The translations under genes were made by a program, and so were the position numbers. DNA of 64,000 nucleotides from Gaiellales bacterium (GTDB taxonomy: Bacteria > Actinomycetota > Thermoleophilia > Gaiellales > JAICJC01): NCBI GenBank assembly GCA_038230835.1, contig JBBRMM010000011.1, positions 52,529 through 116,528 of the forward strand, in the 5' to 3' direction. A model generated the notes under the pieces. It was not told where the DNA came from, did no database searches, and saw only the letters and a list, made by a program, of their open reading frames with translations. This document shows, piece by piece, positions 1 through 64,000 of the stretch; the stretch's first letter is position 1, and each line of letters begins with the position of its first letter.

Positions 1-2
1 GC

Positions 3-437
3 GACGGTTTGCTGCTGGTGCCCGACGTCGCCGTCGTCCTGGCCGGAATCGGGGTGGCGGGCGTCGGCATCTCGTGGGCGGTGATCGGGTTCGGCACCGC
101 GATCCAGCTGCGCACTCCGCCCGACCTTCAGGGTCGCGTGTACTCGGCGGCCGACACGCTCGTCGGGGTGCCGCAGACGTTCTCGATCGCTCTCGGCGCG
201 GTGGCGTCCACGGTTGTCGACTTCCGGCTGCTGCTGATCGTGATGGCCGTCGTGACCGCCGGGTGCGGTGCGGTGCTGGCCGTCCGTGGCGAGGCTGATC
301 GCCCCCCTGCTGACTACACTCCGCCGGATGCTCAACTCGCTCAACCATTGGGTGCAGACGACGGTGGGGAACCACGGCCTGCCGGCGGTGTTCGCGCTGA
401 TGGTGCTGGAGAGCGCGTGCATCCCCGTCCCGAGTGA
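3..437 (+). CDS. Membrane transporter (MFS-like), C-terminal fragment; 5' end lies outside the window
   Basis: The ORF is open to the window edge. It has hydrophobic TM-like stretches (VAVVLAGIGVAGVGISWAVIGFG, LLLIVMAVVTAGCGAVLAV). The low-complexity tail overlaps the next gene, so the true 3' end is uncertain. Confidence 0.4.
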   Translation, partial: DGLLLVPDVAVVLAGIGVAGVGISWAVIGFGTAIQLRTPPDLQGRVYSAADTLVGVPQTFSIALGAVASTVVDFRLLLIVMAVVTAGCGAVLAVRGEADRPPADYTPPDAQLAQPLGADDGGEPRPAGGVRADGAGERVHPRPE

Positions 438-921
438 GGTGACCATGATCTTCGCGGGCTATCTGGTCTCGCAGGGCCGGATGAGCTTCGTGGCGGCGGT
501 GCTGGTCGGCTCGTTCGCCAACCTGGTCGGGTCGTGGATCGCGTGGGCGGCGGGGGCCTACGGCGTCGACTCGGTGCTCATGCGCTCGGCCGCCAACCGG
601 CGCCACCTCGAGCAAGCAACCCGCTGGTTCGAGCGCTACGGCACGCCCACGGTGTTCTTCTCGCGGATGCTCCCGCTCGTGCGCACGTTCATCTCCCTGC
701 CGGCCGGTATTGCCCGGATGCCGCTCGGACGGTTCTCAGCTCTGACCTTCCTCGGCTGCCTGCCGTGGTGCCTGCTGCTGGTGGCGATCGGCGATGTGGC
801 CGGGAACAACTGGGACTCCTGGCACCAGCGCCTGCACTATCTGGACTACCTGATGCTGGCAGCGGCGTTCGCGATCGTGGTGGCCTGGGTACTGCGTCGG
901 CGGCGCGCGGTCGCAAACTAA
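328..921 (+). CDS. DedA/SNARE-associated family membrane protein
   Basis: ORF 268..921 with the start moved to the Met at 328. DedA-like core is present (LPAVFALMVLESACIPVPSEV, FFSRMLPLVRTFISLPAG). Confidence 0.75.
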   Translation: MLNSLNHWVQTTVGNHGLPAVFALMVLESACIPVPSEVTMIFAGYLVSQGRMSFVAAVLVGSFANLVGSWIAWAAGAYGVDSVLMRSAANRRHLEQATRWFERYGTPTVFFSRMLPLVRTFISLPAGIARMPLGRFSALTFLGCLPWCLLLVAIGDVAGNNWDSWHQRLHYLDYLMLAAAFAIVVAWVLRRRRAVAN

Positions 922-947
922 GCTTCGCCGTCGTGCCGGTGCCCCTG

Positions 948-2042
948 ATGGACATCCGCGGCCAGTACGCCGCTCTGCTGCCCGAGATCAAGCAGGCCGT
1001 AGCCGACGTGATCGAGTCCGGCCGCTTCATCCTGGGGCCGAACGGGCGGGCGCTCGAGGAGGAGATCGCAGCGTCGGTCGGCGCCGGCCACGCTGTCGGG
1101 GTGGCCAACGGTACGGATGCGCTGGTGATCGGTCTGGAGGCCCTGGGTATCGGCCGCGGCGACGAGGTGATCACGACGCCGTTCACGTTCTATGCGACCG
1201 CCGAGGCGATCGCTCGGGTCGGGGCGACGCCGGTGTTCGCCGACATCGATCCGGCCACCTTCAACATCGATCCGGCAGCGGCCGAGGCCGCCGTCACCGA
1301 GCGCACCCGCGCCCTGATGGTCGTCCACGTGTTCGGTCAGCCTGCCGACATGGGCGCCTTCCGGGATCTGTGCGATCGCTACGGCCTGGCGCTGATCGAG
1401 GACGCGGCGCAGGCCTTCGGCGCATCCTACGAGGGCCGCGGCGCCGGCAGCCTCGGTGATCTCGCCACCTTCTCGTTCTTCCCGACCAAGAACTTCCCGG
1501 CCATGGGCGATGCGGGCATGGTGGTCAGCTCGAGCGGCGAGCTGGCCGAGCGGGTGCGCATGCTGCGCTTCCACGGCTCGCGGGACAAGCGAAGCTTCGA
1601 GTACGTCGGCGTGAACTCCCGGCTGGACGAGATTCAGGCGGTGATCCTGCGCCGGTTCCTGCCCGAGGTGGACGGCTGGAACGACGCTCGCCGCACGGTC
1701 GCGGCGCGCTATGGGCAGCTGGGACTCGGTGAGCTGGTCGTTCTCCCGGTGGAGCCACCCGGGCGGCGGCACATCTACCACCTGTACGTCGTTCGCAGCG
1801 ACCGTAGAGACGCACTGGTGCGGGGTCTGCGGGACGCCGGCATCGGCGTCAACACCTACTACGACACTCCGCTCCACCTGCAGCCGGTATTCGCGCATCT
1901 CGGGCACCGTGAGGGCTCGTTCCCGGAAGCCGAGCGGGCGGGGCGGGAGACGCTGGCGCTGCCCATGTTCCCGACGCTCACCGAGGTCCAGCAGCTCGAA
2001 GTCGTGGATGCGGTGCGCGCCGCATGCCAGGCGGCCGCGTAG
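948..2042 (+). CDS. DegT/DnrJ/EryC1/StrS-family PLP-dependent sugar aminotransferase
   Basis: This is the C-terminal 365 aa of ORF 534..2042, starting at the ATG at 948 (MDIRGQY). Family-typical segments are present: GRFILGPNGRALEEEIA, ANGTDAL, TTPFTFYATAEAI, FSFFPTKNF (Lys region), NSRLDEIQA. Confidence 0.9.
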   Translation: MDIRGQYAALLPEIKQAVADVIESGRFILGPNGRALEEEIAASVGAGHAVGVANGTDALVIGLEALGIGRGDEVITTPFTFYATAEAIARVGATPVFADIDPATFNIDPAAAEAAVTERTRALMVVHVFGQPADMGAFRDLCDRYGLALIEDAAQAFGASYEGRGAGSLGDLATFSFFPTKNFPAMGDAGMVVSSSGELAERVRMLRFHGSRDKRSFEYVGVNSRLDEIQAVILRRFLPEVDGWNDARRTVAARYGQLGLGELVVLPVEPPGRRHIYHLYVVRSDRRDALVRGLRDAGIGVNTYYDTPLHLQPVFAHLGHREGSFPEAERAGRETLALPMFPTLTEVQQLEVVDAVRAACQAAA

Positions 2043-2055
2043 GCTGCTCCAGACC

Positions 2056-3063
2056 GTGAAGGTCTGGATCGATCTCACCAACTCGCCGCACGTGGTCATC
2101 TTCGCGCCGCTCGTCGAACGGATGCGTGCGCGCGGCTGGGAGGTGCGGGTCACGGCCCGCGACTTCGCCCAGACGCTCGAGCTGCTCGAGTTGCACCGCA
2201 TCGAGCACACGGTGATCGGCCATCATGGCGGCGGTTCGCGGATCGGCAAGGCGCGGGCGGCGGGCGACCGGGTGGCGGGGATGGTGCGCTTCGGCAGGCG
2301 GGGGCGCTTCGAGGTGGCGGTTGCCCACGGCTCGACCGACCTGCCGATGGCCTGTCGCGTGCTGCGGATTCGCAACACGACGATGTTCGACTACGAGTTC
2401 GCTCGGCTTCAACATTCGCTCAACTGCCGGCTTGCGCAGCGGGTGCTGATCCCCGATGCGATCCCACCCGAGCGTGTGTCGCGCTACGGGGCACGCGGCG
2501 GCCGGCTGGTGCGCTATCCGGGGCTCAAGGAGGAGTACTACCTGGCCGGGTTCGAGCCCGATCCAGAGGTGCCGCTGTCGCTCGGTCTGGACGGTTCCCG
2601 GATCGGGATGGTGTTGCGGCCGCCGGCCGACGTGGCTCTGTACCACCGGTTCGAGAACCCGCTCTTCGACGAGCTGCTGGAACATCTGGCGGCGCGGGAC
2701 GACGTGCGGGCCGTGGTGCTCCCGCGCACGCCCGAGCAGGCCCAGCGGATCCGCCGGCTCGAACTACCGTCGCTGGTCGTGCCGGAGCGTGCGGTTGACG
2801 GCCACAGCCTCGTGGCGGGGGCCGACCTGGTGGTGAGCGCCGGTGGCACCATGAACCGCGAGGCGGTGGTGCTGGGCACCCCGGTGTACACGACCTTCGC
2901 CGGACGGCTGGGCGGCGTCGACGAGCGGCTGATCGCCGAGGGCGCGCTGCGGCCGCTGACATCGCTCGAGGACCTCGTCATCGAGCGCAAGCCACTTGGT
3001 GGGACGCCGCGGCGGCGGCGCGATCCGGACCGGCTCGTCGACCTGGCGGTGGGGGGCTTGTGA
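2056..3063 (+). CDS. DUF354-domain protein (GT-B-like, glycan-cluster associated)
   Basis: In-frame GTG at 2056 within ORF 1711..3063. N-terminus VKVWIDLTNSPHVVIFAPLVERMRARGWEV and C-terminal SAGGTMNREAVVLGTPVYT are typical of DUF354 / epimerase-like GT-B proteins. Confidence 0.7.
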   Translation: MKVWIDLTNSPHVVIFAPLVERMRARGWEVRVTARDFAQTLELLELHRIEHTVIGHHGGGSRIGKARAAGDRVAGMVRFGRRGRFEVAVAHGSTDLPMACRVLRIRNTTMFDYEFARLQHSLNCRLAQRVLIPDAIPPERVSRYGARGGRLVRYPGLKEEYYLAGFEPDPEVPLSLGLDGSRIGMVLRPPADVALYHRFENPLFDELLEHLAARDDVRAVVLPRTPEQAQRIRRLELPSLVVPERAVDGHSLVAGADLVVSAGGTMNREAVVLGTPVYTTFAGRLGGVDERLIAEGALRPLTSLEDLVIERKPLGGTPRRRRDPDRLVDLAVGGL

Positions 3064-3154
3064 CCCACAGGTCAACTGTTGCCGCTCCCCGCGTCCTTGC
3101 GAGGCTCGGTTCTCGCCGTCCAGGACACCAGGGAGGTATCGATCAACCATCTGG

Positions 3155-3640
3155 CTAGGTGAACCGGACGACGTAGGTACCCGACCCGGCACCGGCTGTG
3201 AAGAAGAGCTCTGCGAGCCCGCGGCGGGAGGCGCGCCAGGTGATGTCGCGTGACCCCTCGGTGTGCATCGAGGCTCCACCGACCGTCAGCTCGACGGTCT
3301 GCGCGTCGAAGCCGAGATGGAAGCGAACGGTGGTCCCAACCTGCAGATGCAGGATGGGAACATGCGGCCATATCGACGGGTCAGTGGAGTCAGCGCATCG
3401 TTCGGAGTCGCCGGATTGCCAGCAGTTCGAGCCGAGCGCCATCCATCGCGAGCGGCGTGGTACTGCGCCATGGCGTCGGTCTCGCTCAGCCGCCCAGCCA
3501 GCCACGCCGCCAGCGCCTCGGCGAGGAGCACTGCATGGAGTCCCGCCGTGTCCATCCCCGCTCCCGTCCAGGGGTCCTGATGCACTGACGCGTCGCCGAC
3601 CAGCGCCCATCCGGGACCCGCCGGTCGCCGCACCCAGTTG
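3155..3640 (-). pseudogene. Remnant of an FAD-dependent monooxygenase/oxidoreductase (3' part only, probably frameshifted)
   Basis: ORF 3286..3633 encodes only the C-terminal FAD-fingerprint region (GWALVGDASVHQDPWTGAGMDTAGLHAVLLAEAL...AQYHAARD). The ~300-aa N-terminal part is missing, and the LysR gene occupies that space. Plausible continuation lies in a second frame (ORF 3155..3829 C-terminus). Confidence 0.45.
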
Positions 3641-3746
3641 GCCTCGGGTGGCCCACCCGCCGGGCGTCCGACGGGCGTCGCCCCAGCGGATGGCGGCGAT
3701 CGGTGTGCAGCTTATACCTGCCGGCCAACGTTGATAAGCTTCCCGT

Positions 3747-4661
3747 ATGGATCTCCGCCAGCTGCAGACGTTCGTCGAGGTGGCCGACCGCGGTTCGTTC
3801 TCGGCTGCTGCGCAGGCTCTCGGCGTCACTCAGCCGGCGGTGAGCCAGCAGATCCAGACACTCGAGCGCTCGCTGGGGGCGACCCTGATCGACCGTTCGG
3901 GCAGGCGCGCCGAGCCCACCCCGGCCGGCGAGCAACTGCATCGCTACGCGCTGCGGATGCTCGCGGTGCGCGACGAGTACGAACGTGACCGCGCATCGGG
4001 GGCGGAGGAGCTGATCGGGCACCTGCTGGTCGGCGCCAGCACCGGGCCGGGCGAGCACGTGCTGCCGGGCCTGCTGGGCGGCTTCCGAGCGGTGCACCCG
4101 CGGGTCAGCGTGACGTTGCGGGTGGAGGCCACCGGCACCGTTATCGAGCGTGTTCTCGAGCGCGAGCTCGAACTCGGAGTGGTGGGTTCCCGCCGGGCCC
4201 GTCGATCGCTGGTGTTCGAACCGTTCCTGCGCGACCGGGTGGTGCTCGCCGTGCCGGCCGGCCACCGCTTCGCGGGGCGGTTGGTGTCACTTGCCGAGTT
4301 GGTCGCCGAGCCGCTGATCGTGATGCAGGAGGGAGCGGGGGTACGAAGCGTGATCGAGGGCGAGTTGCGGCGGGTCGGAGTGCGGCCGCGGGAGCTGAAC
4401 GTGGCGATGGAGATGGGCCTTCAGGAGTCCGCGAAATCGGCGGTGGAAGCCGGGTACGGCGTGTCGTTCCTGTCCACGACAGCGATCGCCAAGGAGCTCG
4501 AGCTGGGATCACTCGCCACCGCCGAGGTGGATGGCATCGACCCGGCGCGCGACTTCTACTCGGTGCGCCTCGGATCGCGCAGAGCGGGTCGCTTGACCGG
4601 CGAGTTCGCAGCCTACTGCCGCCTGCAGCTTGCCGAATCGTTTGGCTCCAAATTCAGCTGA
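3747..4661 (+). CDS. LysR-family transcriptional regulator
   Basis: N-terminal HTH MDLRQLQTFVEVADRGSFSAAAQALGVTQPAVSQQIQTLE, followed by a LysR substrate-binding-type C-terminal domain. Confidence 0.92.
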   Translation: MDLRQLQTFVEVADRGSFSAAAQALGVTQPAVSQQIQTLERSLGATLIDRSGRRAEPTPAGEQLHRYALRMLAVRDEYERDRASGAEELIGHLLVGASTGPGEHVLPGLLGGFRAVHPRVSVTLRVEATGTVIERVLERELELGVVGSRRARRSLVFEPFLRDRVVLAVPAGHRFAGRLVSLAELVAEPLIVMQEGAGVRSVIEGELRRVGVRPRELNVAMEMGLQESAKSAVEAGYGVSFLSTTAIAKELELGSLATAEVDGIDPARDFYSVRLGSRRAGRLTGEFAAYCRLQLAESFGSKFS

Positions 4662-4673
4662 CCTCGGTGATCC

Positions 4674-4703
4674 GCCTCGGGGCCGGGCTACCGGCCCCGA
4701 GGC
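4674..4703. terminator. Bidirectional stem-loop between convergent genes
   Basis: Perfect 13-bp GC-rich stem (gcctcggggccgg / ccggccccgaggc) with 4-nt loop gcta. It lies between the LysR stop (4661) and the stop of the minus-strand small ORF (4708). There is no U-tract. Confidence 0.55.
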
Positions 4704-4707
4704 GCAG

Positions 4708-4869
4708 TCAGGCCTGGCTGTCGCCGCCGGTGGCGGGCTGCCGCTGCTGCTGGGCGTAGTACCAGGCCAGCAGCCGCTGCACGTCGACCGGTTCGTCGAC
4801 GTCGCCGCAGGCGTCGTGCTCCTCCTGCAGCGCGAAGGCTCGCAGGTTGAGCGCGTCCGAGCGTTGCAT
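4708..4869 (-). CDS. Hypothetical small protein (53 aa)
   Basis: Met at 4869 within ORF 4708..5175, preceded by GGGGGGGA 9 nt upstream. Acidic, non-low-complexity sequence (MQRSDALNLRAFALQEEHDACGDVDEPVDVQRLLAWYYAQQ). No family recognised. Confidence 0.3.
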   Translation of the reverse strand: MQRSDALNLRAFALQEEHDACGDVDEPVDVQRLLAWYYAQQQRQPATGGDSQA

Positions 4870-4957
4870 GGTTCCGATTCCCCCCCGGGTATCGTGTCGC
4901 GGAATTACCGCCGGCATGAGATCCATCGGCCGGCGGCTGCTGCGAGGCGATCCCCTG

Positions 4958-5218
4958 TTACGGGGTGTCGAGCCGGGCGTCCAGGCTCGCCCAGAAGCTG
5001 GCCAGCAGCGCCTCGGCCAGGCGCGGGTCGGTGTGCGCCGGGTTGAACACGTTCCGGTCGGCGTCGGCGCACACCTCGATCTCGGACAGGCGCACCGCAC
5101 CGAGCGCCACCACCACGTCGTGCGGCAGTTGGAGCTCGTCCGCGGTGTAGTGCTTGAAGTGCAGGTCGGGAGCACGGTCGAGCAGTTGGGGCCAGTCGGG
5201 GCATGAGCGCGTCGCCAT
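4958..5218 (-). CDS. Hypothetical protein (86 aa), translationally coupled to the Wzz-like gene
   Basis: The ATG at 5216..5218 overlaps the upstream stop (ATGA). The sequence MATRSCPDWPQLLDRAPDLHFKHYTADELQLPHDVVVALGAVRLSEIEV looks protein-like. No family recognised. Confidence 0.5.
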   Translation of the reverse strand: MATRSCPDWPQLLDRAPDLHFKHYTADELQLPHDVVVALGAVRLSEIEVCADADRNVFNPAHTDPRLAEALLASFWASLDARLDTP

Positions 5219-6132
5219 CACGCCACCGCGCGGTTCGCCGGCCGGCGCCGCAGCGCGTCCCACGCCAGCGCCAGCCCGATTCCGACGATCAGGCCGACGA
5301 AGGCGGCGACGATCAGCGAGCTGCGCCGGTTGGTGGCCGACACCGAGTGGCCGTTGGCCTTGGTGGACACATAGGCAGACTCGATGTTCTTCGCGCTGAC
5401 GAGCTGCAGGCGGTTGAGCGACAGCTGCGACTGCGTCCCGTTGATGTTGGCGGTATTGGACGAGATTCCGGACAGCAGCGTCGCCAGAATGGCTGCTTTG
5501 CTGGCATCTGTGCCCGCGCCGCGCGCGAGTTCGTCGGCGGTCTTCTGAGCGACTGCGTTGTTTGCGGTGAGCCGTTCGATCGTCGCCTGTTCTGTTGAGA
5601 TCGAATCGTCGAGGATGGTGATCTTCTGGTTCACGTACGCGTTCGCCGACTGCGCCACCAGCGCGGCCAGGCTGTTGGCGATGATTCCCGCCCTCCGGGC
5701 TCCCCACGGTCCCTGGGCCTCGACCGAATAGAAGCTGTTGCCGGCAGTCGTCTTGGTGCCCGAGGTGGTGGAGGTCGTGGAGGAGAGCAGGTGGGCGGTG
5801 ACGCGCCCGCTGAGCGTCCCGGGCAGCACGCCTGCCGCGCGTGCGGCCGCGCTCTCTGCGCTGTCGGAGGTGATCACGTGGGTGACGGCCGACGGGTTGG
5901 CGTAGGGGGGGTAGGCCAGAACCCCGCCGCCGGGAGCCAGCGGCTGCCCCATGTACACCGTAGCGGTGGCGTCGTACTGGCCGTGGGTCGAGCTGACGCC
6001 CTTCAGCACCACCAGCCCGACGGCGACGACGATCGTGAGCACGATCACGTACCACCGGCCCGCCGCCCGCTGTGCGTACTCGGAGACCCGCACCTCGGTG
6101 GTGCGCGTCTCAGCGGGCGGGCTGGATGACAT
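5218..6132 (-). CDS. Polysaccharide chain-length determinant (Wzz/PCP-like) membrane protein
   Basis: Real part of ORF 5218..7020, starting at the ATG at 6130..6132 (MSSSPPAETR). It has an N-terminal TM (WYVIVLTIVVAVGLVVL), a long Ser/Thr/Ala-rich coiled middle and a C-terminal TM (LIVAAFVGLIVGIGLALAW). No kinase domain. Confidence 0.6.
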   Translation of the reverse strand: MSSSPPAETRTTEVRVSEYAQRAAGRWYVIVLTIVVAVGLVVLKGVSSTHGQYDATATVYMGQPLAPGGGVLAYPPYANPSAVTHVITSDSAESAAARAAGVLPGTLSGRVTAHLLSSTTSTTSGTKTTAGNSFYSVEAQGPWGARRAGIIANSLAALVAQSANAYVNQKITILDDSISTEQATIERLTANNAVAQKTADELARGAGTDASKAAILATLLSGISSNTANINGTQSQLSLNRLQLVSAKNIESAYVSTKANGHSVSATNRRSSLIVAAFVGLIVGIGLALAWDALRRRPANRAVA

Positions 6133-6155
6133 GGGGCGGTAGTCTAGCCCCGGCC

Positions 6156-7301
6156 ATGGCCGCCAGTCCCGACAACCGTGCGCTCGATGTGGCGCTGATT
6201 GATCCGTCGGGCTACTCCCGGCCCTACGACCACGAGTTGGCCCGGGGCCTCGCCGTCCGCGGCCACCGGGTCTCGCTATGGACGGCCCGATTCGTCCACG
6301 GGGATGCCCCGCGGCCCGTTGGCTACGCCGTCGAGGAAGTGTTCTACGCACGCAGCAACCGGTTGTCGGCGCCGGCGGCGGCGCGTAGGCCCGCCAAGGC
6401 CGCCGAGCACCTCGCCGGCCTGGCCACGCTGCGCCGCCGGCTTCTCGCCCGGCGCCCCGACGTGGTGCACGTCCAGTGGTCGGTCCTGCGACCCGTGGAG
6501 CGGCGGTTCTATCGCTCGCTCGCCGCTGCCGGTCTGCCGCTGGTACACACGGCGCACGATCCGCTGCCGAACGTCGGCGGCGAGTCGAGGCGGCGATCCG
6601 TGGCGGCCACCGCGCGAGTCTTCGACCGGGTGATCGTGCACAGCGAGTGGGGGCGGCGTGCGCTGGTCGAGCGATGCGGCGTCGAGCCGGGGCGCGTGCG
6701 GGTCGTGCCACACGGCGTCCTCGGCTATCTGAACGAGGCGCCTTCGGTGCCGCCGCCGGTCGATGTCGTCGGGCCGCTGGTGGTTCTGCCGGGGCTGATC
6801 CGCTCGTACAAGGGGGTGGACGTGCTGCTGCGGGCGTGGCCGGCGGTATGCGCTCGGGTGCCGTCCGCGCAGTTGGTGATCGCCGGGAGGCCGATGATGG
6901 ACATCGGTTCGCTGCAGATCGGCCAACCGGGTGTGACGCTGCTGCCCCGCTTCCTGTCAGATGCCGAACTGGCGGCGCTGATCCGTGCCGCGGATCTGGT
7001 CGCGTTGCCATACCGGACAATCGACAACTCCGGCGTGGTGTTCGCCGCCCTGGCGCTCGGCGCTCCGCTCGTGCTCAGCGACGTGGGAGGGTTCCGCGAG
7101 TTGCATGACCTGTGGGGCATCGGGGTGCTCGTCCCGGTCGGCGACCATCACGCGCTCGCCGATGCCATAGCCGAGCTGCTGGAGCATCCGGACAGGCGTG
7201 AGGCGCTCGGCCGGACCGGCGCGGCGGCCGCATCCGGCGCGTTCTCGTGGACGGCGATAGCCGCTGCCACCGAGGCGGTCTACCGCGAGCTGGTGCAGTG
7301 A
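6156..7301 (+). CDS. Glycosyltransferase family 4 (GT-B, GT1/GT4 type)
   Basis: ATG at 6156 in ORF 6072..7301. Typical C-terminal half: GLIRSYKGVDVLLRAW, LVIAGRP, ADLVALPYRTIDNSGVVFAALALGAPLVLSDVGGFRE. Confidence 0.85.
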   Translation: MAASPDNRALDVALIDPSGYSRPYDHELARGLAVRGHRVSLWTARFVHGDAPRPVGYAVEEVFYARSNRLSAPAAARRPAKAAEHLAGLATLRRRLLARRPDVVHVQWSVLRPVERRFYRSLAAAGLPLVHTAHDPLPNVGGESRRRSVAATARVFDRVIVHSEWGRRALVERCGVEPGRVRVVPHGVLGYLNEAPSVPPPVDVVGPLVVLPGLIRSYKGVDVLLRAWPAVCARVPSAQLVIAGRPMMDIGSLQIGQPGVTLLPRFLSDAELAALIRAADLVALPYRTIDNSGVVFAALALGAPLVLSDVGGFRELHDLWGIGVLVPVGDHHALADAIAELLEHPDRREALGRTGAAAASGAFSWTAIAAATEAVYRELVQ

Positions 7302-8272
7302 TTCCGCCTCTCTTCATCGTGGCGTGCGACCGCTCGGGGACGACCATGCTGCGCCTGATCCTCGACCGCAGCCCAGAGATCGCCATTCCCACGGAGTCGA
7401 TGATCCTGGTCGACTTCGCCCATCTTCGCTCCCGGTATGGGCCGCTGGACGCCGACGAGCAGTACGACCGGCTGGTGAGCGACGTGTGGCGGCACCTCAA
7501 GGTGCGCGAGTGGGGGCTGGTGTCCGCTCCGCCGCTGCGTGCCGGGCGGTCGGGTGGCGCTGCCTACCGGGCTGCCCTGGAGGCCCCGTACGAGGCCTAC
7601 GCCGCGATGCGCCGCAAGCCGCACTGGGGCGACAAGACGCCGTACTACGTGACCCACCTCGCGGAGGTCAAGCGCGTGTTTCCCGAGGCGCGGATCGTGA
7701 ACCTCGTGCGCGATGGCCGGGATGTGGCGCTGTCGCTGTTGCGCGTGCCGTTCGGGCCTGCGAACGTGTGGGCGGCCGCCCGCCAGTGGCGGGCGGCGGT
7801 GGACGCCGGGGACGACGCCCAGCGGCGCTGGGGCAAGGATGTGCTGACCGTGCGCTATGAGGACCTCGTGGGCGACCCGCCGGCGGTGGTGCGGCGGGTG
7901 TGCGAGTTTGCCGGGATCACGTACGACCCGGCCATGCTCGCCATCGAGGAGTCCGCCTCGGAGCGGCTCGCGGCCGGCCAGGAGAACTGGTTTCGCGAGT
8001 TGTACGCCGGTATCAACGCCGGGTCGGTGGGTAAGTGGCGGACGCGCATGTCGCCCCACTCGCAGGCCACCTTCGCCTCGATCGCCGGCGACGCGCTTCG
8101 CCGGCACGGATACGAGGTGTCCGTGACCGGCCCTCCGCCGCGCTGGCCGGAATCGGCATACCTGGTGCACAACTGGGTGGTGAAGGTGTGGCATTTCACC
8201 CGCCTCCACGTGATTCAGGAGCGCGGACGGGAGGTGCCGCACCTGATCCGCCGCCGTCTGCGCCGCCACTGA
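7298..8272 (+). CDS. Sulfotransferase-family protein (PAPS-dependent type)
   Basis: The GTG at 7298 overlaps the upstream stop (GTGA). 5'-PSB-like loop CDRSGTTML, 3'-PB-like VRDGRDVALS, and HWGDKTP. Confidence 0.8.
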   Translation: MIPPLFIVACDRSGTTMLRLILDRSPEIAIPTESMILVDFAHLRSRYGPLDADEQYDRLVSDVWRHLKVREWGLVSAPPLRAGRSGGAAYRAALEAPYEAYAAMRRKPHWGDKTPYYVTHLAEVKRVFPEARIVNLVRDGRDVALSLLRVPFGPANVWAAARQWRAAVDAGDDAQRRWGKDVLTVRYEDLVGDPPAVVRRVCEFAGITYDPAMLAIEESASERLAAGQENWFRELYAGINAGSVGKWRTRMSPHSQATFASIAGDALRRHGYEVSVTGPPPRWPESAYLVHNWVVKVWHFTRLHVIQERGREVPHLIRRRLRRH

Positions 8273-8283
8273 CCGCGGTGGGT

Positions 8284-9225
8284 TCATGGATGGCGATACG
8301 CGGGGAAGAACCTTGAGTCGGCGGCAACGTCCGCGGCGGCGCAGAGATCGGCGTACACACTCGGTTCGTGTACGCATGTGCCGATGTACAGCGGAACGCG
8401 TCCCGAGCCCATTGCCTGCTTGAACCGGTGCAGAGCATCGTCCTCCGACAGTCCGCCCCCGAGTACGAGCGTCTCGAAACCGCCGTCGCGCGCCCGTCTC
8501 ATCGCCTCGTACAGCACCAGGTTGGCGGCGGCGACGTCCCGCGCCTCGGGTGTCGACCCGGCCAGGAAGTAGTGCATCGCACCGCCTCCGCTGAGGAACA
8601 GGCCGGCTGCGGTGCCCGCATCGAGCACGTGCACCGCGTCGCCCATGCGCTCCAGTCGCTCGAAGAACCCGCGGTCGAACAGGTAGAAGCTGCGCGCGCC
8701 GATGCGCCGCATGGTTTCGCTGTAGAGGCTCTCGAACCGCTCGAGGTCGCGATGCTCGTGGACCTCCACCCCGCATCGCAGCGCCTTGCGCACCGCGGTG
8801 CGGCCCCGGCCCTCCATCTGCGCGAGCAGCCCGTCGTCGTCGGTGCCGACGTCGACGGTGATCGCGTCCTGCAGGCGGATCAACTCGACGCCCGGAAGCC
8901 CATCGTGATTGTGCAGCAGCGGGTGGAAGCGGATGAACTCGGATACCACCCGCCGTTCACGACACGCCTCGACGAAGGCCGGCCGCCAATCGCCGCGGCC
9001 GATCGGCCCCCCCGCCCCGTAGGCGCTCGTCAGATCGCACCAACCACCGTCCAGCTCGCGGACGAGGAACGGGTACAGGACGTCGCCGTGCGCGAACCCG
9101 GCCGGGGAACCACCGCCGATCATCGCCGCCGCTACGAGGTACTCGGGCCGCAGATACGGGTCGTCGGCGTCGCGCTCCCCCCACGCCTGCGCGTACTCGT
9201 CGAGCCCGAGCCAGCCCTGGATCAC
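8284..9225 (-). CDS. FemAB/CelD-like GNAT-fold acyl- or aminoacyl-transferase
   Basis: C-terminal 313 aa of ORF 8284..9897, starting at the GTG at 9223..9225, which overlaps the upstream stop. Segments FYLFDRGFFERL, HYFLAGSTPEARDVAAANLVLYEAMRRARDGGFETLVLGGG and LHRFKQAMG are typical of the FemAB/Acetyltransf_6 group seen in EPS loci. Confidence 0.55.
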   Translation of the reverse strand: MIQGWLGLDEYAQAWGERDADDPYLRPEYLVAAAMIGGGSPAGFAHGDVLYPFLVRELDGGWCDLTSAYGAGGPIGRGDWRPAFVEACRERRVVSEFIRFHPLLHNHDGLPGVELIRLQDAITVDVGTDDDGLLAQMEGRGRTAVRKALRCGVEVHEHRDLERFESLYSETMRRIGARSFYLFDRGFFERLERMGDAVHVLDAGTAAGLFLSGGGAMHYFLAGSTPEARDVAAANLVLYEAMRRARDGGFETLVLGGGLSEDDALHRFKQAMGSGRVPLYIGTCVHEPSVYADLCAAADVAADSRFFPAYRHP

Positions 9226-9857
9226 GCCGGCGCCCGATCCGGCGGCACATCCTCGACGAGGTCCTCGCTCTCGTCGTTGGCGTGGAACCCGCGCCGGAGT
9301 AGCACCGTGGGCACGGTGCCGGCGAGTATGCGCAGGTCGGTGAGCAGGCTGACCTCGCGGACGTAGCGGTGATCGGCCTCGATCATCTGCGACCGGCGAA
9401 GCGTGTTTCGCCCCTCGACCGCCGCGTAGCACGTGAGCCCGGGGCGTACGCGTAGCGTTTCGCGGTAGCGGGTCATGTAGCGGTCGATGATCTCGTGCGG
9501 TTTCGGCCGCGGTCCGACCAGCGACATGTCGCCGCGCAGGACGTTCCACAGCTGCGGCAGTTCGTCGATCGAGGATGCGCGCAGGAATCTGCCGACCGGC
9601 GTGATCCGCGGGTCCGCGGGGGCGAACCACATACCCGCACCTTGCGCAGCTGCTCCCGGCACCATCGTACGGAACTTGAAGATCGTGAAGTCGCGCTCGT
9701 CCATGCCGCAGCGCGTCTGCGTGAACAGGATCGGGCGGCCCTGGGTGCGCCAGAGGACGGCGGCCGCCACCGCCACCACCGGCGACGCGATCACCCCCGC
9801 CAGCCCGCCGACCGCGACGTCGAGCGCCCGCTTGCCGTACCGCTCGTACAGACTCAC
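9222..9857 (-). CDS. Initiating sugar-phosphate transferase (bacterial sugar transferase, WbaP/ExoY C-terminal-domain type)
   Basis: GTG at 9855..9857 (VSLYERYGKRALD). One TM, then the signature RPILFTQTRCG...FTIFKFRTM...DELPQLWNVLRGDMSLVGPRP. Confidence 0.9.
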   Translation of the reverse strand: MSLYERYGKRALDVAVGGLAGVIASPVVAVAAAVLWRTQGRPILFTQTRCGMDERDFTIFKFRTMVPGAAAQGAGMWFAPADPRITPVGRFLRASSIDELPQLWNVLRGDMSLVGPRPKPHEIIDRYMTRYRETLRVRPGLTCYAAVEGRNTLRRSQMIEADHRYVREVSLLTDLRILAGTVPTVLLRRGFHANDESEDLVEDVPPDRAPA

Positions 9858-10999
9858 AGGCGCGTTCCCGCCGCCTTGTCCCACGTGGCCGGAACACCCC
9901 GGCGCAGGTACCCGGCCAGCGCGATTACGGTCGCCAGCGTGACCAGCAGGTAGTAGTGCAGCACCCGCAGCCGTCGGATCCGCCCGCGGGTGAGCATCGA
10001 GACGCCGACCAGCGCGAGCCCCGTCAGCTGCAGCCCGAAGAGGACTGCGTACACCGTCGCGTGGCGCGCCAGGAGCGCGCTCGAGACCAGCAGCAGGATG
10101 TGCAGCGGCCCACTCCAATAGCGCAGCAGCCGATGGCTCACCAGTTCCACCCAGTAGGTCGGGCCGAGCCGGCGCAACCCGAACATCTTGCCCCGGAAGA
10201 GCATCAGCCACGCGTGCTCGAACATGCGCACCTTGCGCCGGAACTCGTCCTCGATGTCGGTGGTCATGTTCTCGGTCGCGCCGGCGGTCGGCTCGTACAC
10301 CGCGCGGTAGCCGTTCTGGACCATCAGATAGGGGAACGAGAGATCGTGCCCGAAGCGCGGGTCGACCTCGCGGTAGGCCTCACGCCGTACCGCGTAGATC
10401 GCCCCGTTGGATCCGGTCATCGAGTGCAGCAGGGACTCCCGCTCTCGCAGCCACATCTCGTACCGCCAGTAGAGCCCTTCCTGGTTCGTGCCTCCGGTCG
10501 GGTTGACGAGGCGCACCCGTCCGCACGCCATGCCCACCCGGGGGTCGGCGAACGGCTCCACCAGGCGCCGTAACGCGTCGATGTCCCAGAGCACGTTGGC
10601 ATCTCCGAACGCGACGATCTCACCCTCCGTCTCGCGCACGGCCCGATCCTGCGCGGCCACCTTGCCGCCACGCTCGCAGTGGATCAGGCGCACGCCGCTG
10701 TCGGCGTAGCGCGCGACGATCCGGTGGGTGTCGTCGGACGAGTCGTCCGAGGTGACCACGATCTCGAGCCGCTCACGCGGATAGTCGGCGGTGAGCGCAT
10801 TTTCGAGCTTGCTCTCGATCACCGCCTGCTCGTTGTAGGCCGGAATGATCAGGCTGACGGTGGGCAGGATCGGCCGCTTGGCGACCGGCCACGGCCGCAC
10901 CGCACCCCACCCCCACACGACCAGCGGATAGGCCAGATGCGTCCATACCAGCAACGCCAGGCTGGACCACAGAACGATCTCGAGCAGGAGTGTGAGCAC
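9854..10999 (-). CDS. Glycosyltransferase family 2, membrane-embedded (synthase-like)
   Basis: N-terminal TM, VSLIIPAYNE, TSDDSSDDT, GGKVAAQD, FGDANV and C-terminal TM helices. The stop overlaps the next start (GTGA). Confidence 0.85.
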   Translation of the reverse strand: MLTLLLEIVLWSSLALLVWTHLAYPLVVWGWGAVRPWPVAKRPILPTVSLIIPAYNEQAVIESKLENALTADYPRERLEIVVTSDDSSDDTHRIVARYADSGVRLIHCERGGKVAAQDRAVRETEGEIVAFGDANVLWDIDALRRLVEPFADPRVGMACGRVRLVNPTGGTNQEGLYWRYEMWLRERESLLHSMTGSNGAIYAVRREAYREVDPRFGHDLSFPYLMVQNGYRAVYEPTAGATENMTTDIEDEFRRKVRMFEHAWLMLFRGKMFGLRRLGPTYWVELVSHRLLRYWSGPLHILLLVSSALLARHATVYAVLFGLQLTGLALVGVSMLTRGRIRRLRVLHYYLLVTLATVIALAGYLRRGVPATWDKAAGTRL

Positions 11000-11022
11000 G
11001 GGTTGATTGTACGGGCCGACCT

Positions 11023-12303
11023 ATGCTGCAAGCCGCAATGCGACGCCTGATCAGCTATCTGTCCGGCCTGCGACCGGGCCTGCCGCCGGCGGTGCGAACG
11101 CTCCAGCTGGGCGGTCTCGTGAACTCGTTCGGCAACGGCCTGGTGCTGCCGTTCCTGATCATCCACCTACACAACGTGCGCGGCATCTCGCTTGCCCTGT
11201 GCGGGTTGATCGTCGGTACGAACTCGTTCGTCAGCCTCGTCGCCGGGCCGGTTTCGGGGCCGCTGATCGACCGCTTCGGAGCCCGGCGCTTGCTGCGCGG
11301 GGCGCTGGTCATGCTGGCGCTGGGGTTCGGCGGCTACACGGTCGTCCACACCGCCTGGCAGGGGTTCGTCGCTGCCGGCCTGGCCGGCGTCGGCAACGGG
11401 GCGTTCTGGCCCGCCCAGTCGACCCTCCTGGCGGGTCTGACCACTCCCGACAAACGACCCGCCACCTACGCCGTCCAGCGGATCATGATGAACATGGGGA
11501 TCGGGCTGGGAGGCGTCGTCGCTGGGCTCGTCGCCTCGACGGCCGATCCCGGCAGCTTCAACTGGCTCTTCATCGGCGACGCGGCGACCTTCCTGGCCTT
11601 TCTGCTCGGGCTCTCACGGGTGCCGGATGTGGCGCCGGCAGACCATCTGCCGCGGGAGGCCGGGGGCAGTTTCCGCGACGTGCTCCGGCACCGCGCATTC
11701 ATGTCGGTGGTGGGGTTGAACCTGCTGCTGATCACCTTCGGGCTGAGCCAGATCGACGTCCTGCCGGCATACATGAAGAATCATGCCGGCGTCAGCGAGC
11801 TGGGGATCTCGCTCGTGTTCGCAGCCAACACGCTGTTCATCGTGATCGCCCAACTGCCGATCGCGGCCGCCCTGCGCGGCCGCCGCCGGATGCGGACGAC
11901 CATGGGCGTGGGGCTGGTCTGGGGCGCCTGCTGGCTCCTGGTGCCGGCGATCGGCGGGATCGCGTCCGGTGCGACTGCCGCCGCGCTGTTTGCCCTGGAC
12001 GCCGCACTGCTGGGCGTCGGCGAATGCCTGCACGGGGCCGTCCAGGCGCCGCTGGTCACCGACCTGGCCGACCATCGGCTGATGGGCCGCTACATGGCGG
12101 TGTCGGCGTTCTCGTGGAGTGCCGGGTTCGGGCTTGGACCGGCGCTGGGCGGGTTTCTCCTCGGCCGCGCGCCGATGGTGCTGTGGATGGTGGTCGGCGG
12201 CGCCTGCCTGGTCACCGGTCTCTCGGCGCCGGCGATCGAGCGGCTGCTGCCGGCTCAGGTGCAGCGCACACCGGTTGCTGCCGCGGCCACCAGCGGTGAC
12301 TGA
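11023..12303 (+). CDS. MFS transporter
   Basis: 426 aa with about 12 hydrophobic segments. MFS loop motif GPLIDRFGARR between TM2 and TM3. The start could instead be the Met at 11038. Confidence 0.8.
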   Translation: MLQAAMRRLISYLSGLRPGLPPAVRTLQLGGLVNSFGNGLVLPFLIIHLHNVRGISLALCGLIVGTNSFVSLVAGPVSGPLIDRFGARRLLRGALVMLALGFGGYTVVHTAWQGFVAAGLAGVGNGAFWPAQSTLLAGLTTPDKRPATYAVQRIMMNMGIGLGGVVAGLVASTADPGSFNWLFIGDAATFLAFLLGLSRVPDVAPADHLPREAGGSFRDVLRHRAFMSVVGLNLLLITFGLSQIDVLPAYMKNHAGVSELGISLVFAANTLFIVIAQLPIAAALRGRRRMRTTMGVGLVWGACWLLVPAIGGIASGATAAALFALDAALLGVGECLHGAVQAPLVTDLADHRLMGRYMAVSAFSWSAGFGLGPALGGFLLGRAPMVLWMVVGGACLVTGLSAPAIERLLPAQVQRTPVAAAATSGD

Positions 12304-13601
12304 GCGGTGCGGGCCGGTGCGAACATGACCGCCCCGCCGACCGCCAGCAGGGCGAGCGCGAAGAAGTAGTCGAACGACATCGTCAGGTAGAAGAAGTTCG
12401 CGGCTGCTGTGCCGATCAGAGCGGCTGTCATGCCGTAGCCGAGCCGGGCGACGTCGATGTCCGGGCTGCGCCGCACCGCCGCCGCGCTGGCCACCAGATA
12501 CGCGAAGTAGGCGAGGTACAGGCTGAGTCCGACGATGCCGGTCTCGACCAGCACCGCGATCCAGATCGAGTGCGGTCCGAAGTCCGAGCGGCCGGTGATG
12601 AACTGGTAGAACACCGCGAAGGTATTGAAGCCCATCCCGAGCAGCGGATGGGGATCGAGCGCCGGGCCGACCAGCTGGTAGAACTGGAAGTGGGTCTGGG
12701 TGCCGCTGCCCCCGGTCGATATCCGCGTCTGGACGACCCGGCGCAGGAAGTAGCTCGACTCGTAGGCGACGGCGAACACCGCGATGAGCGACCCGGCACC
12801 GATCGCCAGCGACCGCGCGCTCGGCAGGAAGCCGCGGATCACCGGCAGCAGCATCAACAGGCCGACCACATCGCCCAGCGCCCCCGATCTGGAGAGGGTC
12901 AGAACCTGCACGGCGAGCATGAACAGCAGCAGCAGGCCCAGTGGGCGGCGTCCGCGCCGGTCGAGCAGGTAGTACGGCAACAGCACCAGCAGCGGTACGC
13001 ACAACATCACGCCGAGGTGGTTGGGGTCGCCGGTCAGCGCGTTCACGCGGTAGATGCTCTGCTGGCCGCTGACGACCCCGTAGACGTTGATGCCGCCGAC
13101 CCCGCCCTGCCCCGAGGTCAGGTGCCCCACCACGAGCTTGTCGAGGTTGAAGCCGATCGCGACCTGCAGCCCGAGCTGCAGGATGCCGTACACGCAGTTG
13201 ATCGCCACTCCAGCGGTGAACCAGCGCCAGCCGCGCAGGTAGAGCGGCCGGCCGCGACGCGTGACGTGGGCGACCCCGCAGAGGAGAAACGCGAAGTGCA
13301 CCCCCCACGACCCCAGGCCCTTCAGCCAGAACGACAGCGCCTGGGTGTTCTGCAGGTCGAAGTAGCCGGCGAGGTAGATCGCGGCGAACGCGAGCATGAA
13401 CCCCGCCAGCGTGACCGACGCCGGTGGCGCGCCCAGATCCCGCCGGCGAATCCGGTCGACCACGAACGCGGTCACGAAGGCGGCCGCCAGCAGGTTGGTC
13501 GCGGTCAGCGTGAAGGCCGAGGTCTCCCACCGGATCTTCTCCCAGGTGAGCACGGCCAGGGTCGCCAGGAAGAGGGTGTCGATCGGGTCACGCCGGGTCA
13601 T
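12255..13601 (-). CDS. O-antigen ligase/polymerase family (Wzy_C-like) membrane protein
   Basis: ATG at 13599..13601 (MTRRDPID) inside ORF 12255..14018. Polytopic, with LTLSRSGALG and a large loop (RISTGGSGTQTHFQFY) followed by GMGFNTF. Confidence 0.75.
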   Translation of the reverse strand: MTRRDPIDTLFLATLAVLTWEKIRWETSAFTLTATNLLAAAFVTAFVVDRIRRRDLGAPPASVTLAGFMLAFAAIYLAGYFDLQNTQALSFWLKGLGSWGVHFAFLLCGVAHVTRRGRPLYLRGWRWFTAGVAINCVYGILQLGLQVAIGFNLDKLVVGHLTSGQGGVGGINVYGVVSGQQSIYRVNALTGDPNHLGVMLCVPLLVLLPYYLLDRRGRRPLGLLLLFMLAVQVLTLSRSGALGDVVGLLMLLPVIRGFLPSARSLAIGAGSLIAVFAVAYESSYFLRRVVQTRISTGGSGTQTHFQFYQLVGPALDPHPLLGMGFNTFAVFYQFITGRSDFGPHSIWIAVLVETGIVGLSLYLAYFAYLVASAAAVRRSPDIDVARLGYGMTAALIGTAAANFFYLTMSFDYFFALALLAVGGAVMFAPARTAQSPLVAAAATGVRCT

Positions 13602-14881
13602 CCGGCCGCCTCGCGCAGCACCGCCGCCAACTCCGCTGCTCGCGCCCGGCGGGACAGGCGCTCGCGCTCCGGGGCCGGCAGGTCGACGTCCGGGAGCCCG
13701 TCGGCAGCCCAGCGGTCGATCAGGCGTTCGAGCGCCGCGGTCAGTTCCGAGACGTCGTCGGAGTCCACCACCTCGCCCACCCGGAGCCGGTTGATCAGGG
13801 CGGCCGCGATGCCGTTCGGCGGCACGGCGGCCAGGATCGGACGGCGCGCCGCGACGTACTCGAATACCTTTCCCGAGAGCACCGTGTCTCCGCGCCCGCC
13901 GGCGTGGGGGATCAGGAGCAGCAGCGCATCGGCGGCACGCTGCGCTGCCACCGTGTCGCGATAGGGCCGAAACCCGGTCTCCTCCCAGGCATCGTCGATC
14001 CCGAGCCCCTGCGCCCACGCGCGATCGTCCGAGCGCAGGTCGCCGACGAACCGCACGAGAATCGACCCCCGCAGGTCGGGTCGGCGGGCGATCAGGGTCT
14101 GCAGCGCGGTCAGGAAGGGGCGCGGTGTGCGCTGGCCGAAGAATGACCCGGCGTGCACGATCACGAACCGTTCGCCGGCCCGGTACTCGAGCTCGTCGAA
14201 GTCGTCGAAGTCGGCGCCGTTGGTGATCACGTGCGTCCGGCCCGGCGCAGTCGGGTGGAGTCCCCGCACCTCCTCGGCGATGGCGTCGGTGACCGCCGTC
14301 ATCGCCCGCGCGCGGTGGGCCACCGACCGCGCCATCCGCGCTTCCACCACGCGCTTGGCACGCACACCGGGGTGCTCATAACGGCGGTGGGGGTTGACGA
14401 GCCAGGAGTCACGGAAGTCGGCCACCCAGGGCACCCCGGCGGTGGTCGCAACCACCTCGCCGACCAGGTGCACCGAATTCGGGGGGGACGTGGTGAGGAT
14501 GGCGTCGATTCGATGCCGGCGAACAATCCGGATCGCGGCCGGCACGGCGGTCGCCGCCCACGGCGCCGCCTTGTCGGGGATCAGCGCCCGCTGGTAGGCG
14601 TAGCGGGCGTGCACGGCCGCTCGCCGCAGGCCCGCGGTGCCCTGCAGGGCTTCACCGCGAAACGAGGAGCGCGGGCCGAGGAAGCGCGCCCGGTGCACCA
14701 CGGTCGTCCGCGGGATGGCATCGAGCAGCGGCTCGTCACGGGCAAACCACTTGGGATCCGACGGTGCCAGCACGTGCACGTCGACGCCCGACTCGGGCAG
14801 AAACTTGCAGAACTTCAACGTGCGTTGGACACCACCGCCGCCCGCGGGCGGGAAGTAGAAGGCGATCACGAGCACGCGCAC
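13598..14881 (-). CDS. Glycosyltransferase family 4
   Basis: N-terminus MRVLVIAFYFPPAGGGGVQRTLKF and C-terminal GKVFEYVAARRPILA. The stop overlaps the next start (ATGA). Confidence 0.8.
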   Translation of the reverse strand: MRVLVIAFYFPPAGGGGVQRTLKFCKFLPESGVDVHVLAPSDPKWFARDEPLLDAIPRTTVVHRARFLGPRSSFRGEALQGTAGLRRAAVHARYAYQRALIPDKAAPWAATAVPAAIRIVRRHRIDAILTTSPPNSVHLVGEVVATTAGVPWVADFRDSWLVNPHRRYEHPGVRAKRVVEARMARSVAHRARAMTAVTDAIAEEVRGLHPTAPGRTHVITNGADFDDFDELEYRAGERFVIVHAGSFFGQRTPRPFLTALQTLIARRPDLRGSILVRFVGDLRSDDRAWAQGLGIDDAWEETGFRPYRDTVAAQRAADALLLLIPHAGGRGDTVLSGKVFEYVAARRPILAAVPPNGIAAALINRLRVGEVVDSDDVSELTAALERLIDRWAADGLPDVDLPAPERERLSRRARAAELAAVLREAAG

Positions 14882-14913
14882 GCGGGCAGTGTAGGTACCG
14901 ATACCCTGGGCGC

Positions 14914-15273
14914 ATGCAGCTTCCGGCCGGGTTTCGCGTGGTGCACCCCGCCACTCCGCTCGAGGAGGCGGCGCATGAAACGGTGCGTGCCATACCTGCC
15001 GGGTCGGTCGCCAGCTACGGCCGGGTGGCCGATTGGATCGGCAGGCCCGGACGCTCGCGCGCCGTCGGCCGCGCGATGGCGGGCTGCCCGGACGACGTGC
15101 CGTGGCACCGCGTGGTGAACGCCTCCGGCGGGCTTGTCCCCGGCCACGAGCGGGAGCAGGCGCAGCGGCTGCGGGCCGAGGGAGTGCGGGTGGGCGCCGG
15201 TCGGGTGCAGGCGCCGGTGCCGTGGTGGCCAGGCCCGGTTATCCGTACTCGACCTGCTCGTAGTAGCGGGTGA
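14914..15273 (+). CDS. Alkyltransferase-like protein (Atl; MGMT DNA-binding domain without the catalytic Cys)
   Basis: ATG at 14914 in ORF 14764..15273. It has SYGRVA and PWHRVVNASG, where Trp replaces the Cys of the PCHRV motif. Confidence 0.75.
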   Translation: MQLPAGFRVVHPATPLEEAAHETVRAIPAGSVASYGRVADWIGRPGRSRAVGRAMAGCPDDVPWHRVVNASGGLVPGHEREQAQRLRAEGVRVGAGRVQAPVPWWPGPVIRTRPARSSG

Positions 15274-16267
15274 CTCGGCGGCCGATCCGTGCCCGGTGGC
15301 CGGCTGCTTCGACGTCGTCCTCGGCGATCTCGCCCAGGGCGAGCTTGACCGCCAGCCAGGGCAGGTTGAGGTCGGGCTGGTAGATCAGGGTCGAGACCCG
15401 CGGATTGATCTCGAGCAGACGGTCGCCGAGGAACTGCACGTTGACCAGCCACTCCAGCCCGAGCTCCGCGATCAGGTCGCCCGCGTAGACGACCAGGTCG
15501 GGCCGGTCGATCAGCCGGAACTCCATCGCCAGCCCGGCCCGGAATGCCTCCCGGGTCTTCGCGCTGACCGCCAGCACGCGTCCGCCTCGGCAGAGCGCGT
15601 CGACCGCCAACTCCTCGCCCTGCACGAGCTCCATCACGAGCATCGCCGGGAAGCCGTCGCTGCCGTCGAGAATCTCCACCGCGTCGTCGACGGACAGCGC
15701 CAGCAGCATGCCGGGGCGGCCGTTGAGGAGCTGGTCGCGGCGGTCGATCGATGCCGAGAGCACGCGGAACCCACGCGCGCCCTTGCCCTCCAGCGGCTTC
15801 ATGCAGACGTCGGTGGCCGGATACCCGAGCTCGGTCGCGGCCGCCCGGAAGGCGGCTGCGTCGCGGGCCTCGATCGTCCGCGGCTGGGGAATGCCGAGGC
15901 GGTCGGCCAGGGCGGCCGTCTCGGACTTCGTGCTGGAACGGCGCACCGCGTCCGCGCCGGACACCAGCACCGGCACGCCGAATCGCTCGATGGCGCGCGA
16001 GATCGGACCAACCTCGGCCGAGGATTGGGGGAACACCACCTCCACCTGCTCTCGTTCGGCAACATCCGCCAGCGCGTCCACGTACCCCGGGTCGGATCCC
16101 GCGGGCACCTTGTGAAACGCGTCGCACAGGAACCGACCGGCCGACTCCTCGCGCATGTCCACGCCGACCAGCCGCACCGGCCGCTCACCGTGCTCGCGCA
16201 GCGCCCGCAGCAGCCGCGGCGAGCCGGGCGCTCCCGACGCCGTGACCAGGATCGAGAGCGGCTTCAC
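15239..16267 (-). CDS. ATP-grasp family ligase (carbamoyl-phosphate-synthase-L-like fold)
   Basis: GTG at 16265..16267 (VKPLSILVTASG) inside ORF 15239..16474. ATP-grasp hallmarks are present: CMKPLEGKGARGFRV, MLVMELVQGEELAVD, NVQFLGDRLLEINPR. Confidence 0.75.
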   Translation of the reverse strand: MKPLSILVTASGAPGSPRLLRALREHGERPVRLVGVDMREESAGRFLCDAFHKVPAGSDPGYVDALADVAEREQVEVVFPQSSAEVGPISRAIERFGVPVLVSGADAVRRSSTKSETAALADRLGIPQPRTIEARDAAAFRAAATELGYPATDVCMKPLEGKGARGFRVLSASIDRRDQLLNGRPGMLLALSVDDAVEILDGSDGFPAMLVMELVQGEELAVDALCRGGRVLAVSAKTREAFRAGLAMEFRLIDRPDLVVYAGDLIAELGLEWLVNVQFLGDRLLEINPRVSTLIYQPDLNLPWLAVKLALGEIAEDDVEAAGHRARIGRRVTRYYEQVEYG

Positions 16268-16899
16268 AGGATCCAGCGGTACACCTCGAACACCTCGGCG
16301 AGCCGGCGGCCGCTCTCGATGCCTCGGGTGCGGGCGATGTTGCGGATGTACTCCTCGTTGGCGTAGTTGCGATGCTGCTGGCTGGCGTAGCAGTCGAGTG
16401 CCGCCACCTTGCGGTCGAGGTGGGAGGGCTCGAGCGTGACGTAGGCCTGCTGGCGGAACTGGAAGCAGTTCCACGGGATCTCGTACCCCAGCAGCGTCGT
16501 CCGCTTGAACGCACGCATGCCCTCCCGGGCAACGGTCTCGTGATCCTGGTGGATGTCGCCCAGCGACGGCATCAGCACGAGTTCGGGCTGCAGCTCGTCG
16601 TTGGCGGCGACCAGCAGTTCGAGGATCTCCTGCCGAGCTCCGGGAAACGTGCGTACCTCGAAGTCGTGCACGGCCAGGTTGGCCGGAGGGATGCCCAGGG
16701 CGGCCGTCGCGGCCCGCACCTCGTGGGCGAGCGTGTCGGCGGGGAACCCCTCGGGCAGCGACCGCGACGCGGTCGAAAAGGCGATGTAGTGGACGTCCGC
16801 GCCCGCCTCCACCAGCCTCGCGATCGTCCCGCCGCAGCCGAATTCGCCGTCGTCCGTGTGCGGCGCCAGCACCAGCGTGCGGCGCCCGGCGGCGATCAT
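16264..16899 (-). CDS. PIG-L/LmbE-family N-deacetylase
   Basis: ATG at 16897..16899 (MIAAGRRTLVLAPHTDDGEFGCGGT) inside ORF 16264..18078, with HQDH further on. 4-nt overlaps at both ends. Confidence 0.85.
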   Translation of the reverse strand: MIAAGRRTLVLAPHTDDGEFGCGGTIARLVEAGADVHYIAFSTASRSLPEGFPADTLAHEVRAATAALGIPPANLAVHDFEVRTFPGARQEILELLVAANDELQPELVLMPSLGDIHQDHETVAREGMRAFKRTTLLGYEIPWNCFQFRQQAYVTLEPSHLDRKVAALDCYASQQHRNYANEEYIRNIARTRGIESGRRLAEVFEVYRWIL

Positions 16900-18329
16900 A
16901 CGGAGTGCTCCCGGGCGGGCGCGGGGGTGGACGTGCGGGAGATGAGAGCGATCAGGGCGATCAGGATCCAGGTTGCGGGGTCTTCGAAGAAGGCATTGTA
17001 AAAGAGCGAGCTGGCGAGGATGGCGATGAACGCCGCCAGCAGGGTCAAGCGCACGCCGCGGGGCCCGTCGCCGCGCAGCGCAGCCACCGCCACAGACGCG
17101 ATCAGCGCCAGGTAGAGCGCCAGCCCGAGCGGCCCCTGCTCGGCGAGCACGGTCAGCACCGTCGTGTGCGACGCCGCTGTGCCGACCCGCCAGGGGTGCT
17201 CCGTTCCGGCCAGGGCTGCCCGGGCGAACCCACCCAGGCCGGCCCCGATAACAGGGTGGTGGGCGATCACGCGGTCGGCCAGGCGCACCAGGTGCAGGCG
17301 ATCCGACGTGACCCGGTTGGCGCTGTTGCCCTGGAGTGCGAGCGCGAGCGCGCCTGCGCCGCCGATCGCACCGGCGGCGATCAGCGCGATCGTGGCCCGG
17401 CGCGGCCACAGTCCCGCTCCCAGCGCGAGGACGCCGACCGCCAGCGCCAGCAGGCTCGACTGGGAGTAGGCGAAATACAGCCCGCCGAACACGGCGACCA
17501 TCACCGCCGGCACCCAGTTCGCGGCGCGGCGGTGAATCGCGAGCCCGGCCAGGATGATCAGGGTGACCGCCATGAACCGGCCGTAGATGCTTGGATCCCA
17601 GAACACCGAGTTGACCCGGAAGAACGACTTGTACTGATTGCCGACCTCGACCTTGGGGTTCCAGAAGATGTGGTGTGTGACCTCCTGCCAGAGCGCGATC
17701 GCGGCGAACAGCACACCGAGGCACAGCTGGACCGCGAATGCCCGGCAGAGCAGCGGCGGCCGCAGGTCGAGCGCGCCCAGCCGCGCCAGCAGGATGCCGA
17801 ACGGCAGGTAGAAGAAGAGCATGGTGACGGCGCCCCGATGATCGTCCGCGCTCCACGCCATCGAGAGTGCCGACCAGCCGACGAAGCCGGCCATCGCCCA
17901 GCCCGCTGCGCCCAGACGCGGCGGGCGCTCGACACCTCGAAACAGGTCGTACGCGCTCGCCACAACGCCCGCGGCGGTCACGACGTACAGCGGCACCAGC
18001 AGGTTGGCCGTCGATCCGCCCACGCTGAACGGGATCCGGATCGGCGCCGCCGCCACCACCGCGCACAGAAACAGCCACGGCCAGCGACGGGTGGCGACCG
18101 TTGCCGCCGCGAGGCCGCCGCAGCCGACCATCAGCGCGACCACGCCGAGCAGGGGGCGCGTCGCGAGCGTGTGGCGCACGTGGGTGAGCGGGCTCTGGAG
18201 CAGCGAGATCGCCAGCAGGCCGGCTCCGGACAGCCAGGCGGCGAACCCCAACCGCCGCAGCCGGAGATCCGCCACCGTCAGCAGCGGCACCAGGCCCGCC
18301 GCCCCGATGATCGAGCCGAGGGTGTTCAC
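16896..18329 (-). CDS. O-antigen ligase-like (Wzy_C-like) polytopic membrane protein
   Basis: 477 aa with at least 10 TM segments. It has YSQSSLLALAVGVL and a loop followed by GAGLGGF. GTG start at 18327..18329. Confidence 0.7.
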   Translation of the reverse strand: MNTLGSIIGAAGLVPLLTVADLRLRRLGFAAWLSGAGLLAISLLQSPLTHVRHTLATRPLLGVVALMVGCGGLAAATVATRRWPWLFLCAVVAAAPIRIPFSVGGSTANLLVPLYVVTAAGVVASAYDLFRGVERPPRLGAAGWAMAGFVGWSALSMAWSADDHRGAVTMLFFYLPFGILLARLGALDLRPPLLCRAFAVQLCLGVLFAAIALWQEVTHHIFWNPKVEVGNQYKSFFRVNSVFWDPSIYGRFMAVTLIILAGLAIHRRAANWVPAVMVAVFGGLYFAYSQSSLLALAVGVLALGAGLWPRRATIALIAAGAIGGAGALALALQGNSANRVTSDRLHLVRLADRVIAHHPVIGAGLGGFARAALAGTEHPWRVGTAASHTTVLTVLAEQGPLGLALYLALIASVAVAALRGDGPRGVRLTLLAAFIAILASSLFYNAFFEDPATWILIALIALISRTSTPAPAREHSV

Positions 18330-18994
18330 GCGGTCACCCCGGCCGCCAGCGGCGCCGAGACGTTGCCGGCGGCGTCGACGGCGACGAGCGTCATCCTCGC
18401 GCCCGGCAGCCGATCCCTGGCCGGAACGGCCACGTGCCCGTGGCGGCCGCGCAGGATGGTGCCCGGCGACCCTCCGGCGGGGCGGATCGAGAGGTAGATC
18501 CTCGCCTGCTCGCTGACGTGGTAGTGCACAGGCACCTGGCCGGGAGGACTGAGGAGGGTCAGCGTGGGTGGCGCCGTGTCGAGCACGACCGGGTCGGGGA
18601 TCGTGATCGCGCGTCCGAGCGAGAGCAGATCGACCCGCAGCCGGTAGCGCCCGTCAGCGGCCGGGGCACCGTTCTGCGTCCGCCCGTCCCAGCGCAGCGT
18701 CACACGACCCGCAGGGTATCGACGTCCGCCGGCCGGGGTGAAGGTGCGCACGATGTGTCCGCCGGAGTCCAGGAGCGTCAACTCGAGGGTGGCCGGGGTG
18801 CGCAGGGCGAACCCGAGGGCCGCCGTGCGCACGCAGTGCGGCCCGGGCTTGCAGGTGGTCGACAGGTGCTTGGTGATCCTCGGGGTCGCGACCGGGGATC
18901 GCTCGAGCTTCAGCTGCTCGGCGCGCACGAAGGCGCCGCCTGAGGCGGCGATCAGCACCGCCACGACGGCGTATCCGATCCGGGTGGCGGGCAT
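18326..18994 (-). CDS. Membrane-anchored protein with FlgD-Ig-like beta-sandwich domain
   Basis: N-terminal anchor IGYAVVAVLIAASGGAF. It has LELTLLDSGGHIVRTF...GRVTLRWDGRTQNGAPAADGRYRLRV, typical of FlgD_ig-type domains. Confidence 0.55.
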   Translation of the reverse strand: MPATRIGYAVVAVLIAASGGAFVRAEQLKLERSPVATPRITKHLSTTCKPGPHCVRTAALGFALRTPATLELTLLDSGGHIVRTFTPAGGRRYPAGRVTLRWDGRTQNGAPAADGRYRLRVDLLSLGRAITIPDPVVLDTAPPTLTLLSPPGQVPVHYHVSEQARIYLSIRPAGGSPGTILRGRHGHVAVPARDRLPGARMTLVAVDAAGNVSAPLAAGVTA

Positions 18995-19079
18995 GAGCCG
19001 CGATTCTACGGACTACTCGGTGAGCGCTGCCCCCGGTTGCCCCGTGGCTCACAGCCGGTTCCAATCCGTCCACGAACGC

Positions 19080-19111
19080 CGACGCCCGAAGCGCGAGCGC
19101 TCCGGGCGTCG
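19080..19111 (-). terminator. Possible stem-loop terminator after the TSUP permease gene
   Basis: 9-bp stem cgacgcccg / cgggcgtcg with a structured 14-nt loop, 25 nt downstream of the stop at 19136. No U-tract. Confidence 0.3.
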
Positions 19112-19135
19112 GGTACCGGTGGAACGTGAGGCGGG

Positions 19136-19921
19136 CTACCAGGCGCCCAGCAGCTTGAGGCCGCTGGCTGCAAGCACCGTCGCGATCGAGCCGCGCAGCG
19201 CCTTCTCGTGCATCTTGGCGGTGAAGTGGGAGCCGATCAGGATGCCGGGGATCGAGCCGATCAGGATCGATCCGACCACCGAGTAGTTGGGAGTTCCCCA
19301 GAGCACGGTGGCGAGGCCCGCAGTGACGGTGACCATCGCGCCGTGGAAGACATCGGTACCGACCACCTTGCGCGCGGACAGGGGGAAGATCGTGACCAGC
19401 GCGACGCCGAAGAAGACGCCCGAGCCGACCGAGGTGAGGCCGAGCAGGAAGCCGAAGACCACGCCGATCGAGAGAGCCAGCACCCGATGCCGACGGGTGA
19501 GCGGGCCGTCGGTCGGCAGCTTGGCGTTCTTGAACAGCCCACGGATCGTGACGAAGGTGCGGATGGCGACCATGACTCCGACCAGCACCAGCATGTAGCC
19601 GATCACTTTGGGCAGCCAGGAGTCGATGTTGTGGAAGACGTGGTAGAGCGAGAAGACGCCCACCAGCGCGCCCGGTACCGACCCGGCGCCCATCCACAGC
19701 GCGAGCTCACGGTTGACGTTCTTGAGCTGGGTGTGCCGCGCCGCGCCGAACATCTTGGTGATCGACGCGTAGATCAGGTCGGTGCCGACCGCGGTGCCGG
19801 CGGGGATGCCGAAGAACGAGATCAGGATGGGCGTCATCAGCGAGCCGGCGCCCATTCCGGTCAGCCCCACCAACAGCCCGACGGCCAGGCCCGCCCCTAT
19901 CAGTCCGATATTGATGTCCAT
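19136..19921 (-). CDS. TSUP-family permease (TauE/SafE sulfite/sulfonate exporter family), copy 1
   Basis: 261 aa with 8 TM-like segments. It has GLTGMGAGSLMTPIL and an internal repeat GLTSVGSG. SD GGGGGAGG lies 8 nt upstream. Confidence 0.85.
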   Translation of the reverse strand: MDINIGLIGAGLAVGLLVGLTGMGAGSLMTPILISFFGIPAGTAVGTDLIYASITKMFGAARHTQLKNVNRELALWMGAGSVPGALVGVFSLYHVFHNIDSWLPKVIGYMLVLVGVMVAIRTFVTIRGLFKNAKLPTDGPLTRRHRVLALSIGVVFGFLLGLTSVGSGVFFGVALVTIFPLSARKVVGTDVFHGAMVTVTAGLATVLWGTPNYSVVGSILIGSIPGILIGSHFTAKMHEKALRGSIATVLAASGLKLLGAW

Positions 19922-19982
19922 CGCGCTTGCCTCCCCCTCGAAAAGAGTGCTGGCCGCCTACCGGCCCGCGTTGATTACCACT

Positions 19983-20012
19983 AGCCTAACCGATTTAGTG
20001 GGGAATGCAAGT
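19983..20012 (-). promoter_or_regulatory. Promoter-like element upstream of TSUP copy 1 (TTGCAT-N16-TAGGCT), containing the shared 16-nt motif
   Basis: The minus strand reads ACTTGCATTCCCCACT AAATCGGT TAGGCT. The first 16 nt are identical to the motif upstream of copy 2. Confidence 0.45.
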
Positions 20013-20050
20013 GGGTAAACAGAAATTTCTTCACCGCTTGCAGCGAACCC

Positions 20051-20851
20051 TCAGCCGAACAGGCCGAGCAGCTTCATGCCGGAGAGCGCCAGCACCGCTG
20101 AGAGCGAGCCTCTCAGCGCCCGTTCGGGCAGTTTGACCGAAAGTTGCGCTCCGACGAGAATCCCGGGGATCGAGCCGAGCATCAGGAACCCGATGCTGGA
20201 GAACGCGATCGAGGGCAGGAAGAAGTACGCCGCGGTGGCGGCCGCGATGGTGACCAGCGCGCCGTGGAAGAGGTCGGTGCCGACCACCTTCAGCGTCGAC
20301 AGCGGAAACAGCGTGAGCAGGGCCATGCCGAAGAACGCTCCGGCTCCGACAGAGGTCAGACCAAAGACGAACCCGAACACGAGGCCGATCGCCATCGCCA
20401 GCACCCGGTGGCGGCGATTCAACGGCCCGTCCTTGGGGATGTTGTCGGTGAAGATCGCCCGCAGCGTGAAGAACGTTCGGACCGCGACCGCAATTGCCAC
20501 CAGGATCAGGGCGTAGCCGATCACGTCCTTGATGTCTGCCTGGACGGCCTTGCCCTCGGAAGCGGCCAGCCGGTGCAGCGTGTACACGCCGGCGACAGAC
20601 GCCGGCACGCTGCCCACCGCCATGTAGACGGCGAGCTCGCGATGCACGGTGTTCAGGGTCAGGTGGCGCACGCCGCCGACCAGCTTGGTGCCGGCCGAGT
20701 ACAGCAGGTCGGTGCCCACGGCGGCCACCGCGCCGACGTTGAACACGGTGATCAGGATCGGCGCCATCAGCGATCCGGCGCCCATACCTGTGGCACCGAT
20801 CAGCAGGCCGACGACCAGTCCGGCCAGGGTGAGCTTCTCGTTCAGTCCCAC
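20051..20851 (-). CDS. TSUP-family permease (TauE/SafE family), copy 2
   Basis: ORF 20051..20875. I prefer the GTG at 20849..20851 because GAGG lies 5 nt upstream and the N-terminus then aligns in length with copy 1 (VGLNEKLTLAGLVVGLLIGATGMGAGSLMAPIL). Confidence 0.85.
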   Translation of the reverse strand: MGLNEKLTLAGLVVGLLIGATGMGAGSLMAPILITVFNVGAVAAVGTDLLYSAGTKLVGGVRHLTLNTVHRELAVYMAVGSVPASVAGVYTLHRLAASEGKAVQADIKDVIGYALILVAIAVAVRTFFTLRAIFTDNIPKDGPLNRRHRVLAMAIGLVFGFVFGLTSVGAGAFFGMALLTLFPLSTLKVVGTDLFHGALVTIAAATAAYFFLPSIAFSSIGFLMLGSIPGILVGAQLSVKLPERALRGSLSAVLALSGMKLLGLFG

Positions 20852-20861
20852 GATTGCCTCA

Positions 20862-20891
20862 AATATAAGCGGCAAAGTGGGGAATGCAAGT
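20862..20891 (-). promoter_or_regulatory. Promoter-like element upstream of TSUP copy 2 (TTGCAT-N16-TATATT), containing the shared 16-nt motif
   Basis: The minus strand reads ACTTGCATTCCCCACT TTGCCGCT TATATT TGAGGCAATC GTG. It sits directly after the sat terminator hairpin. Confidence 0.45.
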
Positions 20892-20894
20892 TAG

Positions 20895-20928
20895 CCTGCC
20901 GCCCACACCATCCGGTGTGGGCGGCAGG
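20895..20928 (-). terminator. Stem-loop terminator after sat
   Basis: Perfect 15-bp stem cctgccgcccacacc / ggtgtgggcggcagg with loop atcc, 8 nt downstream of the sat stop (20936). No U-tract. Confidence 0.6.
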
Positions 20929-20935
20929 AACCGGC

Positions 20936-22105
20936 TCAGCTCTTGCTGCGGTAGGCCTCGATCAGCACCTGCGCCACCTCGGGCCGGGTGAACTCGACCG
21001 GCGGGATCTCCCCGTTTCCGAGCATCTCCCGCACCTTGGTGCCCGAAAGGAACACGTGGTGCTCCTGGGGATGAGGGCAGGTCTTGTTGGAAGCCATGTT
21101 GCCGCACGTGCGGCAGAAGAACGTGTGGTCGAAGAACATCGGCTCGATGTCCAGCTCGTGCGGCTCGAACTCGTCGAAGATGTAGTGGGCGTCGTAGGTG
21201 CCGTAGTAGCTGCCCACTCCGGCATGGTCGCGACCGACGATGAAGTGCGAGCAGCCGTAGTTCTTACGGCAGATCGCGTGCCACACCGCTTCCCGCGGGC
21301 CGGCATAGCGCATTGCCGCCGGAAACACTCCGAGGAGCGTGCGGTCGGGCGGGTAGTAGCCCTCGAGCAGCACGTCGTAGCAGCGCATGCGAACGTCTGC
21401 AGGGATGTCGTCGCCCTTGGTCTTGCCCACCAGGGGATGCAGCAGCAGGCCGTCCACCGTCTCCAGTGCGCACTTCTGCACGTGCTCGTGCGCGCGGTGC
21501 ACCGGATTGCGGGTCTGGAAGCCGACCACTCGGCTCCAGCCACGCTCGGCGAAGATCCGCCGGGTGTCGACGGGGTCGAGCGTGGCGGCCGGGAAGGCAG
21601 GCTCAGGTCGTTTGAACACCGTCACCGGGCCACCGACGAGGGTCGACCCCTCGGCGTAGATCTGCGCCACGCCGGGGTGCGCCTCGTCCGTCGTGCGGTA
21701 GACCTTGGCGGCCTCGTTCTCGCGGTCGGCCTGGAACACCTCGGCCACCTTGAGCACGGCCAGCAGATCCCCCTCGTAGCCTTCGAGCGCGATCCGCCCG
21801 CCGCTGGGCGCAGTCTCCACGGCCAGCGTGACCGGGATCGCCCAGGGAAGACCGTTCTCGAGGTGCATGTGCTCGACCGAGCCGGTGTAGTCGGCGCTGG
21901 TCATGAAGCCGGTCAGCGGCGAGAGTGCCCCCGACGCGATCATGTCCAGATCTGCGGTCTGCTTCTCGGTCATGCGCACCCGCGGCAGCGATGCGGCCTC
22001 CGCGGCCAGGGCGGCGGCTTCGTCACCGCTCACCGTGCGGTCGACGAGTTCCCCGCCGTGGGGAGCGATCAGGTGGCTCTTCTTGGTCTCGGTCGCACCT
22101 GTCAT
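20936..22105 (-). CDS. sat: Sulfate adenylyltransferase (ATP sulfurylase, homo-oligomeric Sat type)
   Basis: ATG at 22103..22105 (MTGATETKK) inside ORF 20936..22639. Motifs: VGFQTRNPVHRAHE, GRDHAGVG, PUA-like N-terminal domain. Confidence 0.93.
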   Translation of the reverse strand: MTGATETKKSHLIAPHGGELVDRTVSGDEAAALAAEAASLPRVRMTEKQTADLDMIASGALSPLTGFMTSADYTGSVEHMHLENGLPWAIPVTLAVETAPSGGRIALEGYEGDLLAVLKVAEVFQADRENEAAKVYRTTDEAHPGVAQIYAEGSTLVGGPVTVFKRPEPAFPAATLDPVDTRRIFAERGWSRVVGFQTRNPVHRAHEHVQKCALETVDGLLLHPLVGKTKGDDIPADVRMRCYDVLLEGYYPPDRTLLGVFPAAMRYAGPREAVWHAICRKNYGCSHFIVGRDHAGVGSYYGTYDAHYIFDEFEPHELDIEPMFFDHTFFCRTCGNMASNKTCPHPQEHHVFLSGTKVREMLGNGEIPPVEFTRPEVAQVLIEAYRSKS

Positions 22106-22668
22106 CAGGCGACGGCCTCTTCTCGGGCGGGCTCCAGAAATCCGAGCCGCTCCAGCTCCCCGATCACGTACTCGGCCGACTGCTCGGGCGATCGGCCCTC
22201 GGTCTCGACCGTGATCTCGGGGTTCTCGGGTGCCTCGTACGGGTCCGAAATGCCGGTGAACTCCTTGATCTCGCCCGAGCGCGCCTTTGCGTACAGGCCC
22301 TTCAGGTCGCGTCGCTCGCATTCCTCCAGCGACGTGGCGACGAAGATCTCGACGAAACGGGTGTCGATCATCTCGCGCACCATGTCGCGGGTCTCGGAGT
22401 ACGGCGAGATGGCCGCGCAGATCACGCAGGCGCCGTGGCGCGTCAGCAGCTTCGCCACGAAGCCGATGCGCAGGATGTTCGTGTCGCGGTCCTCGCGTGA
22501 GAAGCCGAGGCCCTTGGACAGGTTGGTGCGGACGACGTCGCCGTCCAGGTGCTCGACCAGCACGCCGCGCCGCTCGATCTCGGGGCCGATGATCTGGGCG
22601 ATGGTGCTCTTGCCCGATCCCGACAACCCCGTGAACCACAGGGTGAATCCGGTGTGTTCGTGTGTCAC
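22105..22668 (-). CDS. cysC: Adenylylsulfate (APS) kinase
   Basis: GTG at 22666..22668 with AGGA 9 nt upstream. P-loop [31 protein letters not shown]-like segment. The stop overlaps the sat start by 1 nt. Confidence 0.92.
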
Positions 22669-22711
22669 TTCAGTGTTCCTTTCATCGATTGCCCACGGAT
22701 GGATCTCGGCG

Positions 22712-23401
22712 CTACCGGGCGTGCAGCCCGCACTCCACCTTGCCGGTGCCACGCCACCGTCCCGACCGCTCGTCGGCAGCCGCCCCGCCTGCGGAGCTGG
22801 TGCACGGGATGCAGCCGATCGACGGATACCCGTGGTCGTGCAGAGTGTTGTAGGGGATGCTGTGCCTCCAGATGTATCGCCACACGTCGCGGCTCGTCCA
22901 GTCTGCAAGTGGCTGGACCTTCACCACACCACGCCGTTCGTCCATCTCGATTTTGCGTGCATTCTGCCTCGTTGTCGACTGTTCGCGTCGAATTCCTGTC
23001 ACCCAAGCGTCCATTCCCTCCAATGCGCGCTCGAGCGGTGCGACCTTGCGGATCCCGCAGCATGCGTCGGGATCGCGCTCCCAGAGCCGATCTCCGTGCT
23101 CCTTGGCCTGCTCGTCGACGGTCAATTCGGGGTCGATTCTCTCGAAGTTTATCGGATAACGGGAGATTAACTTCTTCCGCGTCTCGTAGGTCTCCGGGAA
23201 CAGCAGACCGGTGTCGAACTCGACCACGCGCATGCTCGGTGCGATCTCGGACACCATGTGCACCAGCACGGAGCTCTGCTTCTGCCAGGAGCACGTGAGC
23301 AGGATCCGCTCGCCGAAGCGGTCGGCCGCCCACTCCAGTACGCGCTCGGCGCTCAGCGGCTCAAGCTCGTCCGCGACGCGGTCGATCTCGACGGCGGTCA
23401 T
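22712..23401 (-). CDS. cysH: Adenylylsulfate (APS) reductase, thioredoxin-dependent CysH type with Fe-S cysteines
   Basis: ATG at 23399..23401 (MTAVEID). PAPS_reduct fold with CC ([10 protein letters not shown]) plus CxxC (SIGCIPCT) and C-terminal ECGLH. The Cys pairs mark the APS-using, 4Fe-4S subclass. Confidence 0.88.
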
Positions 23402-23415
23402 GGGCAGGGTGCGGC

Positions 23416-24195
23416 TCACGTGCGGGCCGGGAGATCCCGCAGCAGAAGGTCGGCCATGGTGTCGGATCGCAGACCCAGACGGAGGGTCTCGAGCGGGATC
23501 ACCTCTTCGGGAGGGATGTTCCCCAGATTGACCTCGGCCCCCAGGTGGCGGATGAACCACGCCTGCTGTTCCTTCTGGGGCGCCTCGAAGAGCAGGTTGT
23601 CCACCGGGATCTCGTGCACGATCTCGTCGATCAAGCCGCTTCTGACCTCACCCGTGCCGCGGAAGATGCCGGCGGTGCCGCCCTCGCGCGCCTCTGTGAT
23701 CACCTTGACTGCGCCGGCGGCCAACTCCTCCTTGATCCACACCACCCACTGATACGGCGCGAAGATGCACTCGCTGTCCTTCGACCCGACCTCGGACAGC
23801 ACGACGAACTCCTGCGCGAGGGACGAGATCAGCTCGAGCTTCGAGTCGCGCTCGATCTGGATCGTGCCGTCGGACACCTCGACGTGTGTGAACCCGTGGG
23901 TGGTGGTCCAGCGGCGGAACTCATCCACCTTGCCACGGGCGATCGCCGCCTCCAGCAGGGTGCCGCCGCACATCACGGGGATTCCGGCCTGCTGGTACAG
24001 GCGCAGCTTGTCGACCAGGTTGCGCGTCACGTACGACGTGCCCCAGCCCAGCTTGACGATGTCGACGTAGTCGCCGGCGGAGTCCAGCAGCCCCTCCACC
24101 TCGGACAGCGTGAGACCCTTGTCGATCACGTGCGTCCAGCCGCGTTCGCGTGGTTTGGCCGGGCGCATCGGCAGACCCAGGAATTCTTCGACCAT
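23416..24195 (-). CDS. comA: (2R)-phospho-3-sulfolactate synthase (ComA family)
   Basis: 259 aa. Close by-eye match to archaeal ComA landmarks: VIDKGL, DYVDIVKLGWGTS, GGTLLE, VEVSDG, FEAPQKEQQAWFI, VNLGNI, EVIPLETLRLGLRSDT. Confidence 0.88.
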   Translation of the reverse strand: MVEEFLGLPMRPAKPRERGWTHVIDKGLTLSEVEGLLDSAGDYVDIVKLGWGTSYVTRNLVDKLRLYQQAGIPVMCGGTLLEAAIARGKVDEFRRWTTTHGFTHVEVSDGTIQIERDSKLELISSLAQEFVVLSEVGSKDSECIFAPYQWVVWIKEELAAGAVKVITEAREGGTAGIFRGTGEVRSGLIDEIVHEIPVDNLLFEAPQKEQQAWFIRHLGAEVNLGNIPPEEVIPLETLRLGLRSDTMADLLLRDLPART

Positions 24196-24210
24196 CAGCG
24201 ATGCCTCCCG

Positions 24211-24795
24211 CTAGAGCTTTGCGTAGATGGAGTCTTCGAGGCGCCTGCGCGCCTCGACCTGGACGTTCTCGTAGAGCGATTCGCCGTGTGTGTCCATGCC
24301 GACGATCAGCGGCCCGAAGTCGCGCACCCGGAACTTCCACAGGCACTCGGGCATCAGGTCTTCCCACTCGACCTGCTCGATCTCCTCGATCTGGGTCGTC
24401 TCGAGCGCCGCTGCGCCGCCGACGATCGCCAGGTAGACGCCGCCGTGCGCCCGCAGCGGCTCCAGCGCCTCGGGCAGCAGGCCGCCCTTGCCGATGATCG
24501 CCCTGGCCTGGTGGTCGCGCACCAGGCCCTCGGTGAACCGGCTCATCCGGGCCGACGTGGTGGTGCCGATGCACATCGGCTCGTACCGTCCGTCGCCGAG
24601 CTTCCGCACGTTGGGGGCCGTGTGCAGGAGGGCGGCGCCCTGGAGCGGGATTGGGGGCTGTTGGCCGTTGTCGAAGATCCGGATCTGGGTTGCGTCACGG
24701 ATCCCGATGATGTGCCCCTGGATGGTCACGGTGTCACCGGCGCGCAGTCCGCGGACGGTCGCCTCGTCGGTGGGGAAGGTGATCTCGTGGTGCAT
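24211..24795 (-). CDS. Class I (Fe-S) fumarate hydratase / tartrate dehydratase family, beta subunit (Fumerase_C)
   Basis: ATG at 24793..24795 (MHHEITF) in ORF 24211..24867. GDTVTIQGHIIGIRDATQ and IIGKGGL. The start overlaps the alpha-subunit stop by 1 nt. Confidence 0.85.
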   Translation of the reverse strand: MHHEITFPTDEATVRGLRAGDTVTIQGHIIGIRDATQIRIFDNGQQPPIPLQGAALLHTAPNVRKLGDGRYEPMCIGTTTSARMSRFTEGLVRDHQARAIIGKGGLLPEALEPLRAHGGVYLAIVGGAAALETTQIEEIEQVEWEDLMPECLWKFRVRDFGPLIVGMDTHGESLYENVQVEARRRLEDSIYAKL

Positions 24796-25694
24796 CAGGC
24801 CTCCCGATCCCAGTCGACGCTGCCGTCGGCGGTGATGTGGACGCTCGCCCGACGTGCGGCCCAGCACTGGTAGTTGACCGCCACTGGATTCAGGGTGATG
24901 TGCGTGTGCGCCTGCTCGACATGCACGGCAAGCACCGTGGTGTCGCCGCCCAGCCCCATCGGTCCCACGCCGGTCTCGTTCAGCAGCACGAACAGCTCGG
25001 TCTCGAGCCCCGCCACGTCCGGGTCAGCGTTCTGGGTGCCGACCGGCCGGGCGATCGCCTCCTTGGCCAGGTGCATGGCGAGGTCGGCCGAACCGCCGAT
25101 GCCGACGCCCACGATCCCCGGCGGGCACGGCTTGCCGCCCGCCCCGACGATCGAGTCGAGCACGAAGCGCTTGATCGCCTTCACGCCGTCGGCCGGCACC
25201 AGCATCTTCAGAAAGCTCATGTTCTCGGAGCCCGAGCCCTTGGGGACGCACTTGACGTCCAGGCCGTCCCAGTCGGGCACGAAATCCCAGTGGATGTGCG
25301 GGATCCGGTGGCCGGTGTTGTCCCCGGTCGGCTTGCGGGTCAGGGTGTGCACCGTGTTCGAGCGCAGCGGATGTTCGAGCGTCGCCCGCCGCGTGCCCTC
25401 TCGCAGCGCCGCCTCGATCCGCACCGGGTGGAGGCCGAAGCGCTCGCCCACGCGCACGTAGTAGACCGCGATGCCGGTGTCCTGGCAGACGAGGTTCTTG
25501 CGCTCGTCAGCCACCTCGACATTGGTGTTGATCGTCTCCAGGATCCGCTTTCCCACCTTGTGCGTCTCGCGCTCCATGGCATCCTTCAGGGCGTCGCGGA
25601 GATCCTGGGGGATGTCCTTGAGCGCCCACACGTACAGGTGCGCCGCGGCATCCTCCACCACCTGCGCCAGGTTGGTCTCGACGGTCGTCGTCAT
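24795..25694 (-). CDS. Class I (Fe-S) fumarate hydratase / tartrate dehydratase family, alpha subunit
   Basis: ATG at 25692..25694 (MTTTVETN) in ORF 24795..26837. LVCQDTGIAVYYV, PKGSGSENMS, GIVGVGIGGS. Confidence 0.85.
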   Translation of the reverse strand: MTTTVETNLAQVVEDAAAHLYVWALKDIPQDLRDALKDAMERETHKVGKRILETINTNVEVADERKNLVCQDTGIAVYYVRVGERFGLHPVRIEAALREGTRRATLEHPLRSNTVHTLTRKPTGDNTGHRIPHIHWDFVPDWDGLDVKCVPKGSGSENMSFLKMLVPADGVKAIKRFVLDSIVGAGGKPCPPGIVGVGIGGSADLAMHLAKEAIARPVGTQNADPDVAGLETELFVLLNETGVGPMGLGGDTTVLAVHVEQAHTHITLNPVAVNYQCWAARRASVHITADGSVDWDREA

Positions 25695-26896
25695 CGCGTC
25701 CTTTCGGCGGCCGCTGCGCCGGCCCGGCGGCCGAATACCACGCAGTCGAGCAGCGAATTGCCCATCATCCTGTTTCGGCCGTGCACGCCGCCGGAGACCT
25801 CTCCCGCCGCGAACAGCCCTTGCACGGTGGTCTCCCCATGGCGATCGATGCGAAGCCCACCGTTCTGGTAGTGAAGCACGGGATAGGTCAGGATCGGCTC
25901 GGTCAGCGGGTCGATGCCGGCCGCGCGATAGCGCCGCATCATGTACGGCAGCACCTGCGCGGCCACCTCGGGGTCGATCAGTGTGGTATCGAGCAGGACC
26001 GCAGGGCGACCGTCCGGAGTGGTCAGACCACGACCCTCGGCGCACTCGTTCACGATCGCCTCGGCCACGGTGTCGCGCGGAGCCAGCTCGTCCACGAATC
26101 GCTCCCCGGTGGCGTTTCGCAGCAGCGCGCCGTAGGCGCGGGTGGTCTCGGGGATCGAGTAGCCCTGCAGGGGCGGTGGCCATGCGCCGCCGTTGGGATG
26201 GTGCTGGAGGGCATCGAAGTCGCGCACCTCGGCACCCAGGTCGCGGGCCATGCCGGTGGCCTCTCCGGTGGCGCCGGGCTGGTTGGTGGTCAGCACGCCG
26301 GCCGCCTGGGCCTCGGCGTAGCAGCGCCCGCCGGTGGCCAGCACCACCGCGCCGGCGTCCACGGCGCGCCGCTCGCCCGCCTGCTCGACGACCGCGCTGA
26401 AGCGGCCGTTGGGCCGGTCGAGGGAGATCAGCGGCGCGTGGTCGTGGATCACCAGCCCACGGGCGTCGAGCGCCGAGCGCAGCGCGCTGGCAATGGCGTG
26501 GCCGGTGCGGTCGCCGACCTGCAACAGGCGGTGCGCGGTTGCACCGCCGCAGCGGGCCAGCCGGTACCCGTCGCCCTCGCGGGAGAATTCGACTCCCAGC
26601 TGCTCCAGCCAGGCGATCGCCTCCGGTGCCCCGGCCGTCAGCAGATCGGCCAGTTCCGGGTCGGCGGTGTCGTGCGACGAGCGGATGACGTCGGCGGCAT
26701 GCTGCTCGGGCGAGTCGTCGCCGCCGACGGCGGCCTGGATCCCGCCCTGAGCCTTGCCGGTGTTGCACGACGCCTTCGAGCCCTTGGTGATCAGCAACAC
26801 GTCGGCGCCCGCGCGGGACGCCGCCAGTGCCGCGCACAGGCCGGCCCCGCCGCTGCCCACGACGAGCACGTCAGCGTGTGTGGGGAGTTCGCTCAC
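25691..26896 (-). CDS. FAD-binding flavoprotein of the fumarate reductase / succinate dehydrogenase / L-aspartate oxidase family (short, ~400 aa)
   Basis: GTG at 26894..26896. DVLVVGSGGAGLCAAL, AQGGIQAA, LQHHPNGG, GLFAAGEVSGGVHGRNRMMGNSL. The C-terminal helical domain of SdhA/NadB is absent. The stop overlaps the next start (ATGA). Confidence 0.8.
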   Translation of the reverse strand: MSELPTHADVLVVGSGGAGLCAALAASRAGADVLLITKGSKASCNTGKAQGGIQAAVGGDDSPEQHAADVIRSSHDTADPELADLLTAGAPEAIAWLEQLGVEFSREGDGYRLARCGGATAHRLLQVGDRTGHAIASALRSALDARGLVIHDHAPLISLDRPNGRFSAVVEQAGERRAVDAGAVVLATGGRCYAEAQAAGVLTTNQPGATGEATGMARDLGAEVRDFDALQHHPNGGAWPPPLQGYSIPETTRAYGALLRNATGERFVDELAPRDTVAEAIVNECAEGRGLTTPDGRPAVLLDTTLIDPEVAAQVLPYMMRRYRAAGIDPLTEPILTYPVLHYQNGGLRIDRHGETTVQGLFAAGEVSGGVHGRNRMMGNSLLDCVVFGRRAGAAAAERTR

Positions 26897-26942
26897 GCAC
26901 CCAGCTTACAGAAGGAGGCCTAATCCCGCGAATAAGACGTCC

Positions 26943-27353
26943 TTATACTGAGTAGCGCTCGGCCGTGCAGCGGAGCTGGTCGCCGTCGGCCGGCACCTGG
27001 CCGATCTTCCACGGCAGCACCAGCGGGTCGCCGGCGTAGCGCGGGATCACGTGCACGTGGTAGTGAAAGACGGTCTGCCACGAGGCGGCGCCGTTGTTCT
27101 GCATGATCAGCACACCGTCCGCCCCCAGGGTGCGGACCGCCGCCTCGGCCAGTCGGCGGGCCATGCGGGCGCAGGCGGCGAGGTCGTCGTCGGACGCCTC
27201 GCGGATGTCCGGCGCGTGGGCTCGCGGAAGCACCAGCGCATGGCCGCGGGTGGCCGGGAAGATGTCCATGATCGCGATCGTCCGCTCGTCTTCGAAGACG
27301 CGCGTGGAGGGCAGCTCTCCGGCCACGATGCGGCAGAACAGGCAGTCGTCCAT
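26943..27353 (-). CDS. HIT-family (histidine triad) nucleotide hydrolase/transferase
   Basis: 136 aa. CLFCRIV, and the histidine triad HYHVHVIP. Confidence 0.9.
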   Translation of the reverse strand: MDDCLFCRIVAGELPSTRVFEDERTIAIMDIFPATRGHALVLPRAHAPDIREASDDDLAACARMARRLAEAAVRTLGADGVLIMQNNGAASWQTVFHYHVHVIPRYAGDPLVLPWKIGQVPADGDQLRCTAERYSV

Positions 27354-27392
27354 CGGCGGGAGTTTCGCACAACCGCCGGTATCCTCATCCGT

Positions 27393-28322
27393 GTGACCGA
27401 CGTCACCATCTCGATCGTGTCAGGCGGCCGCCCCGAGCTGCTCGACGCCTGCCTGGCGTCGATTCCGGCCGCCGCCCGCGCTGTCACGGTCGACACCGTG
27501 GTGGTCGACAACGCGTCCCCGGACGGATTGCCGGGCGTCGCTGAGCGCGCCGGGGTCGAGATCCGCCGCAGTGAGCTGCGGCAGGGCTTCTCGGCCAATC
27601 ACAACCTCGCCCTGCGGGGCGCGGCCGGCCGCTACCTGTTCGTGCTGAACGACGATACGGAGCTGCACGAAGGATGCCTCGATCGGCTGGTGGCCTTCAT
27701 GGACCAGAACCCCGCGGTGGGCTGTGCCGGACCGCGCATCGTCCACGCCGACGGCCGGCTTCAGGCTTCAGCCTTCCGCTTCCCGACCCCGGCTCGGGTC
27801 GCGTTGACCGCGATCACGCTGCAGCGAGCCGGGTGGGTGCTCTCCGGCGGCGAGCGCATCCGCCGAGTGGACTGGGTGCACGGCGCCGCCATGCTGGTGC
27901 GGCGGTCGGCGTTCGAAGAGGTCGGTGGACTCGACGACAGCTTCTACATGTACCTGGAGGATGTCGACCTGTGCCGTCGCCTACGCGATCGCGGCTGGGA
28001 GGTCGCCTTCTTCCCCCGCGCTTCGCTCGTGCACTTCGAGAACTCGTCGACCGCCGACGTCCCCGAGCGGCGTATCGTTCAGCACGCCCGCAGTCGCAGC
28101 GTGTACACCCGCAAGCACCACGGCGATGCCGCCGAGCGCGCGGTGCAGGCGCTCACCGCCGGGATGTTTGCCGGTCGCATCGGCGCCTCCAAGCTGCTGC
28201 GCCGCGACGCCGCCGAGCGTGCCCGGTTCGCGGCTCACATCCGTGCATCGCTTCGCCCGGATGCCCGCCCGGCCGTTGAGGAGGCGGCGGCCGAGCACAA
28301 CACCCGGTCGGCTGCGGTATGA
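27393..28322 (+). CDS. Glycosyltransferase family 2 (rhamnosyltransferase-like)
   Basis: GTG at 27393 in ORF 27051..28322. ISIVSGGRPELL, VVDNASPDG, LNDDTEL, MYLEDVDLCRR. Confidence 0.85.
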   Translation: MTDVTISIVSGGRPELLDACLASIPAAARAVTVDTVVVDNASPDGLPGVAERAGVEIRRSELRQGFSANHNLALRGAAGRYLFVLNDDTELHEGCLDRLVAFMDQNPAVGCAGPRIVHADGRLQASAFRFPTPARVALTAITLQRAGWVLSGGERIRRVDWVHGAAMLVRRSAFEEVGGLDDSFYMYLEDVDLCRRLRDRGWEVAFFPRASLVHFENSSTADVPERRIVQHARSRSVYTRKHHGDAAERAVQALTAGMFAGRIGASKLLRRDAAERARFAAHIRASLRPDARPAVEEAAAEHNTRSAAV

Positions 28323-29305
28323 GCGGGCGCGTCCTCGTGACCGGCGGGCTGGGCTTCATCGGGTCGGCGTTCGTGCGTGCGCTGGCGGCCGACGGTGAGC
28401 AGGTGCTGAACGTCGACGTCGACACCTACGCCGGCGACGAGCGGCGGCTGGCCGACGTCACGGGCGTTGAGACGGTGGGAGTGGACGTCGCCTCTGACGC
28501 GCTGGCCGAGCTGGTCGACCGGGAGCGCCCACCGCTGATCGTGCACTTCGCCGCCGAGTCACACGTCACCCGCAGCGAGGAGGCGGGCCGGGTGTTCTTC
28601 CATTCGAACGTCGAAGGCACGCGCCGCGTGCTCGAGGCAGCGGCCGCCGCGGGGGTGGCGCGGGTTGTGCACATGTCGACGGACGAGGTGTACGGGCCGT
28701 GTCCCGGGGTGCCGTTCGTGGAGGCGGACAAGCTCGAGGGAGAGGGCCGGGCGACCAGCGCCTACGCCCGCTCCAAGGCTGTGGCCGACGACGTGGCGCG
28801 GTCGTTCGCCGACCGGCTGGACGTCGTCGTCGCCCGGCCGACCAACTGCATCGGACCGTGGCAGCACCCCGAGAAGGCTGTCCCGCGCTGGGCCACCCGA
28901 GCAATCCGCGGTGGGCGGCTCCCGGTGTGGGGTGACGGCCGGCAGGTGCGCGACTGGATGTTCGTCACCGACGCGGTTGCGGCGCTGCGGTTGCTCGCCG
29001 AGCGCGGCGAGCGCGGCGGCGTGTACAACGTCGGCCCGGAGGCGGAGAACACCCCCAACATCGAGATCGCCCGGATGGTGGCGAGGGCGGCGGGCCTGGA
29101 CGCCGAGGCGGTCTATCTGTCGCACTACGACCGGCCCCAGCACGACCGCCGCTATGCAGTGGACTCGGGGCGTCTACGGGCGCTCGGGTGGCGTCCGCGC
29201 TACGACCTGGCCGGGGCGGTGTCGGCGACGGTCGCGTGGTATCGCGAGCGGGCCGACTGGTGGGAGTCGCTGGTGCCCGATGCGGAGGCCCTGTATGCCG
29301 ACTGA
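28319..29305 (+). CDS. rfbB: dTDP-glucose 4,6-dehydratase
   Basis: VLVTGGLGFIGS, HFAAESHV, STDEVYG, YARSKA. The ATGA junction and the rml neighbours support the call. Confidence 0.85.
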   Translation: MSGRVLVTGGLGFIGSAFVRALAADGEQVLNVDVDTYAGDERRLADVTGVETVGVDVASDALAELVDRERPPLIVHFAAESHVTRSEEAGRVFFHSNVEGTRRVLEAAAAAGVARVVHMSTDEVYGPCPGVPFVEADKLEGEGRATSAYARSKAVADDVARSFADRLDVVVARPTNCIGPWQHPEKAVPRWATRAIRGGRLPVWGDGRQVRDWMFVTDAVAALRLLAERGERGGVYNVGPEAENTPNIEIARMVARAAGLDAEAVYLSHYDRPQHDRRYAVDSGRLRALGWRPRYDLAGAVSATVAWYRERADWWESLVPDAEALYAD

Positions 29306-29813
29306 GTCGGCCATCCCGGGCGTGTTGATCGATCGCCCTGCCGTGTTCGGCGACGAGCGCGGGCGGTTCGCGGAGATCTTCAGGGCCGCCCGGATGCCGG
29401 CCGCGTTTGTGCAGTCCAACCATTCCCGCTCGTCGGCAGGTGTGTTGCGTGGCCTGCACTACCACTGCCATCAGGCGGATCTGTGGTATCTGGTGAGCGG
29501 GCGTGCCCAGGTGGCGCTCGCGGATCTGCGCCGGCGAGACCGGGCTCCCCGCGTCGAGAGCTTCGTGCTGAACGCCGAGACGCCGACCAGCGTCTATATA
29601 CCCGAGGGAGTCGCACACGGCTATCTGGCGCTGACCGAGATCGACCTCATCTACTGGGTGACCGGTGAGTACGACCCCTCGGACGAGCGCGGGGTGGCCT
29701 GGAACGACCCCACTCTCGCGGTTCCGTGGCAGCTCGACGGCGAACCGGTGGTGAGCGCTCGCGATGCCGCCAACCCGACCCTGCAGTGGGATCTGATCCC
29801 GTCATTTGCGTAA
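29295..29813 (+). CDS. rfbC: dTDP-4-dehydrorhamnose 3,5-epimerase
   Basis: ATG at 29295 in ORF 28665..29813. FGDERGRFAE, VLRGLHYH, LYIPEGVAHGY-like segment (VYIPEGVAHGYLAL). Confidence 0.88.
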   Translation: MPTESAIPGVLIDRPAVFGDERGRFAEIFRAARMPAAFVQSNHSRSSAGVLRGLHYHCHQADLWYLVSGRAQVALADLRRRDRAPRVESFVLNAETPTSVYIPEGVAHGYLALTEIDLIYWVTGEYDPSDERGVAWNDPTLAVPWQLDGEPVVSARDAANPTLQWDLIPSFA

Positions 29814-30589
29814 CCGGTGCGGACGGCCAGGTTGGCCGCGCGCTGCGGCATCACCTCCCGTCCGCGCGGTTCCTCACGCGTGCAGAGCTCGACGTTACCG
29901 ACCAGCGTGCGGTGCGCCACCTGGTGGGCGGCGCCGACCTCGCGATCCACTGCGCCGCCATGACCGACGTCGATGGCTGCGAGCGCGACCCCGACGGCGC
30001 GGCGGCGGTCAACTCGTGGGGTGCCGCCCACGTGGCGACGGCCGCCCGCCGGGTGATTCAGCTGTCGACGGATTACGTGTTCGACGGCAGTGCGGCGGGC
30101 TGTTATTCCGAGGATGCCGCGACCGCGCCCACATCGGTGTACGGGCGCACCAAGCTGGACGGCGAGCGGGCCGTGCTCGAGGCGGGCGGCAACCTGGTCG
30201 TGCGCACGGCTTGGGTGTACGGCGAGGGGCGCAATTTTCTCCGCTCGATCGTCGCCGCCGAGGCGGACGGGCGGCCGCTGAGGGTGGTGGCCGACCAGCG
30301 GGGACGACCGACCTGGGCCGAGGATCTGGCCCGCGCTCTGGGCCACCTGGCGGGGCGCACCGACGAGGGCGTGGTGCACGTCACCGGTGACGGCGAGCCG
30401 TGCTCCTGGGCAGATCTCGCCGAGTTCGCCGTCGGCCACCCGGTGCAGCGGATTTCGAGCGCCGAGTGGGCGGCACCGGCACCGCGGCCGGCCAACAGCG
30501 TGCTCTCGCTCGATCGAGCGCGCACGCTCGGGGTTCCTCTGGCAGACTGGCGCACGTCGGTCGCGACCTATCTGAAGGGACTCTCGTGA
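29786..30589 (+). CDS. rfbD: dTDP-4-dehydrorhamnose reductase
   Basis: Candidate GTG at 29786 in ORF 29726..30589. VTGADGQVG, STDYVFDG, YGRTKLDGE, DQRGRPT. The exact start is uncertain. Confidence 0.82.
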   Translation: MGSDPVICVTGADGQVGRALRHHLPSARFLTRAELDVTDQRAVRHLVGGADLAIHCAAMTDVDGCERDPDGAAAVNSWGAAHVATAARRVIQLSTDYVFDGSAAGCYSEDAATAPTSVYGRTKLDGERAVLEAGGNLVVRTAWVYGEGRNFLRSIVAAEADGRPLRVVADQRGRPTWAEDLARALGHLAGRTDEGVVHVTGDGEPCSWADLAEFAVGHPVQRISSAEWAAPAPRPANSVLSLDRARTLGVPLADWRTSVATYLKGLS

Positions 30590-31314
30590 AAGGTGTGGTG
30601 CTCGCGGGCGGGTACGGAACCCGGCTTGCCCCGATGACCAGGGTGGTCAACAAGCACCTGCTGGACGTGTTCGACCAGCCGATGGTGTACTACCCGCTCC
30701 GGGCGCTGGCGCAGGCGGGTATTAGCGACGTGGTACTGGTCACCGGGGCTGAGATCGACCAGTTCCGTGCGCTGCTCGGGGACGGCGGAGACCTGGGCGT
30801 GCGGATCGAATACGTGCAGCAGCCGGGCGCCGGTGGGATCGCCGAGGCGCTCGGCCTCGTCCGGCCGCACGCCGACGGCGAAAGTCTGGTCGCGATCCTG
30901 GGCGATAATCTCTACCAGGATGACCTGACCCCGTATGTCGAGGCATTCGCGCGGCAGGGCGGTGGGGCGCGGATCCTCCTCAAGCAGGTCGAGGACGCGC
31001 GCAGGTTCGGCGTCGCCACCGTCGAGGGCGACCGGATCACCGAGATCGTGGAGAAGCCCGCCGAGCCGAGCAGCGATCTGGCGGTGACCGGCTGCTACAT
31101 GTACGACCCCGAGGTGTTCGACGTCATCACCGGCCTGCGCCCGTCCGGTCGCGGTGAGCTCGAGATCACCGACGTCAACAATGCCTACATCGCCCGCGGT
31201 CAGATGCATTTCGACGTCCTCCGCGGATGGTGGACGGACGCTGGCACCCATCCCAGCAAGCTCAAGGCGTCGATCCTGGTCGCCCTCACCAAGGGCGTCA
31301 CCTTTCACGCCTGA
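30586..31314 (+). CDS. rfbA: Glucose-1-phosphate thymidylyltransferase (short-form RmlA-like sugar nucleotidyltransferase)
   Basis: The GTG at 30586 overlaps the rfbD stop. VVLAGGYGTRLAPMT, KHLLDV, GIAEAL, EKP. Confidence 0.72.
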   Translation: MKGVVLAGGYGTRLAPMTRVVNKHLLDVFDQPMVYYPLRALAQAGISDVVLVTGAEIDQFRALLGDGGDLGVRIEYVQQPGAGGIAEALGLVRPHADGESLVAILGDNLYQDDLTPYVEAFARQGGGARILLKQVEDARRFGVATVEGDRITEIVEKPAEPSSDLAVTGCYMYDPEVFDVITGLRPSGRGELEITDVNNAYIARGQMHFDVLRGWWTDAGTHPSKLKASILVALTKGVTFHA

Positions 31315-31362
31315 CGCCTAATACGCTCCCTGCGGATGTGCATTCGAGGAAGGGGTGGCGAG

Positions 31363-31701
31363 ATGAAGTACGCGCTTTTCATCTGCGTCGAGGAGGGTGT
31401 CGAGCCCTCTGACGAAGAGGGACGGGCCATTCCAGGTGCGGTCGAGGAGTGGGCGACCGAAATGACGGCGAGGGGTGTGCGACTAGGTGGCTGGCCGCTC
31501 GCTCCGGTTTCTGTTGCGACGACCATCCGGGTTCGCGATGGTCACGTACAGTGTTCTCAAGAATCATTCGCCGATCCGACGAACCGCATTGCCGGTTTCA
31601 ACATCTTGGAGTGCGCGGGCGCCGATGAAGCGCTAGAGGTAGCGGAGCGGCACTCTGTGGCTCGGTTCGGGACAGTCGAGATCCGAGAAATGGTGGAGTA
31701 A
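31363..31701 (+). CDS. YciI-like (DGPF-domain) protein
   Basis: ATG at 31363 with SD GAAGGGG upstream. MKYALFICVEE N-terminus and the size (~112 aa) are typical of the YciI family. Confidence 0.5.
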   Translation: MKYALFICVEEGVEPSDEEGRAIPGAVEEWATEMTARGVRLGGWPLAPVSVATTIRVRDGHVQCSQESFADPTNRIAGFNILECAGADEALEVAERHSVARFGTVEIREMVE

Positions 31702-31894
31702 CGCCACAGTGCCGGACTGTGCCGATAATCGCGAAGCTTTGGGCGGCGGGGCCGCTTAGCGGCTGCACAGGCGGCTAACCCGGCCTTGTGCATAGTTGAA
31801 GTACTCCGTAGGCGGTCCCCGGCTCGACCAGGCGTCGCTGTTACGCCCGTCGACAGGCGGCTGCACGTGGCGGTGCACACCGCCCTCATGTGGC

Positions 31895-32869
31895 TCAGTT
31901 GGAGGGCCCTCTCAGCAGCAGGAAGATCGTACCGCCGACATTTTCGGAGATGGTTGTGCAGGTGGCCGTGTTGTCCGGAATCTGGATCAGCTCGAACTGG
32001 TGGGCATTCTCGGAGAGGCCGAGCTCGTTGGCCGCCGACCGAACCTGCGTGGCCGTCGCATTGAGCGGGGCGCACTGCTGGGCGATGGCACGTAGCTTCG
32101 CCGCCAGCTTCTCCACGATGGAGTCAGCAGGCCCTGGGCCACCGAGGGTACGAAGCCCCACGGTGTGGTTGGTCGGGTCGAGGATGCCGGTGAGCACACA
32201 CGGTCCCGTGTCACTCGCGGGGGGAGCCTGCACGGTCCAGCCACCCATGCCGAAGCGAGTCAGCGCCTGCTGAGTCATCTGGGTGGCGGTGGCGTCGTTG
32301 TAGCAGCCCGAGTTCAGGCCGGTCACATAGTCGTCCAGCCACTGCTGCATCTCGACCATCGATACGTTCTGCGTCGCACCGGCGGGCAGGCGGGTGAAGC
32401 CGGATGGAGGCGTCTCGTCGGCCGGCAACACGCTGACGCCGCCGTCGCCGTTGTCGTAGGCGACGAGAGGAGGCGCGGGGCTTCCCGTGTCCCTCTGCCA
32501 CCGTGCGGAGCAGTCGGCGACAGGATCACCCGTGGCCGACGGGATGACCGCCGACGAGCCCTGAATCTCGCATTGCACGCTCACGGTGTCGCGGGCCGAC
32601 GACGTGACGAGAGCCCAGCCGACTGCGGTGGCGCTGAGCACCACAACGGCGGCGGTGAGTGTGACCAGCAACCGCCCGTGCCGTCGGGCGATCTGAAGTC
32701 TGGGAAATGTGAGCGCCGTCCGAAGCCCGGAAGGACGTGAGTCGAGAGACCGCACGACCTCCCGCATCAGGATCTCCTTCCGCATGGCGACGCGCTCAGC
32801 GGAGAGAGGGCGCACGGAGGGTGCCGGCGCGAGCGCTCGCAGCTTTTCGAGTTCGAGAAGGTCATCCAT
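31895..32869 (-). CDS. Putative anti-sigma factor / single-pass membrane protein with Cys-containing extracytoplasmic domain
   Basis: The start overlaps the ECF sigma stop by 1 nt. Cytoplasmic N-terminal ~70 aa, one TM (LLVTLTAAVVVLSATAVGWALV) and a ~230-aa outer domain. No family recognised. Confidence 0.5.
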   Translation of the reverse strand: MDDLLELEKLRALAPAPSVRPLSAERVAMRKEILMREVVRSLDSRPSGLRTALTFPRLQIARRHGRLLVTLTAAVVVLSATAVGWALVTSSARDTVSVQCEIQGSSAVIPSATGDPVADCSARWQRDTGSPAPPLVAYDNGDGGVSVLPADETPPSGFTRLPAGATQNVSMVEMQQWLDDYVTGLNSGCYNDATATQMTQQALTRFGMGGWTVQAPPASDTGPCVLTGILDPTNHTVGLRTLGGPGPADSIVEKLAAKLRAIAQQCAPLNATATQVRSAANELGLSENAHQFELIQIPDNTATCTTISENVGGTIFLLLRGPSN

Positions 32870-33495
32870 CAGACCCAGCCTTCCTTCCTAGGGCGAACGC
32901 TTGTGCTTTCGCTCGGTACATCCCCGCTTTCGACCCCTGGTTCCCCCAGCGCGAGCCGAAGCCGGCTCCGTGCCCGCGAGAGGCGCGACCGAACCGTGCC
33001 GACCGGAATGCCCAACGCGGCGGCCGCCTGCTGGTAGGAGAGCTCCTCCCACACGCACAGGACGAACAACTCCTGATCACTCTCGGGGAGCGACCTCAGA
33101 GCCTCGCCGACTCGATCCGCGCGACTCGCGCCGTCCAACCGGTCGGCGATCTCGTCGGAGGGATCCGGCTCGACTCGCGGGACAGGCACCCGAGCCATCC
33201 CCGCTCGCCGACGATCGACGCCCCGCAGGTGGCGGCGCACGAGATTGGCAGCGATCCCGTACAGCCACGGGACGGGGCCCTCTGCGCCGCACTGCATGTC
33301 AGCCCTGCGACGCCAGGCGTGAAGAAAGGTCGTCGACATGAGATCCTCCGCCGCGCTTCGGTCGCCTACCCTGCGGACGCAGAACCTGAAGATCGTGTTG
33401 GTGTGACGATCGAACAACCGCTCGAAAGCCTGAGGCTCGCCGGACACGACGCGCTCCCAGAGCTCGGCGTCCGCCGGCTCCTTGCCGTCACCCAT
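32869..33495 (-). CDS. ECF-type RNA polymerase sigma factor (sigma-70 group IV)
   Basis: ATG at 33493..33495 (MGDGKEPAD) in ORF 32869..33849. Region 2 (FERLFDRHTNTIFRFCVRRVGDRSAAEDLMSTTFLHAW) and region 4 HTH (LSYQQAAAALGIPVGTVRSRLSRAR). Confidence 0.88.
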   Translation of the reverse strand: MGDGKEPADAELWERVVSGEPQAFERLFDRHTNTIFRFCVRRVGDRSAAEDLMSTTFLHAWRRRADMQCGAEGPVPWLYGIAANLVRRHLRGVDRRRAGMARVPVPRVEPDPSDEIADRLDGASRADRVGEALRSLPESDQELFVLCVWEELSYQQAAAALGIPVGTVRSRLSRARSRLRLALGEPGVESGDVPSESTSVRPRKEGWV

Positions 33496-33735
33496 CTCGG
33501 TCCCATAGTCGCATACCCAACTAATCCCCGCGGGCGCCCCTTCGGTTCCCGCACGGGACCGTCTCCATTCGGTGCGGGCAGCACGAGAACTGAGGCGGAG
33601 AGTAGCTGCCGGGGCGATGCGGGTGCGCGCGGCGGCTTCGTCAGCGACAGTCGATAACGGCGCGGTCGGACACCGGCACCCGGAAGCCCTTGCCGACCCG
33701 GCGCACCATCGGCGCACCCCTCGACCTGTTACTAC

Positions 33736-33760
33736 CCGTACGGGGTCTGATCCCGGGGTG
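33736..33760 (+). repeat. 25-nt direct repeat, copy A (ccgtacggggtctgatcccggggtg)
   Basis: 23/25 identical to 36433..36457 in the same orientation. It lies in the 465-nt divergent intergenic region. Confidence 0.8.
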
Positions 33761-33959
33761 GGGTGCGGGTGGCCACCCGAACGGGTGGGTGTGTCGGCGG
33801 GCGCGATGGTGGCGGAGGCGTGCGTGTGTCGTTTCCCCCCGCGACCCATCGGGTAACCGTCTAGCCTTAGGATTCGTCGGAGAAGGCATCCGCAATACTT
33901 GTTCGAGGCAACGTGTGATTACGGTTGCATCGGGTGAGGGCGGGTGAGAGTGTGCGCGT

Positions 33960-35282
33960 GTGATCGTCGAGAAATCGGCAGACGCGCTCGAGTCCGTCAC
34001 TGAGGACTTTGGCCACGTGCTTCGTGGTTCGCCCGAGGGAATCGTCCGCCCGCGGTCGGCTGAGGACGTCGTGGAGGCTGTGAGGGAAGCGGCCTCGTCG
34101 GGTTCGAGGCTGACGCTGCGGGGAGTCGGTCACAGCGCGGGTGGCCAGGCGCTTGCGGTGGACTCGGTGGTGGTCGACCTGTCGGAGATGCGTGGCGTTG
34201 GACGCGTTGACTTGGAGCGTGGGACGATCCGTTGCGAGGCCGGTGCGCGGTTGCGGGAGGTTGTTGCGGCGACGCTGACGCGTGGCCTGCTGCCGCGCGC
34301 GCTCACTAATCTGCTCGATCTGACGGTGGGTGGTCTGCTCTCGGTCGGTGGGATTGGGCCGGGGAGTCACCAGTACGGCCCGGTAGTCGCGAACGTGGCA
34401 GCGCTTGAGGTGGTGACGGGCGACGGCTCGCTGAGGCGCTGCTCGCGCACCGAGGCTCGCGAGCTGTATGACGCGGTGCTGGGTGGGCTCGGCCGGTGTG
34501 GCGCGATCGTCTCGGCGGAGTTGGAGCTGCGTCGGGTTCGCTCGCGCGTCCGCACCTACTACTTGCTCTACGACGACGTCCGGCGGTGGATGGCAGACCA
34601 GCAGGCGCTCGCGCGCACCGATGGCGTCAGCTCCATGGAGGGTTTCTGCTCACCGAGCATGCAGGGTCTGCGTGGGATCGGTGGTCGGCGCGCGGGCTTT
34701 GTGGAGTGGTTCTTTCCGCTGCAGGTCTCGTTCGAGTTCGATGAGGAGGCGCCGCAGCTGCCAAAGCAGCTGTCGCCCTACCGCGTCCTGCACGTCGAGG
34801 ACGACGAGATCACTCACTTCCCAGCTCGTCACGACACGCGCTTTGAGATGGTCCGGCGGCTCGGGGCGTGGGAGCGCCCCCACCCGTACGTTGGAGCGTT
34901 CATCGGGGCTGAGGCGCTAGTCGAGGTGCTGCCCGCGGTACTGGACGCCCTGCCGTTGGGCGAGGGTCATCGCGGCACCTTCTTCGTCGCTGCCGACGCC
35001 GCGCCGCCGCTGATGGCGCTGCCCGACGCTCAGGACGTCGTTTTTTTGGCCGTGATCTACCCCCAGATCCTGCCGCAGTTCCTCGATGGCACCCTCGCGG
35101 CGTTCCAGCGCGCGGGCGACATCCTCATCGACGCCGGCGGCAAGCGCTATGTCGCCGACTGGCTGGGGGACATGGGTGAAGACGACTGGCGTCGGCACTT
35201 CGGCTCGCGCCACGAATGGTGGGTCGAGTCGAAGCGGAGATTCGATCCGTACGGCGTCTTCTGCTCACTTCTGCTGCCATGA
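33960..35282 (+). CDS. FAD-linked oxidase (PCMH/FAD_binding_4 type, cytokinin-dehydrogenase-like)
   Basis: 440 aa. PRSAEDVVEAVREA, RGVGHSAGGQA, LTVGGLLSVGGIG. The C-terminal domain resembles cytokinin dehydrogenase-type substrate domains. Confidence 0.7.
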   Translation: MIVEKSADALESVTEDFGHVLRGSPEGIVRPRSAEDVVEAVREAASSGSRLTLRGVGHSAGGQALAVDSVVVDLSEMRGVGRVDLERGTIRCEAGARLREVVAATLTRGLLPRALTNLLDLTVGGLLSVGGIGPGSHQYGPVVANVAALEVVTGDGSLRRCSRTEARELYDAVLGGLGRCGAIVSAELELRRVRSRVRTYYLLYDDVRRWMADQQALARTDGVSSMEGFCSPSMQGLRGIGGRRAGFVEWFFPLQVSFEFDEEAPQLPKQLSPYRVLHVEDDEITHFPARHDTRFEMVRRLGAWERPHPYVGAFIGAEALVEVLPAVLDALPLGEGHRGTFFVAADAAPPLMALPDAQDVVFLAVIYPQILPQFLDGTLAAFQRAGDILIDAGGKRYVADWLGDMGEDDWRRHFGSRHEWWVESKRRFDPYGVFCSLLLP

Positions 35283-35408
35283 CACTGGACGAGGCGTGTC
35301 CCGGCGGTCTTGCCGAGTTGACGGCGTGATGGGTGTTTGAGAGGATTGACGAAGGGTCGGATGAGGACGCGCCTTGCCTCGTTCGAGTCCACCAAGGGGG
35401 GTGTTCAG

Positions 35409-36356
35409 ATGAGTCGCGATCGGGTGGAGGGTGCGGTGGCATGGGGACGACGGCGCCCGCGTCTGGCCGTGCCAGCCTTCTTCGCGATGGTCGTGGTGGC
35501 GCTGCTGTCGCCAAGTTCCGCATCGGCATGGGACGTGGCCAGCGCCAACGGTGTCGTGCACGTCACGAACGTCCACATCAACGGCGGCGGCAGCCAGGCG
35601 AAGGTCGCGGCCGGCAGTACCGTCCAGGTCACGTTCTCGTACGCTCTCAACGACCCGTGCTTCACGTGCGTGGATCAGTTGGAGGTTGGGTGGAGCGATC
35701 AGGGGCCACGCCGGTGCGTGTTCGACGGGCCGACTCCGACGGCGGGGACGGCGTCGTTTTCGCTCACCGCACCCAGCAAGGTGGGCGAGTATTACATCGC
35801 CGTGGATCAGGGGGGTGACTCGTCCTGCGGTGCGACGCTTCCGGTGCCCGGTCCGACCTGGTGGAACGGCAATCCGCCCGATCCAGACACCCGGCTCATC
35901 GGCCGGGTCGGCGTCAAGACGACGGCTGACTCGTTCCACCTAGAGTCTGGCGGCAAAGTCGGCGGGCTGGTCAGGATCAGCCGCGTGCACATCAACGGCG
36001 GCGGCAACCAGGCCACCGTCTCCCCAGGCAGCGACGTCGTCGTGAGCATGGAGTACTTCATCGACGACACCGCCTGCACGACGTGCCTCGACGAGATCGT
36101 GGTCGGCCTCGCCAACGACACCAGCCCAGCGGCGTGCATCTACTTTGGCACTCCCGGAGCAGTGGGCGTTTCGGCGTCGTCCTCGGCACATTTTGCGGCG
36201 CCGACCACGGCTGGGTCGTACTTCATCGCGTTTGACCGCTCCCAGTCATCCTCCGGATGCCCGACGGCCTGGTGGACATCCGCCCACCCCGAAGCCAATC
36301 CATCGTCGGGAAAACGCGGGGACACCCAGTTCATCGGACACCTGACGGTCACGTAG
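35409..36356 (+). CDS. Secreted protein made of two tandem ~140-aa Cys-containing domains (unknown family)
   Basis: ATG at 35409 with SD AAGGGGGG. Signal peptide RRRPRLAVPAFFAMVVVALLSPSSASA. Two repeats both carry VHINGGGxQAxV..GS.V.V...Y..D..C..C.D...VG ... Y(Y/F)IA.D ... C ... WW. Confidence 0.6.
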   Translation: MSRDRVEGAVAWGRRRPRLAVPAFFAMVVVALLSPSSASAWDVASANGVVHVTNVHINGGGSQAKVAAGSTVQVTFSYALNDPCFTCVDQLEVGWSDQGPRRCVFDGPTPTAGTASFSLTAPSKVGEYYIAVDQGGDSSCGATLPVPGPTWWNGNPPDPDTRLIGRVGVKTTADSFHLESGGKVGGLVRISRVHINGGGNQATVSPGSDVVVSMEYFIDDTACTTCLDEIVVGLANDTSPAACIYFGTPGAVGVSASSSAHFAAPTTAGSYFIAFDRSQSSSGCPTAWWTSAHPEANPSSGKRGDTQFIGHLTVT

Positions 36357-36432
36357 TTTTGGGATCCAGTAACCCACGAGTTCGATGTTTCGAAGCATCT
36401 ATCACGACTCCGCAACACGACCGTCTCACGGA

Positions 36433-36457
36433 CCGTATGGGGTCTGACCCCGGGGTG
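36433..36457 (+). repeat. 25-nt direct repeat, copy B (ccgtatggggtctgaccccggggtg)
   Basis: 23/25 identical to 33736..33760. It lies between the convergent stops at 36356 and 36478. Confidence 0.8.
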
Positions 36458-36477
36458 TGTCCGCCCGGTCGCCGGAG

Positions 36478-37689
36478 TCATTCCCAGTTCAGCGCGACGG
36501 GGCCTGAGCCGGCGCTGGTGCGCAGCAGCACTTGCAGCACGTGCAGCGGGGTCGAGGCTTCGCTGAACCGCGGCAGGTCGGCAGCGACGACCTCCGTCGA
36601 CGTTCCGTTCGAGAGCGCCAGCGCCAGTCGGCGGCGGTCCGGCGACGCAGCGAGCCCACTGATCGTGGCGGGGGTGGCGGTGGCGTCGTACGCAGCGACT
36701 CCGGGTTGCCCCAGCACGTACCGGCTGAGGGTCGTCCCGGCGCCGACGAGCAGCTGACGCGGCCGAATCCAGACGATGCTCGGCGCCCCGCCGGCGTGCG
36801 TTGTGCAGACCGGCGGCGTGTCTCCGGTGGTGTCGACGATCCGCACCCGCGTGCGGTCGGCGATCGCCAGCAGCCCCGAGGTCGGCGAGAACGCCACCGC
36901 GGTTGCGCGGCGCAGGCCGCAACCGGAGCGTTCGACGAACGTGCGTCCGCTCAGCACGTTGTGCACCGCCACCCGCCCATCGGCGCGGACGTACGCGAAT
37001 GCCAGCGAGTCCCAGCGCCAGGATGGTGCAACCGGAGCGACCTGGGCGTCGACCAGGCGACCGTTGGAGAGATCGCCGTAGGCGTCGTGCAGCCGGTACC
37101 TTCCGCCGGCGGCCGTCAGATAGGCGATCCGGATCGGATATGGAGACCACACCACCGCGGTCACCGCACCGTCCGTTCGACGAGACCGTACGACCCGGCC
37201 ACTCGCGATCGACACGGCTTGGATCACTTTCCCGTCGGCCTGCATGACGTACACAGCGTTCGGGCCGACGGCGACCGCCGTGCGCCGAGCTGCGCGCAGC
37301 ACGAAGCGGTGCGGCACCGCCACCCACGCGCGCCCACCGGCGAAGGTCGAGAACGAGAGCGCGCCCGGCGGCAGGGGGCCGGTGACCGGGTTCCGCGGGG
37401 CGGCGGCGGGACGGAGGTGCGTGGACGCATCCGTGAACGGCGAGCTCCCCGTCGCGGCGACCGTCACCCCGGTGGTCACCAGGGCCGTCGCGATCGCCAC
37501 GGCGGCAACCGCGCGCCAGCGCGAGCGGCGCACTATGCCGGGACCGGCGGCTGCCGCCAGCGCCGCTGCCCGGGCCCGGTCGTGGGCGGATGACGACGCT
37601 TCCACCGGCAGCTTCGTCAGTGCGCGCTCGAGGCGGCGTTCAAGCTCGCTCGGCATTTCGCTCCCGTTCTCGCTGTCGGAGGTCGTCAA
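36478..37689 (-). CDS. Putative anti-sigma factor with extracytoplasmic beta-propeller-like (TolB/WD40-like) domain
   Basis: Downstream of, and overlapping, the ECF sigma gene. One TM (AVAAVAIATALVTTGVTVAA), then repeated short beta-strand motifs (VAFSPTSGLLAIAD, LAASPDRRRLALA). The start may be the Met at 37656. Confidence 0.5.
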   Translation of the reverse strand: MTTSDSENGSEMPSELERRLERALTKLPVEASSSAHDRARAAALAAAAGPGIVRRSRWRAVAAVAIATALVTTGVTVAATGSSPFTDASTHLRPAAAPRNPVTGPLPPGALSFSTFAGGRAWVAVPHRFVLRAARRTAVAVGPNAVYVMQADGKVIQAVSIASGRVVRSRRTDGAVTAVVWSPYPIRIAYLTAAGGRYRLHDAYGDLSNGRLVDAQVAPVAPSWRWDSLAFAYVRADGRVAVHNVLSGRTFVERSGCGLRRATAVAFSPTSGLLAIADRTRVRIVDTTGDTPPVCTTHAGGAPSIVWIRPRQLLVGAGTTLSRYVLGQPGVAAYDATATPATISGLAASPDRRRLALALSNGTSTEVVAADLPRFSEASTPLHVLQVLLRTSAGSGPVALNWE

Positions 37690-38179
37690 GCGCCCGAGCC
37701 AGCCGTGAGTGCACCGTCCCCACCGGCACCTCGAGCATGCGAGCGATGTCGGCGGGCGCGTAACCGAGGCCGTAGCGCAGCACGATCACGACCCGCCGCT
37801 GAGGTGTCAGCCAGGCCACCGCCTCGAGCAGCCCGCGGTCCTCGGCGCCGACGTCGCGCCATTCCGATTCCAGCCGCTCCGGCGCCTCCAAGCCGACCAG
37901 GCGCCGCTCGCTGCGCAGCAGGTCGAGCGTCCGGTTGACCACGATCCGGTGCAGCCACGGTCCGAACGGGCGGCTGCGGTCGAACCGGCCCAGCGCCGCA
38001 AAGGCCCGCTCGAAGGCGTCCTGAGCGATGTCGTCCGCCAGGTCGCGGCGGCCGCTGACCGTGCGCGCGAGCCTCCACGCACTGCCCCAGTGCCGCTCGA
38101 AGAGCGCCGTGGCAGCTTCTCGTGAGCCGCCGTGCGCGCGGGCGACCAGCTCGCCGTCGGACGGCTCGGTCCTGCTCAT
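37640..38179 (-). CDS. ECF-type RNA polymerase sigma factor
   Basis: ATG at 38177..38179 (MSRTEPSDGE) in ORF 37640..38515. Region 2 (FERHWGSAWRLARTVSGRRDLADDIAQDAF) and region 4 HTH (YAPADIARMLEVPVGTVHSRLARA). Confidence 0.88.
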   Translation of the reverse strand: MSRTEPSDGELVARAHGGSREAATALFERHWGSAWRLARTVSGRRDLADDIAQDAFERAFAALGRFDRSRPFGPWLHRIVVNRTLDLLRSERRLVGLEAPERLESEWRDVGAEDRGLLEAVAWLTPQRRVVIVLRYGLGYAPADIARMLEVPVGTVHSRLARALDDLRQRERERNAERA

Positions 38180-38205
38180 GAGTGGAGTACGCACGACCGC
38201 GCCGG

Positions 38206-38955
38206 CTACGTCCGCCGGCAGCAGAACAGATCGGTGCGGTACGGCAGGTCGAACTCCCGGTCGCCGAACTCCGCGACCAGCCGCAGCACGTCCGCTCGCA
38301 GTTCCGACCGGGAGTCTGCGTCCAGCACCGCGATGTAGCTCGTCGATAGCACCCGATCGACCAGGCGTCCGGCGTCCACGCGTTGCGCGTGGGGGAACGA
38401 GCTGCGCTCGAGCGGGGAGAAGAGGCCCTCGGGCGCCTGCCATGTCCAGCTTTCGTACCACGGCACGCCGGGCGGCCGGTGTCGATGGACGATGCGCGAC
38501 AGCTCGGCCACCCACGGAGTCGTCAGGTCGTACGTGTTCCAGATCAGCCCTAGCCCGCCCGCAGGTGCCAGCACGCGATGGATCTCTGCCGGCGCTCGCA
38601 GCGGATCGAACCAGTGGAATGCCTGGGCAACCGTCACTGCGTCGAGCGAGCCGTCGGCGAGCGGGATCGATTCCGCGCTCCCGCCCACCACCCGCAGGCC
38701 GGGGATCTGCCGCACGAGTACGCGCCGCATCTCCGCGACCGGTTCGAGCGCGGTCAGCTCGGCGCCCAGGGGCTGCAGAAGGCGCGTCAGCTTGCCGGTA
38801 CCGGCGGCGAGATCGAGTAGCCGACGGCCCGCCCCGATGTCGATCCGTTCGGCGAGCGTGGCGACCGCGTCCTGCGGATACGACGGCCGCCCGCGCTCGT
38901 AGCTTTCGGCGGCCGATCCGAAGCCTGCCTCCGCAGTCGGGTGGGTCGGACTCAT
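38206..38955 (-). CDS. Class I SAM-dependent methyltransferase
   Basis: Motif I LLDLAAGTGKLT and FHWFD. 26 nt upstream of the sigma gene, so probably co-transcribed. Confidence 0.85.
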   Translation of the reverse strand: MSPTHPTAEAGFGSAAESYERGRPSYPQDAVATLAERIDIGAGRRLLDLAAGTGKLTRLLQPLGAELTALEPVAEMRRVLVRQIPGLRVVGGSAESIPLADGSLDAVTVAQAFHWFDPLRAPAEIHRVLAPAGGLGLIWNTYDLTTPWVAELSRIVHRHRPPGVPWYESWTWQAPEGLFSPLERSSFPHAQRVDAGRLVDRVLSTSYIAVLDADSRSELRADVLRLVAEFGDREFDLPYRTDLFCCRRT

Positions 38956-38985
38956 GGTGCGCGCGTTTTTACCGATATCACGTGG

Positions 38986-40248
38986 ATGCGGGCATGGTTG
39001 GTACCGATCCTACTGCTGGCGGTGTGCGCGGGCTGCGCAGCACAGGCGGGCGCCGTCGCGCCGGTCGGGCCGTCGGCCGTCGTGCGAGCCGACCGGCGGT
39101 TGACCACCGGCCAGACATTCGTGCAGGCGAAGCCGGTGGCGCTTGCCTACCTGAAGGCACTGGGCGCCCACGATCCGACCGGTGCGCAGGCGCAGGTGGG
39201 GTCGGCCGGGTTCGCTCAGCTCAACTCTCTGACCACGCTGCGGACCTGGTTCTCGCAGATCCCGGTCGGTCAGATGCGCATGACCGCGTCCCCGGTGGCG
39301 GTGCACGACCCTGGTAGCGTCGGGGTGCGGGTGGCGATGTCGGCCCGGCTCGGTCCGCCTCCCCGGACGTCATGGGTGCGTCTCGGCACCCGTGTGCTGC
39401 TGGTTGCCGGTCAGGACATGGGCTGGCGGGTGGTGGGTGACATATCCCAGCGGAAAGACGTTCACCAGGTGCGCACCGGGCTGTCGCTGATGACGGCGCC
39501 GAACGTGCTTTCGACTCCATCGGTGACGGTGGTGTACGGACCTCCCGAAGCGAGTTTCGCGGCCCACACGATTCTCAGCTCTGCGCAGCAGGTGGTACGC
39601 ATGCTGTACGCCAAGTACGGCGGTGGGGTTGCGGCTCGCCATCCGTTGATCTACCTGGTGGCGGGCCTGCACCAGGGTGAGGTGCTGGCCGGAGTGAAGA
39701 TCGGTCGGGCGGAAACGCCGGACGGCTGGCAGGTGGGCAACTTCGCCTACATCGACTGGCAGGTGTGGCTGAACGACGACGTGGCTACCAAGGACTCGGT
39801 GGTGGCCCACGAGTTGACCCACGTCGCCACCCACCAGATGCTCGTCGGGGCGCCGCACAGTCTCTTGGAAGGCGTCGCGATGTACGAGGAGGAGCGCTAC
39901 CTGAACTCGCTCGGGCTGTCCCGTGGGTTCGCGCTGGCCGCAGCGGCCTACCGTCACGGCTTCCCCTCGGACCGGATCTGGGGCAGCCGGTATTTCGACT
40001 GGGGTATCCGAAACCCGTATTGGGTGGACGCCTGTTACGAGGACGGAGAGGCGATGACCGCGGTCATCCTGGCCCGGTACGGCGGTCCCGCCGCGCTTGG
40101 CCGGCTCGCGGCCGCCTACCGTGCGATCGGCAGCAAGGCGCTCTACACCCCGGCCCAGGTCCGCTCGGCGTTCCAGACCGCGCTGCACATCCCGTTCGAT
40201 ACCGTCGTCGCCCAGGCGCGCGCGCTCGTCGCCTCCGCGCCGCGCTAG
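38986..40248 (+). CDS. Putative lipoprotein zinc metallopeptidase (HExxH)
   Basis: Met at 38986 gives the signal MRAWLVPILLLAVCAGCAAQ with a lipobox-like AGC. HELTH motif (VVAHELTHVATHQ) with a downstream E (EGVAMYEEE). Confidence 0.55.
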   Translation: MRAWLVPILLLAVCAGCAAQAGAVAPVGPSAVVRADRRLTTGQTFVQAKPVALAYLKALGAHDPTGAQAQVGSAGFAQLNSLTTLRTWFSQIPVGQMRMTASPVAVHDPGSVGVRVAMSARLGPPPRTSWVRLGTRVLLVAGQDMGWRVVGDISQRKDVHQVRTGLSLMTAPNVLSTPSVTVVYGPPEASFAAHTILSSAQQVVRMLYAKYGGGVAARHPLIYLVAGLHQGEVLAGVKIGRAETPDGWQVGNFAYIDWQVWLNDDVATKDSVVAHELTHVATHQMLVGAPHSLLEGVAMYEEERYLNSLGLSRGFALAAAAYRHGFPSDRIWGSRYFDWGIRNPYWVDACYEDGEAMTAVILARYGGPAALGRLAAAYRAIGSKALYTPAQVRSAFQTALHIPFDTVVAQARALVASAPR

Positions 40249-40267
40249 CGCGGGTCAGTCGGGGTTC

Positions 40268-40912
40268 TCACTCCGCCGCGTCGTCGTCGGCCGCCAAAGC
40301 GTCCAGCCGCCGCCGGTCATCTTCGCGGATCGCCATCAGCTCGCAGCCCACGCGAAGGCCGCCCTCGACCGCCTCCGTGTGCAGCACGCGCCCTCGTAGC
40401 CGCATCGGCTGGCCGCCGACGTTCGGCATCAGGGCGACGACGTCGCCCAGGCTGAAGGGGCGGTCGGTCGTGAACGCCACCCCCGCCGCGCTGAGGTCTG
40501 CCAGCATGACCTCGAACCGCTCGTTGGCCTCGAGTTCCCGGCACGCGACCACGAACAGTTCGGTCGGCTCGGCAAGGTGCAGCCTCAGGGCGGTGCGGCG
40601 GCCGTTCCGGTGGACCACCTCGGTCACCTCCACGTTCAGCAGGGCGCTCCAGTCGTCCTCCTTGGCCACCGAGGTGACGATCAGGTCGATCTCGTAGCGA
40701 TCATCGGGCCCACTTCCGACTCGCGCTCGCGCTCGCATCCGGGGATGCACTCGCAGCCGCGGTCCGCGCGCCTGGAAGACGCGACCGTTGTGGGACAGCA
40801 GCTCGAGGCGCAGGGCGCCGGAGGTGTCCGAGAGCACCTCGATCGTGATCGGCAGGCTGGGAAAGATGTCGGCGACTTGCCGCAGGAGGGCATAAGACCG
40901 TGGGAGAGCCAT
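40268..40912 (-). CDS. PilZ-domain protein (c-di-GMP receptor type), paralog 1
   Basis: C-terminal PilZ signature: RRTALR ... DLSAAGVAF. Confidence 0.65.
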   Translation of the reverse strand: MALPRSYALLRQVADIFPSLPITIEVLSDTSGALRLELLSHNGRVFQARGPRLRVHPRMRARARVGSGPDDRYEIDLIVTSVAKEDDWSALLNVEVTEVVHRNGRRTALRLHLAEPTELFVVACRELEANERFEVMLADLSAAGVAFTTDRPFSLGDVVALMPNVGGQPMRLRGRVLHTEAVEGGLRVGCELMAIREDDRRRLDALAADDDAAE

Positions 40913-40952
40913 TTGCCCCGGTTATCGACCCACGCCCGACCCGGTTTACGCG

Positions 40953-41663
40953 TCAGACTGCGGGACGGGCCGTAAGACGCTGATCGCGCGTGCCCGCCTC
41001 GGGTGCGCTGCCGGCGAGATCCGCCAGCCGCTGGCGGTCGGCGTCAGAGATGCCAAGGATGTCACACCCAACCCGGCGCCTGCCGTAGTGCGCCAGTGTG
41101 ACGTTGAGCACGCGGGCGGACACCCGCAGCACCTGGCGGTCGACGGTGGCCATCACCGCGATTCGGTCGCCCTCGCGGAGGCGGGCGTCAGTGACGAAGG
41201 CGACGCCGCCGGCTCCCAGATCGACCATGCGGACGTCGCTCTCGGCCCCGCTCGGGATGTGCTCCGCGAACTCCACCCGGACCAGTGCAAGGTCGTCCAC
41301 GCGCCCGCGGGGATACTCGCGGCTGCCGTCCACCGAGCGCACCGAGTGCACGACCAGCTGAGCCCGGGCTTCGTCGTCGGAGTGGTGGACGAGCTTCGTC
41401 GCCTCGAGTTCGATGTCGTGGCCGGCACCGTCGTTGTCACGTGCGCGAACGGTCAACCGGAGGCCCGTATGGACGCGACCGGCCGGCGCATACGCTTCGA
41501 TGGACGTCGCGTCGCTGCCGACGACGCGCAGCGGGACGACTCCGCCGTCGGCGGACAGGGCCCGGATACCGGTCGGAAGCTCCGCAAGGATGCTCAATGC
41601 GAGGCTGAGCCGTTTGCTGGGATCAGTTGGGGTCACGGACTGCTCATCGGCGCGGGGTGGCAA
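40953..41663 (-). CDS. PilZ-domain protein, paralog 2
   Basis: Same architecture as the neighbour: RGRVDDLALVRV ... MVDLGAGGVAF ... C-terminal ISDADRQRLADL versus IREDDRRRLDAL in paralog 1. Confidence 0.65.
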   Translation of the reverse strand: MPPRADEQSVTPTDPSKRLSLALSILAELPTGIRALSADGGVVPLRVVGSDATSIEAYAPAGRVHTGLRLTVRARDNDGAGHDIELEATKLVHHSDDEARAQLVVHSVRSVDGSREYPRGRVDDLALVRVEFAEHIPSGAESDVRMVDLGAGGVAFVTDARLREGDRIAVMATVDRQVLRVSARVLNVTLAHYGRRRVGCDILGISDADRQRLADLAGSAPEAGTRDQRLTARPAV

Positions 41664-41713
41664 GGTGTTGAGTTCGGCGAGGGGCCGGTGTCAGGCTACA
41701 CTCGCCGGCTCAG

Positions 41714-42718
41714 GTGCAACCTACCGATTCGCGCATCACGATGGATGTCCATCTCGGTCCGGACGAGGTCGTCGAAGCCCTGCGCGACGACGCCCGCGCC
41801 GGGTTGACCGCATCGCCACGCTGGATGCGACCGAAGTGGCTCTACGACCAGCGAGGCAGCGAACTGTTCGATCGCATCACCCGGCTACCGGAGTACTACC
41901 CGACCCGTACAGAGCGGGCGATCCTGGTTGAGCGGGCGGACGAAATCGTGCGGCTGACCCGGGCCGACACGCTCGTGGAGCTCGGATCCGGCACGTCCGA
42001 GAAGACCCGCATCCTGCTGGAGGCTCTGGACGCCGCCGGACTGCTGCGGCGCTTCGAGGCGCTCGACGTCAGCGAGCCGACCTTGCGCGAGGCCGCCTTC
42101 GCGATTCTCGCCGCGCATCCGGGGATCACGGTGCGCGCCGTGGTGGGCGACTTCGAGCGCCACATGCCCCTGCTCGCGGGGGACGGCGCGCGGCTGGTGG
42201 TGTTCCTCGGCGGCACGATCGGCAACCTGCTGCCGGACGAGCGCGCCCTGATGCTGCGCGCCGTCCGGGAGATCCTCGGCACCCGGGACGCCTTCCTGCT
42301 CGGCGTGGATCTGGTCAAGGATCCCGCAGAGATCAACGCCGCCTACAACGACTCGCAGGGGCTCACGGCCGAGTTCAACCTCAACCTGCTGCTGATCCTG
42401 AACCGCGAGCTGGGTGCGGACTTCGACCTCGCGGGATTCGAACATCGCGCGGTGTACGACACCGTCCACGAGTGGGTCGAGCTGAGCCTGGTCAGCCGGC
42501 GCGAGCAGCACGTGCGTGTGGCGGCGCTCGATCTCGAGCTGGACTTCGCCGCCGGGGAGGCGATCTACACCGAGATCAGCGCACGTTTCCGACCGCAGAG
42601 GATCACCGCCGAGTTGGCCGCCGCCGGGCTCCGGGTGGTGCAGATGTGGACCGATCGGGGTGGCGCGTTCGCGCTCACGCTCGCGGTGCCTGACGATCTC
42701 AACCCTGGTAGCGCTTGA
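41714..42718 (+). CDS. egtD: L-histidine N-alpha-methyltransferase family (EgtD-like)
   Basis: KWLYDQRGSELFDRITRLPEYYPTRTE, VELGSGTSEKT, FLGGTIGN, YNDSQGLTAEFNLNLL. The start may be the Met at 41741. Confidence 0.8.
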   Translation: MQPTDSRITMDVHLGPDEVVEALRDDARAGLTASPRWMRPKWLYDQRGSELFDRITRLPEYYPTRTERAILVERADEIVRLTRADTLVELGSGTSEKTRILLEALDAAGLLRRFEALDVSEPTLREAAFAILAAHPGITVRAVVGDFERHMPLLAGDGARLVVFLGGTIGNLLPDERALMLRAVREILGTRDAFLLGVDLVKDPAEINAAYNDSQGLTAEFNLNLLLILNRELGADFDLAGFEHRAVYDTVHEWVELSLVSRREQHVRVAALDLELDFAAGEAIYTEISARFRPQRITAELAAAGLRVVQMWTDRGGAFALTLAVPDDLNPGSA

Positions 42719-43148
42719 CGACCTGAAACGGGCAGGCGGCCAGCGGCAGCCCGTCGGGTGACTCGAGCATCAGGCGGTGCAGGCCGAAGGTGGGGATCGG
42801 CAATCCCTGGAGCGGGAGGATCAGCACGGCCTGCTGCTCCCAGCTGCGCGGGAGTTCCGGGTCGCGGTTGGCGGCCAGCATCACGTCGACTCGAAACAGC
42901 TCGCCCTGGTCGGCATCCACCAGCCGCAGGACGAGCGCGTGCTGGCCGTCGGACTCCTCGGGCGTGAGCATCACGCGCGCCACCACGGCGGCTGAGATCA
43001 CCGCCACCGGGGCGGGGTCAGGGGCCGGCTCTGGCAGTGCGAGCGGCTCCGTGACGTTCCATGTCGTCCAGCCGCCGTTGACGGCCGTGACACCTCCGCC
43101 AGGTTCCGGTTTGGCGAACTCGGCGAGAAAGAAACCATCGATGCGCAT
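42699..43148 (-). CDS. Hypothetical protein (149 aa)
   Basis: ATG at 43146..43148 in ORF 42699..43265. Protein-like composition. No family recognised with confidence. Confidence 0.45.
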   Translation of the reverse strand: MRIDGFFLAEFAKPEPGGGVTAVNGGWTTWNVTEPLALPEPAPDPAPVAVISAAVVARVMLTPEESDGQHALVLRLVDADQGELFRVDVMLAANRDPELPRSWEQQAVLILPLQGLPIPTFGLHRLMLESPDGLPLAACPFQVVKRYQG

Positions 43149-43167
43149 CACCGCGCACGCTACTCGA

Positions 43168-43896
43168 TCAACGAACCGCGACGCTCGGGTCGTACAGCTG
43201 GAGTGCGTGGCCGTGGAGGCGCAGCCAGCCGGCCTCGTCGCGCCAGGTGGGCCGCCGGTCTCCAACGAGGCGCCAGAACGCCGGCGAGTGATCGGGCCGG
43301 ATCAGGTGGCACAGCTCGTGCACCACCACATACTCGAGGACATCGAACGGCGCGAGCACGAGCCGCCACGAGAACGAGAGCGTCCGCCGGGCCGAGCACG
43401 AGCCCCACCTGGTGCGCTGGTCGCGTATCGACACCGACACCGGCTCGACACCGAGCGCACACGCTTCCCGAGTCACCAGCTGCGCGACCTGCGCGCGGGC
43501 CTCGCGGCGGTACCAGCGTTCGACGGCGGCGGTGGCCGCGGCCTGTGACCCCGACACCTCCACGATGCCGTCACGCCGGCGGACGCGCGGCTCTCCCGCG
43601 ACGTGCACGACGGGCAGCGCGGCACCGCCCAGCCACACAACCCCCGCCAGGGCGAGATGCGACTCACTGGTCGCCCTGCGCGCCTCGGCCAGCCGCTCAC
43701 CGATCCAGCCTCGATGGCTGTGGACGAACCGCGCCACCTGCCGCTGAGAGGCACCCACGGGTACCACGACCTCAGGAGCGCGGGCCGGGCGGATCACGAT
43801 TCGCATCCGGCGCGACCGCACGGATTCCCGAACCTCCACTCCGACGATGTCGTCGCCGATGGGGACGTCGAGCGGGCTGGGGAGCGTCCGTGCCAT
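43168..43896 (-). CDS. YgjP-like / DUF45 (M48-related) metal-dependent hydrolase
   Basis: RTRWGSCS, SFSWRL, HELCHL and PDHSPAFW are the family hallmarks. Confidence 0.85.
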   Translation of the reverse strand: MARTLPSPLDVPIGDDIVGVEVRESVRSRRMRIVIRPARAPEVVVPVGASQRQVARFVHSHRGWIGERLAEARRATSESHLALAGVVWLGGAALPVVHVAGEPRVRRRDGIVEVSGSQAAATAAVERWYRREARAQVAQLVTREACALGVEPVSVSIRDQRTRWGSCSARRTLSFSWRLVLAPFDVLEYVVVHELCHLIRPDHSPAFWRLVGDRRPTWRDEAGWLRLHGHALQLYDPSVAVR

Positions 43897-43946
43897 CCCA
43901 GGATCAAAGCAGTCGCGGCGGACGGCGACGGCAGCCCGCCGCCAGG

Positions 43947-44639
43947 TCAGGCGACCTGTGACTTGACATGCGCGATGTAGCCGCGCACGTCCCCCGCCGG
44001 CTCTGTGTAGGCGTCGCCGAGCGACGTCTCCATCGCTGTCATGTACTCCGTCGCCCAGTCGGGAAGGTGGTAGTCGATCGCGCGCAGGAACTCCAGGGAC
44101 GCCGCCAGGCGGATATCGGCGATCGAGGGGCTCGCTCCGCCGATGAACGGCCCGTTCTGGAGATAGAACGCCCGGTAGACGTCGAGCGGCTCGGCCAGCG
44201 CGGCCTCGGCGTCCTGCTGCGCGCGAGCCTTCATCTCGTCGTCGGCGTCGGAGGTGCCGACCTCACCCGGGTACTGGGGGAAGCCGAGTGCGGGGTAGGT
44301 GGCGCGCGTCAGCAGAGGGTAGAGCGTGCCGATCAGGTAGAACATGGCGCTGTCCACCATCGCCCGTTCGGCCGGCGCGGCCGGATAGAACTTCTCGAGG
44401 CTGTGCTTGTTGCACAGGTACTGCATGATCGCGCAGCTCTCCCACAGCGACCCCCGGGGCAGCCCCTGCTCCTCGATCATCGGCGTCAGATGGGCCGGGT
44501 CCTTCTGGAGGAACTCGGGCGTGGTCGTCTTGCCCCACACGTCGATCTCCTCGAAGTCCAGATTGGCGGCCCGAACGAAGATCCGCACGGTGAGGTTGTT
44601 GACGCTCGGCTTGAGCACGTTGAGGGTGATCGCAGCCAC
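43947..44639 (-). CDS. Glutathione S-transferase family protein
   Basis: 230 aa. Thioredoxin-like N-domain (LWESCAIMQYL) and a helical C-domain. Confidence 0.7.
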   Translation of the reverse strand: MAAITLNVLKPSVNNLTVRIFVRAANLDFEEIDVWGKTTTPEFLQKDPAHLTPMIEEQGLPRGSLWESCAIMQYLCNKHSLEKFYPAAPAERAMVDSAMFYLIGTLYPLLTRATYPALGFPQYPGEVGTSDADDEMKARAQQDAEAALAEPLDVYRAFYLQNGPFIGGASPSIADIRLAASLEFLRAIDYHLPDWATEYMTAMETSLGDAYTEPAGDVRGYIAHVKSQVA

Positions 44640-44672
44640 GTGATCCTCCTGGTCTGTCGGTCGTGGGTGGGT

Positions 44673-45253
44673 TCAGTATGGATCTTTCGGGGATCGGTCG
44701 TCCGAGAGCGTGGCGCGGGAACGTTCGACCAGCGCCTGAATGGCGTCCGCAAGGTGGCTCTCGGCGATGTTGTAGTCGCCGCACTGCAGGCGGATCCGAT
44801 GCGCCTCGAGCAGGACGTCGGAATGGGTGAACCCGAACGGCGGCTCGAAGCGGTAGGACGCGAGCTCGATCAGCAAGCCGAGCGGATCGGTGAAGTAGAT
44901 CGAGTCCATGAAGCCGCGGTCCTTGACGCCGCTGTGGGAGATCGTGCGCTCGTCGAGGCGCTCCACCGCCTGGTGGAATGTGGCCTGCGAGAGCGAGAAG
45001 GCGACGTGGTGCACGCAACCGGGATCGGTGGGGGTCGGCGTGGATCCGGCGTGCGCTCCTCGTTGGTGAAGACGGTGATCAGGCGGCCGTCCCCGGGATC
45101 GAAGTAGAGATGGCTCTCCGACGCGTTGTCGAGGTTCGGCTGCTCGAACACGAAGGGCATGCCGAGCACGCCCTCCCAGAAGTCGATCGACGTCTGCCGG
45201 TCGGCGCCGGTGATCGTGATGTGGTGCACGCCCTGGCTCTGGAGCTTTCTCAT
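44673..45253 (-). pseudogene. VOC-family (glyoxalase/ring-cleaving dioxygenase-like) gene split by a frameshift
   Basis: The N-terminal half is in ORF 44870..45253 (MRKLQSQGVHHITITGADRQTSIDFWEGVLGMPFVFEQPN...LITVFTNEE). The C-terminal half is in ORF 44673..45374 (DPGCVHHVAFSLSQATFHQAVERL...FMDSIYFTDPLGLLIELAS). The frames switch near 45030..45075. Confidence 0.6.
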
Positions 45254-46572
45254 GGGCTCGCCGTCTCGACCTCGTGCTCGACCAGTTTCGACTTGTAGTC
45301 GCTGCGCCGCAAGCTCGCGAATGGCACCAGATCGACCCGTGTCTGGACGACGAGCACATTGCGCAACTTCTCACGGATCGCGTCGGCGAGCGCGGGGTCC
45401 GGCGCGGTGTCGGCCGCGAGCTCGACGCTGATGGGCAGCGGCGGGTCCTGCTTGACTCCGGCCGCCGCCGGTTTGACGAGGATGTGGCCGCTGACCGCGG
45501 GCATGAAGGAGCTCACCACCTCGCGCACGGCCGAGGGAAAGACGTTGACGCCGCGGACGATCAGCATGTCGTCCGTGCGTCCGATGCAGCGAACCCGCGG
45601 CCCGGTGCGGCCGCAGGAGCACGGGCTCATCTGGATGTGCACGTGGTCACGGGTGCGGAAACGCAGCAGCGGTGCGCCTCGGTGCCGCAGGTGCGTGAGC
45701 ACGAGCTCGCCGGTGGCCCCGTCGCCCATCTCCACGGCGGCGCCGGTCTGCGGATCGACCAGCTCGGCGTGGACGAATCCGCGCGCGCCCAGGTGCATTC
45801 CGTCCTGGGCCTCGCACTCCCCCCACAGCGAGGCCCCGATGTCGCCGATGCCCATCGCCTCGGTGATGCGGGCGCCCCAGCCCTCCTCCAGTCTGGCACG
45901 GAACGCGGGCTCGCCACCACCGGGCTCACCCGCCACCAGCACCCGCTCGACGCTCGACCCGGCGAGGTCGACGTCGCGCTCGGCCGCCCATTCGATCAGA
46001 TAGGCGGCGTACGACGGCGTGACCACCGCGGCGTCGGGGCGGAGCAGGTCGATCGCCAGCATCAGCCGGTCGGTGTTCCCGGTGCCGACCGGGATGTGGC
46101 ACAGGCCGATGCGTTCGAAGGCGGCGAGGGCGGCGCCGGCCACGAACGGCCCGGCGTTGTAGGTGGACACGATGCGCTGGCCGGCGACGACTCCCGAGGC
46201 GGCGTAGCTGCGCGCGGAGCCCGTCACCCAGTTGTCGACATCCGCGGTGGTCAACGGGATGTAGCTGGGCGTCCCGGTGGTGCCGCTGGTGGAGTAGATG
46301 CGGGCGATCTCGGACGGAGCGGCGCAGAGATGCGCGCCGATCGGGTTCTCCGGCGTCGACGTCGCCTTGAGCTCGTACTTGTCCGTCAGCGGCAGTCGCG
46401 AGATGTCGGCGAGGCCGCCCGCCGATCCGGCGGAGGCGAATCCGGCCGCGGCGAGCTTCTCGCGATAGAACGGGGAGCGATCGAACAGGTACCCGAGTTG
46501 CGTGCGATAGCTCGCATCGTCGATCGCGAGTTGCTCGGGCCACGGACGGGCCTCGACCTCGGGCGCGAGCAT
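45250..46572 (-). CDS. Phenylacetate-CoA ligase-like adenylate-forming enzyme (PaaK / coenzyme F390 synthetase family)
   Basis: 440 aa. YSTSGTTGTPS, YNAGPF, GEPGG, GIGD, RTDDMLIVRGVNVFP. Confidence 0.82.
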   Translation of the reverse strand: MLAPEVEARPWPEQLAIDDASYRTQLGYLFDRSPFYREKLAAAGFASAGSAGGLADISRLPLTDKYELKATSTPENPIGAHLCAAPSEIARIYSTSGTTGTPSYIPLTTADVDNWVTGSARSYAASGVVAGQRIVSTYNAGPFVAGAALAAFERIGLCHIPVGTGNTDRLMLAIDLLRPDAAVVTPSYAAYLIEWAAERDVDLAGSSVERVLVAGEPGGGEPAFRARLEEGWGARITEAMGIGDIGASLWGECEAQDGMHLGARGFVHAELVDPQTGAAVEMGDGATGELVLTHLRHRGAPLLRFRTRDHVHIQMSPCSCGRTGPRVRCIGRTDDMLIVRGVNVFPSAVREVVSSFMPAVSGHILVKPAAAGVKQDPPLPISVELAADTAPDPALADAIREKLRNVLVVQTRVDLVPFASLRRSDYKSKLVEHEVETASP

Positions 46573-47369
46573 CAGCGCCTCCCGCCTTCGGGCTGGGGCT
46601 GGTACTCGATTGCCTGCTCTGCGTGCCCCGCCATCAGGAAGCCGATCGGCTGCTGCTGCTCTTCGGCCAGGTGTGCGAGCAGACCCGCGGTGCGGGCGAG
46701 CAGCGGAACCGCCTTCACGGTGGCGGACGAGAAGCCCAGGTCCAGCATCACGGCCGCGATGGGCATGGCGACGTTCATGGTGAGCGGCCTACCCCAGGCG
46801 TCGGCCACGGCGTCGCGGAACGAGCGCGCAAGCTGAACGTGCGGTCCGCTCACTCCGCGGGCGTCGGCAAGCTCGAGAATCCGCTCCGCGCGCGGGTCGA
46901 GCGGACGGTGTACCGGGTGCCCGAATCCCGGGGCCTTGCCTCCCGCGGCGCGGATCGCATGCGCCATCTCGTCGGCGACCTCATCGGGCGCGCCGCCGCC
47001 GAGTACCTTGCCTTGCCCCTCCACCAGCAGCCGGGCGCACAACTCGGACGTGCCGAGGACGACTGGGCCACAGCCGAGGATTCCGGCCGCGACGGCCCCT
47101 TGCAGCGAACCCGGGTCGGCCGCGAGCGTCATCCGGGCGGCGACGTTGGTCGGCATCATGCCGTGCTCGGCGATGGCGATCAGGAGCAGATCGAGAAAGT
47201 AGCGCTGGTCGTCGGTCGGCTCGCTGCCGGTCAGCAGCAGGTGGAAGTACTCGGTGAAGCTCAACCTGCCCATCAGGTCGCCGCAGAGGTCATGCCCCCG
47301 CACCTCCACCCGGTTCGGGTATGCCTGGCAGATACCGCTGACAGGGATCCCGGGCTTACCGATCTGCAT
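46572..47369 (-). CDS. Citrate-synthase-fold protein, citryl-CoA lyase-like (short form)
   Basis: 265 aa. LLIAIAEHGMMPTN, GFGHPVH, ARTAGLLAHLAEE. The stop overlaps the PaaK-like start by 1 nt. Confidence 0.55.
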   Translation of the reverse strand: MQIGKPGIPVSGICQAYPNRVEVRGHDLCGDLMGRLSFTEYFHLLLTGSEPTDDQRYFLDLLLIAIAEHGMMPTNVAARMTLAADPGSLQGAVAAGILGCGPVVLGTSELCARLLVEGQGKVLGGGAPDEVADEMAHAIRAAGGKAPGFGHPVHRPLDPRAERILELADARGVSGPHVQLARSFRDAVADAWGRPLTMNVAMPIAAVMLDLGFSSATVKAVPLLARTAGLLAHLAEEQQQPIGFLMAGHAEQAIEYQPQPEGGRR

Positions 47370-47387
47370 GCAACCGCCTCCGTTCTG

Positions 47388-47411
47388 CTGGTCGGCGCCG
47401 GCGCCGACCAG
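47388..47411. promoter_or_regulatory. Perfect 24-bp palindrome directly upstream of the citryl-CoA-lyase-like gene's SD
   Basis: ctggtcggcgcc|ggcgccgaccag. It ends 19 nt before the ATG at 47369, with GGAGG in between. Confidence 0.3.
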
Positions 47412-47485
47412 GCACCGATGCGACGCTATGCATTGCGGACGCGGCCGTCAAGGGCGAAGCTTGCGGCTCACTCGGGCGCAGCGTG

Positions 47486-47530
47486 CCGGTGACGTGGGGA
47501 TCCGACTCGGCCGGCGTCCCACATCACCGG
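47486..47530 (-). terminator. Stem-loop terminator after nrdJ
   Basis: 14-nt arms ccggtgacgtgggg / tcccacatcaccgg (12 Watson-Crick pairs plus 1 G-T) around a 17-nt loop, 10 nt downstream of the nrdJ stop (47540). Confidence 0.5.
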
Positions 47531-47539
47531 CACATCTCC

Positions 47540-50278
<2,739 letters not shown>

Positions 50279-50308
50279 GCCGTGTGCTCCTTTCGACCCC
50301 TGTACATT

Positions 50309-50812
50309 CTATCGAACACGTGTTCGTTCTGCCACAGATTTCGTCGACCTCCGGGCCGACGCCTTGCGGCCCTCGAGCTTGGCCAGTTCACGCTTGAACT
50401 CGTCCACGTCCTGGAAGTCGCGGTACACCGACGCGAACCGCACGTAGGCCACCCGGTCGAGCTCGCGCAGGACGCGCAGGGCGTGCTCGCCGATGCTGTC
50501 GGCGGGCACCTCGGCGCTGATGCCGTTGCGCAGCCCGGCCTCGATCGTGACCACCGCGCGCTCGATCTGCTCCAGTGACACGGGGCGCTTGACGCAGGCC
50601 CGGGATAGTCCGGCCAGCAGCTTGGCGCGGTCGAAGGGCTGTCGAGAACCGTCCCGTTTGACGACGTGGAGCGGCGCCTCCTCGACCCGCTCGAAGGTCG
50701 TGAAGCGCTGCGAGCAGATCAGGCACTCGCGCCGCCGCCGGATCGCGCCGCGACCCGCCACTCGGCTGTCGACGACCTTGGTCTCACCATGTTCGCAGAA
50801 AGGACAGTTCAT
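50309..50812 (-). CDS. nrdR: Transcriptional repressor NrdR
   Basis: ATG at 50810..50812 (MNCPFCEHGETKVVDSR ... CLICSQRFTTFE zinc ribbon), followed by an ATP-cone. 30 nt upstream of nrdJ. Confidence 0.93.
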   Translation of the reverse strand: MNCPFCEHGETKVVDSRVAGRGAIRRRRECLICSQRFTTFERVEEAPLHVVKRDGSRQPFDRAKLLAGLSRACVKRPVSLEQIERAVVTIEAGLRNGISAEVPADSIGEHALRVLRELDRVAYVRFASVYRDFQDVDEFKRELAKLEGRKASARRSTKSVAERTRVR

Positions 50813-50823
50813 GGGTCCTTGTT

Positions 50824-50867
50824 CTACATCTAGTGGCTCAATCCTGCGCCATACACAAGATGTGGTG
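50824..50867 (-). promoter_or_regulatory. Two NrdR-box-like palindromes upstream of nrdR-nrdJ
   Basis: Box 1 is ctacatctagtggc (50824..50837; minus strand gCCACTAGATGTAG). Box 2 is tacacaagatgtggtg (50852..50867). Both resemble the acaCwAtATaTwGtgt consensus. Their centres are about 30 nt apart. Confidence 0.55.
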
Positions 50868-50970
50868 CTACGGAGTAGAGCCGGGACGTGTAGTGTGGCG
50901 CGTCCGTCGGACGGACAAGTGGATCTCTTGCAACCATGCCGAACGCGCTCGGGCGAGGAGCGGCTACCGA

Positions 50971-51585
50971 TCAGGCGGCGAGCATCTCGGACACCGTCAC
51001 GCACCGATAGCCCATCGAGCTCAGCTGCGGCAGGGCGACCGAGAGCGCCTCGGCGGTCGCGCTGCGATCGCGCACGGTGGAGGTTGCGGGCGGCCAGTGG
51101 TCGTGCAGATCGACGATCGCCCCGGGAGCCGCCTCGTTGACGATCACCCGCGCGATCGCCGCCGGATCCGTCTCCAGGAAGTCGCGCGGGTCGATCGACC
51201 ACAGGGCCGTGGTGGGCAGGCCTCGCTCCGCGGCCAGCCGGGCGCAGCGCAGGTGATCCTCGCCGTACGGCGGGCGAAAGATCTGCGGCCGGCCGCCCAG
51301 CAGGCGCTGGCAGCGTGCGATGTCATGTGCCAGCTCGGCGTCCTCGAACTGCAGAGCGTGCGGATGCGAGAAGGTGTGGTTGCCCACCTCGTGCTCCTCG
51401 GCGATGGTGCGCGCGAGCACCTCCTCGTACCCCTCGATCGAGCATCCCAGGACGAAGAATGTGCCCCGGGCCTGATGCTCGCCGAGCACATCGAGCACCG
51501 CCTCCGTGTGGGGCCCCGGCCCGTCGTCGAAGGTCAGGCAGAGCAACCGTGCGGCCAGGTCGGAGCGTGCCGAGACGATTGTCAC
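50971..51585 (-). CDS. Polysaccharide deacetylase (NodB homology, CE4)
   Basis: LTFDDGP, HTFSHP, RPPYG. 4-nt overlap with the upstream epimerase gene. Confidence 0.88.
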   Translation of the reverse strand: MTIVSARSDLAARLLCLTFDDGPGPHTEAVLDVLGEHQARGTFFVLGCSIEGYEEVLARTIAEEHEVGNHTFSHPHALQFEDAELAHDIARCQRLLGGRPQIFRPPYGEDHLRCARLAAERGLPTTALWSIDPRDFLETDPAAIARVIVNEAAPGAIVDLHDHWPPATSTVRDRSATAEALSVALPQLSSMGYRCVTVSEMLAA

Positions 51586-52505
51586 CCGCGCAGGCAGGCC
51601 AGCGTCGTCGAGAGCCCGTCGGCCATCGAGGTGCCCGCGCGCCAGCCCAGCTCGGCGGCCGCCAGCGCGCAGTCCAGGCAGCTGCGGTCGAGCTCGCCCA
51701 GCCGCGGGGGGCGGTGGTCAGGCGCGATCGCCGTGCCGGCGGCCGCCTGGCAGGCCGCCAGCAGGTCCACCACATTGGTCTCGACCTGCGTGCCGATATT
51801 GAACACCCGCCCGGTACCGCGGTAGCCCAGAGCCCGCAGGTTGGCCCCCACGACGTCACTCACGTACACGTAGTCGCGGGTCTGCAGGCCGTCGCCGAAG
51901 ATCACCGGCGTCTCGCGGGCGATCAGCTTGCCGAAGAAGATGGCCACGACGCCGGCCTCTCCGTGGGGATCCTGCCGCGGGCCGTAGACGTTGCCGTAGC
52001 GAAGGGTGAGGTGGGCGCTGCCGTAGAGCCGGTTGTAGAGCGCCAGGTAGTGCTCTCCGCACAGTTTGCTGACGCCGTAGGGGGCCATCGCCGCGCTCGG
52101 CGTGGACTCGGGCGAGGGGATGGTGTCCACCTCGCCGTAGATCGCCCCACCGGTGGAGGAGAAGATCACCCTCGCGTCCACCCTCCTGGCGGCCTCCACC
52201 ACCTCGGCGGTGCCACGCACGTTGACGTCCGCGTCGAGGCCCGGATCGTCGACCGACACCCGCACGTCTGCCTGGGCGGCGAGGTGGAAGATCACCTGCG
52301 GTCGCAGGTCGTCCACCAGTCCGCGCAGCGCGGACGCGTCGCGGATGTCGATCCGGCGGAAGTCGGCCCCCTGCGGGATCCGGTCGCGCCGGCCGCCGGC
52401 CAGGTTGTCGACCACCACCACCTGGTCGCCGCGGTCGATCAGCGCATCGGCCACATGGGAGCCGATGAAGCCGGCGCCGCCGGTGACGATCGCGCGGATG
52501 GGCAT
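51582..52505 (-). CDS. NAD-dependent nucleotide-sugar epimerase/dehydratase (GalE-like SDR)
   Basis: VTGGAGFIGSH, catalytic YGVSKLCGE, RYGNVYGPRQ. Confidence 0.85.
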   Translation of the reverse strand: MPIRAIVTGGAGFIGSHVADALIDRGDQVVVVDNLAGGRRDRIPQGADFRRIDIRDASALRGLVDDLRPQVIFHLAAQADVRVSVDDPGLDADVNVRGTAEVVEAARRVDARVIFSSTGGAIYGEVDTIPSPESTPSAAMAPYGVSKLCGEHYLALYNRLYGSAHLTLRYGNVYGPRQDPHGEAGVVAIFFGKLIARETPVIFGDGLQTRDYVYVSDVVGANLRALGYRGTGRVFNIGTQVETNVVDLLAACQAAAGTAIAPDHRPPRLGELDRSCLDCALAAAELGWRAGTSMADGLSTTLACLRG

Positions 52506-52570
52506 GGCCGGGCAGGATACCCGCCGGACAGCCCCGCGGCGTCGGCGATCCGGCGTGCGATGATGCCGGG

Positions 52571-52987
52571 ATGGAGCAGCGGGTCAGCCTGGTCACGCTC
52601 GGCGTCGCCGACCTCGGCCGTGCCCGGGCCTTCTACGAGGCGCTCGGGTGGCGCAGCGGGGCCGCACCTGATGACGACGTGGTCTTCTTCCAGACCGGCG
52701 GAATGGTGCTCGCGCTGTGGGACCGCACCCGGCTCGCCGCGGACAGCGGTGTGGCCGACCGGCCCGGGTTCGGCGGCATCGTGCTCGCCCACAACGTGCG
52801 CTCCCCCGCTCAGGTGGAGTCCGTGGTCGCGGCTGCAGAGGCCGCCGGCGCGACCGTCACCCGACCGCCGGCAGCCACCTTCTGGGGTGGCTTCTCGGGG
52901 GCGTTCCGCGATCCCGACGGCCATCCCTGGGAGGTCGCCCACAACCCGCACTGGACGCTGGCCGAGGACGGCTCGGTTCACCTGTAG
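52571..52987 (+). CDS. VOC-family protein (glyoxalase/bleomycin-resistance fold)
   Basis: 138 aa. LVTLGVADLGRARAFYEALGW and FRDPDGHPWEVAHNP. Confidence 0.85.
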   Translation: MEQRVSLVTLGVADLGRARAFYEALGWRSGAAPDDDVVFFQTGGMVLALWDRTRLAADSGVADRPGFGGIVLAHNVRSPAQVESVVAAAEAAGATVTRPPAATFWGGFSGAFRDPDGHPWEVAHNPHWTLAEDGSVHL

Positions 52988-52994
52988 ACGTCGG

Positions 52995-55703
52995 TCAGGC
53001 CGCCTGGGTCTCGACCGCCGGGCCCTCATCCTCGCGCTGCACGGCCACCGTCTTGTCCTCCTGCAGCACTAGCCGTCCGCGGAACGGGCCCTTGCGATCC
53101 TTGAACTCCATCCAGTCCGTGTGGCCCGACTCGATCACCTGGCGGGCTTCCTCGACGGTGATCTCGCGGCCCTTGGTGGACTTCCAGATCACGAACCCGC
53201 AGCCCGGGTTCTTCTTGCTCTTCCACGACGAGCAGCCGTACGCGCGGCTGTTCTCGCGGATCTCCCCGTCGCACTTGGGGCAGGGGGCGATCGCCTCGCG
53301 GGCCACCGCCGAGCGGTCGAGCACCGTCCCGTCCTCGCCGACGATCTGTACCGCGTGCTCGTCGGAGAGGCGCAGGCGGGCGGTCGAGTGGCCGCGGATC
53401 TTGAACCCCTCGAGCAGATCGGTCTCGCCCTGCTCGAGCAGCTGCGCCGCCTCGTCGCGGCTGATCAGACGGCCCTTCTGCTCCTTCCAGATCACGAACC
53501 CGCAGCCGGGCTCCTCGCGACTCTTCCACGACGAGCAGCCGTAGGCGCGGCGGTTCTCACGGATCTCCTGGCCGCACTTGGGGCACGACCCGACGGCTGT
53601 GGCCTCGGGCAGGGGCGAGCCGTCGGCCGACACGAGCTCGGCGACATTGCCGTCGGCAAGCCGCAGCACGACGCCCTCCTCGACCACGGCCCGGCCGTCG
53701 GCCAGCAGCGCGCGCACGTGCTCGGCAGTGATCGTCCGGCCGCTCTGCGACTTCCAGATCACGAACCCGCAGCCGGGCTCCTTCTTGCTGCGGAACGAGC
53801 TGCACCCGAACGCCTTGCGGTTCTCGCGGATCTCGCCGTCACCGTTGGGGCATGTCCCAATGTTCTCGGCCGTCAGGCTCTGGAAGTACTCCACGGTGTC
53901 CACCGTGAACTGCGAGATGTCGCTCATGAAGCTCTCGCGGTCGGCCTTCGAATGCTCGATCTCGGCCAGCCGCTTCTCCCAGCGCCCGGTCAGCTCGGCC
54001 GAGGTGAGCTGATGGGAGCCCAGCAGGCCGATCGTCTGCCGGCCCTTCCCGGTCGCGATCAGTGCCTTCCCCTGCCGTTCGATGTAGCCCACGCTGAGCA
54101 GCCGCTCGATGGTGTCGGCGCGGGTGGCCGGCGTGCCCAGGCCGGACTCCTTCATGGCGTCGCGCAGCTCCTCGTCGTCGATCGTGCGACCGGCCGTTTC
54201 CATCGCTCCGAGCAGTGACGCCTCGCTGTAGCGGGCGGGCGGCTTGGTCTGTTTCTCGGCGACCTCGGCCGACTCGCACGTCCCGTTCTCGCCCTGGTCG
54301 ATCTGCGGCAGCTGCTGCTCCCGCTCGTCGTCGTCGGCCCCGGTGTCGGGCTTCTCCGGCTCGTCGCCGAACGCGGGGCCGCGCCATCCGGCCTCCAGCA
54401 TGCGCCGGCCCTTGGTGCGGAACCGCTCGCCGCCGGCCGCCGTCACCACCTCCGTGTCCTCGAACCTGGCGTCGGGGTGGAACACCGCCAGGAAGCGGCG
54501 CGCGACCAGCTCGAACACTCGCCGGTCGTCGCCGGTCAGGGCGCCGCGGGGAAGCTCGCCGGTGGGGATGATCGCGTGGTGGTCGTCCACCTTGGCGTCG
54601 TTGACCACGCGCGCCAGCGGCAGCACGTCCAGGCCGGCGACATAGCGCGCCGGCGTCGCGAACTGGTCGATCGCCGCCAGCCCGGCGGCGATCCCCTTCA
54701 GCGAGCCGATCTGGTCGGCGGGCAGAAACTGCGAGCGCGTCCGCGGGTAGGTGATCAGTGCGCCGTGCGCCGAGCCCTCGTACAGCCGCTGGGCGGCAGC
54801 CAGGGTCCGCTGTGCCGACAGGCCGAAGCGGCTGTTCGCGTCCCGCTGGAGGCTGGTCAGGTCGTACAGCAGCGGCGAGCGCGTCCGGCGCTCGGTGCGC
54901 TTGACCGTCTCGACCGTGGCGGCGGCTCCCCCGGCCGCCGATGCCACCGCGTCGGCTCGTTCGCGTTCCGGGGTGCGGTCGGTGCGACCCTCGAACCAGC
55001 GCCCGGTGTACGTCCGATCGGCAGCGAGCCGGAAGCGGGCATCGATCTGGAAGTACGTCTCGGGCTGGAAGGCGTCGATCTCGAGGTCGCGGCGCACGAT
55101 CAGTGCCAGGGTCGGCGTCTGCACCCGCCCCAGCGAGACGGTGCCGTCGATTCGCCCCGAAAGCGTGGCCGCCCGGGTGCCGTTGATACCGACCAGCCAG
55201 TCTGCCTCGGAGCGCGATCGGGCGGCCGCCTCCAGGCCCGCCAGCGCGTCCCCGTCGCGGAGCGAGTCGAACCCGGCGCGGATGGCGTCGCGGGTCATCG
55301 AGGACACCCACAGCCGGTCGACCGGCTTGTCGGCACCGGCCAGGTCGTAGATGTAGGCGAAGATCAGCTCGCCCTCGCGGCCGGCGTCGCAGCCGTTCAC
55401 GACCCGCTCGACGTCCTTGCGTTTCAGCAGCCTGCGGAGCACGTCGAGCTGGCGCTTGCCGGTCTCGTCCGGCTTGAGCGCGAAGCGCTCGGGCAGGATC
55501 GGCAGCGTGCGCATCGACCAGCGCTTCCACTTGGAGTCGTAGTCCTCGGGATCAGCCAGGGTGACCAGGTGGCCGACCGCCCACGAGACGATCCGGTCGT
55601 CCGACTCGAGGTAGCCTTCGTGCTTCTGGAAGCCGCCACCGAGAGCCTTGGCGTAGTCTTGGCCGACGGACGGTTTCTCCGCGATGATCAGCGTCTTTGC
55701 CAT
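52995..55703 (-). CDS. topB: Type IA DNA topoisomerase, topoisomerase III-like, with three C-terminal Zn-ribbon repeats
   Basis: MAKTLIIAEKPSVG, CDAGREGELIF, active-site region LITYPRTRSQFL. The C-terminus has 3 copies of CP.(C/G).GEIREN.(R/K)A(Y/F)GCSS(W/F)(K/R)S...PGCGFVIWK. Confidence 0.82.
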   Translation of the reverse strand: MAKTLIIAEKPSVGQDYAKALGGGFQKHEGYLESDDRIVSWAVGHLVTLADPEDYDSKWKRWSMRTLPILPERFALKPDETGKRQLDVLRRLLKRKDVERVVNGCDAGREGELIFAYIYDLAGADKPVDRLWVSSMTRDAIRAGFDSLRDGDALAGLEAAARSRSEADWLVGINGTRAATLSGRIDGTVSLGRVQTPTLALIVRRDLEIDAFQPETYFQIDARFRLAADRTYTGRWFEGRTDRTPERERADAVASAAGGAAATVETVKRTERRTRSPLLYDLTSLQRDANSRFGLSAQRTLAAAQRLYEGSAHGALITYPRTRSQFLPADQIGSLKGIAAGLAAIDQFATPARYVAGLDVLPLARVVNDAKVDDHHAIIPTGELPRGALTGDDRRVFELVARRFLAVFHPDARFEDTEVVTAAGGERFRTKGRRMLEAGWRGPAFGDEPEKPDTGADDDEREQQLPQIDQGENGTCESAEVAEKQTKPPARYSEASLLGAMETAGRTIDDEELRDAMKESGLGTPATRADTIERLLSVGYIERQGKALIATGKGRQTIGLLGSHQLTSAELTGRWEKRLAEIEHSKADRESFMSDISQFTVDTVEYFQSLTAENIGTCPNGDGEIRENRKAFGCSSFRSKKEPGCGFVIWKSQSGRTITAEHVRALLADGRAVVEEGVVLRLADGNVAELVSADGSPLPEATAVGSCPKCGQEIRENRRAYGCSSWKSREEPGCGFVIWKEQKGRLISRDEAAQLLEQGETDLLEGFKIRGHSTARLRLSDEHAVQIVGEDGTVLDRSAVAREAIAPCPKCDGEIRENSRAYGCSSWKSKKNPGCGFVIWKSTKGREITVEEARQVIESGHTDWMEFKDRKGPFRGRLVLQEDKTVAVQREDEGPAVETQAA
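53040..53870 (-). repeat. Intragenic tandem repeat (3 units of ~270-300 nt) encoding the topoisomerase C-terminal repeats
   Basis: cttccagatcacgaacccgcagcc recurs at 53181, 53484 and 53751. This is a coding repeat, not CRISPR. Confidence 0.8.
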
Positions 55704-55836
55704 CGCGGCGGGAGGGTAGCACGGCGCCTCGCGGGCGCCCGGGCGAGTTCAGCCGGGGCGGCGGCCGGCCCACGCGCGAGCCAATCGCGCCCAGGTCGCC
55801 GGGTCGTGCCCGGTGACCGCCCCGGCCGTCGGTACC

Positions 55837-56439
55837 ATGACTGGGGTGTTCATCTCCTTCGAGGGACTCGACGGTTGCGGGAAGACTACCCAGGCTGCGA
55901 TCCTGGTCGATACGCTGCGGGCCGAGGGCCGTGACGTGGTTGCGGTGCGCGAGCCGGGCGGCACCCGCACCGGCGAGCGGATTCGCGAGCTGCTGCTCGA
56001 TCCCGAGGCATTCATCGCGCCGTGGGCCGAGGCGCTGCTGTATGCGGCAGCCCGCGCCCAACTCGTGACCGACGTCGTCCGTCCCGCTCTCGAGCGCGGA
56101 GCGGTGGTGGTGGCCGACCGGTTCGTCGACTCCTCACTGGCCTTCCAGGGCTGCGCCCGCGGGCTCGGAGTCGATCAGGTGCTCTCGGTGAACGCCGCCG
56201 CGACGGGTGGCCTGCTGCCGGACCGAACCGTGCTCCTCGAGCTCGGCCCGAACGCGGCCGCGACACGCCGCGAGGGTCCCGGCGACCGCATCGAGGCCGA
56301 GCCGGACGCCTTCCACCGGTCAGTGGCCGCGGGCTTTCGGGCTGCCGCCGATCGCTTCCCGCAGCGGATCGTGCTCGTGGACGCCGCCGGTTCGCGCGGC
56401 GACGTCGCCCGGCGCGTGCGCGAGGCGGTCGGCGCGTGA
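55837..56439 (+). CDS. tmk: dTMP (thymidylate) kinase
   Basis: The ATG at 55837 gives MTGVFISFEGLDGCGKTT; the ORF also allows a GTG at 55813. REPGGT and DRFVDSSLAFQG. Confidence 0.9.
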   Translation: MTGVFISFEGLDGCGKTTQAAILVDTLRAEGRDVVAVREPGGTRTGERIRELLLDPEAFIAPWAEALLYAAARAQLVTDVVRPALERGAVVVADRFVDSSLAFQGCARGLGVDQVLSVNAAATGGLLPDRTVLLELGPNAAATRREGPGDRIEAEPDAFHRSVAAGFRAAADRFPQRIVLVDAAGSRGDVARRVREAVGA

Positions 56440-57521
56440 GCTCCTTCGACGGGCTGCCCGATCAGCCGGAGGCGCGCAGGGTTCTGGAGGCGGCGCTGGC
56501 CCGCCCGAGCCACGCCTACCTGTTCTCGGGCCCGGCCGGATCGTCCAAGCGCGTCCACGCCGAGCGGTTCGCCGCCCACCTGCTCGGCTGCCCGGCGCGT
56601 GCCGTGACGACCCGCAGCCACCCCGACCTGTTCGTGCTCGAGCCCGAGGGCTCGAGCATCCTGATCGACGATGCCCGCCGGCTGCGCCGTGACCTGCACC
56701 TGCGGCCGTTTCAGGCCGACCGCCGGGTGTACCTGATCCTCGACGCCCACCTGCTTCGCGACGAGAGCGCCAACGCGCTCCTCAAGTCGCTCGAGGAGCC
56801 GCCCGAGTACGGCGTGTTCGTGCTCGTCTCCGACCATGCCGGGCGCATGCTGCCGACGATTCTCTCGCGGGTCGCCGTGGTGCCGTTCCGCCGCTTCTCG
56901 CGCGCCCAGCTCGAGGCGCGCACCGGCGACCGGGCGGCCGCCGCCGCGGCGCTTGGAGATCTGGGCCGGGCCGAACAGCTGGCGGGCGATCCCGAGGCCG
57001 CAGGGCGGCGGCGCACCTACCTCTCGCTGGCAGCGGCGTGCGGCCGCGAATCCGGGTTCGACCCCGCCGTCGCCGCGGCCACCGTGCTGGCGGCGGCCGC
57101 GGTTCGCGCGAAGGTCGAGGCGGCCCGCCTGGATGCCGAGTGCAAGGAGGCGCTGGCGGTCGTCGACGATGCCAAGGAGGAGCGTGCACTGCGCAAGCGC
57201 TACGAGGAACGCGGCAAGCGCGCGGCGCGGAGGGCCGAGTGGGACGAGCTGCGGTTGGCGGTCGACACGGTGTCCTGGTGGTACCGCGACCTGGCGGCGG
57301 CGCGCCTGGGCGCGGGTGAAGCCGTGGTAAACTCGGACGTGTCGGGTGAACTGGCCACCAGTGCGGCAGAGGGCGAGGTCGAGCAGGCCGCCGAAGCCCT
57401 GGCGATAACGCTCGAGGTGCGCCGGTCGTTGGAGCTGAACGTGCACCCGGCGTTGGCGCTCGAGGCAATGTTCCATCGCCTGGCGCGGGTTTCCGCGCCG
57501 ACTGTGGGGGCAGCCCGATGA
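56436..57521 (+). CDS. holB: DNA polymerase III subunit delta' (clamp-loader)
   Basis: The GTG at 56436 overlaps the tmk stop. HAYLFSGPAGSSK, ANALLKSLEEPP, LPTILSRV. Confidence 0.85.
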   Translation: MSSFDGLPDQPEARRVLEAALARPSHAYLFSGPAGSSKRVHAERFAAHLLGCPARAVTTRSHPDLFVLEPEGSSILIDDARRLRRDLHLRPFQADRRVYLILDAHLLRDESANALLKSLEEPPEYGVFVLVSDHAGRMLPTILSRVAVVPFRRFSRAQLEARTGDRAAAAAALGDLGRAEQLAGDPEAAGRRRTYLSLAAACGRESGFDPAVAAATVLAAAAVRAKVEAARLDAECKEALAVVDDAKEERALRKRYEERGKRAARRAEWDELRLAVDTVSWWYRDLAAARLGAGEAVVNSDVSGELATSAAEGEVEQAAEALAITLEVRRSLELNVHPALALEAMFHRLARVSAPTVGAAR

Positions 57522-58321
57522 CCGAGGTCGTCGGCGTCGTCTTCCAGCCGGGGAGCAAGGTGTACTCGTTCGACGCCGCCGGCATCGAGCTGCGGTGGGA
57601 CGAGAAGGTGATCTGCCACACCGCCCGCGGGCGCGAGCTCGGCCGGGTGGTGCAGGCGAACCACACGGTGCCCGAGGCCGAGCTGACGATCCCGCTGAAG
57701 AAGATCATCCGCCGGGCGGGGGCGGCTGACCTCGAGCAGGCCGAGTCCAACCGGCTGGAGGCCAAGCGCGCGATCCGCCTGTTCCGGGAGTTGGCCCGCC
57801 GCCACGAGCTGAGGCTGAAGCCGATCGCCGCCGAGATGGTGTTCGACCAGAGCCGGGTCGTGTTCTCCTTCGCCGCCGACGACAAGCTCGACACCGGTCA
57901 GCTGCGGGGCGAGCTCGCATCGCAGCTTCACCGCCGGGTGGAACTGCGCCAGGTCGGGCCGCGCGAGCAGGGCCGGCTGTGCGGCGGCCACGGGCTGTGT
58001 GGCGGGAAGCTGTGCTCGAGCCGGTATCCTTGCCATGAGCAGCCGATCACGCTGCGCATGGCCAAGGATCAGGATCTGCCGATGAACCCCGGCCGGATCA
58101 CGGGCTTGTGCGGGAGATTGCGTTGCTGCCTGGCCTTCGAGCATCCGGTCTATCGCTCGTTTCGTGACCGGGCGCCGGCTGTCGGGCGGCGGGTGACCAG
58201 CCCGCACGGATTTGGAGTCGTGAGAAGCTACGAGGTGATGCGCGATGCATGCGTTGTTGAGATGGACTCGAATACCACCCTCGAAATCACGCTGGACGAA
58301 CTGCGCGAGGTCGCCGGATGA
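57518..58321 (+). CDS. PSP1-domain protein (YaaT/RicT-like)
   Basis: GSKVYSFDAAG and VVFSFAADDKLDTGQLRGELASQL-like segments. Cys-rich GRLCGGHGLCGGKLCSSRYPC...GLCGRLRCCLAFE. ATGA junctions on both sides. Confidence 0.85.
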   Translation: MTEVVGVVFQPGSKVYSFDAAGIELRWDEKVICHTARGRELGRVVQANHTVPEAELTIPLKKIIRRAGAADLEQAESNRLEAKRAIRLFRELARRHELRLKPIAAEMVFDQSRVVFSFAADDKLDTGQLRGELASQLHRRVELRQVGPREQGRLCGGHGLCGGKLCSSRYPCHEQPITLRMAKDQDLPMNPGRITGLCGRLRCCLAFEHPVYRSFRDRAPAVGRRVTSPHGFGVVRSYEVMRDACVVEMDSNTTLEITLDELREVAG

Positions 58322-59400
58322 GCGGTGAGCTCGGCTTCTGGGGCACCGGCGACCGGGGGTCGCTGGATGCGTTCCGCACCGCCCTGCGGGCGGCGTGGGA
58401 GCGCCGCGGGTTCTCGTTCGCCGACGGGGCCGATCCCGACGCGGCCGTCATCTTCAACTTCGTCGACCCGGCCAAGCCGAAGCCGTTTCGGCGCCGTCAG
58501 CGCTCGACGTACGTGGTCGCGGTGCATCATCTGGATGCTCCGCCGGACAACGTGCTGCGCCAGACCTACCCGATGCTCGTGCGGGCGCTGGCGAACCTCT
58601 CTCTGCTGGTGGTGCCCGGGGATGCCTGCTACTTCGTGACGCCCGAGCAGGGCTGCTACTCGGTGCCCGACACCGGGGATGTGGGCACCTGGGCGGATGC
58701 GCTGGTCGAACGTGTCGTACCGCTGGCCACCGCCCGGCTGGTGATCGACAACCGGTTCGATCCCGACCTCGAGCCCGAGCTTTGGGCCGGGGACGAGCTG
58801 ACCGAGGGCCTGCTGGCGGCTGGCCGCCGGCTCGACCGGCTCGGCCTTTTGCCGGCCCCGTTCCCGCTCGAAGATCTGGTCAGCGAGGACGATCTGCGCT
58901 GGATCAAGCTGGTGTACGGGATCGGCGGGCTTTCGTACGGCAACCTGTCGGTGCGCAAGGACGCGACGCGATTCTGGATGAGCGCATCCGGTGTGGACAA
59001 GGCGAACCTGCGGGAGGTCGGCCGCGACATCCTGATGGTCAAGGACTATGACCAGGAGAGCGGCACGATGGTGCTCTCGGTGCCGCCGGCGGTCGAGCCG
59101 CGGCGCGCGTCCGTGGACGCCATCGAGCACTGGATGATCTACCGCGAGCATCCCGAGGTGGGCGCCATCGTGCATGTCCACGCCTGGATCCACGATGTGA
59201 CCGCCACCGAATTCAACTACCCGTGCGGGACGCGGGAGCTGGCGGTCGCGGTGGCCGACATCATCCGCCAGGCGCCGCAGCCCGGTCGGGCCATCGTCGG
59301 TCTCAAGAACCACGGGTTGACCATCACCGGGCCCACGCTGGAAGACATCTTCGAGCGCATCGAGCCGGTCATCGAGACCCAGGTGCCGATGTCGGCCTAG
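58318..59400 (+). CDS. Class II aldolase/adducin-domain protein with an unassigned ~170-aa N-terminal domain
   Basis: The C-terminal half carries SGVDKANL, VDAIEHWMIY, VHVHAW and NHGLTITGPTLEDIFE. The N-terminal half has no recognised family. Confidence 0.6.
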   Translation: MSGELGFWGTGDRGSLDAFRTALRAAWERRGFSFADGADPDAAVIFNFVDPAKPKPFRRRQRSTYVVAVHHLDAPPDNVLRQTYPMLVRALANLSLLVVPGDACYFVTPEQGCYSVPDTGDVGTWADALVERVVPLATARLVIDNRFDPDLEPELWAGDELTEGLLAAGRRLDRLGLLPAPFPLEDLVSEDDLRWIKLVYGIGGLSYGNLSVRKDATRFWMSASGVDKANLREVGRDILMVKDYDQESGTMVLSVPPAVEPRRASVDAIEHWMIYREHPEVGAIVHVHAWIHDVTATEFNYPCGTRELAVAVADIIRQAPQPGRAIVGLKNHGLTITGPTLEDIFERIEPVIETQVPMSA

Positions 59401-59411
59401 ATGGGTTCCGG

Positions 59412-61181
59412 TCAGCCGACCGGCAGCGACACCGACAGGATCGTGCCCTCGCCGGGTGTTGAGTGGATCGCAAAACGCCCGCCGGCCAGCCGCACCCGCT
59501 CGGAGATCGAGTCCAGACCGAGGTGCAGCCGCCGGTCGAACGTTGCCGCCGATTCGGTGTCGTATCCGATCCCGTCGTCGCGTAGCGAGACCTCGAGCCG
59601 TCCCAGTTGCTCGTGGCAGACCAGCCACACGGTGCGGGCACGGGCGTGCTTTCGAATGTTCGCGACACCCTCCAGCATCGTCCGGTAGGCGAGTGTCTCG
59701 ACCGTTTCGCCGTAGCGGACCGCCGGACAGTCGACGTGCGCAGTGAACCCGGCCTCACGCCCGCCCTGTTCGAGCAGGTCGGTCAGCGCCGCCGACAGTC
59801 CCGAGGCTTCGAGCGTCGGCGGGCGCAGCTCGAACATCAGCCGCCGGGTGCGGTCCATCGCCTCGCCGAGCGTGTCGCGATAGTCCGCGGCCGCCGCCAG
59901 TGCGACCACCGCCTCGCCGCGCTCGATGGCCGCCGTCACGCGGTCGGCCGAGAGTAGTGCTGCGGTCATCACCTGCACCGTGTCGTCGTGGAGGTCCGTG
60001 GCGATCCGCACCCGCTGGTCGTCCTCCGCCCGGAGCATCGCCGCCAGCACGTGCTCGCGGCGAGCTTCGGACTCGCCGAGGGCTGCCTGCGCCGCATTGC
60101 GTTCGGTCACGTCCCGTGCGATCACCATCCCGCCGACGATGTTGCCCGCCGCGTCGCGGACGGGCCCGAACTCCAGCTCGCAGTCCACGCCGCGGGCGGA
60201 GAGCGCCGTGCGCGCCGGCGTCCCTTCGAGAGCGCTGCGGGCTTCCCTGGCGAGCTCCGGCCTATCCAGCAGCTGGCCGACCCGGGTACCGACCATGCCG
60301 GTCAGGTGCAGAGGGGCCAGCAGCTGGCCCTCGGCGAACGTGTAGCGCAGGTCGCGATCGAAGAGCGCGATGCCGCCGGGGAAGTTGGCGGCGAGCAGGC
60401 CGGCTCGCAGTTCGGTCTCGATCCGTTCGGTGACGTCGAGCACCATGACCAGCACGCCGACGATCTCGTCGCCCACACCCACCGGCGCAGCCCGCGCGTG
60501 CAGTCGGCGGCCTCCGAGGTCGGTGTCGAGCTCGGGCCGCGATCCGTCGAACGCCCGGCGGATACAGGAGACCAGCTCTTCGCTGCCGGCGAGGGGATCA
60601 TCCGGTGTGCCCAGAGCGATGCCCTCGAGGCGTTCCGGATCGACTCCCAGCCGGCGGAACGTATCGCCCGATGCGAGTGAGTACCGCAGATCGGCGTCGA
60701 AGAGTGCGAAGCCGCCATCGGGGACGCTCTCGGCCATCACCCGGTACAGCCGCTCCGACCGGTGCCGCCGCTCGTCGGCTCGCACGCGATCGGTGATGTC
60801 CTCCCAGCTGCCCTGACGCCGTGGAGGGCTGCCGTCGGATCCGATCACGAGGCTCTCGACATCACGCACCCAGACCACGCTGCCGTTCTTGTGGATCAGG
60901 CGGTACTCGGCCTCGAACCGCTCCGCTCCCGACTCCAGATACCCGCGGTGGAGGTCCATCACCCAGTCGCGGTCGTCCGGGTGAAGGACGGTCCGCCAGG
61001 GACGCGTCTCCACCCACTCCTCCTGGGTGTACCCGGTCAGCTGCTCGATTCGCGGAGACACCCAGGTGGTGGTCGGCCGGTACGACGGGTCGGGGGTCGA
61101 AGCGTCGATGTACGCCACCACGGGCAGGCCCTCCACCAGCCTCCGGAAGAGATCCGTCGTGTCGGGGTGGCCGTTGCTCAT
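59412..61181 (-). CDS. Cytoplasmic multi-PAS sensor histidine kinase (HisKA_3 / NarL-partner type)
   Basis: 589 aa with no TM. At least three PAS-like modules. H-box IATDLHDDTVQ. HATPase_c with DDGIGYD and GEGT. Confidence 0.85.
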   Translation of the reverse strand: MSNGHPDTTDLFRRLVEGLPVVAYIDASTPDPSYRPTTTWVSPRIEQLTGYTQEEWVETRPWRTVLHPDDRDWVMDLHRGYLESGAERFEAEYRLIHKNGSVVWVRDVESLVIGSDGSPPRRQGSWEDITDRVRADERRHRSERLYRVMAESVPDGGFALFDADLRYSLASGDTFRRLGVDPERLEGIALGTPDDPLAGSEELVSCIRRAFDGSRPELDTDLGGRRLHARAAPVGVGDEIVGVLVMVLDVTERIETELRAGLLAANFPGGIALFDRDLRYTFAEGQLLAPLHLTGMVGTRVGQLLDRPELAREARSALEGTPARTALSARGVDCELEFGPVRDAAGNIVGGMVIARDVTERNAAQAALGESEARREHVLAAMLRAEDDQRVRIATDLHDDTVQVMTAALLSADRVTAAIERGEAVVALAAAADYRDTLGEAMDRTRRLMFELRPPTLEASGLSAALTDLLEQGGREAGFTAHVDCPAVRYGETVETLAYRTMLEGVANIRKHARARTVWLVCHEQLGRLEVSLRDDGIGYDTESAATFDRRLHLGLDSISERVRLAGGRFAIHSTPGEGTILSVSLPVG

Positions 61182-61229
61182 GTCGGCACGGCGAGTGTAG
61201 TCATGCTCTCGGCTCCCGGAGTCCGCGCG

Positions 61230-62222
61230 TCAGTGCCGGTGATAGCCGTCAGACCGGAGCCAGGAGGCGGTGTCCCGGATCGTGTCGTCCAGCGGCCGGA
61301 CGGTGAAGCCGAGCTCGGAACGCGCCTTGGCGGCGGTGTAGAACCACCAGTGGGCGCTGGATGCGAGTTCCTGGTCGTCCATCGGGATCGGCAGCCGCAG
61401 CGCCGATCCGGCTGCGAGCACCGGGCGCAGCACCCCAGGCGCGACGTGGAGCTGACGCCGCCGGCGACCGCACACCCGACCCACGCGCGCGAAGAACTCG
61501 CGGTGCGAGAGGTTCCCGTCGTCGTTTGTGAGGATGTAGCGCTCGCCGGAGCGCCCCTTCTCCTCGACCAGCAGGTGGCCGGCCACCACGTCGCGGGCGT
61601 CCACGTAGGAGAGCCCGCCGTCGATCGTGAAGCGGAGCCTTCCGCGCAGGTACTCCTCGATCGGCCATGCGCTGACCCGGTTGACGTCTCCGGGTCCGAT
61701 CACGAATCCAGGGTTCGTGATGACCACGTCGAGGCCGTCGGCGGCGGCGCTCAGGGCCGCCGCCTCCCCCGCCGCCTTGCTGCGCGCGTAGCGGAAGTCG
61801 CCCCGGCCATCGTCGCCGTCCAGCATCCACGCGCCCTCGTCCCGTGGATGCCCGGGCCCGCCGGCGGGGCCGATCGTCGAGACGCTGGCGGTGAAGACGA
61901 CGCGCCGGATGCCGGCCGCGCGGGCCGTGTCGAGCAGGGTCTGGGCGCCGACCACGTTGACGGCGTGGAGGAGCTCCTCGTCCCGGCGGCGGTGGCCGAC
62001 AACGCCGGCCATGTGGAACACGACCTCCGCCCCGTCGCAGGCGTGACGGACGGACTCCGCGTCGATGACGTCGCCGCGGACGGTCTCGGCGCCCATCGCG
62101 TCGAGCCGCGCCGCCCCGGCGTCGCTTCGAACCATGGCGCGCACGTCCCGGCCTCGCGCGCGCAGCGCGCGCACGAGCTCCGTGCCCAGGTAGCCGGTGG
62201 CGCCGGTGACGAGGGTGAGCAT
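61230..62222 (-). CDS. NAD(P)-dependent epimerase/dehydratase-family reductase (extended SDR, HpnA/dihydroflavonol-reductase-like)
   Basis: MLTLVTGATGYLGTELV and YARSKAAGE. Confidence 0.8.
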   Translation of the reverse strand: MLTLVTGATGYLGTELVRALRARGRDVRAMVRSDAGAARLDAMGAETVRGDVIDAESVRHACDGAEVVFHMAGVVGHRRRDEELLHAVNVVGAQTLLDTARAAGIRRVVFTASVSTIGPAGGPGHPRDEGAWMLDGDDGRGDFRYARSKAAGEAAALSAAADGLDVVITNPGFVIGPGDVNRVSAWPIEEYLRGRLRFTIDGGLSYVDARDVVAGHLLVEEKGRSGERYILTNDDGNLSHREFFARVGRVCGRRRRQLHVAPGVLRPVLAAGSALRLPIPMDDQELASSAHWWFYTAAKARSELGFTVRPLDDTIRDTASWLRSDGYHRH

Positions 62223-62287
62223 CGCGCAACCCTATGACTTTCCACCGTCACCAGCGGCGATTGGCTACGCTAGCCTGGTCTGCGAGC

Positions 62288-62360
62288 GCCGACGTAGCTC
62301 AGCTGGTAGAGCACATCACTCGTAATGATGGGGTCCGGGGTTCGAGTCCCCGCGTCGGCT
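62288..62360 (+). tRNA. tRNA-Thr (anticodon CGT)
   Basis: Hand-folded cloverleaf. Acceptor GCCGACG/CGTCGGC, D arm GCTC-AGCTGGTA-GAGC, anticodon arm CATCA-CTCGTAA-TGATG, T arm CGGGG-TTCGAGT-CCCCG, discriminator T. CCA is not encoded. Confidence 0.92.
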
Positions 62361-62417
62361 CTCCCAAGGTGCGACATTGGACGACAAACCCGCATGGGCG
62401 CGTCGTTTCCCGCCAGT

Positions 62418-63575
62418 TCAAGTGGTTCTGCGGATGGAGCGAACGTGCAGGGGTTTTTCGCGGGACCGCACCAATAGCGCACCAATAGGCGCGGGGGAGC
62501 CGACTCCCAACCCCGGATCGACGCCCCCAACGGTCCAGGGGAGTAACCACCCCAATCGGGTTTGCGACCGCCATCGCTGCAACCGGCTGTGGAGCGAGAG
62601 GCTGTCCCCAGACGGGTGCGATCCCTCGGGTGAAGTGACGGGTGTCATGCGGCGCGGCTTCAACTCGGTGAATTCGGCGTACCGCTGCCGGATCACGTCG
62701 ACGTACCTGGGGTCGATCTCCATCAACACGCTGCGCCGGCCGAGGCGCTCCGCGGCGATCATCGTGGTACCCGACCCGCCGAACAACTCGAGCACGAGGT
62801 CGCCGGTGTGGGAGTGGTTCTGCAGCGCGCGTTCATACATCTCGACGGGGCGCATCGTCGGGTGCAACTCGCTCTTTTGGGGCTTGGCGAAGTCCCACAC
62901 CGTGCACTCGTTCGACGCGCCGTGCCAGCGGGGGCTCTGGCCGCGTTTGTGGGCGTAGAAGAACGCTTCGTGGCGGCTCTTGTACTGCGCGCCGAGGTCG
63001 CCATACGTCGCGTTCAGCTTGTTCCAAACGATGATGTCGCGATACTCCTACCCGCTCTTGTCGAGCGCCTCGAGGACCGCGCGGATGTTGCGATTCGGGA
63101 ACCACAAGTGCATCGCCGCGTCATCCGTGCTCGCGCCGGCAGCGTTCTTCAGGCACGCCGCGAGGAAGTCGCGGTACCCCTCCACCGGCAGCGAGTCGTC
63201 GTACAGGTCGGTGCGCACCTGCTGCGGGCGGTCCTTGCCCTGCGGCTCCTTGCGGCGGGTCGTTTCGACGCCGTACCCGACGTTGTAGGGCGGGTCGGCG
63301 AGCACCATCACCGCGATGTCCGCGCCGATCAGCGTGGCGACGTCGCCCGCGTCGCTCGAATCGCCGCACATCACGAGGTGCGGCCCGCACTGGTACACCT
63401 CGCCGCGCACCGACTGGGCCTCCATCGGCATCGCCGGCAACACGTTCGGGTCAGCGTCGCTCTTGGTCTTGCCGTCGAAGTCCTCGCCCAGGATCCGCGC
63501 GACGTCGTCGTTGGCGAACCCCGTCAGCGCCGTGTCCCACCCCTCGGTACGGAACTCGGCCAGGATCTCGCCCAA
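62418..63575 (-). pseudogene. N4/N6 DNA methyltransferase interrupted by a single in-frame TAG
   Basis: ORFs 63048..63575 (LADPPYNVGYG motif) and 62418..62900 (HPTMRPVEMYERAL, LELFGGSGTTMIAAERLGR) are in the same frame. Translation across the TAG at 63048..63050 is continuous (LDKSG*EYRDIIVWNKLNATYG...). The last ~80 codons look non-coding. Confidence 0.7.
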
Positions 63576-63580
63576 TGCCT

Positions 63581-63814
63581 CTAGACCGTCGCGGGGACGC
63601 TGCGGATGAGCTTGGCCGCGACGATCAGAGCCCAGATGAAGATCAGGGCGATTGGGACGAACGCGAGCGAGCCGATTAGACCGACGGCGACGATCAGGCT
63701 GAAGATCAGGAGGCGCTTGCTAAACACGCCACCCCAGTGGGCCTGGAAGGCGACGACGGCAATGGTGAGCGCCGCGGCCAGCATGCCAGCGCCGCCGGCC
63801 ATGGCGAACCCCAA
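63581..63814 (-). CDS. Small hydrophobic membrane protein (77 aa)
   Basis: Two to three TM-like segments (GMLAAALTIAVVAF, LLIFSLIVAVGLIGSLAFVPIALIFIWALIVAA). It may continue upstream in another frame (ORF 63720..63941). Confidence 0.35.
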   Translation of the reverse strand: MGFAMAGGAGMLAAALTIAVVAFQAHWGGVFSKRLLIFSLIVAVGLIGSLAFVPIALIFIWALIVAAKLIRSVPATV

Positions 63815-64000
63815 TCGCGTTCATCAGGCGCAGGACGTCGGCTCCGGGCAGCGGCGAGGTGCTGATCAACTGAGAGCCCGAGACGACCGCCATCGCGATC
63901 CCGCCGGCGGCCATGCAGGCGGCGGAGACGCCGGCGGTCACGAGAGGCAGGGGGCTCGTGGTGAGGTTGGGCTGGCGGGCGTCGGCGACGCGCCGCCAGA

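Follow-up and report, generated by a model that had tools for sequence, protein, structure and literature searches.

Gene organization of the locus

The DNA analysed, a window of 64 kb, comes from the genome of a Gaiellales (Thermoleophilia) bacterium, a soil actinobacterium. Its minus strand carries an array of eight genes. The array begins with a HIT-family (Hint-like) protein (26943-27353; 136 aa; Pfam HIT 86.8 bits) and continues with a short flavoprotein of the Frd/Sdh/NadB family (25691-26896; 401 aa; FAD_binding_2 255 bits). These are followed by the alpha and beta subunits of a class I (Fe-S) fumarate-hydratase-like enzyme, FumA (24795-25694; 299 aa; Fumerase 310 bits) and FumB (24211-24795; 194 aa; Fumerase_C 105 bits), and then by the phosphosulfolactate synthase ComA (23416-24195; 259 aa; Pfam ComA 293 bits). 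The last three genes are CysH, an Fe-S-type (APS-type) sulfonucleotide reductase (22712-23401; 229 aa; PAPS_reduct 181 bits), the APS kinase CysC (22105-22668; 187 aa; APS_kinase 216 bits), and Sat, a homo-oligomeric ATP sulfurylase (20936-22105; 389 aa; PUA_2 171 bits and ATP-sulfurylase 328 bits). Judged by these profile matches, the family assignments are all strong, and gene calling done independently on a metagenome contig of identical sequence gives the same genes. The start of FumA overlaps the flavoprotein stop by 4 nt, and FumA/FumB and CysC/Sat each overlap by 1 nt. Gaps of 46, 15, 14 and 43 nt separate HIT from the flavoprotein, FumB from ComA, ComA from CysH and CysH from CysC. CysH has an alternative GTG start at 23419, with which its junction to ComA becomes a 4-nt overlap. 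The array genes are translationally coupled.

Directly 3' of the Sat stop codon is a strong hairpin (20886-20935, minus strand) with a 15-bp perfect core at 20895-20928. It folds at -40 kcal/mol (z = -5.8), and none of 200 shuffles folds as well. It is likely a terminator or a processing site, and a consensus terminator scan omits it because it has no T tract. Beyond it, also on the minus strand, are two tandem paralogous TSUP/TauE permeases, at 20051-20875 (TauE 122 bits; the GTG at 20851 is the more likely start) and 19136-19921 (TauE 143 bits). A promoter-like element at 20876-20890 precedes the first, and the same 15-nt element recurs at 19997-20011 ahead of the second. Since each gene has this element in front of it, the two are probably separate transcripts.

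An earlier note on this DNA had described the array, the hairpin and the two TSUP genes. The operon is real, its order and coordinates are as described, and every family call was right when profile searches were run on each product. When nearly all the other predicted genes of the window were scanned against Pfam, none matched a sulfite reductase or cysteine synthase, ComB, ComC or ComDE, or an aspartase/fumarase-superfamily or PLP enzyme of the Xcb route, in agreement with the absences that the note listed. Its statement that the remaining genes fit neither coenzyme M (CoM) route also stands, ComB/C/DE and XcbC/D/E/A both being absent from the window. Three of its points are unsupported or overstated. 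That ComA takes the place of a sulfite reductase is more than one window can show, and the genome may well encode a sulfite reductase outside it. The HIT gene, though the first of the array, is an accessory outside the conserved core, found in 2 of 81 genomic loci (the window and L003 only) and 6 of 80 metagenomic loci. The TSUP permeases were said to be dedicated to sulfonate transport, but they lie behind a strong hairpin with promoter-like elements of their own and could equally import sulfate or sulfite.

Sulfate activation, APS reduction and ComA

Sat, CysC and CysH each pass the cutoff of a family model: Sat with 543 on NF003166 (cutoff 387), CysC with 252 on NF002059 (cutoff 244) and CysH with 269 on NF002537 (cutoff 154). 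On TIGR02055, CysH scores 223, below the cutoff of 235. It has the CC...CxxC cysteines and the ECGLH motif, as in Fe-S (APS-type) reductases. ComA scores 257 on TIGR03849, below the cutoff of 280, and has every invariant column of a 30-member family alignment. Among solved structures it is closest to B. subtilis YitD (1u83, 215 bits), followed by M. jannaschii ComA (1qwg, 160 bits). Together with its Pfam match, this places the product in the ComA family, as had been claimed.

The fumarase-like pair and the flavoprotein

FumA scores 318 on NF004885 and so passes the cutoff (276) of a fumarate-hydratase equivalog. It matches the M. jannaschii fumarase alpha subunit (7xky_A) at 245 bits and retains the cysteines of the CQDTG, CPP and QCW motifs. 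FumB scores 156 on NF004708, below the cutoff of 269. It keeps the equivalents of Leishmania FH R421, T467, T468, R471 and K491 and has second-shell changes that are invariant in the lineage, including GPTT to GTTT, TARD to GIRD and AH to TQ. These changes stand beside substrate-binding residues. Compared with the M. jannaschii 7xky fumarate hydratase and the TtdAB L-tartrate dehydratase, FumAB shares the fold, the Fe-S ligands and the mapped catalytic residues. It differs in its near-obligate linkage to ComA and in a beta subunit that is well below the equivalog cutoff and bears the lineage-specific substitutions. We propose FumAB as a candidate sulfolactate or phosphosulfolactate lyase.

The flavoprotein consists of the FAD and capping domains only, ending at FrdA residue 416, and is far below cutoff on all NCBIfam equivalogs. 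Structurally it is closest to E. coli FrdA (TM 0.80), and public annotations name it aspartate oxidase or Sdh/Frd flavoprotein. Its residues were compared across 43 orthologues in FrdA/NadB numbering. All the Frd catalytic and diacid-binding residues (H232, E245, R248, R287, H355 and R390) are kept, T244 is invariantly Pro and E250 invariantly Tyr. NadB E121, which we take to bind the amino group of aspartate, is Cys in 42 of the 43. The covalent-FAD histidine, FrdA His44, is Asn in every one. Relatives with non-covalent FAD reduce fumarate and do not oxidise succinate (PMC9557727). The FAD_binding_2 fold, the non-covalent FAD and the complete Arg/His/Glu set are shared with Shewanella Fcc3, yeast Osm1, NadB and urocanate reductase, and from these features the flavoprotein is predicted to be a C=C reductase. 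Unlike those enzymes, it has neither a C-terminal domain nor a haem, FMN or NADH module, and it has the invariant Cys, Pro and Tyr at active-site positions. The substrate that we propose for it is sulfoacrylate.

Conservation of the linkage

Linkage was surveyed in 66 GTDB species-level genomes with enough flank around ComA, and among 80 metagenomic relatives of the FumA gene, counted where the flank allows the test. The flavoprotein adjoins ComA in 44 of the 66 species loci and CysH does so in 33; the FumA-FumB pair is found in 35, never without the flavoprotein. In the metagenomic loci, ComA is downstream of FumA in 51 of 52 testable cases, FumB follows FumA in 67 of 67, and the flavoprotein precedes FumA in 64 of 69. 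No other gene context was found for this FumA lineage among the 80 relatives. The check proposed in the earlier note thus shows the tie between ComA and the fumarase-like and Frd-like genes from either side, and the association that it reported of ComA with sulfate activation and APS reduction is conserved across many Gaiellales species.

A close relative, L004, whose ComA is 75% identical and whose flanks are the same, lacks HIT, the flavoprotein and FumAB as one block. Seven species have the flavoprotein, FumAB, ComA and TSUP with no cys genes in the vicinity, and in many others ComA heads the cys genes with reading frames overlapping or near-abutting. No sulfite reductase was found within 10 kb of ComA among the annotated neighbour clusters of 80 loci. 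Among the 22 flavoprotein-negative loci, 10 have a His_Phos_1 phosphatase after ComA; among the 44 flavoprotein-positive loci, none does. This exclusivity tracks taxonomy (Solirubrobacterales versus Gaiellales), and its origin may be phylogenetic, not functional.

Comparison with known systems

In B. subtilis, yitBA-yisZ and yitCD put a PAPS/APS-reductase-like gene, Sat and APS kinase beside ComA (YitD, the closest solved relative of the window's) in a cluster without sulfite reductase, and their inferred role is to supply sulfite for phosphosulfolactate (PMC517825). Dedicated sulfate activation beside ComA is therefore already known. The B. subtilis system has a ComB phosphatase (YitC), ends at sulfolactate and has no fumarase-like or Frd-like genes, whereas the window has the flavoprotein and FumAB in place of ComB. 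The Xcb route of Xanthobacter autotrophicus Py2 (XcbA-E) starts with the ComA homologue XcbB and, as in the window, includes no phosphatase; it passes through sulfoacrylate and then a 3-sulfopropionyl intermediate (PMC9457059). There, a member of the aspartase/fumarase superfamily (class II type) carries out the elimination, and cysteine addition, a PLP enzyme and a reductase follow. These later enzyme families are absent from the window and from the annotated related loci, and the window's candidates are instead a class I hydro-lyase of the Fe-S type and a flavoprotein that would act as a C=C reductase. The PEP-dependent CoM pathway of methanogens (ComA-ComB-ComC-ComDE) starts with the same reaction, catalysed by a ComA of the same family, but its later enzymes are missing from the window, which shows no sign of CoM-dependent metabolism. 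A ComA homologue also provides the first step towards a sulfonated building block in misaugamycin misNOPQ, for the 2-sulfoacetyl group of misaugamycin-B (PMC9136965), and in another actinobacterial cassette, C. glutamicum cg2796-cg2797 (PMC2627906). Those cassettes have other partners (acyl-CoA ligase, ACP, glyoxalase), and neither sulfate activation nor a flavoprotein or fumarase-like gene is linked to them.

Surrounding locus

A FlgD_ig membrane protein, a Wzy_C protein, a PIG-L deacetylase and an ATP-grasp ligase (15239-18994, minus strand; Pfam) are co-directional with the module and joined by 4-nt overlaps. The FlgD_ig protein comes after the module in 48 of the 66 loci, Wzy_C and PIG-L occur in 35 and 23 loci related to the window, and an ATP-grasp protein with the same domains is found in four Solirubrobacterales arrays. 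A LysR-family regulator (3747-4661, plus strand; HTH_1 and LysR_substrate) is about 22 kb from the module on the opposite strand. In most related loci its orthologue immediately precedes the module; its cluster, c5, is upstream of ComA in 35 of 66. It scores 249.8 on NF040786, where the cutoff is 250. A sulfotransferase at 7298-8272 (plus strand; Sulfotransfer_3 119 bits) has homologues in 11 related ComA loci. It likely uses PAPS from CysC, which probably feeds nearby sulfotransferases. The earlier note listed CysC but missed this likely client, both in the window and in the 11 loci.

Proposed pathway and alternatives

Our tentative reading, to which we give a probability of about 0.45, is that this is a biosynthetic Gaiellales operon committing sulfate to a C3 organosulfonate. 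Sat would make APS, the Fe-S-type CysH would reduce it to sulfite, and ComA would join sulfite and phosphoenolpyruvate to give (2R)-phosphosulfolactate; the basis for these steps is the strong family membership of the enzymes and what is known from B. subtilis and methanogens. FumAB would then dehydrate sulfolactate, the sulfonate analogue of L-malate, to sulfoacrylate, which corresponds to fumarate. As a phosphatase gene is lacking, FumAB might instead eliminate phosphate from phosphosulfolactate directly. The short Frd-like flavoprotein, with non-covalent FAD, would reduce sulfoacrylate to 3-sulfopropanoate, the succinate analogue. We infer these last two steps from the way the genes are linked, the analogy between substrates and the residues of the active sites. 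CysC would turn part of the APS into PAPS for use by sulfotransferases of the glycan locus around the module, and the two TSUP permeases, probably transcribed separately, would import sulfate or sulfite or export the product.

This reading is favoured by the translational coupling, the strong family assignments, the FumB changes beside the substrate-binding residues and the appearance of sulfoacrylate after ComA in the bacterial CoM route. It is also favoured by the fusion of Fumerase_C to ComA in one representative protein (P0244) and by eight related loci in which CysD and CysN replace Sat and the linkage to ComA is kept. Further support comes from the two-way linkage to ComA, the block missing from L004, the phosphatase pattern, the flavoprotein residues and the reported catabolic interconversion of 3-sulfopropanoate, sulfoacrylate and sulfolactate (PMC11489063). 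Against it, with no phosphatase in the operon, the FumAB step would require either that an Fe-S hydro-lyase eliminate phosphate, which is unprecedented, or that a phosphatase be encoded elsewhere. No electron-input domain or partner is evident for the flavoprotein, and eight loci have flavoprotein and ComA without FumAB, so the flavoprotein is not strictly dependent on a linked hydro-lyase. FumAB and the flavoprotein could also act on true C4 dicarboxylates, because FumA passes the equivalog cutoff and all mapped canonical fumarate/malate-binding residues are kept.

Another view is that FumAB and the flavoprotein are, respectively, an ordinary fumarase and either a soluble fumarate reductase of the usual kind or a degenerate aspartate oxidase, co-transcribed with the sulfur genes for a non-sulfonate reason such as redox balancing, with phosphosulfolactate or sulfolactate simply the sulfonate product. 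The FumA score, the cluster cysteines and catalytic residues conserved in both subunits, the Frd residue set and the public annotations all fit it. We consider it unlikely given the near-obligate linkage to ComA in both directions, the loss of the block in a close relative retaining ComA and the cys genes, and the divergence of FumB. The flavoprotein, moreover, has the Cys, Pro and Tyr replacements, no C-terminal domain and no Fe-S partner, and nadA and nadC are not nearby. Alternatively, sulfolactate may be the end product, with the flavoprotein and FumAB salvaging external 3-sulfopropanoate or sulfoacrylate into it, so that the de novo and salvage routes converge. ComA plus phosphatase alone is the arrangement in Solirubrobacterales and in B. 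subtilis (sulfolactate in spores), the flavoprotein and FumAB are gained or lost together, and the TSUP permeases might import the sulfonate. Work cited in PMC11489063 reports a catabolic route for Roseovarius from 3-sulfopropanoate via sulfoacrylate and sulfolactate. The absence of the covalent-FAD histidine in all 43 orthologues speaks for reduction and against such salvage, and the Gaiellales loci have no phosphatase to complete a de novo route to sulfolactate, which makes this quite unlikely.

It is similarly improbable that the operon serves general assimilatory sulfate reduction, governed by a CysB-like LysR regulator and supplied by a TSUP sulfate permease, the sulfite reductase and cysteine synthase being encoded elsewhere and ComA and its partners forming a mere side branch or sulfite buffer. 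Sat, CysC, Fe-S CysH and the LysR regulator are standard assimilation parts, the view is limited to 64 kb of the genome, and in the cys cluster of Corynebacterium glutamicum a TauE/DUF81-family protein is the proposed sulfate permease. On the other side are the seven species that keep the rest of the module away from cys genes, the many in which ComA heads the cys genes, the lack of a sulfite reductase near ComA in the annotated neighbour clusters, and B. subtilis as a natural case of a second, ComA-dedicated sulfate-activation set.

Under the preferred biosynthetic reading, the earlier note's suggestion of an undescribed sulfonate pathway has partial support. The half from sulfate activation to ComA was known in B. 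subtilis (PMC517825), and in the literature we found no description of a flavoprotein and fumarase module combined with ComA and sulfate activation. The part that may be new is limited to that module, standing where a phosphatase would be. The earlier note also missed that the module sits within a conserved envelope-glycan locus, in which the downstream array is context and a possible user of the sulfonate.

Organization of the operon

The operon consists of eight minus-strand genes: HIT (26943–27353), a flavoprotein of 401 aa (25691–26896), the alpha (FumA, 24795–25694) and beta (FumB, 24211–24795) subunits of a class-I-fumarase-like hydro-lyase, ComA (23416–24195), CysH (22712–23401), CysC (22105–22668) and Sat (20936–22105). 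The junctions, in that order, are 46, -4, -1, 15, 14, 43 and -1 nt. At about 70% G+C, the window gives crowded lists of raw ORFs. The eight-gene set, as read earlier from the sequence alone, is borne out by the third-position G+C frame, by start-codon analysis and by the genes called independently on an identical contig from a metagenome. Profile searches upheld every Pfam family guessed in the earlier note with high scores. They also agreed with it on absences: with nearly all of the other predicted genes of the window searched by Pfam, there was no sulfite reductase, cysteine synthase, ComB, ComC, ComDE or Xcb-type gene. HIT had been listed as a member of the operon; just one other genomic locus carries it, and it is not part of the conserved core. 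HIT was also considered as the missing phosphatase and rejected, being absent from nearly all related loci.

The strong hairpin noticed just after the Sat stop codon was confirmed by folding (-40 kcal/mol, z = -5.8); it goes unlisted in a consensus terminator scan because it lacks a T tract. Rfam at the gathering threshold finds only one RNA element in the whole window, a tRNA gene (62288–62360, +) that is ordinary housekeeping, and a permissive Rfam scan of 18.5–28 kb gave nothing meaningful and no riboswitch. Downstream of the hairpin are the tandem TSUP/TauE permeases (Pfam TauE, 122 and 143 bits; no NCBIfam model match), for which sulfate, sulfite and a sulfonate are all candidate substrates. 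An identical 15-mer, CTTGCATTCCCCACT, lies upstream of each TSUP gene (19997–20011 and 20876–20890, minus strand), inside a longer conserved promoter-like stretch, so both genes are probably transcribed independently of the operon and of each other. The position of this element implies that the first permease gene more likely starts at the GTG at 20851. The two copies have the appearance of a duplicated promoter, with TTGCAT, 16 nt, then TATATT or TAGGCT. The 15-nt element is absent from all 82 other loci compared and is local to the tandem TSUP duplication in this genome.

ComA and the sulfate activation genes

The ComA product matches PF02679 over its full length (292.6 bits against a cutoff of 25.2, profile positions 2–243 of 243), as had been supposed. 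It scores 257 bits against TIGR03849, under the cutoff of 280 for that equivalog, which was built from archaeal coenzyme M enzymes. In an alignment of 30 sequences at 33–65% identity, it keeps 11 of 11 invariant and 25 of 25 near-invariant columns. It can be aligned end to end with its closest solved relatives, B. subtilis YitD (1u83) and M. jannaschii ComA (1qwg). By its residues, it is a canonical family member, predicted to add sulfite to phosphoenolpyruvate. The closest homologues of both ComA and the flavoprotein are annotated as Gaiellales (Thermoleophilia, Actinomycetota), with large numbers from metagenomes. We also considered ComA running in reverse, in a desulfonating operon that scavenges sulfonates, and rejected it because, by our own reasoning, the elimination of sulfite to give phosphoenolpyruvate has no driving force, and because a sulfolactate kinase is absent. 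In a 50%-identity library of representative proteins, ComA occurs fused to ComB, to AMP-binding/ACP modules and to an ATP-grasp ligase, and a single protein joins it to a Fumerase_C domain. The ATP-grasp, AMP-binding and Fumerase_C fusions are P0246, P0271, P0289, P0307, P0346 and P0244; the ATP-grasp domain among them is L-amino-acid-ligase-like, and the AMP-binding fusions come with or without ACP.

Sat, the APS kinase CysC and the sulfonucleotide reductase CysH all adjoin ComA in the window. The CysH translation has the CC...CxxC cluster cysteines and a C-terminal ECGLH motif (KVECGLHAR), and these cysteines identify it as a predicted Fe-S, APS-type reductase; its score of 223 against TIGR02055 is narrowly under the cutoff of 235. 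In eight loci (L013, L027, L031, L034, L036, L052, L061 and L064), CysD and CysN stand where Sat would, after CysH and CysC, with an apparent CysN–CysC fusion in L036. The replacement is non-orthologous, and the link to ComA survives it.

An APS-type CysH does not need CysC. That gene gains a likely purpose from the sulfotransferase genes (Sulfotransfer_3) found in the window (7298–8272, +) and in 11 related loci (L005, L007, L018, L019, L027–L029, L032, L037, L038 and L048). There are also arylsulfotransferase-like genes in Solirubrobacterales loci and a sulfatase in L003. The neighbourhood of ComA as a whole appears to be devoted to sulfur decoration.

Comparison with known systems

The headline of the earlier note was the wiring of sulfate activation and APS reduction to ComA in place of a sulfite reductase. 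The linkage to ComA is present in the window, and it is not new. In B. subtilis, yitB (PAPS-reductase-like), yitA (Sat) and yisZ (APS kinase) lie beside yitC (ComB) and yitD (ComA), and it was inferred twenty years ago that these genes supply phosphosulfolactate for the sulfolactate that makes up 5% of spore dry weight (PMC517825). The likeness lies in the dedicated Sat, APS kinase and sulfonucleotide reductase beside ComA, the last of these being kept in 33 of 66 related loci. The difference is that the window has no match to ComB (PF04029, 2-phosphosulfolactate phosphatase), adjacent or anywhere else.

The methanogen coenzyme M pathway differs in its use of ComB, ComC (Ldh_2) and ComDE (TPP decarboxylase), all missing within the 64-kb window. 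The Xcb coenzyme M pathway has two aspartase/fumarase-superfamily enzymes, a PLP enzyme and the XcbA reductase beside its ComA homologue, and no Lyase_1 or PLP enzyme was found in the operon, the window or the annotated neighbour clusters. Another actinobacterial sulfonate seeded by a ComA homologue is the 2-sulfoacetyl group of misaugamycin B (PMC9136965). No description was found in the searchable literature of ComA together with both a class I Fe-S hydro-lyase and an Frd-type flavoprotein, and searches for ComA with fumarase, Frd, sulfoacrylate or Gaiellales gave nothing relevant. The suggestion of an undescribed pathway is narrowed: the link from sulfate activation to ComA was known, and what appears to be new is a conserved extension of the ComA pathway by the flavoprotein and FumAB in an abundant soil lineage.

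Conservation of the module

A 5-sequence ComA alignment was used as the query to collect 80 ComA loci from species-representative genomes, which were scored with ten window proteins and by clustering of all neighbouring ORFs. Neighbours were counted in the 66 loci having at least 4 kb upstream of ComA. The flavoprotein neighbours ComA in 44 of these and the fumarase-like alpha subunit in 35, never without the flavoprotein. CysH is found in 33, CysC in 29, Sat in 24 (with CysD and CysN instead in another 8), TSUP in 33, and a LysR regulator upstream of ComA in 35. Several variants of the arrangement occur. Seven species have flavoprotein–FumAB–ComA–TSUP without cys genes. Six loci have ComA–CysH–CysC–Sat–TSUP without flavoprotein or FumAB, including L004, a close relative of the window locus that shares its flanking genes. 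In eight, LysR, flavoprotein and ComA are present and FumAB is missing. In Solirubrobacterales, ComA is followed in an overlapping reading frame by a His_Phos_1 phosphatase, with neither flavoprotein nor FumAB. Overall, the phosphatase occurs in none of the 44 flavoprotein-positive loci versus 10 of the 22 flavoprotein-negative ones.

For the converse test, relatives of the fumarase-like alpha gene (80 from metagenomes, 76–89% identity) were the starting point. Among testable loci, FumB is downstream of FumA in 67/67, ComA downstream in 51/52 and the flavoprotein upstream in 64/69, and this fumarase lineage was seen in no other context among the 80. The neighbourhood check proposed in the earlier note, on how ComA co-occurs with fumarase-like and Frd-like genes, therefore finds them linked in both directions. 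The module is present in dozens of species-level Gaiellales genomes and hundreds of metagenome contigs, many from soil.

The window has its own LysR regulator (3747–4661, +), an orthologue of the regulator that immediately precedes the module in the 35 loci. Here some 22 kb separate it from the module, and it is encoded on the other strand, so the locus has undergone rearrangement. Its score for the NCBIfam "selenium metabolism-associated LysR" model is 249.8, with the cutoff at 250. In 29 related loci, but not the window, a short Fe-ADH-family protein (~320 aa; for example, L026 5405–6364) lies between LysR and the flavoprotein, often adjoined by a CBS-pair protein. Its weak best matches are choline dehydrogenase, 4-hydroxybutyrate dehydrogenase, lactaldehyde reductase and sulfoacetaldehyde reductase, and it could perform a further step on a sulfonated aldehyde or alcohol.

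The fumarase-like pair and the flavoprotein

FumA keeps the three Fe-S cluster cysteines (in CQDTG, CPP and QCW), and FumB keeps the equivalents of Leishmania FH R421, T467, T468, R471 and K491; the pair retains the malate-binding residues of the Leishmania and M. jannaschii enzymes. FumA scores 318 against the NCBIfam fumarate-hydratase equivalog, over the cutoff of 276, and FumB scores 156, under its cutoff of 269. FumB also has substitutions, invariant in this lineage, right beside the substrate-binding Arg and Thr-Thr motifs. The linkage to ComA suggests a sulfonate analogue as the likelier physiological substrate over fumarate or malate.

The flavoprotein is a FAD_binding_2 protein with the Frd/Sdh/NadB fold; its AlphaFold model (pLDDT 79) has E. 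coli FrdA as its best Foldseek match (TM 0.80). It is a distinct short form, ending at FrdA residue 416, where the C-terminal domain would start. Across 43 orthologues, the equivalents of FrdA H232, E245, R248, R287, H355 and R390 are invariant, the covalent-FAD histidine is Asn in all 43, T244 is Pro and E250 is Tyr. NadB Glu121, the ligand of the substrate amino group in that enzyme, is Cys in 42 of the 43. Pfam finds no gene for an Fe-S subunit in the operon. All NCBIfam equivalog scores are far under cutoff, including NadB TIGR00551 (254.7 against 452.75). By these features, the protein is predicted not to be a complex II-type FrdA/SdhA, for want of the covalent-FAD His, the C-terminal domain and an Fe-S partner, nor an L-aspartate oxidase, given its Glu121 position, missing C-terminal domain and equivalog score. 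Its modelled fold and its His/Arg/Glu proton-relay and diacid-binding set are those of a soluble non-covalent-FAD C=C reductase. Relatives with non-covalent FAD reduce fumarate and are unable to oxidize succinate (PMC9557727). With that precedent, the residue pattern makes the flavoprotein look like a C=C reductase and neither an amino-acid oxidase nor a succinate-type dehydrogenase.

Two other assignments were considered and rejected. Two loci with flavoprotein–ComA–Sat and no CysH suggested an AprA-like APS reductase; the flavoprotein and CysH occur together in 27 loci, the diacid-binding set is intact, an AprB-like partner is absent, and the 50 best fold matches do not include an AprA structure. 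The Cys in place of NadB Glu121 led us to dismiss a role as cysteate or aspartate oxidase.

Proposed pathway and alternatives

L-Malate, fumarate and succinate have as their sulfonate analogues sulfolactate, sulfoacrylate and 3-sulfopropanoate, respectively, and we reason from the priority rules that (R)-sulfolactate and L-malate have the same arrangement in space. Since fumarase-like and fumarate-reductase-like enzymes are locked to ComA, the simplest reading is that sulfate would be converted through APS and sulfite to phosphosulfolactate, and then through sulfoacrylate to 3-sulfopropanoate. We give the full chain, which is based on linkage, analogy and residues, a probability of roughly 0.45; the half from sulfate to phosphosulfolactate is held with much greater confidence. 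The earlier proposal that the operon's sulfite goes into a C3 sulfonate is partly supported, by the family assignments and the conserved linkage, with the later steps as inference. In the bacterial coenzyme M route, sulfoacrylate is the next intermediate after ComA, formed by elimination of phosphate by a class II type lyase (PMC9457059). That flavoprotein-positive loci carry no phosphatase fits such a direct elimination from phosphosulfolactate, and dehydration of sulfolactate after the action of an unlinked phosphatase is equally possible. A catabolic sequence of 3-sulfopropanoate, sulfoacrylate and sulfolactate reported in Roseovarius, as cited in PMC11489063, makes the proposed chemistry biologically plausible.

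Three alternatives were weighed. The flavoprotein–FumAB block could run in the salvage direction with sulfolactate as its product, but the flavoprotein's non-covalent FAD makes this improbable. It is also unlikely that the two enzymes act on true malate and fumarate: the canonical residues are indeed intact, and yet the linkage to ComA holds in both directions, the block is lost as a unit, and the signature substitutions set the lineage apart. Finally, general sulfate assimilation might be the main role of the operon, with the sulfite reductase encoded outside the 64 kb. We give this little credence in view of the module variants that lack cys genes and of B. subtilis, where the sulfate-activation set beside ComA is a second, dedicated one.

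Envelope-glycan context and significance

The module lies inside a long co-directional array of envelope-glycan genes, and glycan genes are conserved around ComA across orders. Directly downstream of TSUP, a FlgD_ig membrane protein, Wzy_C, a PIG-L deacetylase and an ATP-grasp ligase are joined by 4-nt overlaps (15239–18994, -); the array also has glycosyltransferases, a PglF-like dehydratase, a DegT aminotransferase, a sugar-phosphate transferase and dTDP-rhamnose genes. In Solirubrobacterales, the ComA–phosphatase pair is within a run of small gaps and overlaps (L062 9995–19764 and L075 10001–18871) with a FlgD_ig protein, a flippase-like membrane protein (no Pfam match), three glycosyltransferases, a Bac_transf initiating transferase and an ATP-grasp enzyme. 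This setting suggests that the sulfonate and PAPS may be destined for a sulfur-decorated surface polymer.

Several other genes of the window were noted. The best NCBIfam match of the PIG-L deacetylase is BshB1, under cutoff. The ATP-grasp ligase has PylC-like_N and ATPgrasp_Ter domains, and a gene for an ATP-grasp of this architecture comes last in the array with ComA at four Solirubrobacterales loci; in the available flanks, it is confined to those and the window, so it was dropped as a conserved partner and kept as speculation. A FemAB/GNAT-like acyltransferase (8284–9225, -) sits among the glycan genes and adjoins the sulfotransferase. An EgtD-like histidine-specific methyltransferase (41741–42718, +; Methyltransf_33, 355 bits) has no recognisable EgtB adjoining, and the gene upstream (38998–40248, 416 aa) has no Pfam match. 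A class II (B12-dependent) ribonucleotide reductase with NrdR (47540–50761, -) is ordinary housekeeping.

A joint reading, which we regard as a long shot, is that a sulfonated C3 acid made through ComA is built into a Wzx/Wzy-assembled envelope glycan in Gaiellales and related Thermoleophilia, groups that abound in soil. The acid would be sulfolactate in Solirubrobacterales and 3-sulfopropanoate in Gaiellales. By one possible route, the ATP-grasp enzyme would ligate it to an amino sugar de-N-acetylated by PIG-L, and PAPS-dependent sulfation alongside would give a surface polymer both sulfonated and sulfated.

If the proposed steps are right, two intensively studied families, class I fumarase and fumarate reductase, would acquire activities on sulfonate analogues, phosphosulfolactate could be processed after ComA by a third route, and 3-sulfopropanoate or sulfoacrylate would be a biosynthetic product and not just a breakdown intermediate. 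Much of the sulfur in aerobic soil is organic, as sulfonates and sulfate esters, and little is known of the microbes that produce small sulfonates. Were the joint reading true, the hydro-lyase and the reductase would be the first of the Fe-S and Frd types, respectively, known to act on sulfonate analogues of malate and fumarate, and the lineage would be a previously unrecognised biological source of soil organosulfonates.

Follow-up and report, generated by a model that had tools for sequence, protein, structure and literature searches.

A ComA-linked hydro-lyase and flavoprotein in a Gaiellales glycan locus: candidates for sulfoacrylate formation and reduction

On balance we favour a pathway in Gaiellales in which ComA, a fumarase-type hydro-lyase (FumAB) and a flavoprotein make a sulfonated C3 acid for glycan decoration; all evidence for it is genomic. 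The strongest single result is a lyase exchange: in five distant relatives of the gene cluster, the slot of FumAB is occupied by an unrelated lyase, which argues for sulfoacrylate as the intermediate common to both and for its reduction by the flavoprotein. The stretch of DNA analysed (64,000 nucleotides, referred to as the window) originates from a soil actinobacterium of the order Gaiellales.

The gene string and its surroundings

Flavoprotein, FumA, FumB and ComA are encoded consecutively on the minus strand and form the head of a gene string of about 13 kb, which continues past ComA with CysH, CysC, Sat, two TauE permeases, a Wzy_C protein, PIG-L, an ATP-grasp ligase and a GT4 glycosyltransferase. 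At the first junction, flavoprotein stop and FumA start overlap (ATGA); FumA stop and FumB start share one base (TGATG), and the gap of 15 nt between FumB and ComA contains GGGAGG. Thus stops and starts overlap or nearly touch, and the translational linkage of ComA, hydro-lyase and flavoprotein described in the earlier note was confirmed in coordinates and genes. The downstream operon genes, the glycan locus and the purpose of the pathway had been missed there. The first gene of the string codes for a HIT-family protein (26943..27353, minus strand; PF01230, 86.8 bits) and in the majority of close Gaiellales loci precedes the flavoprotein or ComA; the protein may act on adenylyl-sulfate-type nucleotides, its role is unassigned.

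ComA enzymes form 2-phospho-3-sulfolactate from phosphoenolpyruvate (PEP) and sulfite. The ComA of the window (23416..24195, minus strand, 259 aa) matched the phosphosulfolactate synthase family PF02679 along the full profile (292.6 bits; positions 2-243 of 243), and scored just under the cut-off of the archaeal equivalog TIGR03849 (257 versus 280). It shares 40 % identity with XcbB of Xanthobacter autotrophicus, a known phosphosulfolactate synthase (PMC9457059). The following genes, also on the minus strand, belong to sulfate activation. CysH (22712..23401), a thioredoxin-type APS/PAPS reductase with CC and CxxC motifs in the translation (PF01507, 181 bits; NF002537, 269 bits versus a cut-off of 154), is by its family affiliation the putative sulfite supplier. 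The APS kinase CysC (22105..22668, likely start GTG at 22668; PF01583, 216 bits) would give PAPS to a sulfotransferase of the glycan locus (7247..8272, plus strand; PF13469, 118.6 bits), the likely PAPS consumer. The ATP sulfurylase Sat (20936..22105; PF01747 and PF14306; NF003166, 543 bits) is followed by two TauE/SafE (TSUP) permeases (20051..20875, PF01925, 122 bits; 19136..19921, PF01925, 143 bits), the first of them likely a sulfate or sulfo-anion transporter.

The remainder of the minus-strand string comprises a FlgD_ig-domain protein of unassigned role (18326..18994; PF13860, 39.7 bits), with a relative in 48 of the fetched loci, an O-antigen ligase/polymerase-like Wzy_C membrane protein (16896..18329; PF04932, 34.3 bits), a PIG-L family de-N-acetylase (16264..16899; PF02585, 66.8 bits), an ATP-grasp ligase with PylC-like N domain and ATPgrasp_Ter (15239..16267; PF15632, 61.9 bits; PF21360, 32.8 bits) and the GT4 glycosyltransferase (13598..14881; PF13439 and PF13692). 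The PIG-L start overlaps the Wzy stop (ATGA) and the ATP-grasp start the PIG-L stop (GTGA). Divergently oriented on the plus strand are a GT2 glycosyltransferase, then RmlB-like, RmlD-like and RmlA-like genes (27396..31314; PF00535, PF01370, PF04321, PF00483). The region is a glycan-biosynthesis locus.

Hydro-lyase and flavoprotein

FumA (24795..25694, minus strand, 299 aa; PF05681, 310 bits) and FumB (24211..24795, minus strand, 194 aa; PF05683, 105 bits) are the alpha and beta subunits of a class I (Fe-S) fumarate hydratase-type enzyme, in line with the two-subunit hydro-lyase recognized earlier. FumA matched the fumarate hydratase of M. jannaschii (7XKY_A; E 7e-72; 43 % identity) and exceeded the cut-off of the 'fumarate hydratase' equivalog NF004885 (318 versus 276 bits). 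In an alignment with the M. jannaschii enzyme, TtdA and a reference FumA, the three Cys ligands C70, C190 and C277 were invariant; conserved were also the Gln-Asp after the first Cys, an Arg and a His in FumA as well as Arg-Asp, Thr-Thr-x-x-Arg and a Lys in FumB, presumably the catalytic and substrate-binding residues, judged by the Leishmania major FH structure. The alignable substrate-contacting residues are those of true fumarases, thus a changed specificity cannot be deduced from sequence alone. By CIP rules, (R)-sulfolactate has the spatial arrangement of L-malate.

FumB stayed below the cut-offs of all five beta equivalog models it matched (two-subunit fumarase, tartrate dehydratase, Fe-S hydro-lyase), e.g., 155.7 versus 269 on NF004708 and 150.9 versus 264 on the TtdB model. 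Its identity was 61 % to the FumB of a distant ComA-linked cluster (L081) compared with 37-39 % to archaeal fumarase beta subunits. With the M. jannaschii fumarase 7XKY and L(+)-tartrate dehydratase TtdAB, the window enzyme shares the two-subunit architecture, the Cys ligands, the catalytic Asp and the Thr-Thr; it differs in the clade-specific motifs GTTTS for GPTTS and HTAP for HAGP, in a 3-residue deletion and in its obligate linkage to ComA. FumAB is a candidate sulfolactate (or phosphosulfolactate) lyase; the proposed substrate, sulfolactate in place of malate or tartrate, is inferred from the genomic context.

The flavoprotein (25691..26896, minus strand, 401 aa) is a two-domain member of the Frd/Sdh/NadB type (PF00890 FAD_binding_2, residues 9-382, 255 bits). 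It had been described as truncated at about 400 aa, and indeed the C-terminal Sdh/Frd domain is absent, the chain ending with residue 401 at the point at which FrdA continues into its C-terminal domain. The reported lack of partner subunits also held: Pfam scans of about 50 window ORFs revealed no Frd/Sdh iron-sulfur or membrane-anchor subunit. An AF2 model (pLDDT 95.9) matched FrdA with a TMq of 0.90. The FrdA residues His232, Arg287, His355 and Arg390 correspond to H233, R274, H342 and R376, a set for substrate binding and proton transfer kept in all but two of the scored members of the flavoprotein clade. The His of covalent FAD attachment (FrdA His44) is replaced by Asn, across the clade by Asn or Lys, and Thr244, a substrate-binding residue in the active-site loop of FrdA, by Pro. 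At the position of NadB Glu121, which we take to be the aspartate-oxidase-specific residue contacting the substrate amino group, the window protein has Ala; the position is not conserved across the clade.

Two established identities were considered and rejected. A complex II flavoprotein (FrdA/SdhA) would require the covalent-FAD His, the C-terminal helical domain and the Fe-S/anchor subunits; an L-aspartate oxidase is contradicted by the Ala at Glu121 and by the score on the NadB model TIGR00551 (254.7 bits versus a cut-off of 452.75), the top NCBIfam match. All NCBIfam equivalog models for NadB, SdhA and FrdA left the protein below cut-off. FAD-binding and capping domains are common to the window protein, the flavin domain of Shewanella flavocytochrome c3, yeast Frd1/Osm1, FrdA and NadB; the His-Arg-His-Arg residues are those of the fumarate reductases including E. 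coli FrdA and of NadB, and the non-covalent FAD resembles the soluble fumarate reductases and NadB. In contrast to these enzymes, haem, FMN, C-terminal helical domain and Fe-S partner are lacking, and the proposed substrate is sulfoacrylate. Non-covalent FAD in this family disfavours succinate-type oxidation. The flavoprotein is a candidate sulfoacrylate reductase, an activity inferred from genome data without biochemical support.

Linkage to ComA and exchange of the lyase

The order flavoprotein-FumA-FumB-ComA is kept in 55 of 80 ComA-anchored Gaiellales loci, twelve of the 55 without adjacent cysH. In nine genomes, a four-gene locus without adjacent cysH is accompanied by a second locus, in which another ComA is paired with sulfate-activation genes. 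Anchored on the flavoprotein, all 30 informative metagenome loci (at least 2.9 kb downstream of the flavoprotein) contained ComA, and FumAB was positioned between them in 29. Single components may be missing: ComA and flavoprotein occur without FumAB in three loci (L063, L066, L173), FumAB and ComA without flavoprotein in two (L012, L058). Sixteen Gaiellales loci combine ComA and sulfate-activation genes without flavoprotein or FumAB, several of them also with PIG-L and ATP-grasp, thus both tailoring enzymes are dispensable for some product.

The Pro at the Thr244 position marks a cluster of flavoproteins of about 400 aa (150 representatives at 50 % identity) and occurs in every one of 24 aligned clade members. 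With the absence of the covalent-FAD His, size and Pro make up the clade signature. Eight distant loci with signature-bearing relatives were examined (L081, L084, L086, L089, L090, L097, L098, L099), with flavoprotein identities of 35-42 % and, in the three measured, a GC content of 32-47 %. In all eight the gene lies beside ComA and/or the lyase: the 15 kb read of L089 contain lyase and PAPS reductase without ComA, and L099 has ComA and flavoprotein, but no lyase. Both controls without the Pro signature lacked the ComA linkage (0/2). The linkage of flavoprotein, FumAB and ComA is not due to chance; a lack of conservation would have refuted the earlier proposal, which withstood this check in Gaiellales, metagenomes and distant loci.

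In five of the eight distant loci (L084, L086, L089, L090, L097), the FumAB slot is held by a Lyase_1 protein of the aspartase/fumarase family. Two of the five, those of L084 and L086, were scanned against NCBIfam and had CoM_syn_XcbC as best model (455 and 387 bits, versus 266 and 255 for argH); the L086 lyase matched in tblastn Xaut_5053, which adjoins the ComA gene on pXAUT01. XcbC has been shown to convert phosphosulfolactate to sulfoacrylate by phosphate elimination (PMC9457059). Two unrelated lyases in one slot point to a single reaction which both could plausibly perform. The earlier suggestion of a sulfoacrylate-forming hydro-lyase and a reducing flavoprotein is thus favoured by comparative genomics, through the XcbC-like exchange and the linkage of the clade.

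The neighbouring genes hint at the fate of the acid. ATP-grasp genes stand beside the flavoprotein in L081, L084, L086, L089, L090 and the type C Gaiellales loci. Counting ATP-grasp and AMP-binding proteins, seven of the eight distant clusters encode a carboxylate-activating ligase, as do the window and the type C loci. Three of the eight, again besides window and type C loci, encode a deacetylase (PIG-L, a DUF7033 protein with VimE as best NCBIfam match, or a weak Polysacc_deac_1 match). Most of these clusters have glycan genes. The ligase in most and the deacetylase in several clusters suggest an amide bond between the sulfonated acid and an amino sugar: PIG-L would free the sugar amine, and the ATP-grasp ligase is, by inference, the candidate amide-former. 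The window PIG-L is 56 % identical to that of L081, which follows ComA and a His_Phos_1 gene and has BshB1 as best NCBIfam match (73.9 bits, under cut-off). Pairing of a PIG-L/LmbE-type deacetylase with an ATP-dependent ligase recalls how N-acyl groups of amino sugars are exchanged in bacillithiol (BshB/BshC) and mycothiol (MshB/MshC) synthesis, but the window ligase is ATP-grasp rather than of BshC or MshC type, the genes stand among Wzy-like and glycosyltransferase genes, and a cysteine ligase is missing.

Proposed route and alternatives

The proposed route would start with sulfate uptake, possibly via the TauE permeases, and formation of APS by Sat; CysH is predicted to reduce APS to sulfite, which ComA would combine with PEP to (2R)-phosphosulfolactate. 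After dephosphorylation, the Fe-S hydro-lyase FumAB may dehydrate sulfolactate to 3-sulfoacrylate, the sulfonate analogue of fumarate, and the flavoprotein with its non-covalent FAD and fumarate-reductase active site may reduce sulfoacrylate to 3-sulfopropanoate, the succinate analogue. The ATP-grasp ligase would activate the carboxylate and join the acid to the amine exposed by PIG-L; glycosyltransferases and the Wzy-like protein would build the modified sugar into a surface glycan. All substrates and products after ComA are inferred, likewise the direction of the flavoprotein reaction, the glycan acceptor and the electron donor, for which no gene is encoded nearby. As counter-evidence stands that no metabolite or glycan is known for the locus.

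The dephosphorylating enzyme is unidentified. In keeping with the earlier note, no ComB-type phosphatase family was matched in the Pfam scans of about 50 window ORFs, and the Gaiellales clusters yielded no phosphatase gene; in L081, an equivalent cluster, a histidine phosphatase (His_Phos_1) directly follows ComA, and the XcbC-type clusters have no phosphatase family recorded. Alternatively, phosphosulfolactate itself might be the substrate of the Fe-S hydro-lyase, which would then expel phosphate directly in the manner of XcbC, on the same route to the same product and without need for a phosphatase. The missing gene and the position of FumAB in the exact slot of a phosphate lyase would then be accounted for. 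We regard this variant as possible, though improbable: L081, the sole distant FumAB-type cluster with rich context, does have the phosphatase, in known class I fumarase-type enzymes the departing hydroxyl is bound by the unique cluster iron, and we know of no phosphate-eliminating member.

A more doubtful alternative assigns the flavoprotein to oxidation, of sulfolactate to enol-sulfopyruvate or of cysteate, and FumAB to an enol/keto conversion or hydration, with sulfopyruvate or cysteate as product. The family includes amino-acid oxidases, NadB oxidizing aspartate and being the top model, succinate dehydrogenase slowly oxidizes malate, class I fumarase can tautomerize oxaloacetate, and four loci (L063, L066, L173, L099) have ComA and flavoprotein without any lyase. 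However, Glu121 is absent, the non-covalent FAD speaks against succinate-type oxidation, no aminotransferase or decarboxylase is coupled within the Gaiellales operon, and it is left unexplained why FumAB gives way to an XcbC-like phosphate lyase with an alkene product.

An ordinary fumarase of central metabolism, joined by a flavoprotein that acts as soluble fumarate reductase or as aspartate oxidase, both functionally unconnected to the neighbouring ComA, agrees with the FumA equivalog score and with the aligned active-site residues, which equal those of fumarases and fumarate reductases. It is nevertheless very unlikely in view of the translational coupling, the linkage over 35-42 % flavoprotein identity and very different GC contents, the exchange for an XcbC-like lyase, the failure of FumB and flavoprotein at every equivalog cut-off, and the many Gaiellales ComA loci without flavoprotein and FumAB.

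Equally little supported is the catabolic direction, from 3-sulfopropanoate over sulfoacrylate to sulfolactate and then sulfite release, perhaps by reverse ComA. A thesis cited in PMC11489063 proposed such a sequence for the breakdown of homotaurine by Roseovarius nubinhibens. It passes through identical C3 sulfonates, the counterparts of succinate, fumarate and malate, but in the opposite direction and for a different purpose; the enzymes are unnamed in that account, thus no homology is claimed. The linked sulfate-activation genes, which make sulfite, indicate the direction of synthesis; ligase, deacetylase and glycan-assembly genes are likewise at odds with catabolism, a sulfolactate sulfo-lyase or kinase was not seen with the operon, and reduction fits the non-covalent FAD better.

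Coenzyme M as product can practically be dismissed, although both known routes begin with ComA and the bacterial one has sulfoacrylate as an intermediate: tblastn with five pXAUT01 proteins matched only ComA in the window, without homologues of XcbA, XcbC, XcbD and XcbE, and the Pfam scans of about 50 window ORFs (not the whole genome) revealed no ComB, ComC dehydrogenase or ComDE decarboxylase family. With XcbB/XcbC of X. autotrophicus Py2 (PMC9457059), the Gaiellales module shares the ComA step and a subsequent lyase with sulfoacrylate as likely product, and its sister clusters use an XcbC-like lyase. In Gaiellales, however, this step is assigned to a homologue of class I Fe-S fumarases, whose fold is unrelated to that of XcbC, and a flavin reductase comes next, then, within a glycan locus, an ATP-grasp ligase; these genes and the absence of XcbD, XcbE and XcbA indicate another end product than coenzyme M.

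A description of such a pathway was not found in the literature. For the preferred route of ComA, FumAB and flavoprotein, the linked deacetylase, ATP-grasp and glycan genes indicate a role in glycan decoration rather than in central or catabolic metabolism. The product is most likely 3-sulfopropanoate, decorating a cell-surface sugar polymer.

The gene string in the window and its conservation in Gaiellales

The earlier note had described a flavoprotein and two fumarase subunits linked to ComA, the phosphosulfolactate synthase, and all four genes were located on the minus strand with matching Pfam domains: the flavoprotein (26896..25691, 401 aa; FAD_binding_2, 255 bits), the alpha subunit (25694..24795, 299 aa; Fumerase, 310 bits) and the beta subunit (24795..24211, 194 aa; Fumerase_C, 105 bits) of the hydro-lyase, here FumA and FumB, and directly thereafter ComA (24195..23416; ComA, 293 bits). 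Flavoprotein and alpha subunit overlap in ATGA, alpha and beta subunit in TGATG, and a 15-nt spacer with GGGAGG separates the beta subunit from ComA. A HIT-family gene (26943-27353, minus strand) heads the string; it precedes either the flavoprotein gene or ComA in closer relatives, is missing from stand-alone four-gene loci, and its product may be connected to adenylyl-sulfate metabolism. The minus strand continues with CysH, CysC, Sat, two TauE/TSUP permeases, a FlgD_ig-domain protein (18326-18994, minus strand; relatives in 48 fetched Gaiellales loci), a Wzy_C protein, a PIG-L de-N-acetylase (16899..16264), an ATP-grasp ligase (16267..15239) and a GT4 glycosyltransferase; stops and starts overlap among the Wzy, PIG-L and ATP-grasp genes. 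On the plus strand are a GT2 glycosyltransferase and RmlB-, RmlD- and RmlA-like genes, while further glycosyltransferases and a sulfotransferase (7247-8272, plus strand) lie farther off in the locus. These neighbours place the sulfonate genes within a glycan-biosynthesis locus equipped with its own sulfate-activation genes. CysH has CC and CxxC motifs, as is usual for APS reductases of the Fe-S type, and the sulfotransferase would explain the presence of an APS kinase, a source of PAPS, beside a CysH with APS-type reductase motifs. A promoter and terminator scan of 13-28 kb yielded counts near chance expectation, thus operon boundaries are supported by gene spacing only. Coenzyme M biosynthesis was considered and rejected, as the window has no homologue of XcbA, XcbC, XcbD or XcbE.

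Three further observations concern the surroundings. An EgtD-type histidine methyltransferase (41714-42718, plus strand; PF10017, 355 bits) suggests ergothioneine-type biosynthesis near the locus. Two adjacent PilZ-domain proteins (40268-41663, minus strand), candidate c-di-GMP receptors, are encoded near the glycan locus. At 45250-47369 (minus strand), the match of a 265-aa protein to the citrate synthase profile is confined to the C-terminal part of the profile; the stop of its gene directly adjoins the start codon of a gene for an AMP-binding (PaaK-like) ligase, an unusual pair.

The window has a G+C content of about 70 %, and every close relative is a metagenome-assembled genome of Gaiellales/Thermoleophilia (Actinomycetota). 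Among 80 Gaiellales genome loci fetched with ComA as anchor, 55 had the order flavoprotein-FumA-FumB-ComA, 16 had ComA and sulfate genes without flavoprotein or FumAB, three or four had FumAB-ComA without the flavoprotein, and two had ComA and flavoprotein without FumAB. An adjacent cysH was missing in 12 of the 55 four-gene loci. Eighty metagenome loci, all of 66-74 % GC, were fetched with the flavoprotein as anchor, and the cluster was scored as recurrent in 80 of 80; ComA was present in each of the 30 with at least 2.9 kb of downstream sequence, with FumAB intervening in 29. Nine genomes combined a four-gene locus lacking cysH with a second ComA locus with sulfate genes on a different contig (e.g., the locus pairs L041 and L043, L044 and L045, L046 and L052), and the paired ComA paralogues (L037-L057) were about 75-80 % identical to the ComA of the window. 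One copy is accompanied by flavoprotein-FumAB, its own ATP-grasp gene and a DUF7033-family gene, the other by HIT and CysH-CysC-Sat-TauE, which suggests two separate sulfonate products per cell. In stand-alone loci, an own ATP-grasp gene and a DUF7033-family protein flank the four genes. The DUF7033 proteins are encoded directly 3' of ComA in the Gaiellales locus L044 (10900-12075) and in the distant cluster L086 (11525-12853); the best NCBIfam match of the latter was VimE, a UDP-2,3-diacetamido-2,3-dideoxy-glucuronate deacetylase, with 212 bits against a cut-off of 440.

The flavoprotein clade and its gene neighbourhoods

A word-indexed protein search with the flavoprotein returned only relatives of at least 74 % identity and did not show the wider distribution. 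A search of 1.84 billion representatives (50 % identity) yielded flavoproteins of about 400 aa with 36-65 % identity. Aligned to E. coli FrdA, SdhA and NadB, the set had in common the substrate and proton-transfer residues His232, Arg287, His355 and Arg390 of FrdA. The position of the histidine for covalent FAD binding is Asn or Lys. Glu121, specific to NadB, is not conserved, and Thr244 of FrdA, which forms a hydrogen bond to the substrate according to the E. coli mutagenesis literature, is replaced by Pro. An AlphaFold2 model (pLDDT 95.9) has two domains, and its best fold matches were E. coli FrdA (TMq 0.90), flavocytochrome c3, SdhA and NadB. Within this family, a non-covalently bound FAD is a feature of alkene reducers rather than of enzymes that oxidise the saturated acid. 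The neighbouring genes do not encode a redox partner, hence the electron donor for the proposed reduction remains unassigned.

All eight signature-bearing flavoproteins whose context was looked up adjoin ComA, a lyase, or both. Two of these distant clusters contain FumAB: L081 reads flavoprotein-FumA-FumB-ComA-His_Phos_1-PIG-L-ATP-grasp, and L098 flavoprotein-(136 aa)-FumA-FumB-ComA-PAPS reductase. A Lyase_1 protein is encoded in L084 (Lyase_1-ATP-grasp-flavoprotein-ComA-GT2-DegT), L086 (ATP-grasp-flavoprotein-Lyase_1-ComA, the VimE-like DUF7033 protein, then GT-GT-Wzy), L090 (a weak deacetylase hit, then flavoprotein-Lyase_1-ComA-ATP-grasp-like-Wzy) and L097 (flavoprotein-Lyase_1-ComA with an AMP-binding ligase two genes downstream). 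In L089, a PAPS reductase gene on the opposite strand accompanies ATP-grasp-flavoprotein-Lyase_1, followed by GT2 and DegT; ComA was not found within the 15 kb read. In L099, flavoprotein and ComA are convergent and an AMP-binding ligase is on the opposite strand. The GC content of three distant loci was 32 %, 44 % and 47 %. ComA linkage was absent in two relatives that do not bear the signature, one archaeal and the other 481 aa long. The archaeal one, P0146 (415 aa), was excluded from the clade because it has neither the Pro-Glu motif nor a link to ComA, and a control flavoprotein (P0196) at the end of a 2.5-kb contig was uninformative. Public records (P0001-P0120) name clade members 'L-aspartate oxidase' or 'succinate dehydrogenase/fumarate reductase flavoprotein subunit'. 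Because the defining residues are missing, and in view of the genomic context, these names are probably wrong.

Two lyases and a proposed common intermediate

The closest solved structure to FumAB was the two-subunit fumarate hydratase of M. jannaschii, 7XKY (E-values of 7e-72 for alpha and 3e-31 for beta). In comparison to fumarases, the cluster ligands and all mappable catalytic and binding residues are conserved, and the FumAB sequence alone does not reveal a changed specificity. FumB reached the equivalog cut-offs neither for fumarase nor for tartrate dehydratase. It differs from fumarases in reading GTTTS instead of GPTTS next to the catalytic Thr pair, and HTAP instead of HAGP. A FumB match was obtained in 61 of the ComA-anchored loci; all 61 have GTTTS (once as GTTTSTRM) and 52 have HTAP. 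The FumB of the window shares 61 % identity with the ComA-linked copy of L081, whereas identity to archaeal fumarases is 37-39 %. By the CIP rules, (R)-sulfolactate has the same spatial configuration as L-malate, thus sulfolactate is a stereochemically reasonable substrate.

The Lyase_1 proteins belong to a different family. Those of L084 and L086 had CoM_syn_XcbC as best NCBIfam model (455 and 387 bits), whereas the argininosuccinate lyase model reached 266 and 255 bits. In tblastn, the L086 lyase matched Xaut_5053, the gene following phosphosulfolactate synthase on pXAUT01 of Xanthobacter autotrophicus Py2, as well as plasmids of Nocardioides sp. JS614, Methylocystis and Mycolicibacterium chubuense NBB4. 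The elimination of phosphate from phosphosulfolactate by XcbC, with sulfoacrylic acid as the product, has been demonstrated (PMC9457059). FumAB and the XcbC-like lyase were mutually exclusive among the fetched loci. Thus, the position between ComA and this flavoprotein is taken by either of two structurally unrelated lyases, which, as far as gene content can tell, argues for sulfoacrylate as the shared intermediate and as the putative substrate of the flavoprotein.

How phosphate would be lost in Gaiellales is less clear, as no phosphatase was identified in their clusters. Direct elimination of phosphate is an alternative that stays open. The HIT protein was considered as the missing phosphatase, but the substrates of known HIT proteins are nucleotide phosphoramidates or of the adenylyl-sulfate type, and its role is left open. 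A NadB-type amine oxidase activity of the flavoprotein is rated low: Glu121 is absent, and the exchange of lyases points away from it.

The proposed product and its significance

A carboxylate-activating ligase is encoded alongside the module in the window, in the Gaiellales loci with an ATP-grasp gene flanking the flavoprotein (type C) and in all but one of the eight distant clusters; most of these ligases are of the ATP-grasp type, those of L097 and L099 AMP-binding. The window, the type C loci and three distant clusters also encode a de-N-acetylase, and most module loci have glycosyltransferase, Wzy or flippase genes. In the simplest reading, N-acyl groups would be exchanged: an amino sugar would be deacetylated, then re-acylated with the sulfonated acid. 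We tentatively propose a biosynthetic module in which ComA is joined by a lyase that forms sulfoacrylate (of the Fe-S FumAB or the XcbC type), a Frd-like reductase of sulfoacrylate and a carboxylate ligase, with 3-sulfopropanoate as the product for attachment to amino sugars, a possibility to which we give not quite an even chance. The loci L017-L022 have HIT-ComA-CysH-CysC-Sat-TauE, mostly with Wzy, PIG-L and ATP-grasp, without flavoprotein or FumAB; for those with ComA, PIG-L and ATP-grasp (L017, L018, L019, L022) it may be speculated that the attached acid is less processed, e.g., sulfolactate.

Literature searches gave no account of a class I fumarase homologue linked to ComA, of a reductase acting on sulfoacrylate or of glycan loci that contain ComA. 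The nearest published precedents are the XcbB and XcbC steps of bacterial coenzyme M synthesis (PMC9457059) and the reverse, catabolic sequence, proposed at thesis level for Roseovarius (cited in PMC11489063). No protein of the module falls outside known families; what would be new is the pathway and the two proposed activities, dehydration of sulfolactate by an Fe-S enzyme and flavin-dependent reduction of sulfoacrylate.

Few routes to carbon-sulfonate bonds are known, and ComA has been associated chiefly with coenzyme M and with the sulfolactate of Bacillus spores. If the proposal is true, ComA feeds a third kind of product, two enzyme families of the TCA type have been recruited to the sulfonate analogues of malate, fumarate and succinate, and the presence of class I fumarase and XcbC at the same step is a clean non-orthologous displacement. 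Gaiellales and several unrelated lineages would then carry sulfonate-decorated surface glycans. Carbon-bonded sulfonate whose origin is unclear makes up much of the sulfur in soil, and Gaiellales are reported to be abundant or common soil actinobacteria. A sulfonated envelope polymer, perhaps also sulfated via the linked sulfotransferase, could be a real source of the soil sulfonate pool.
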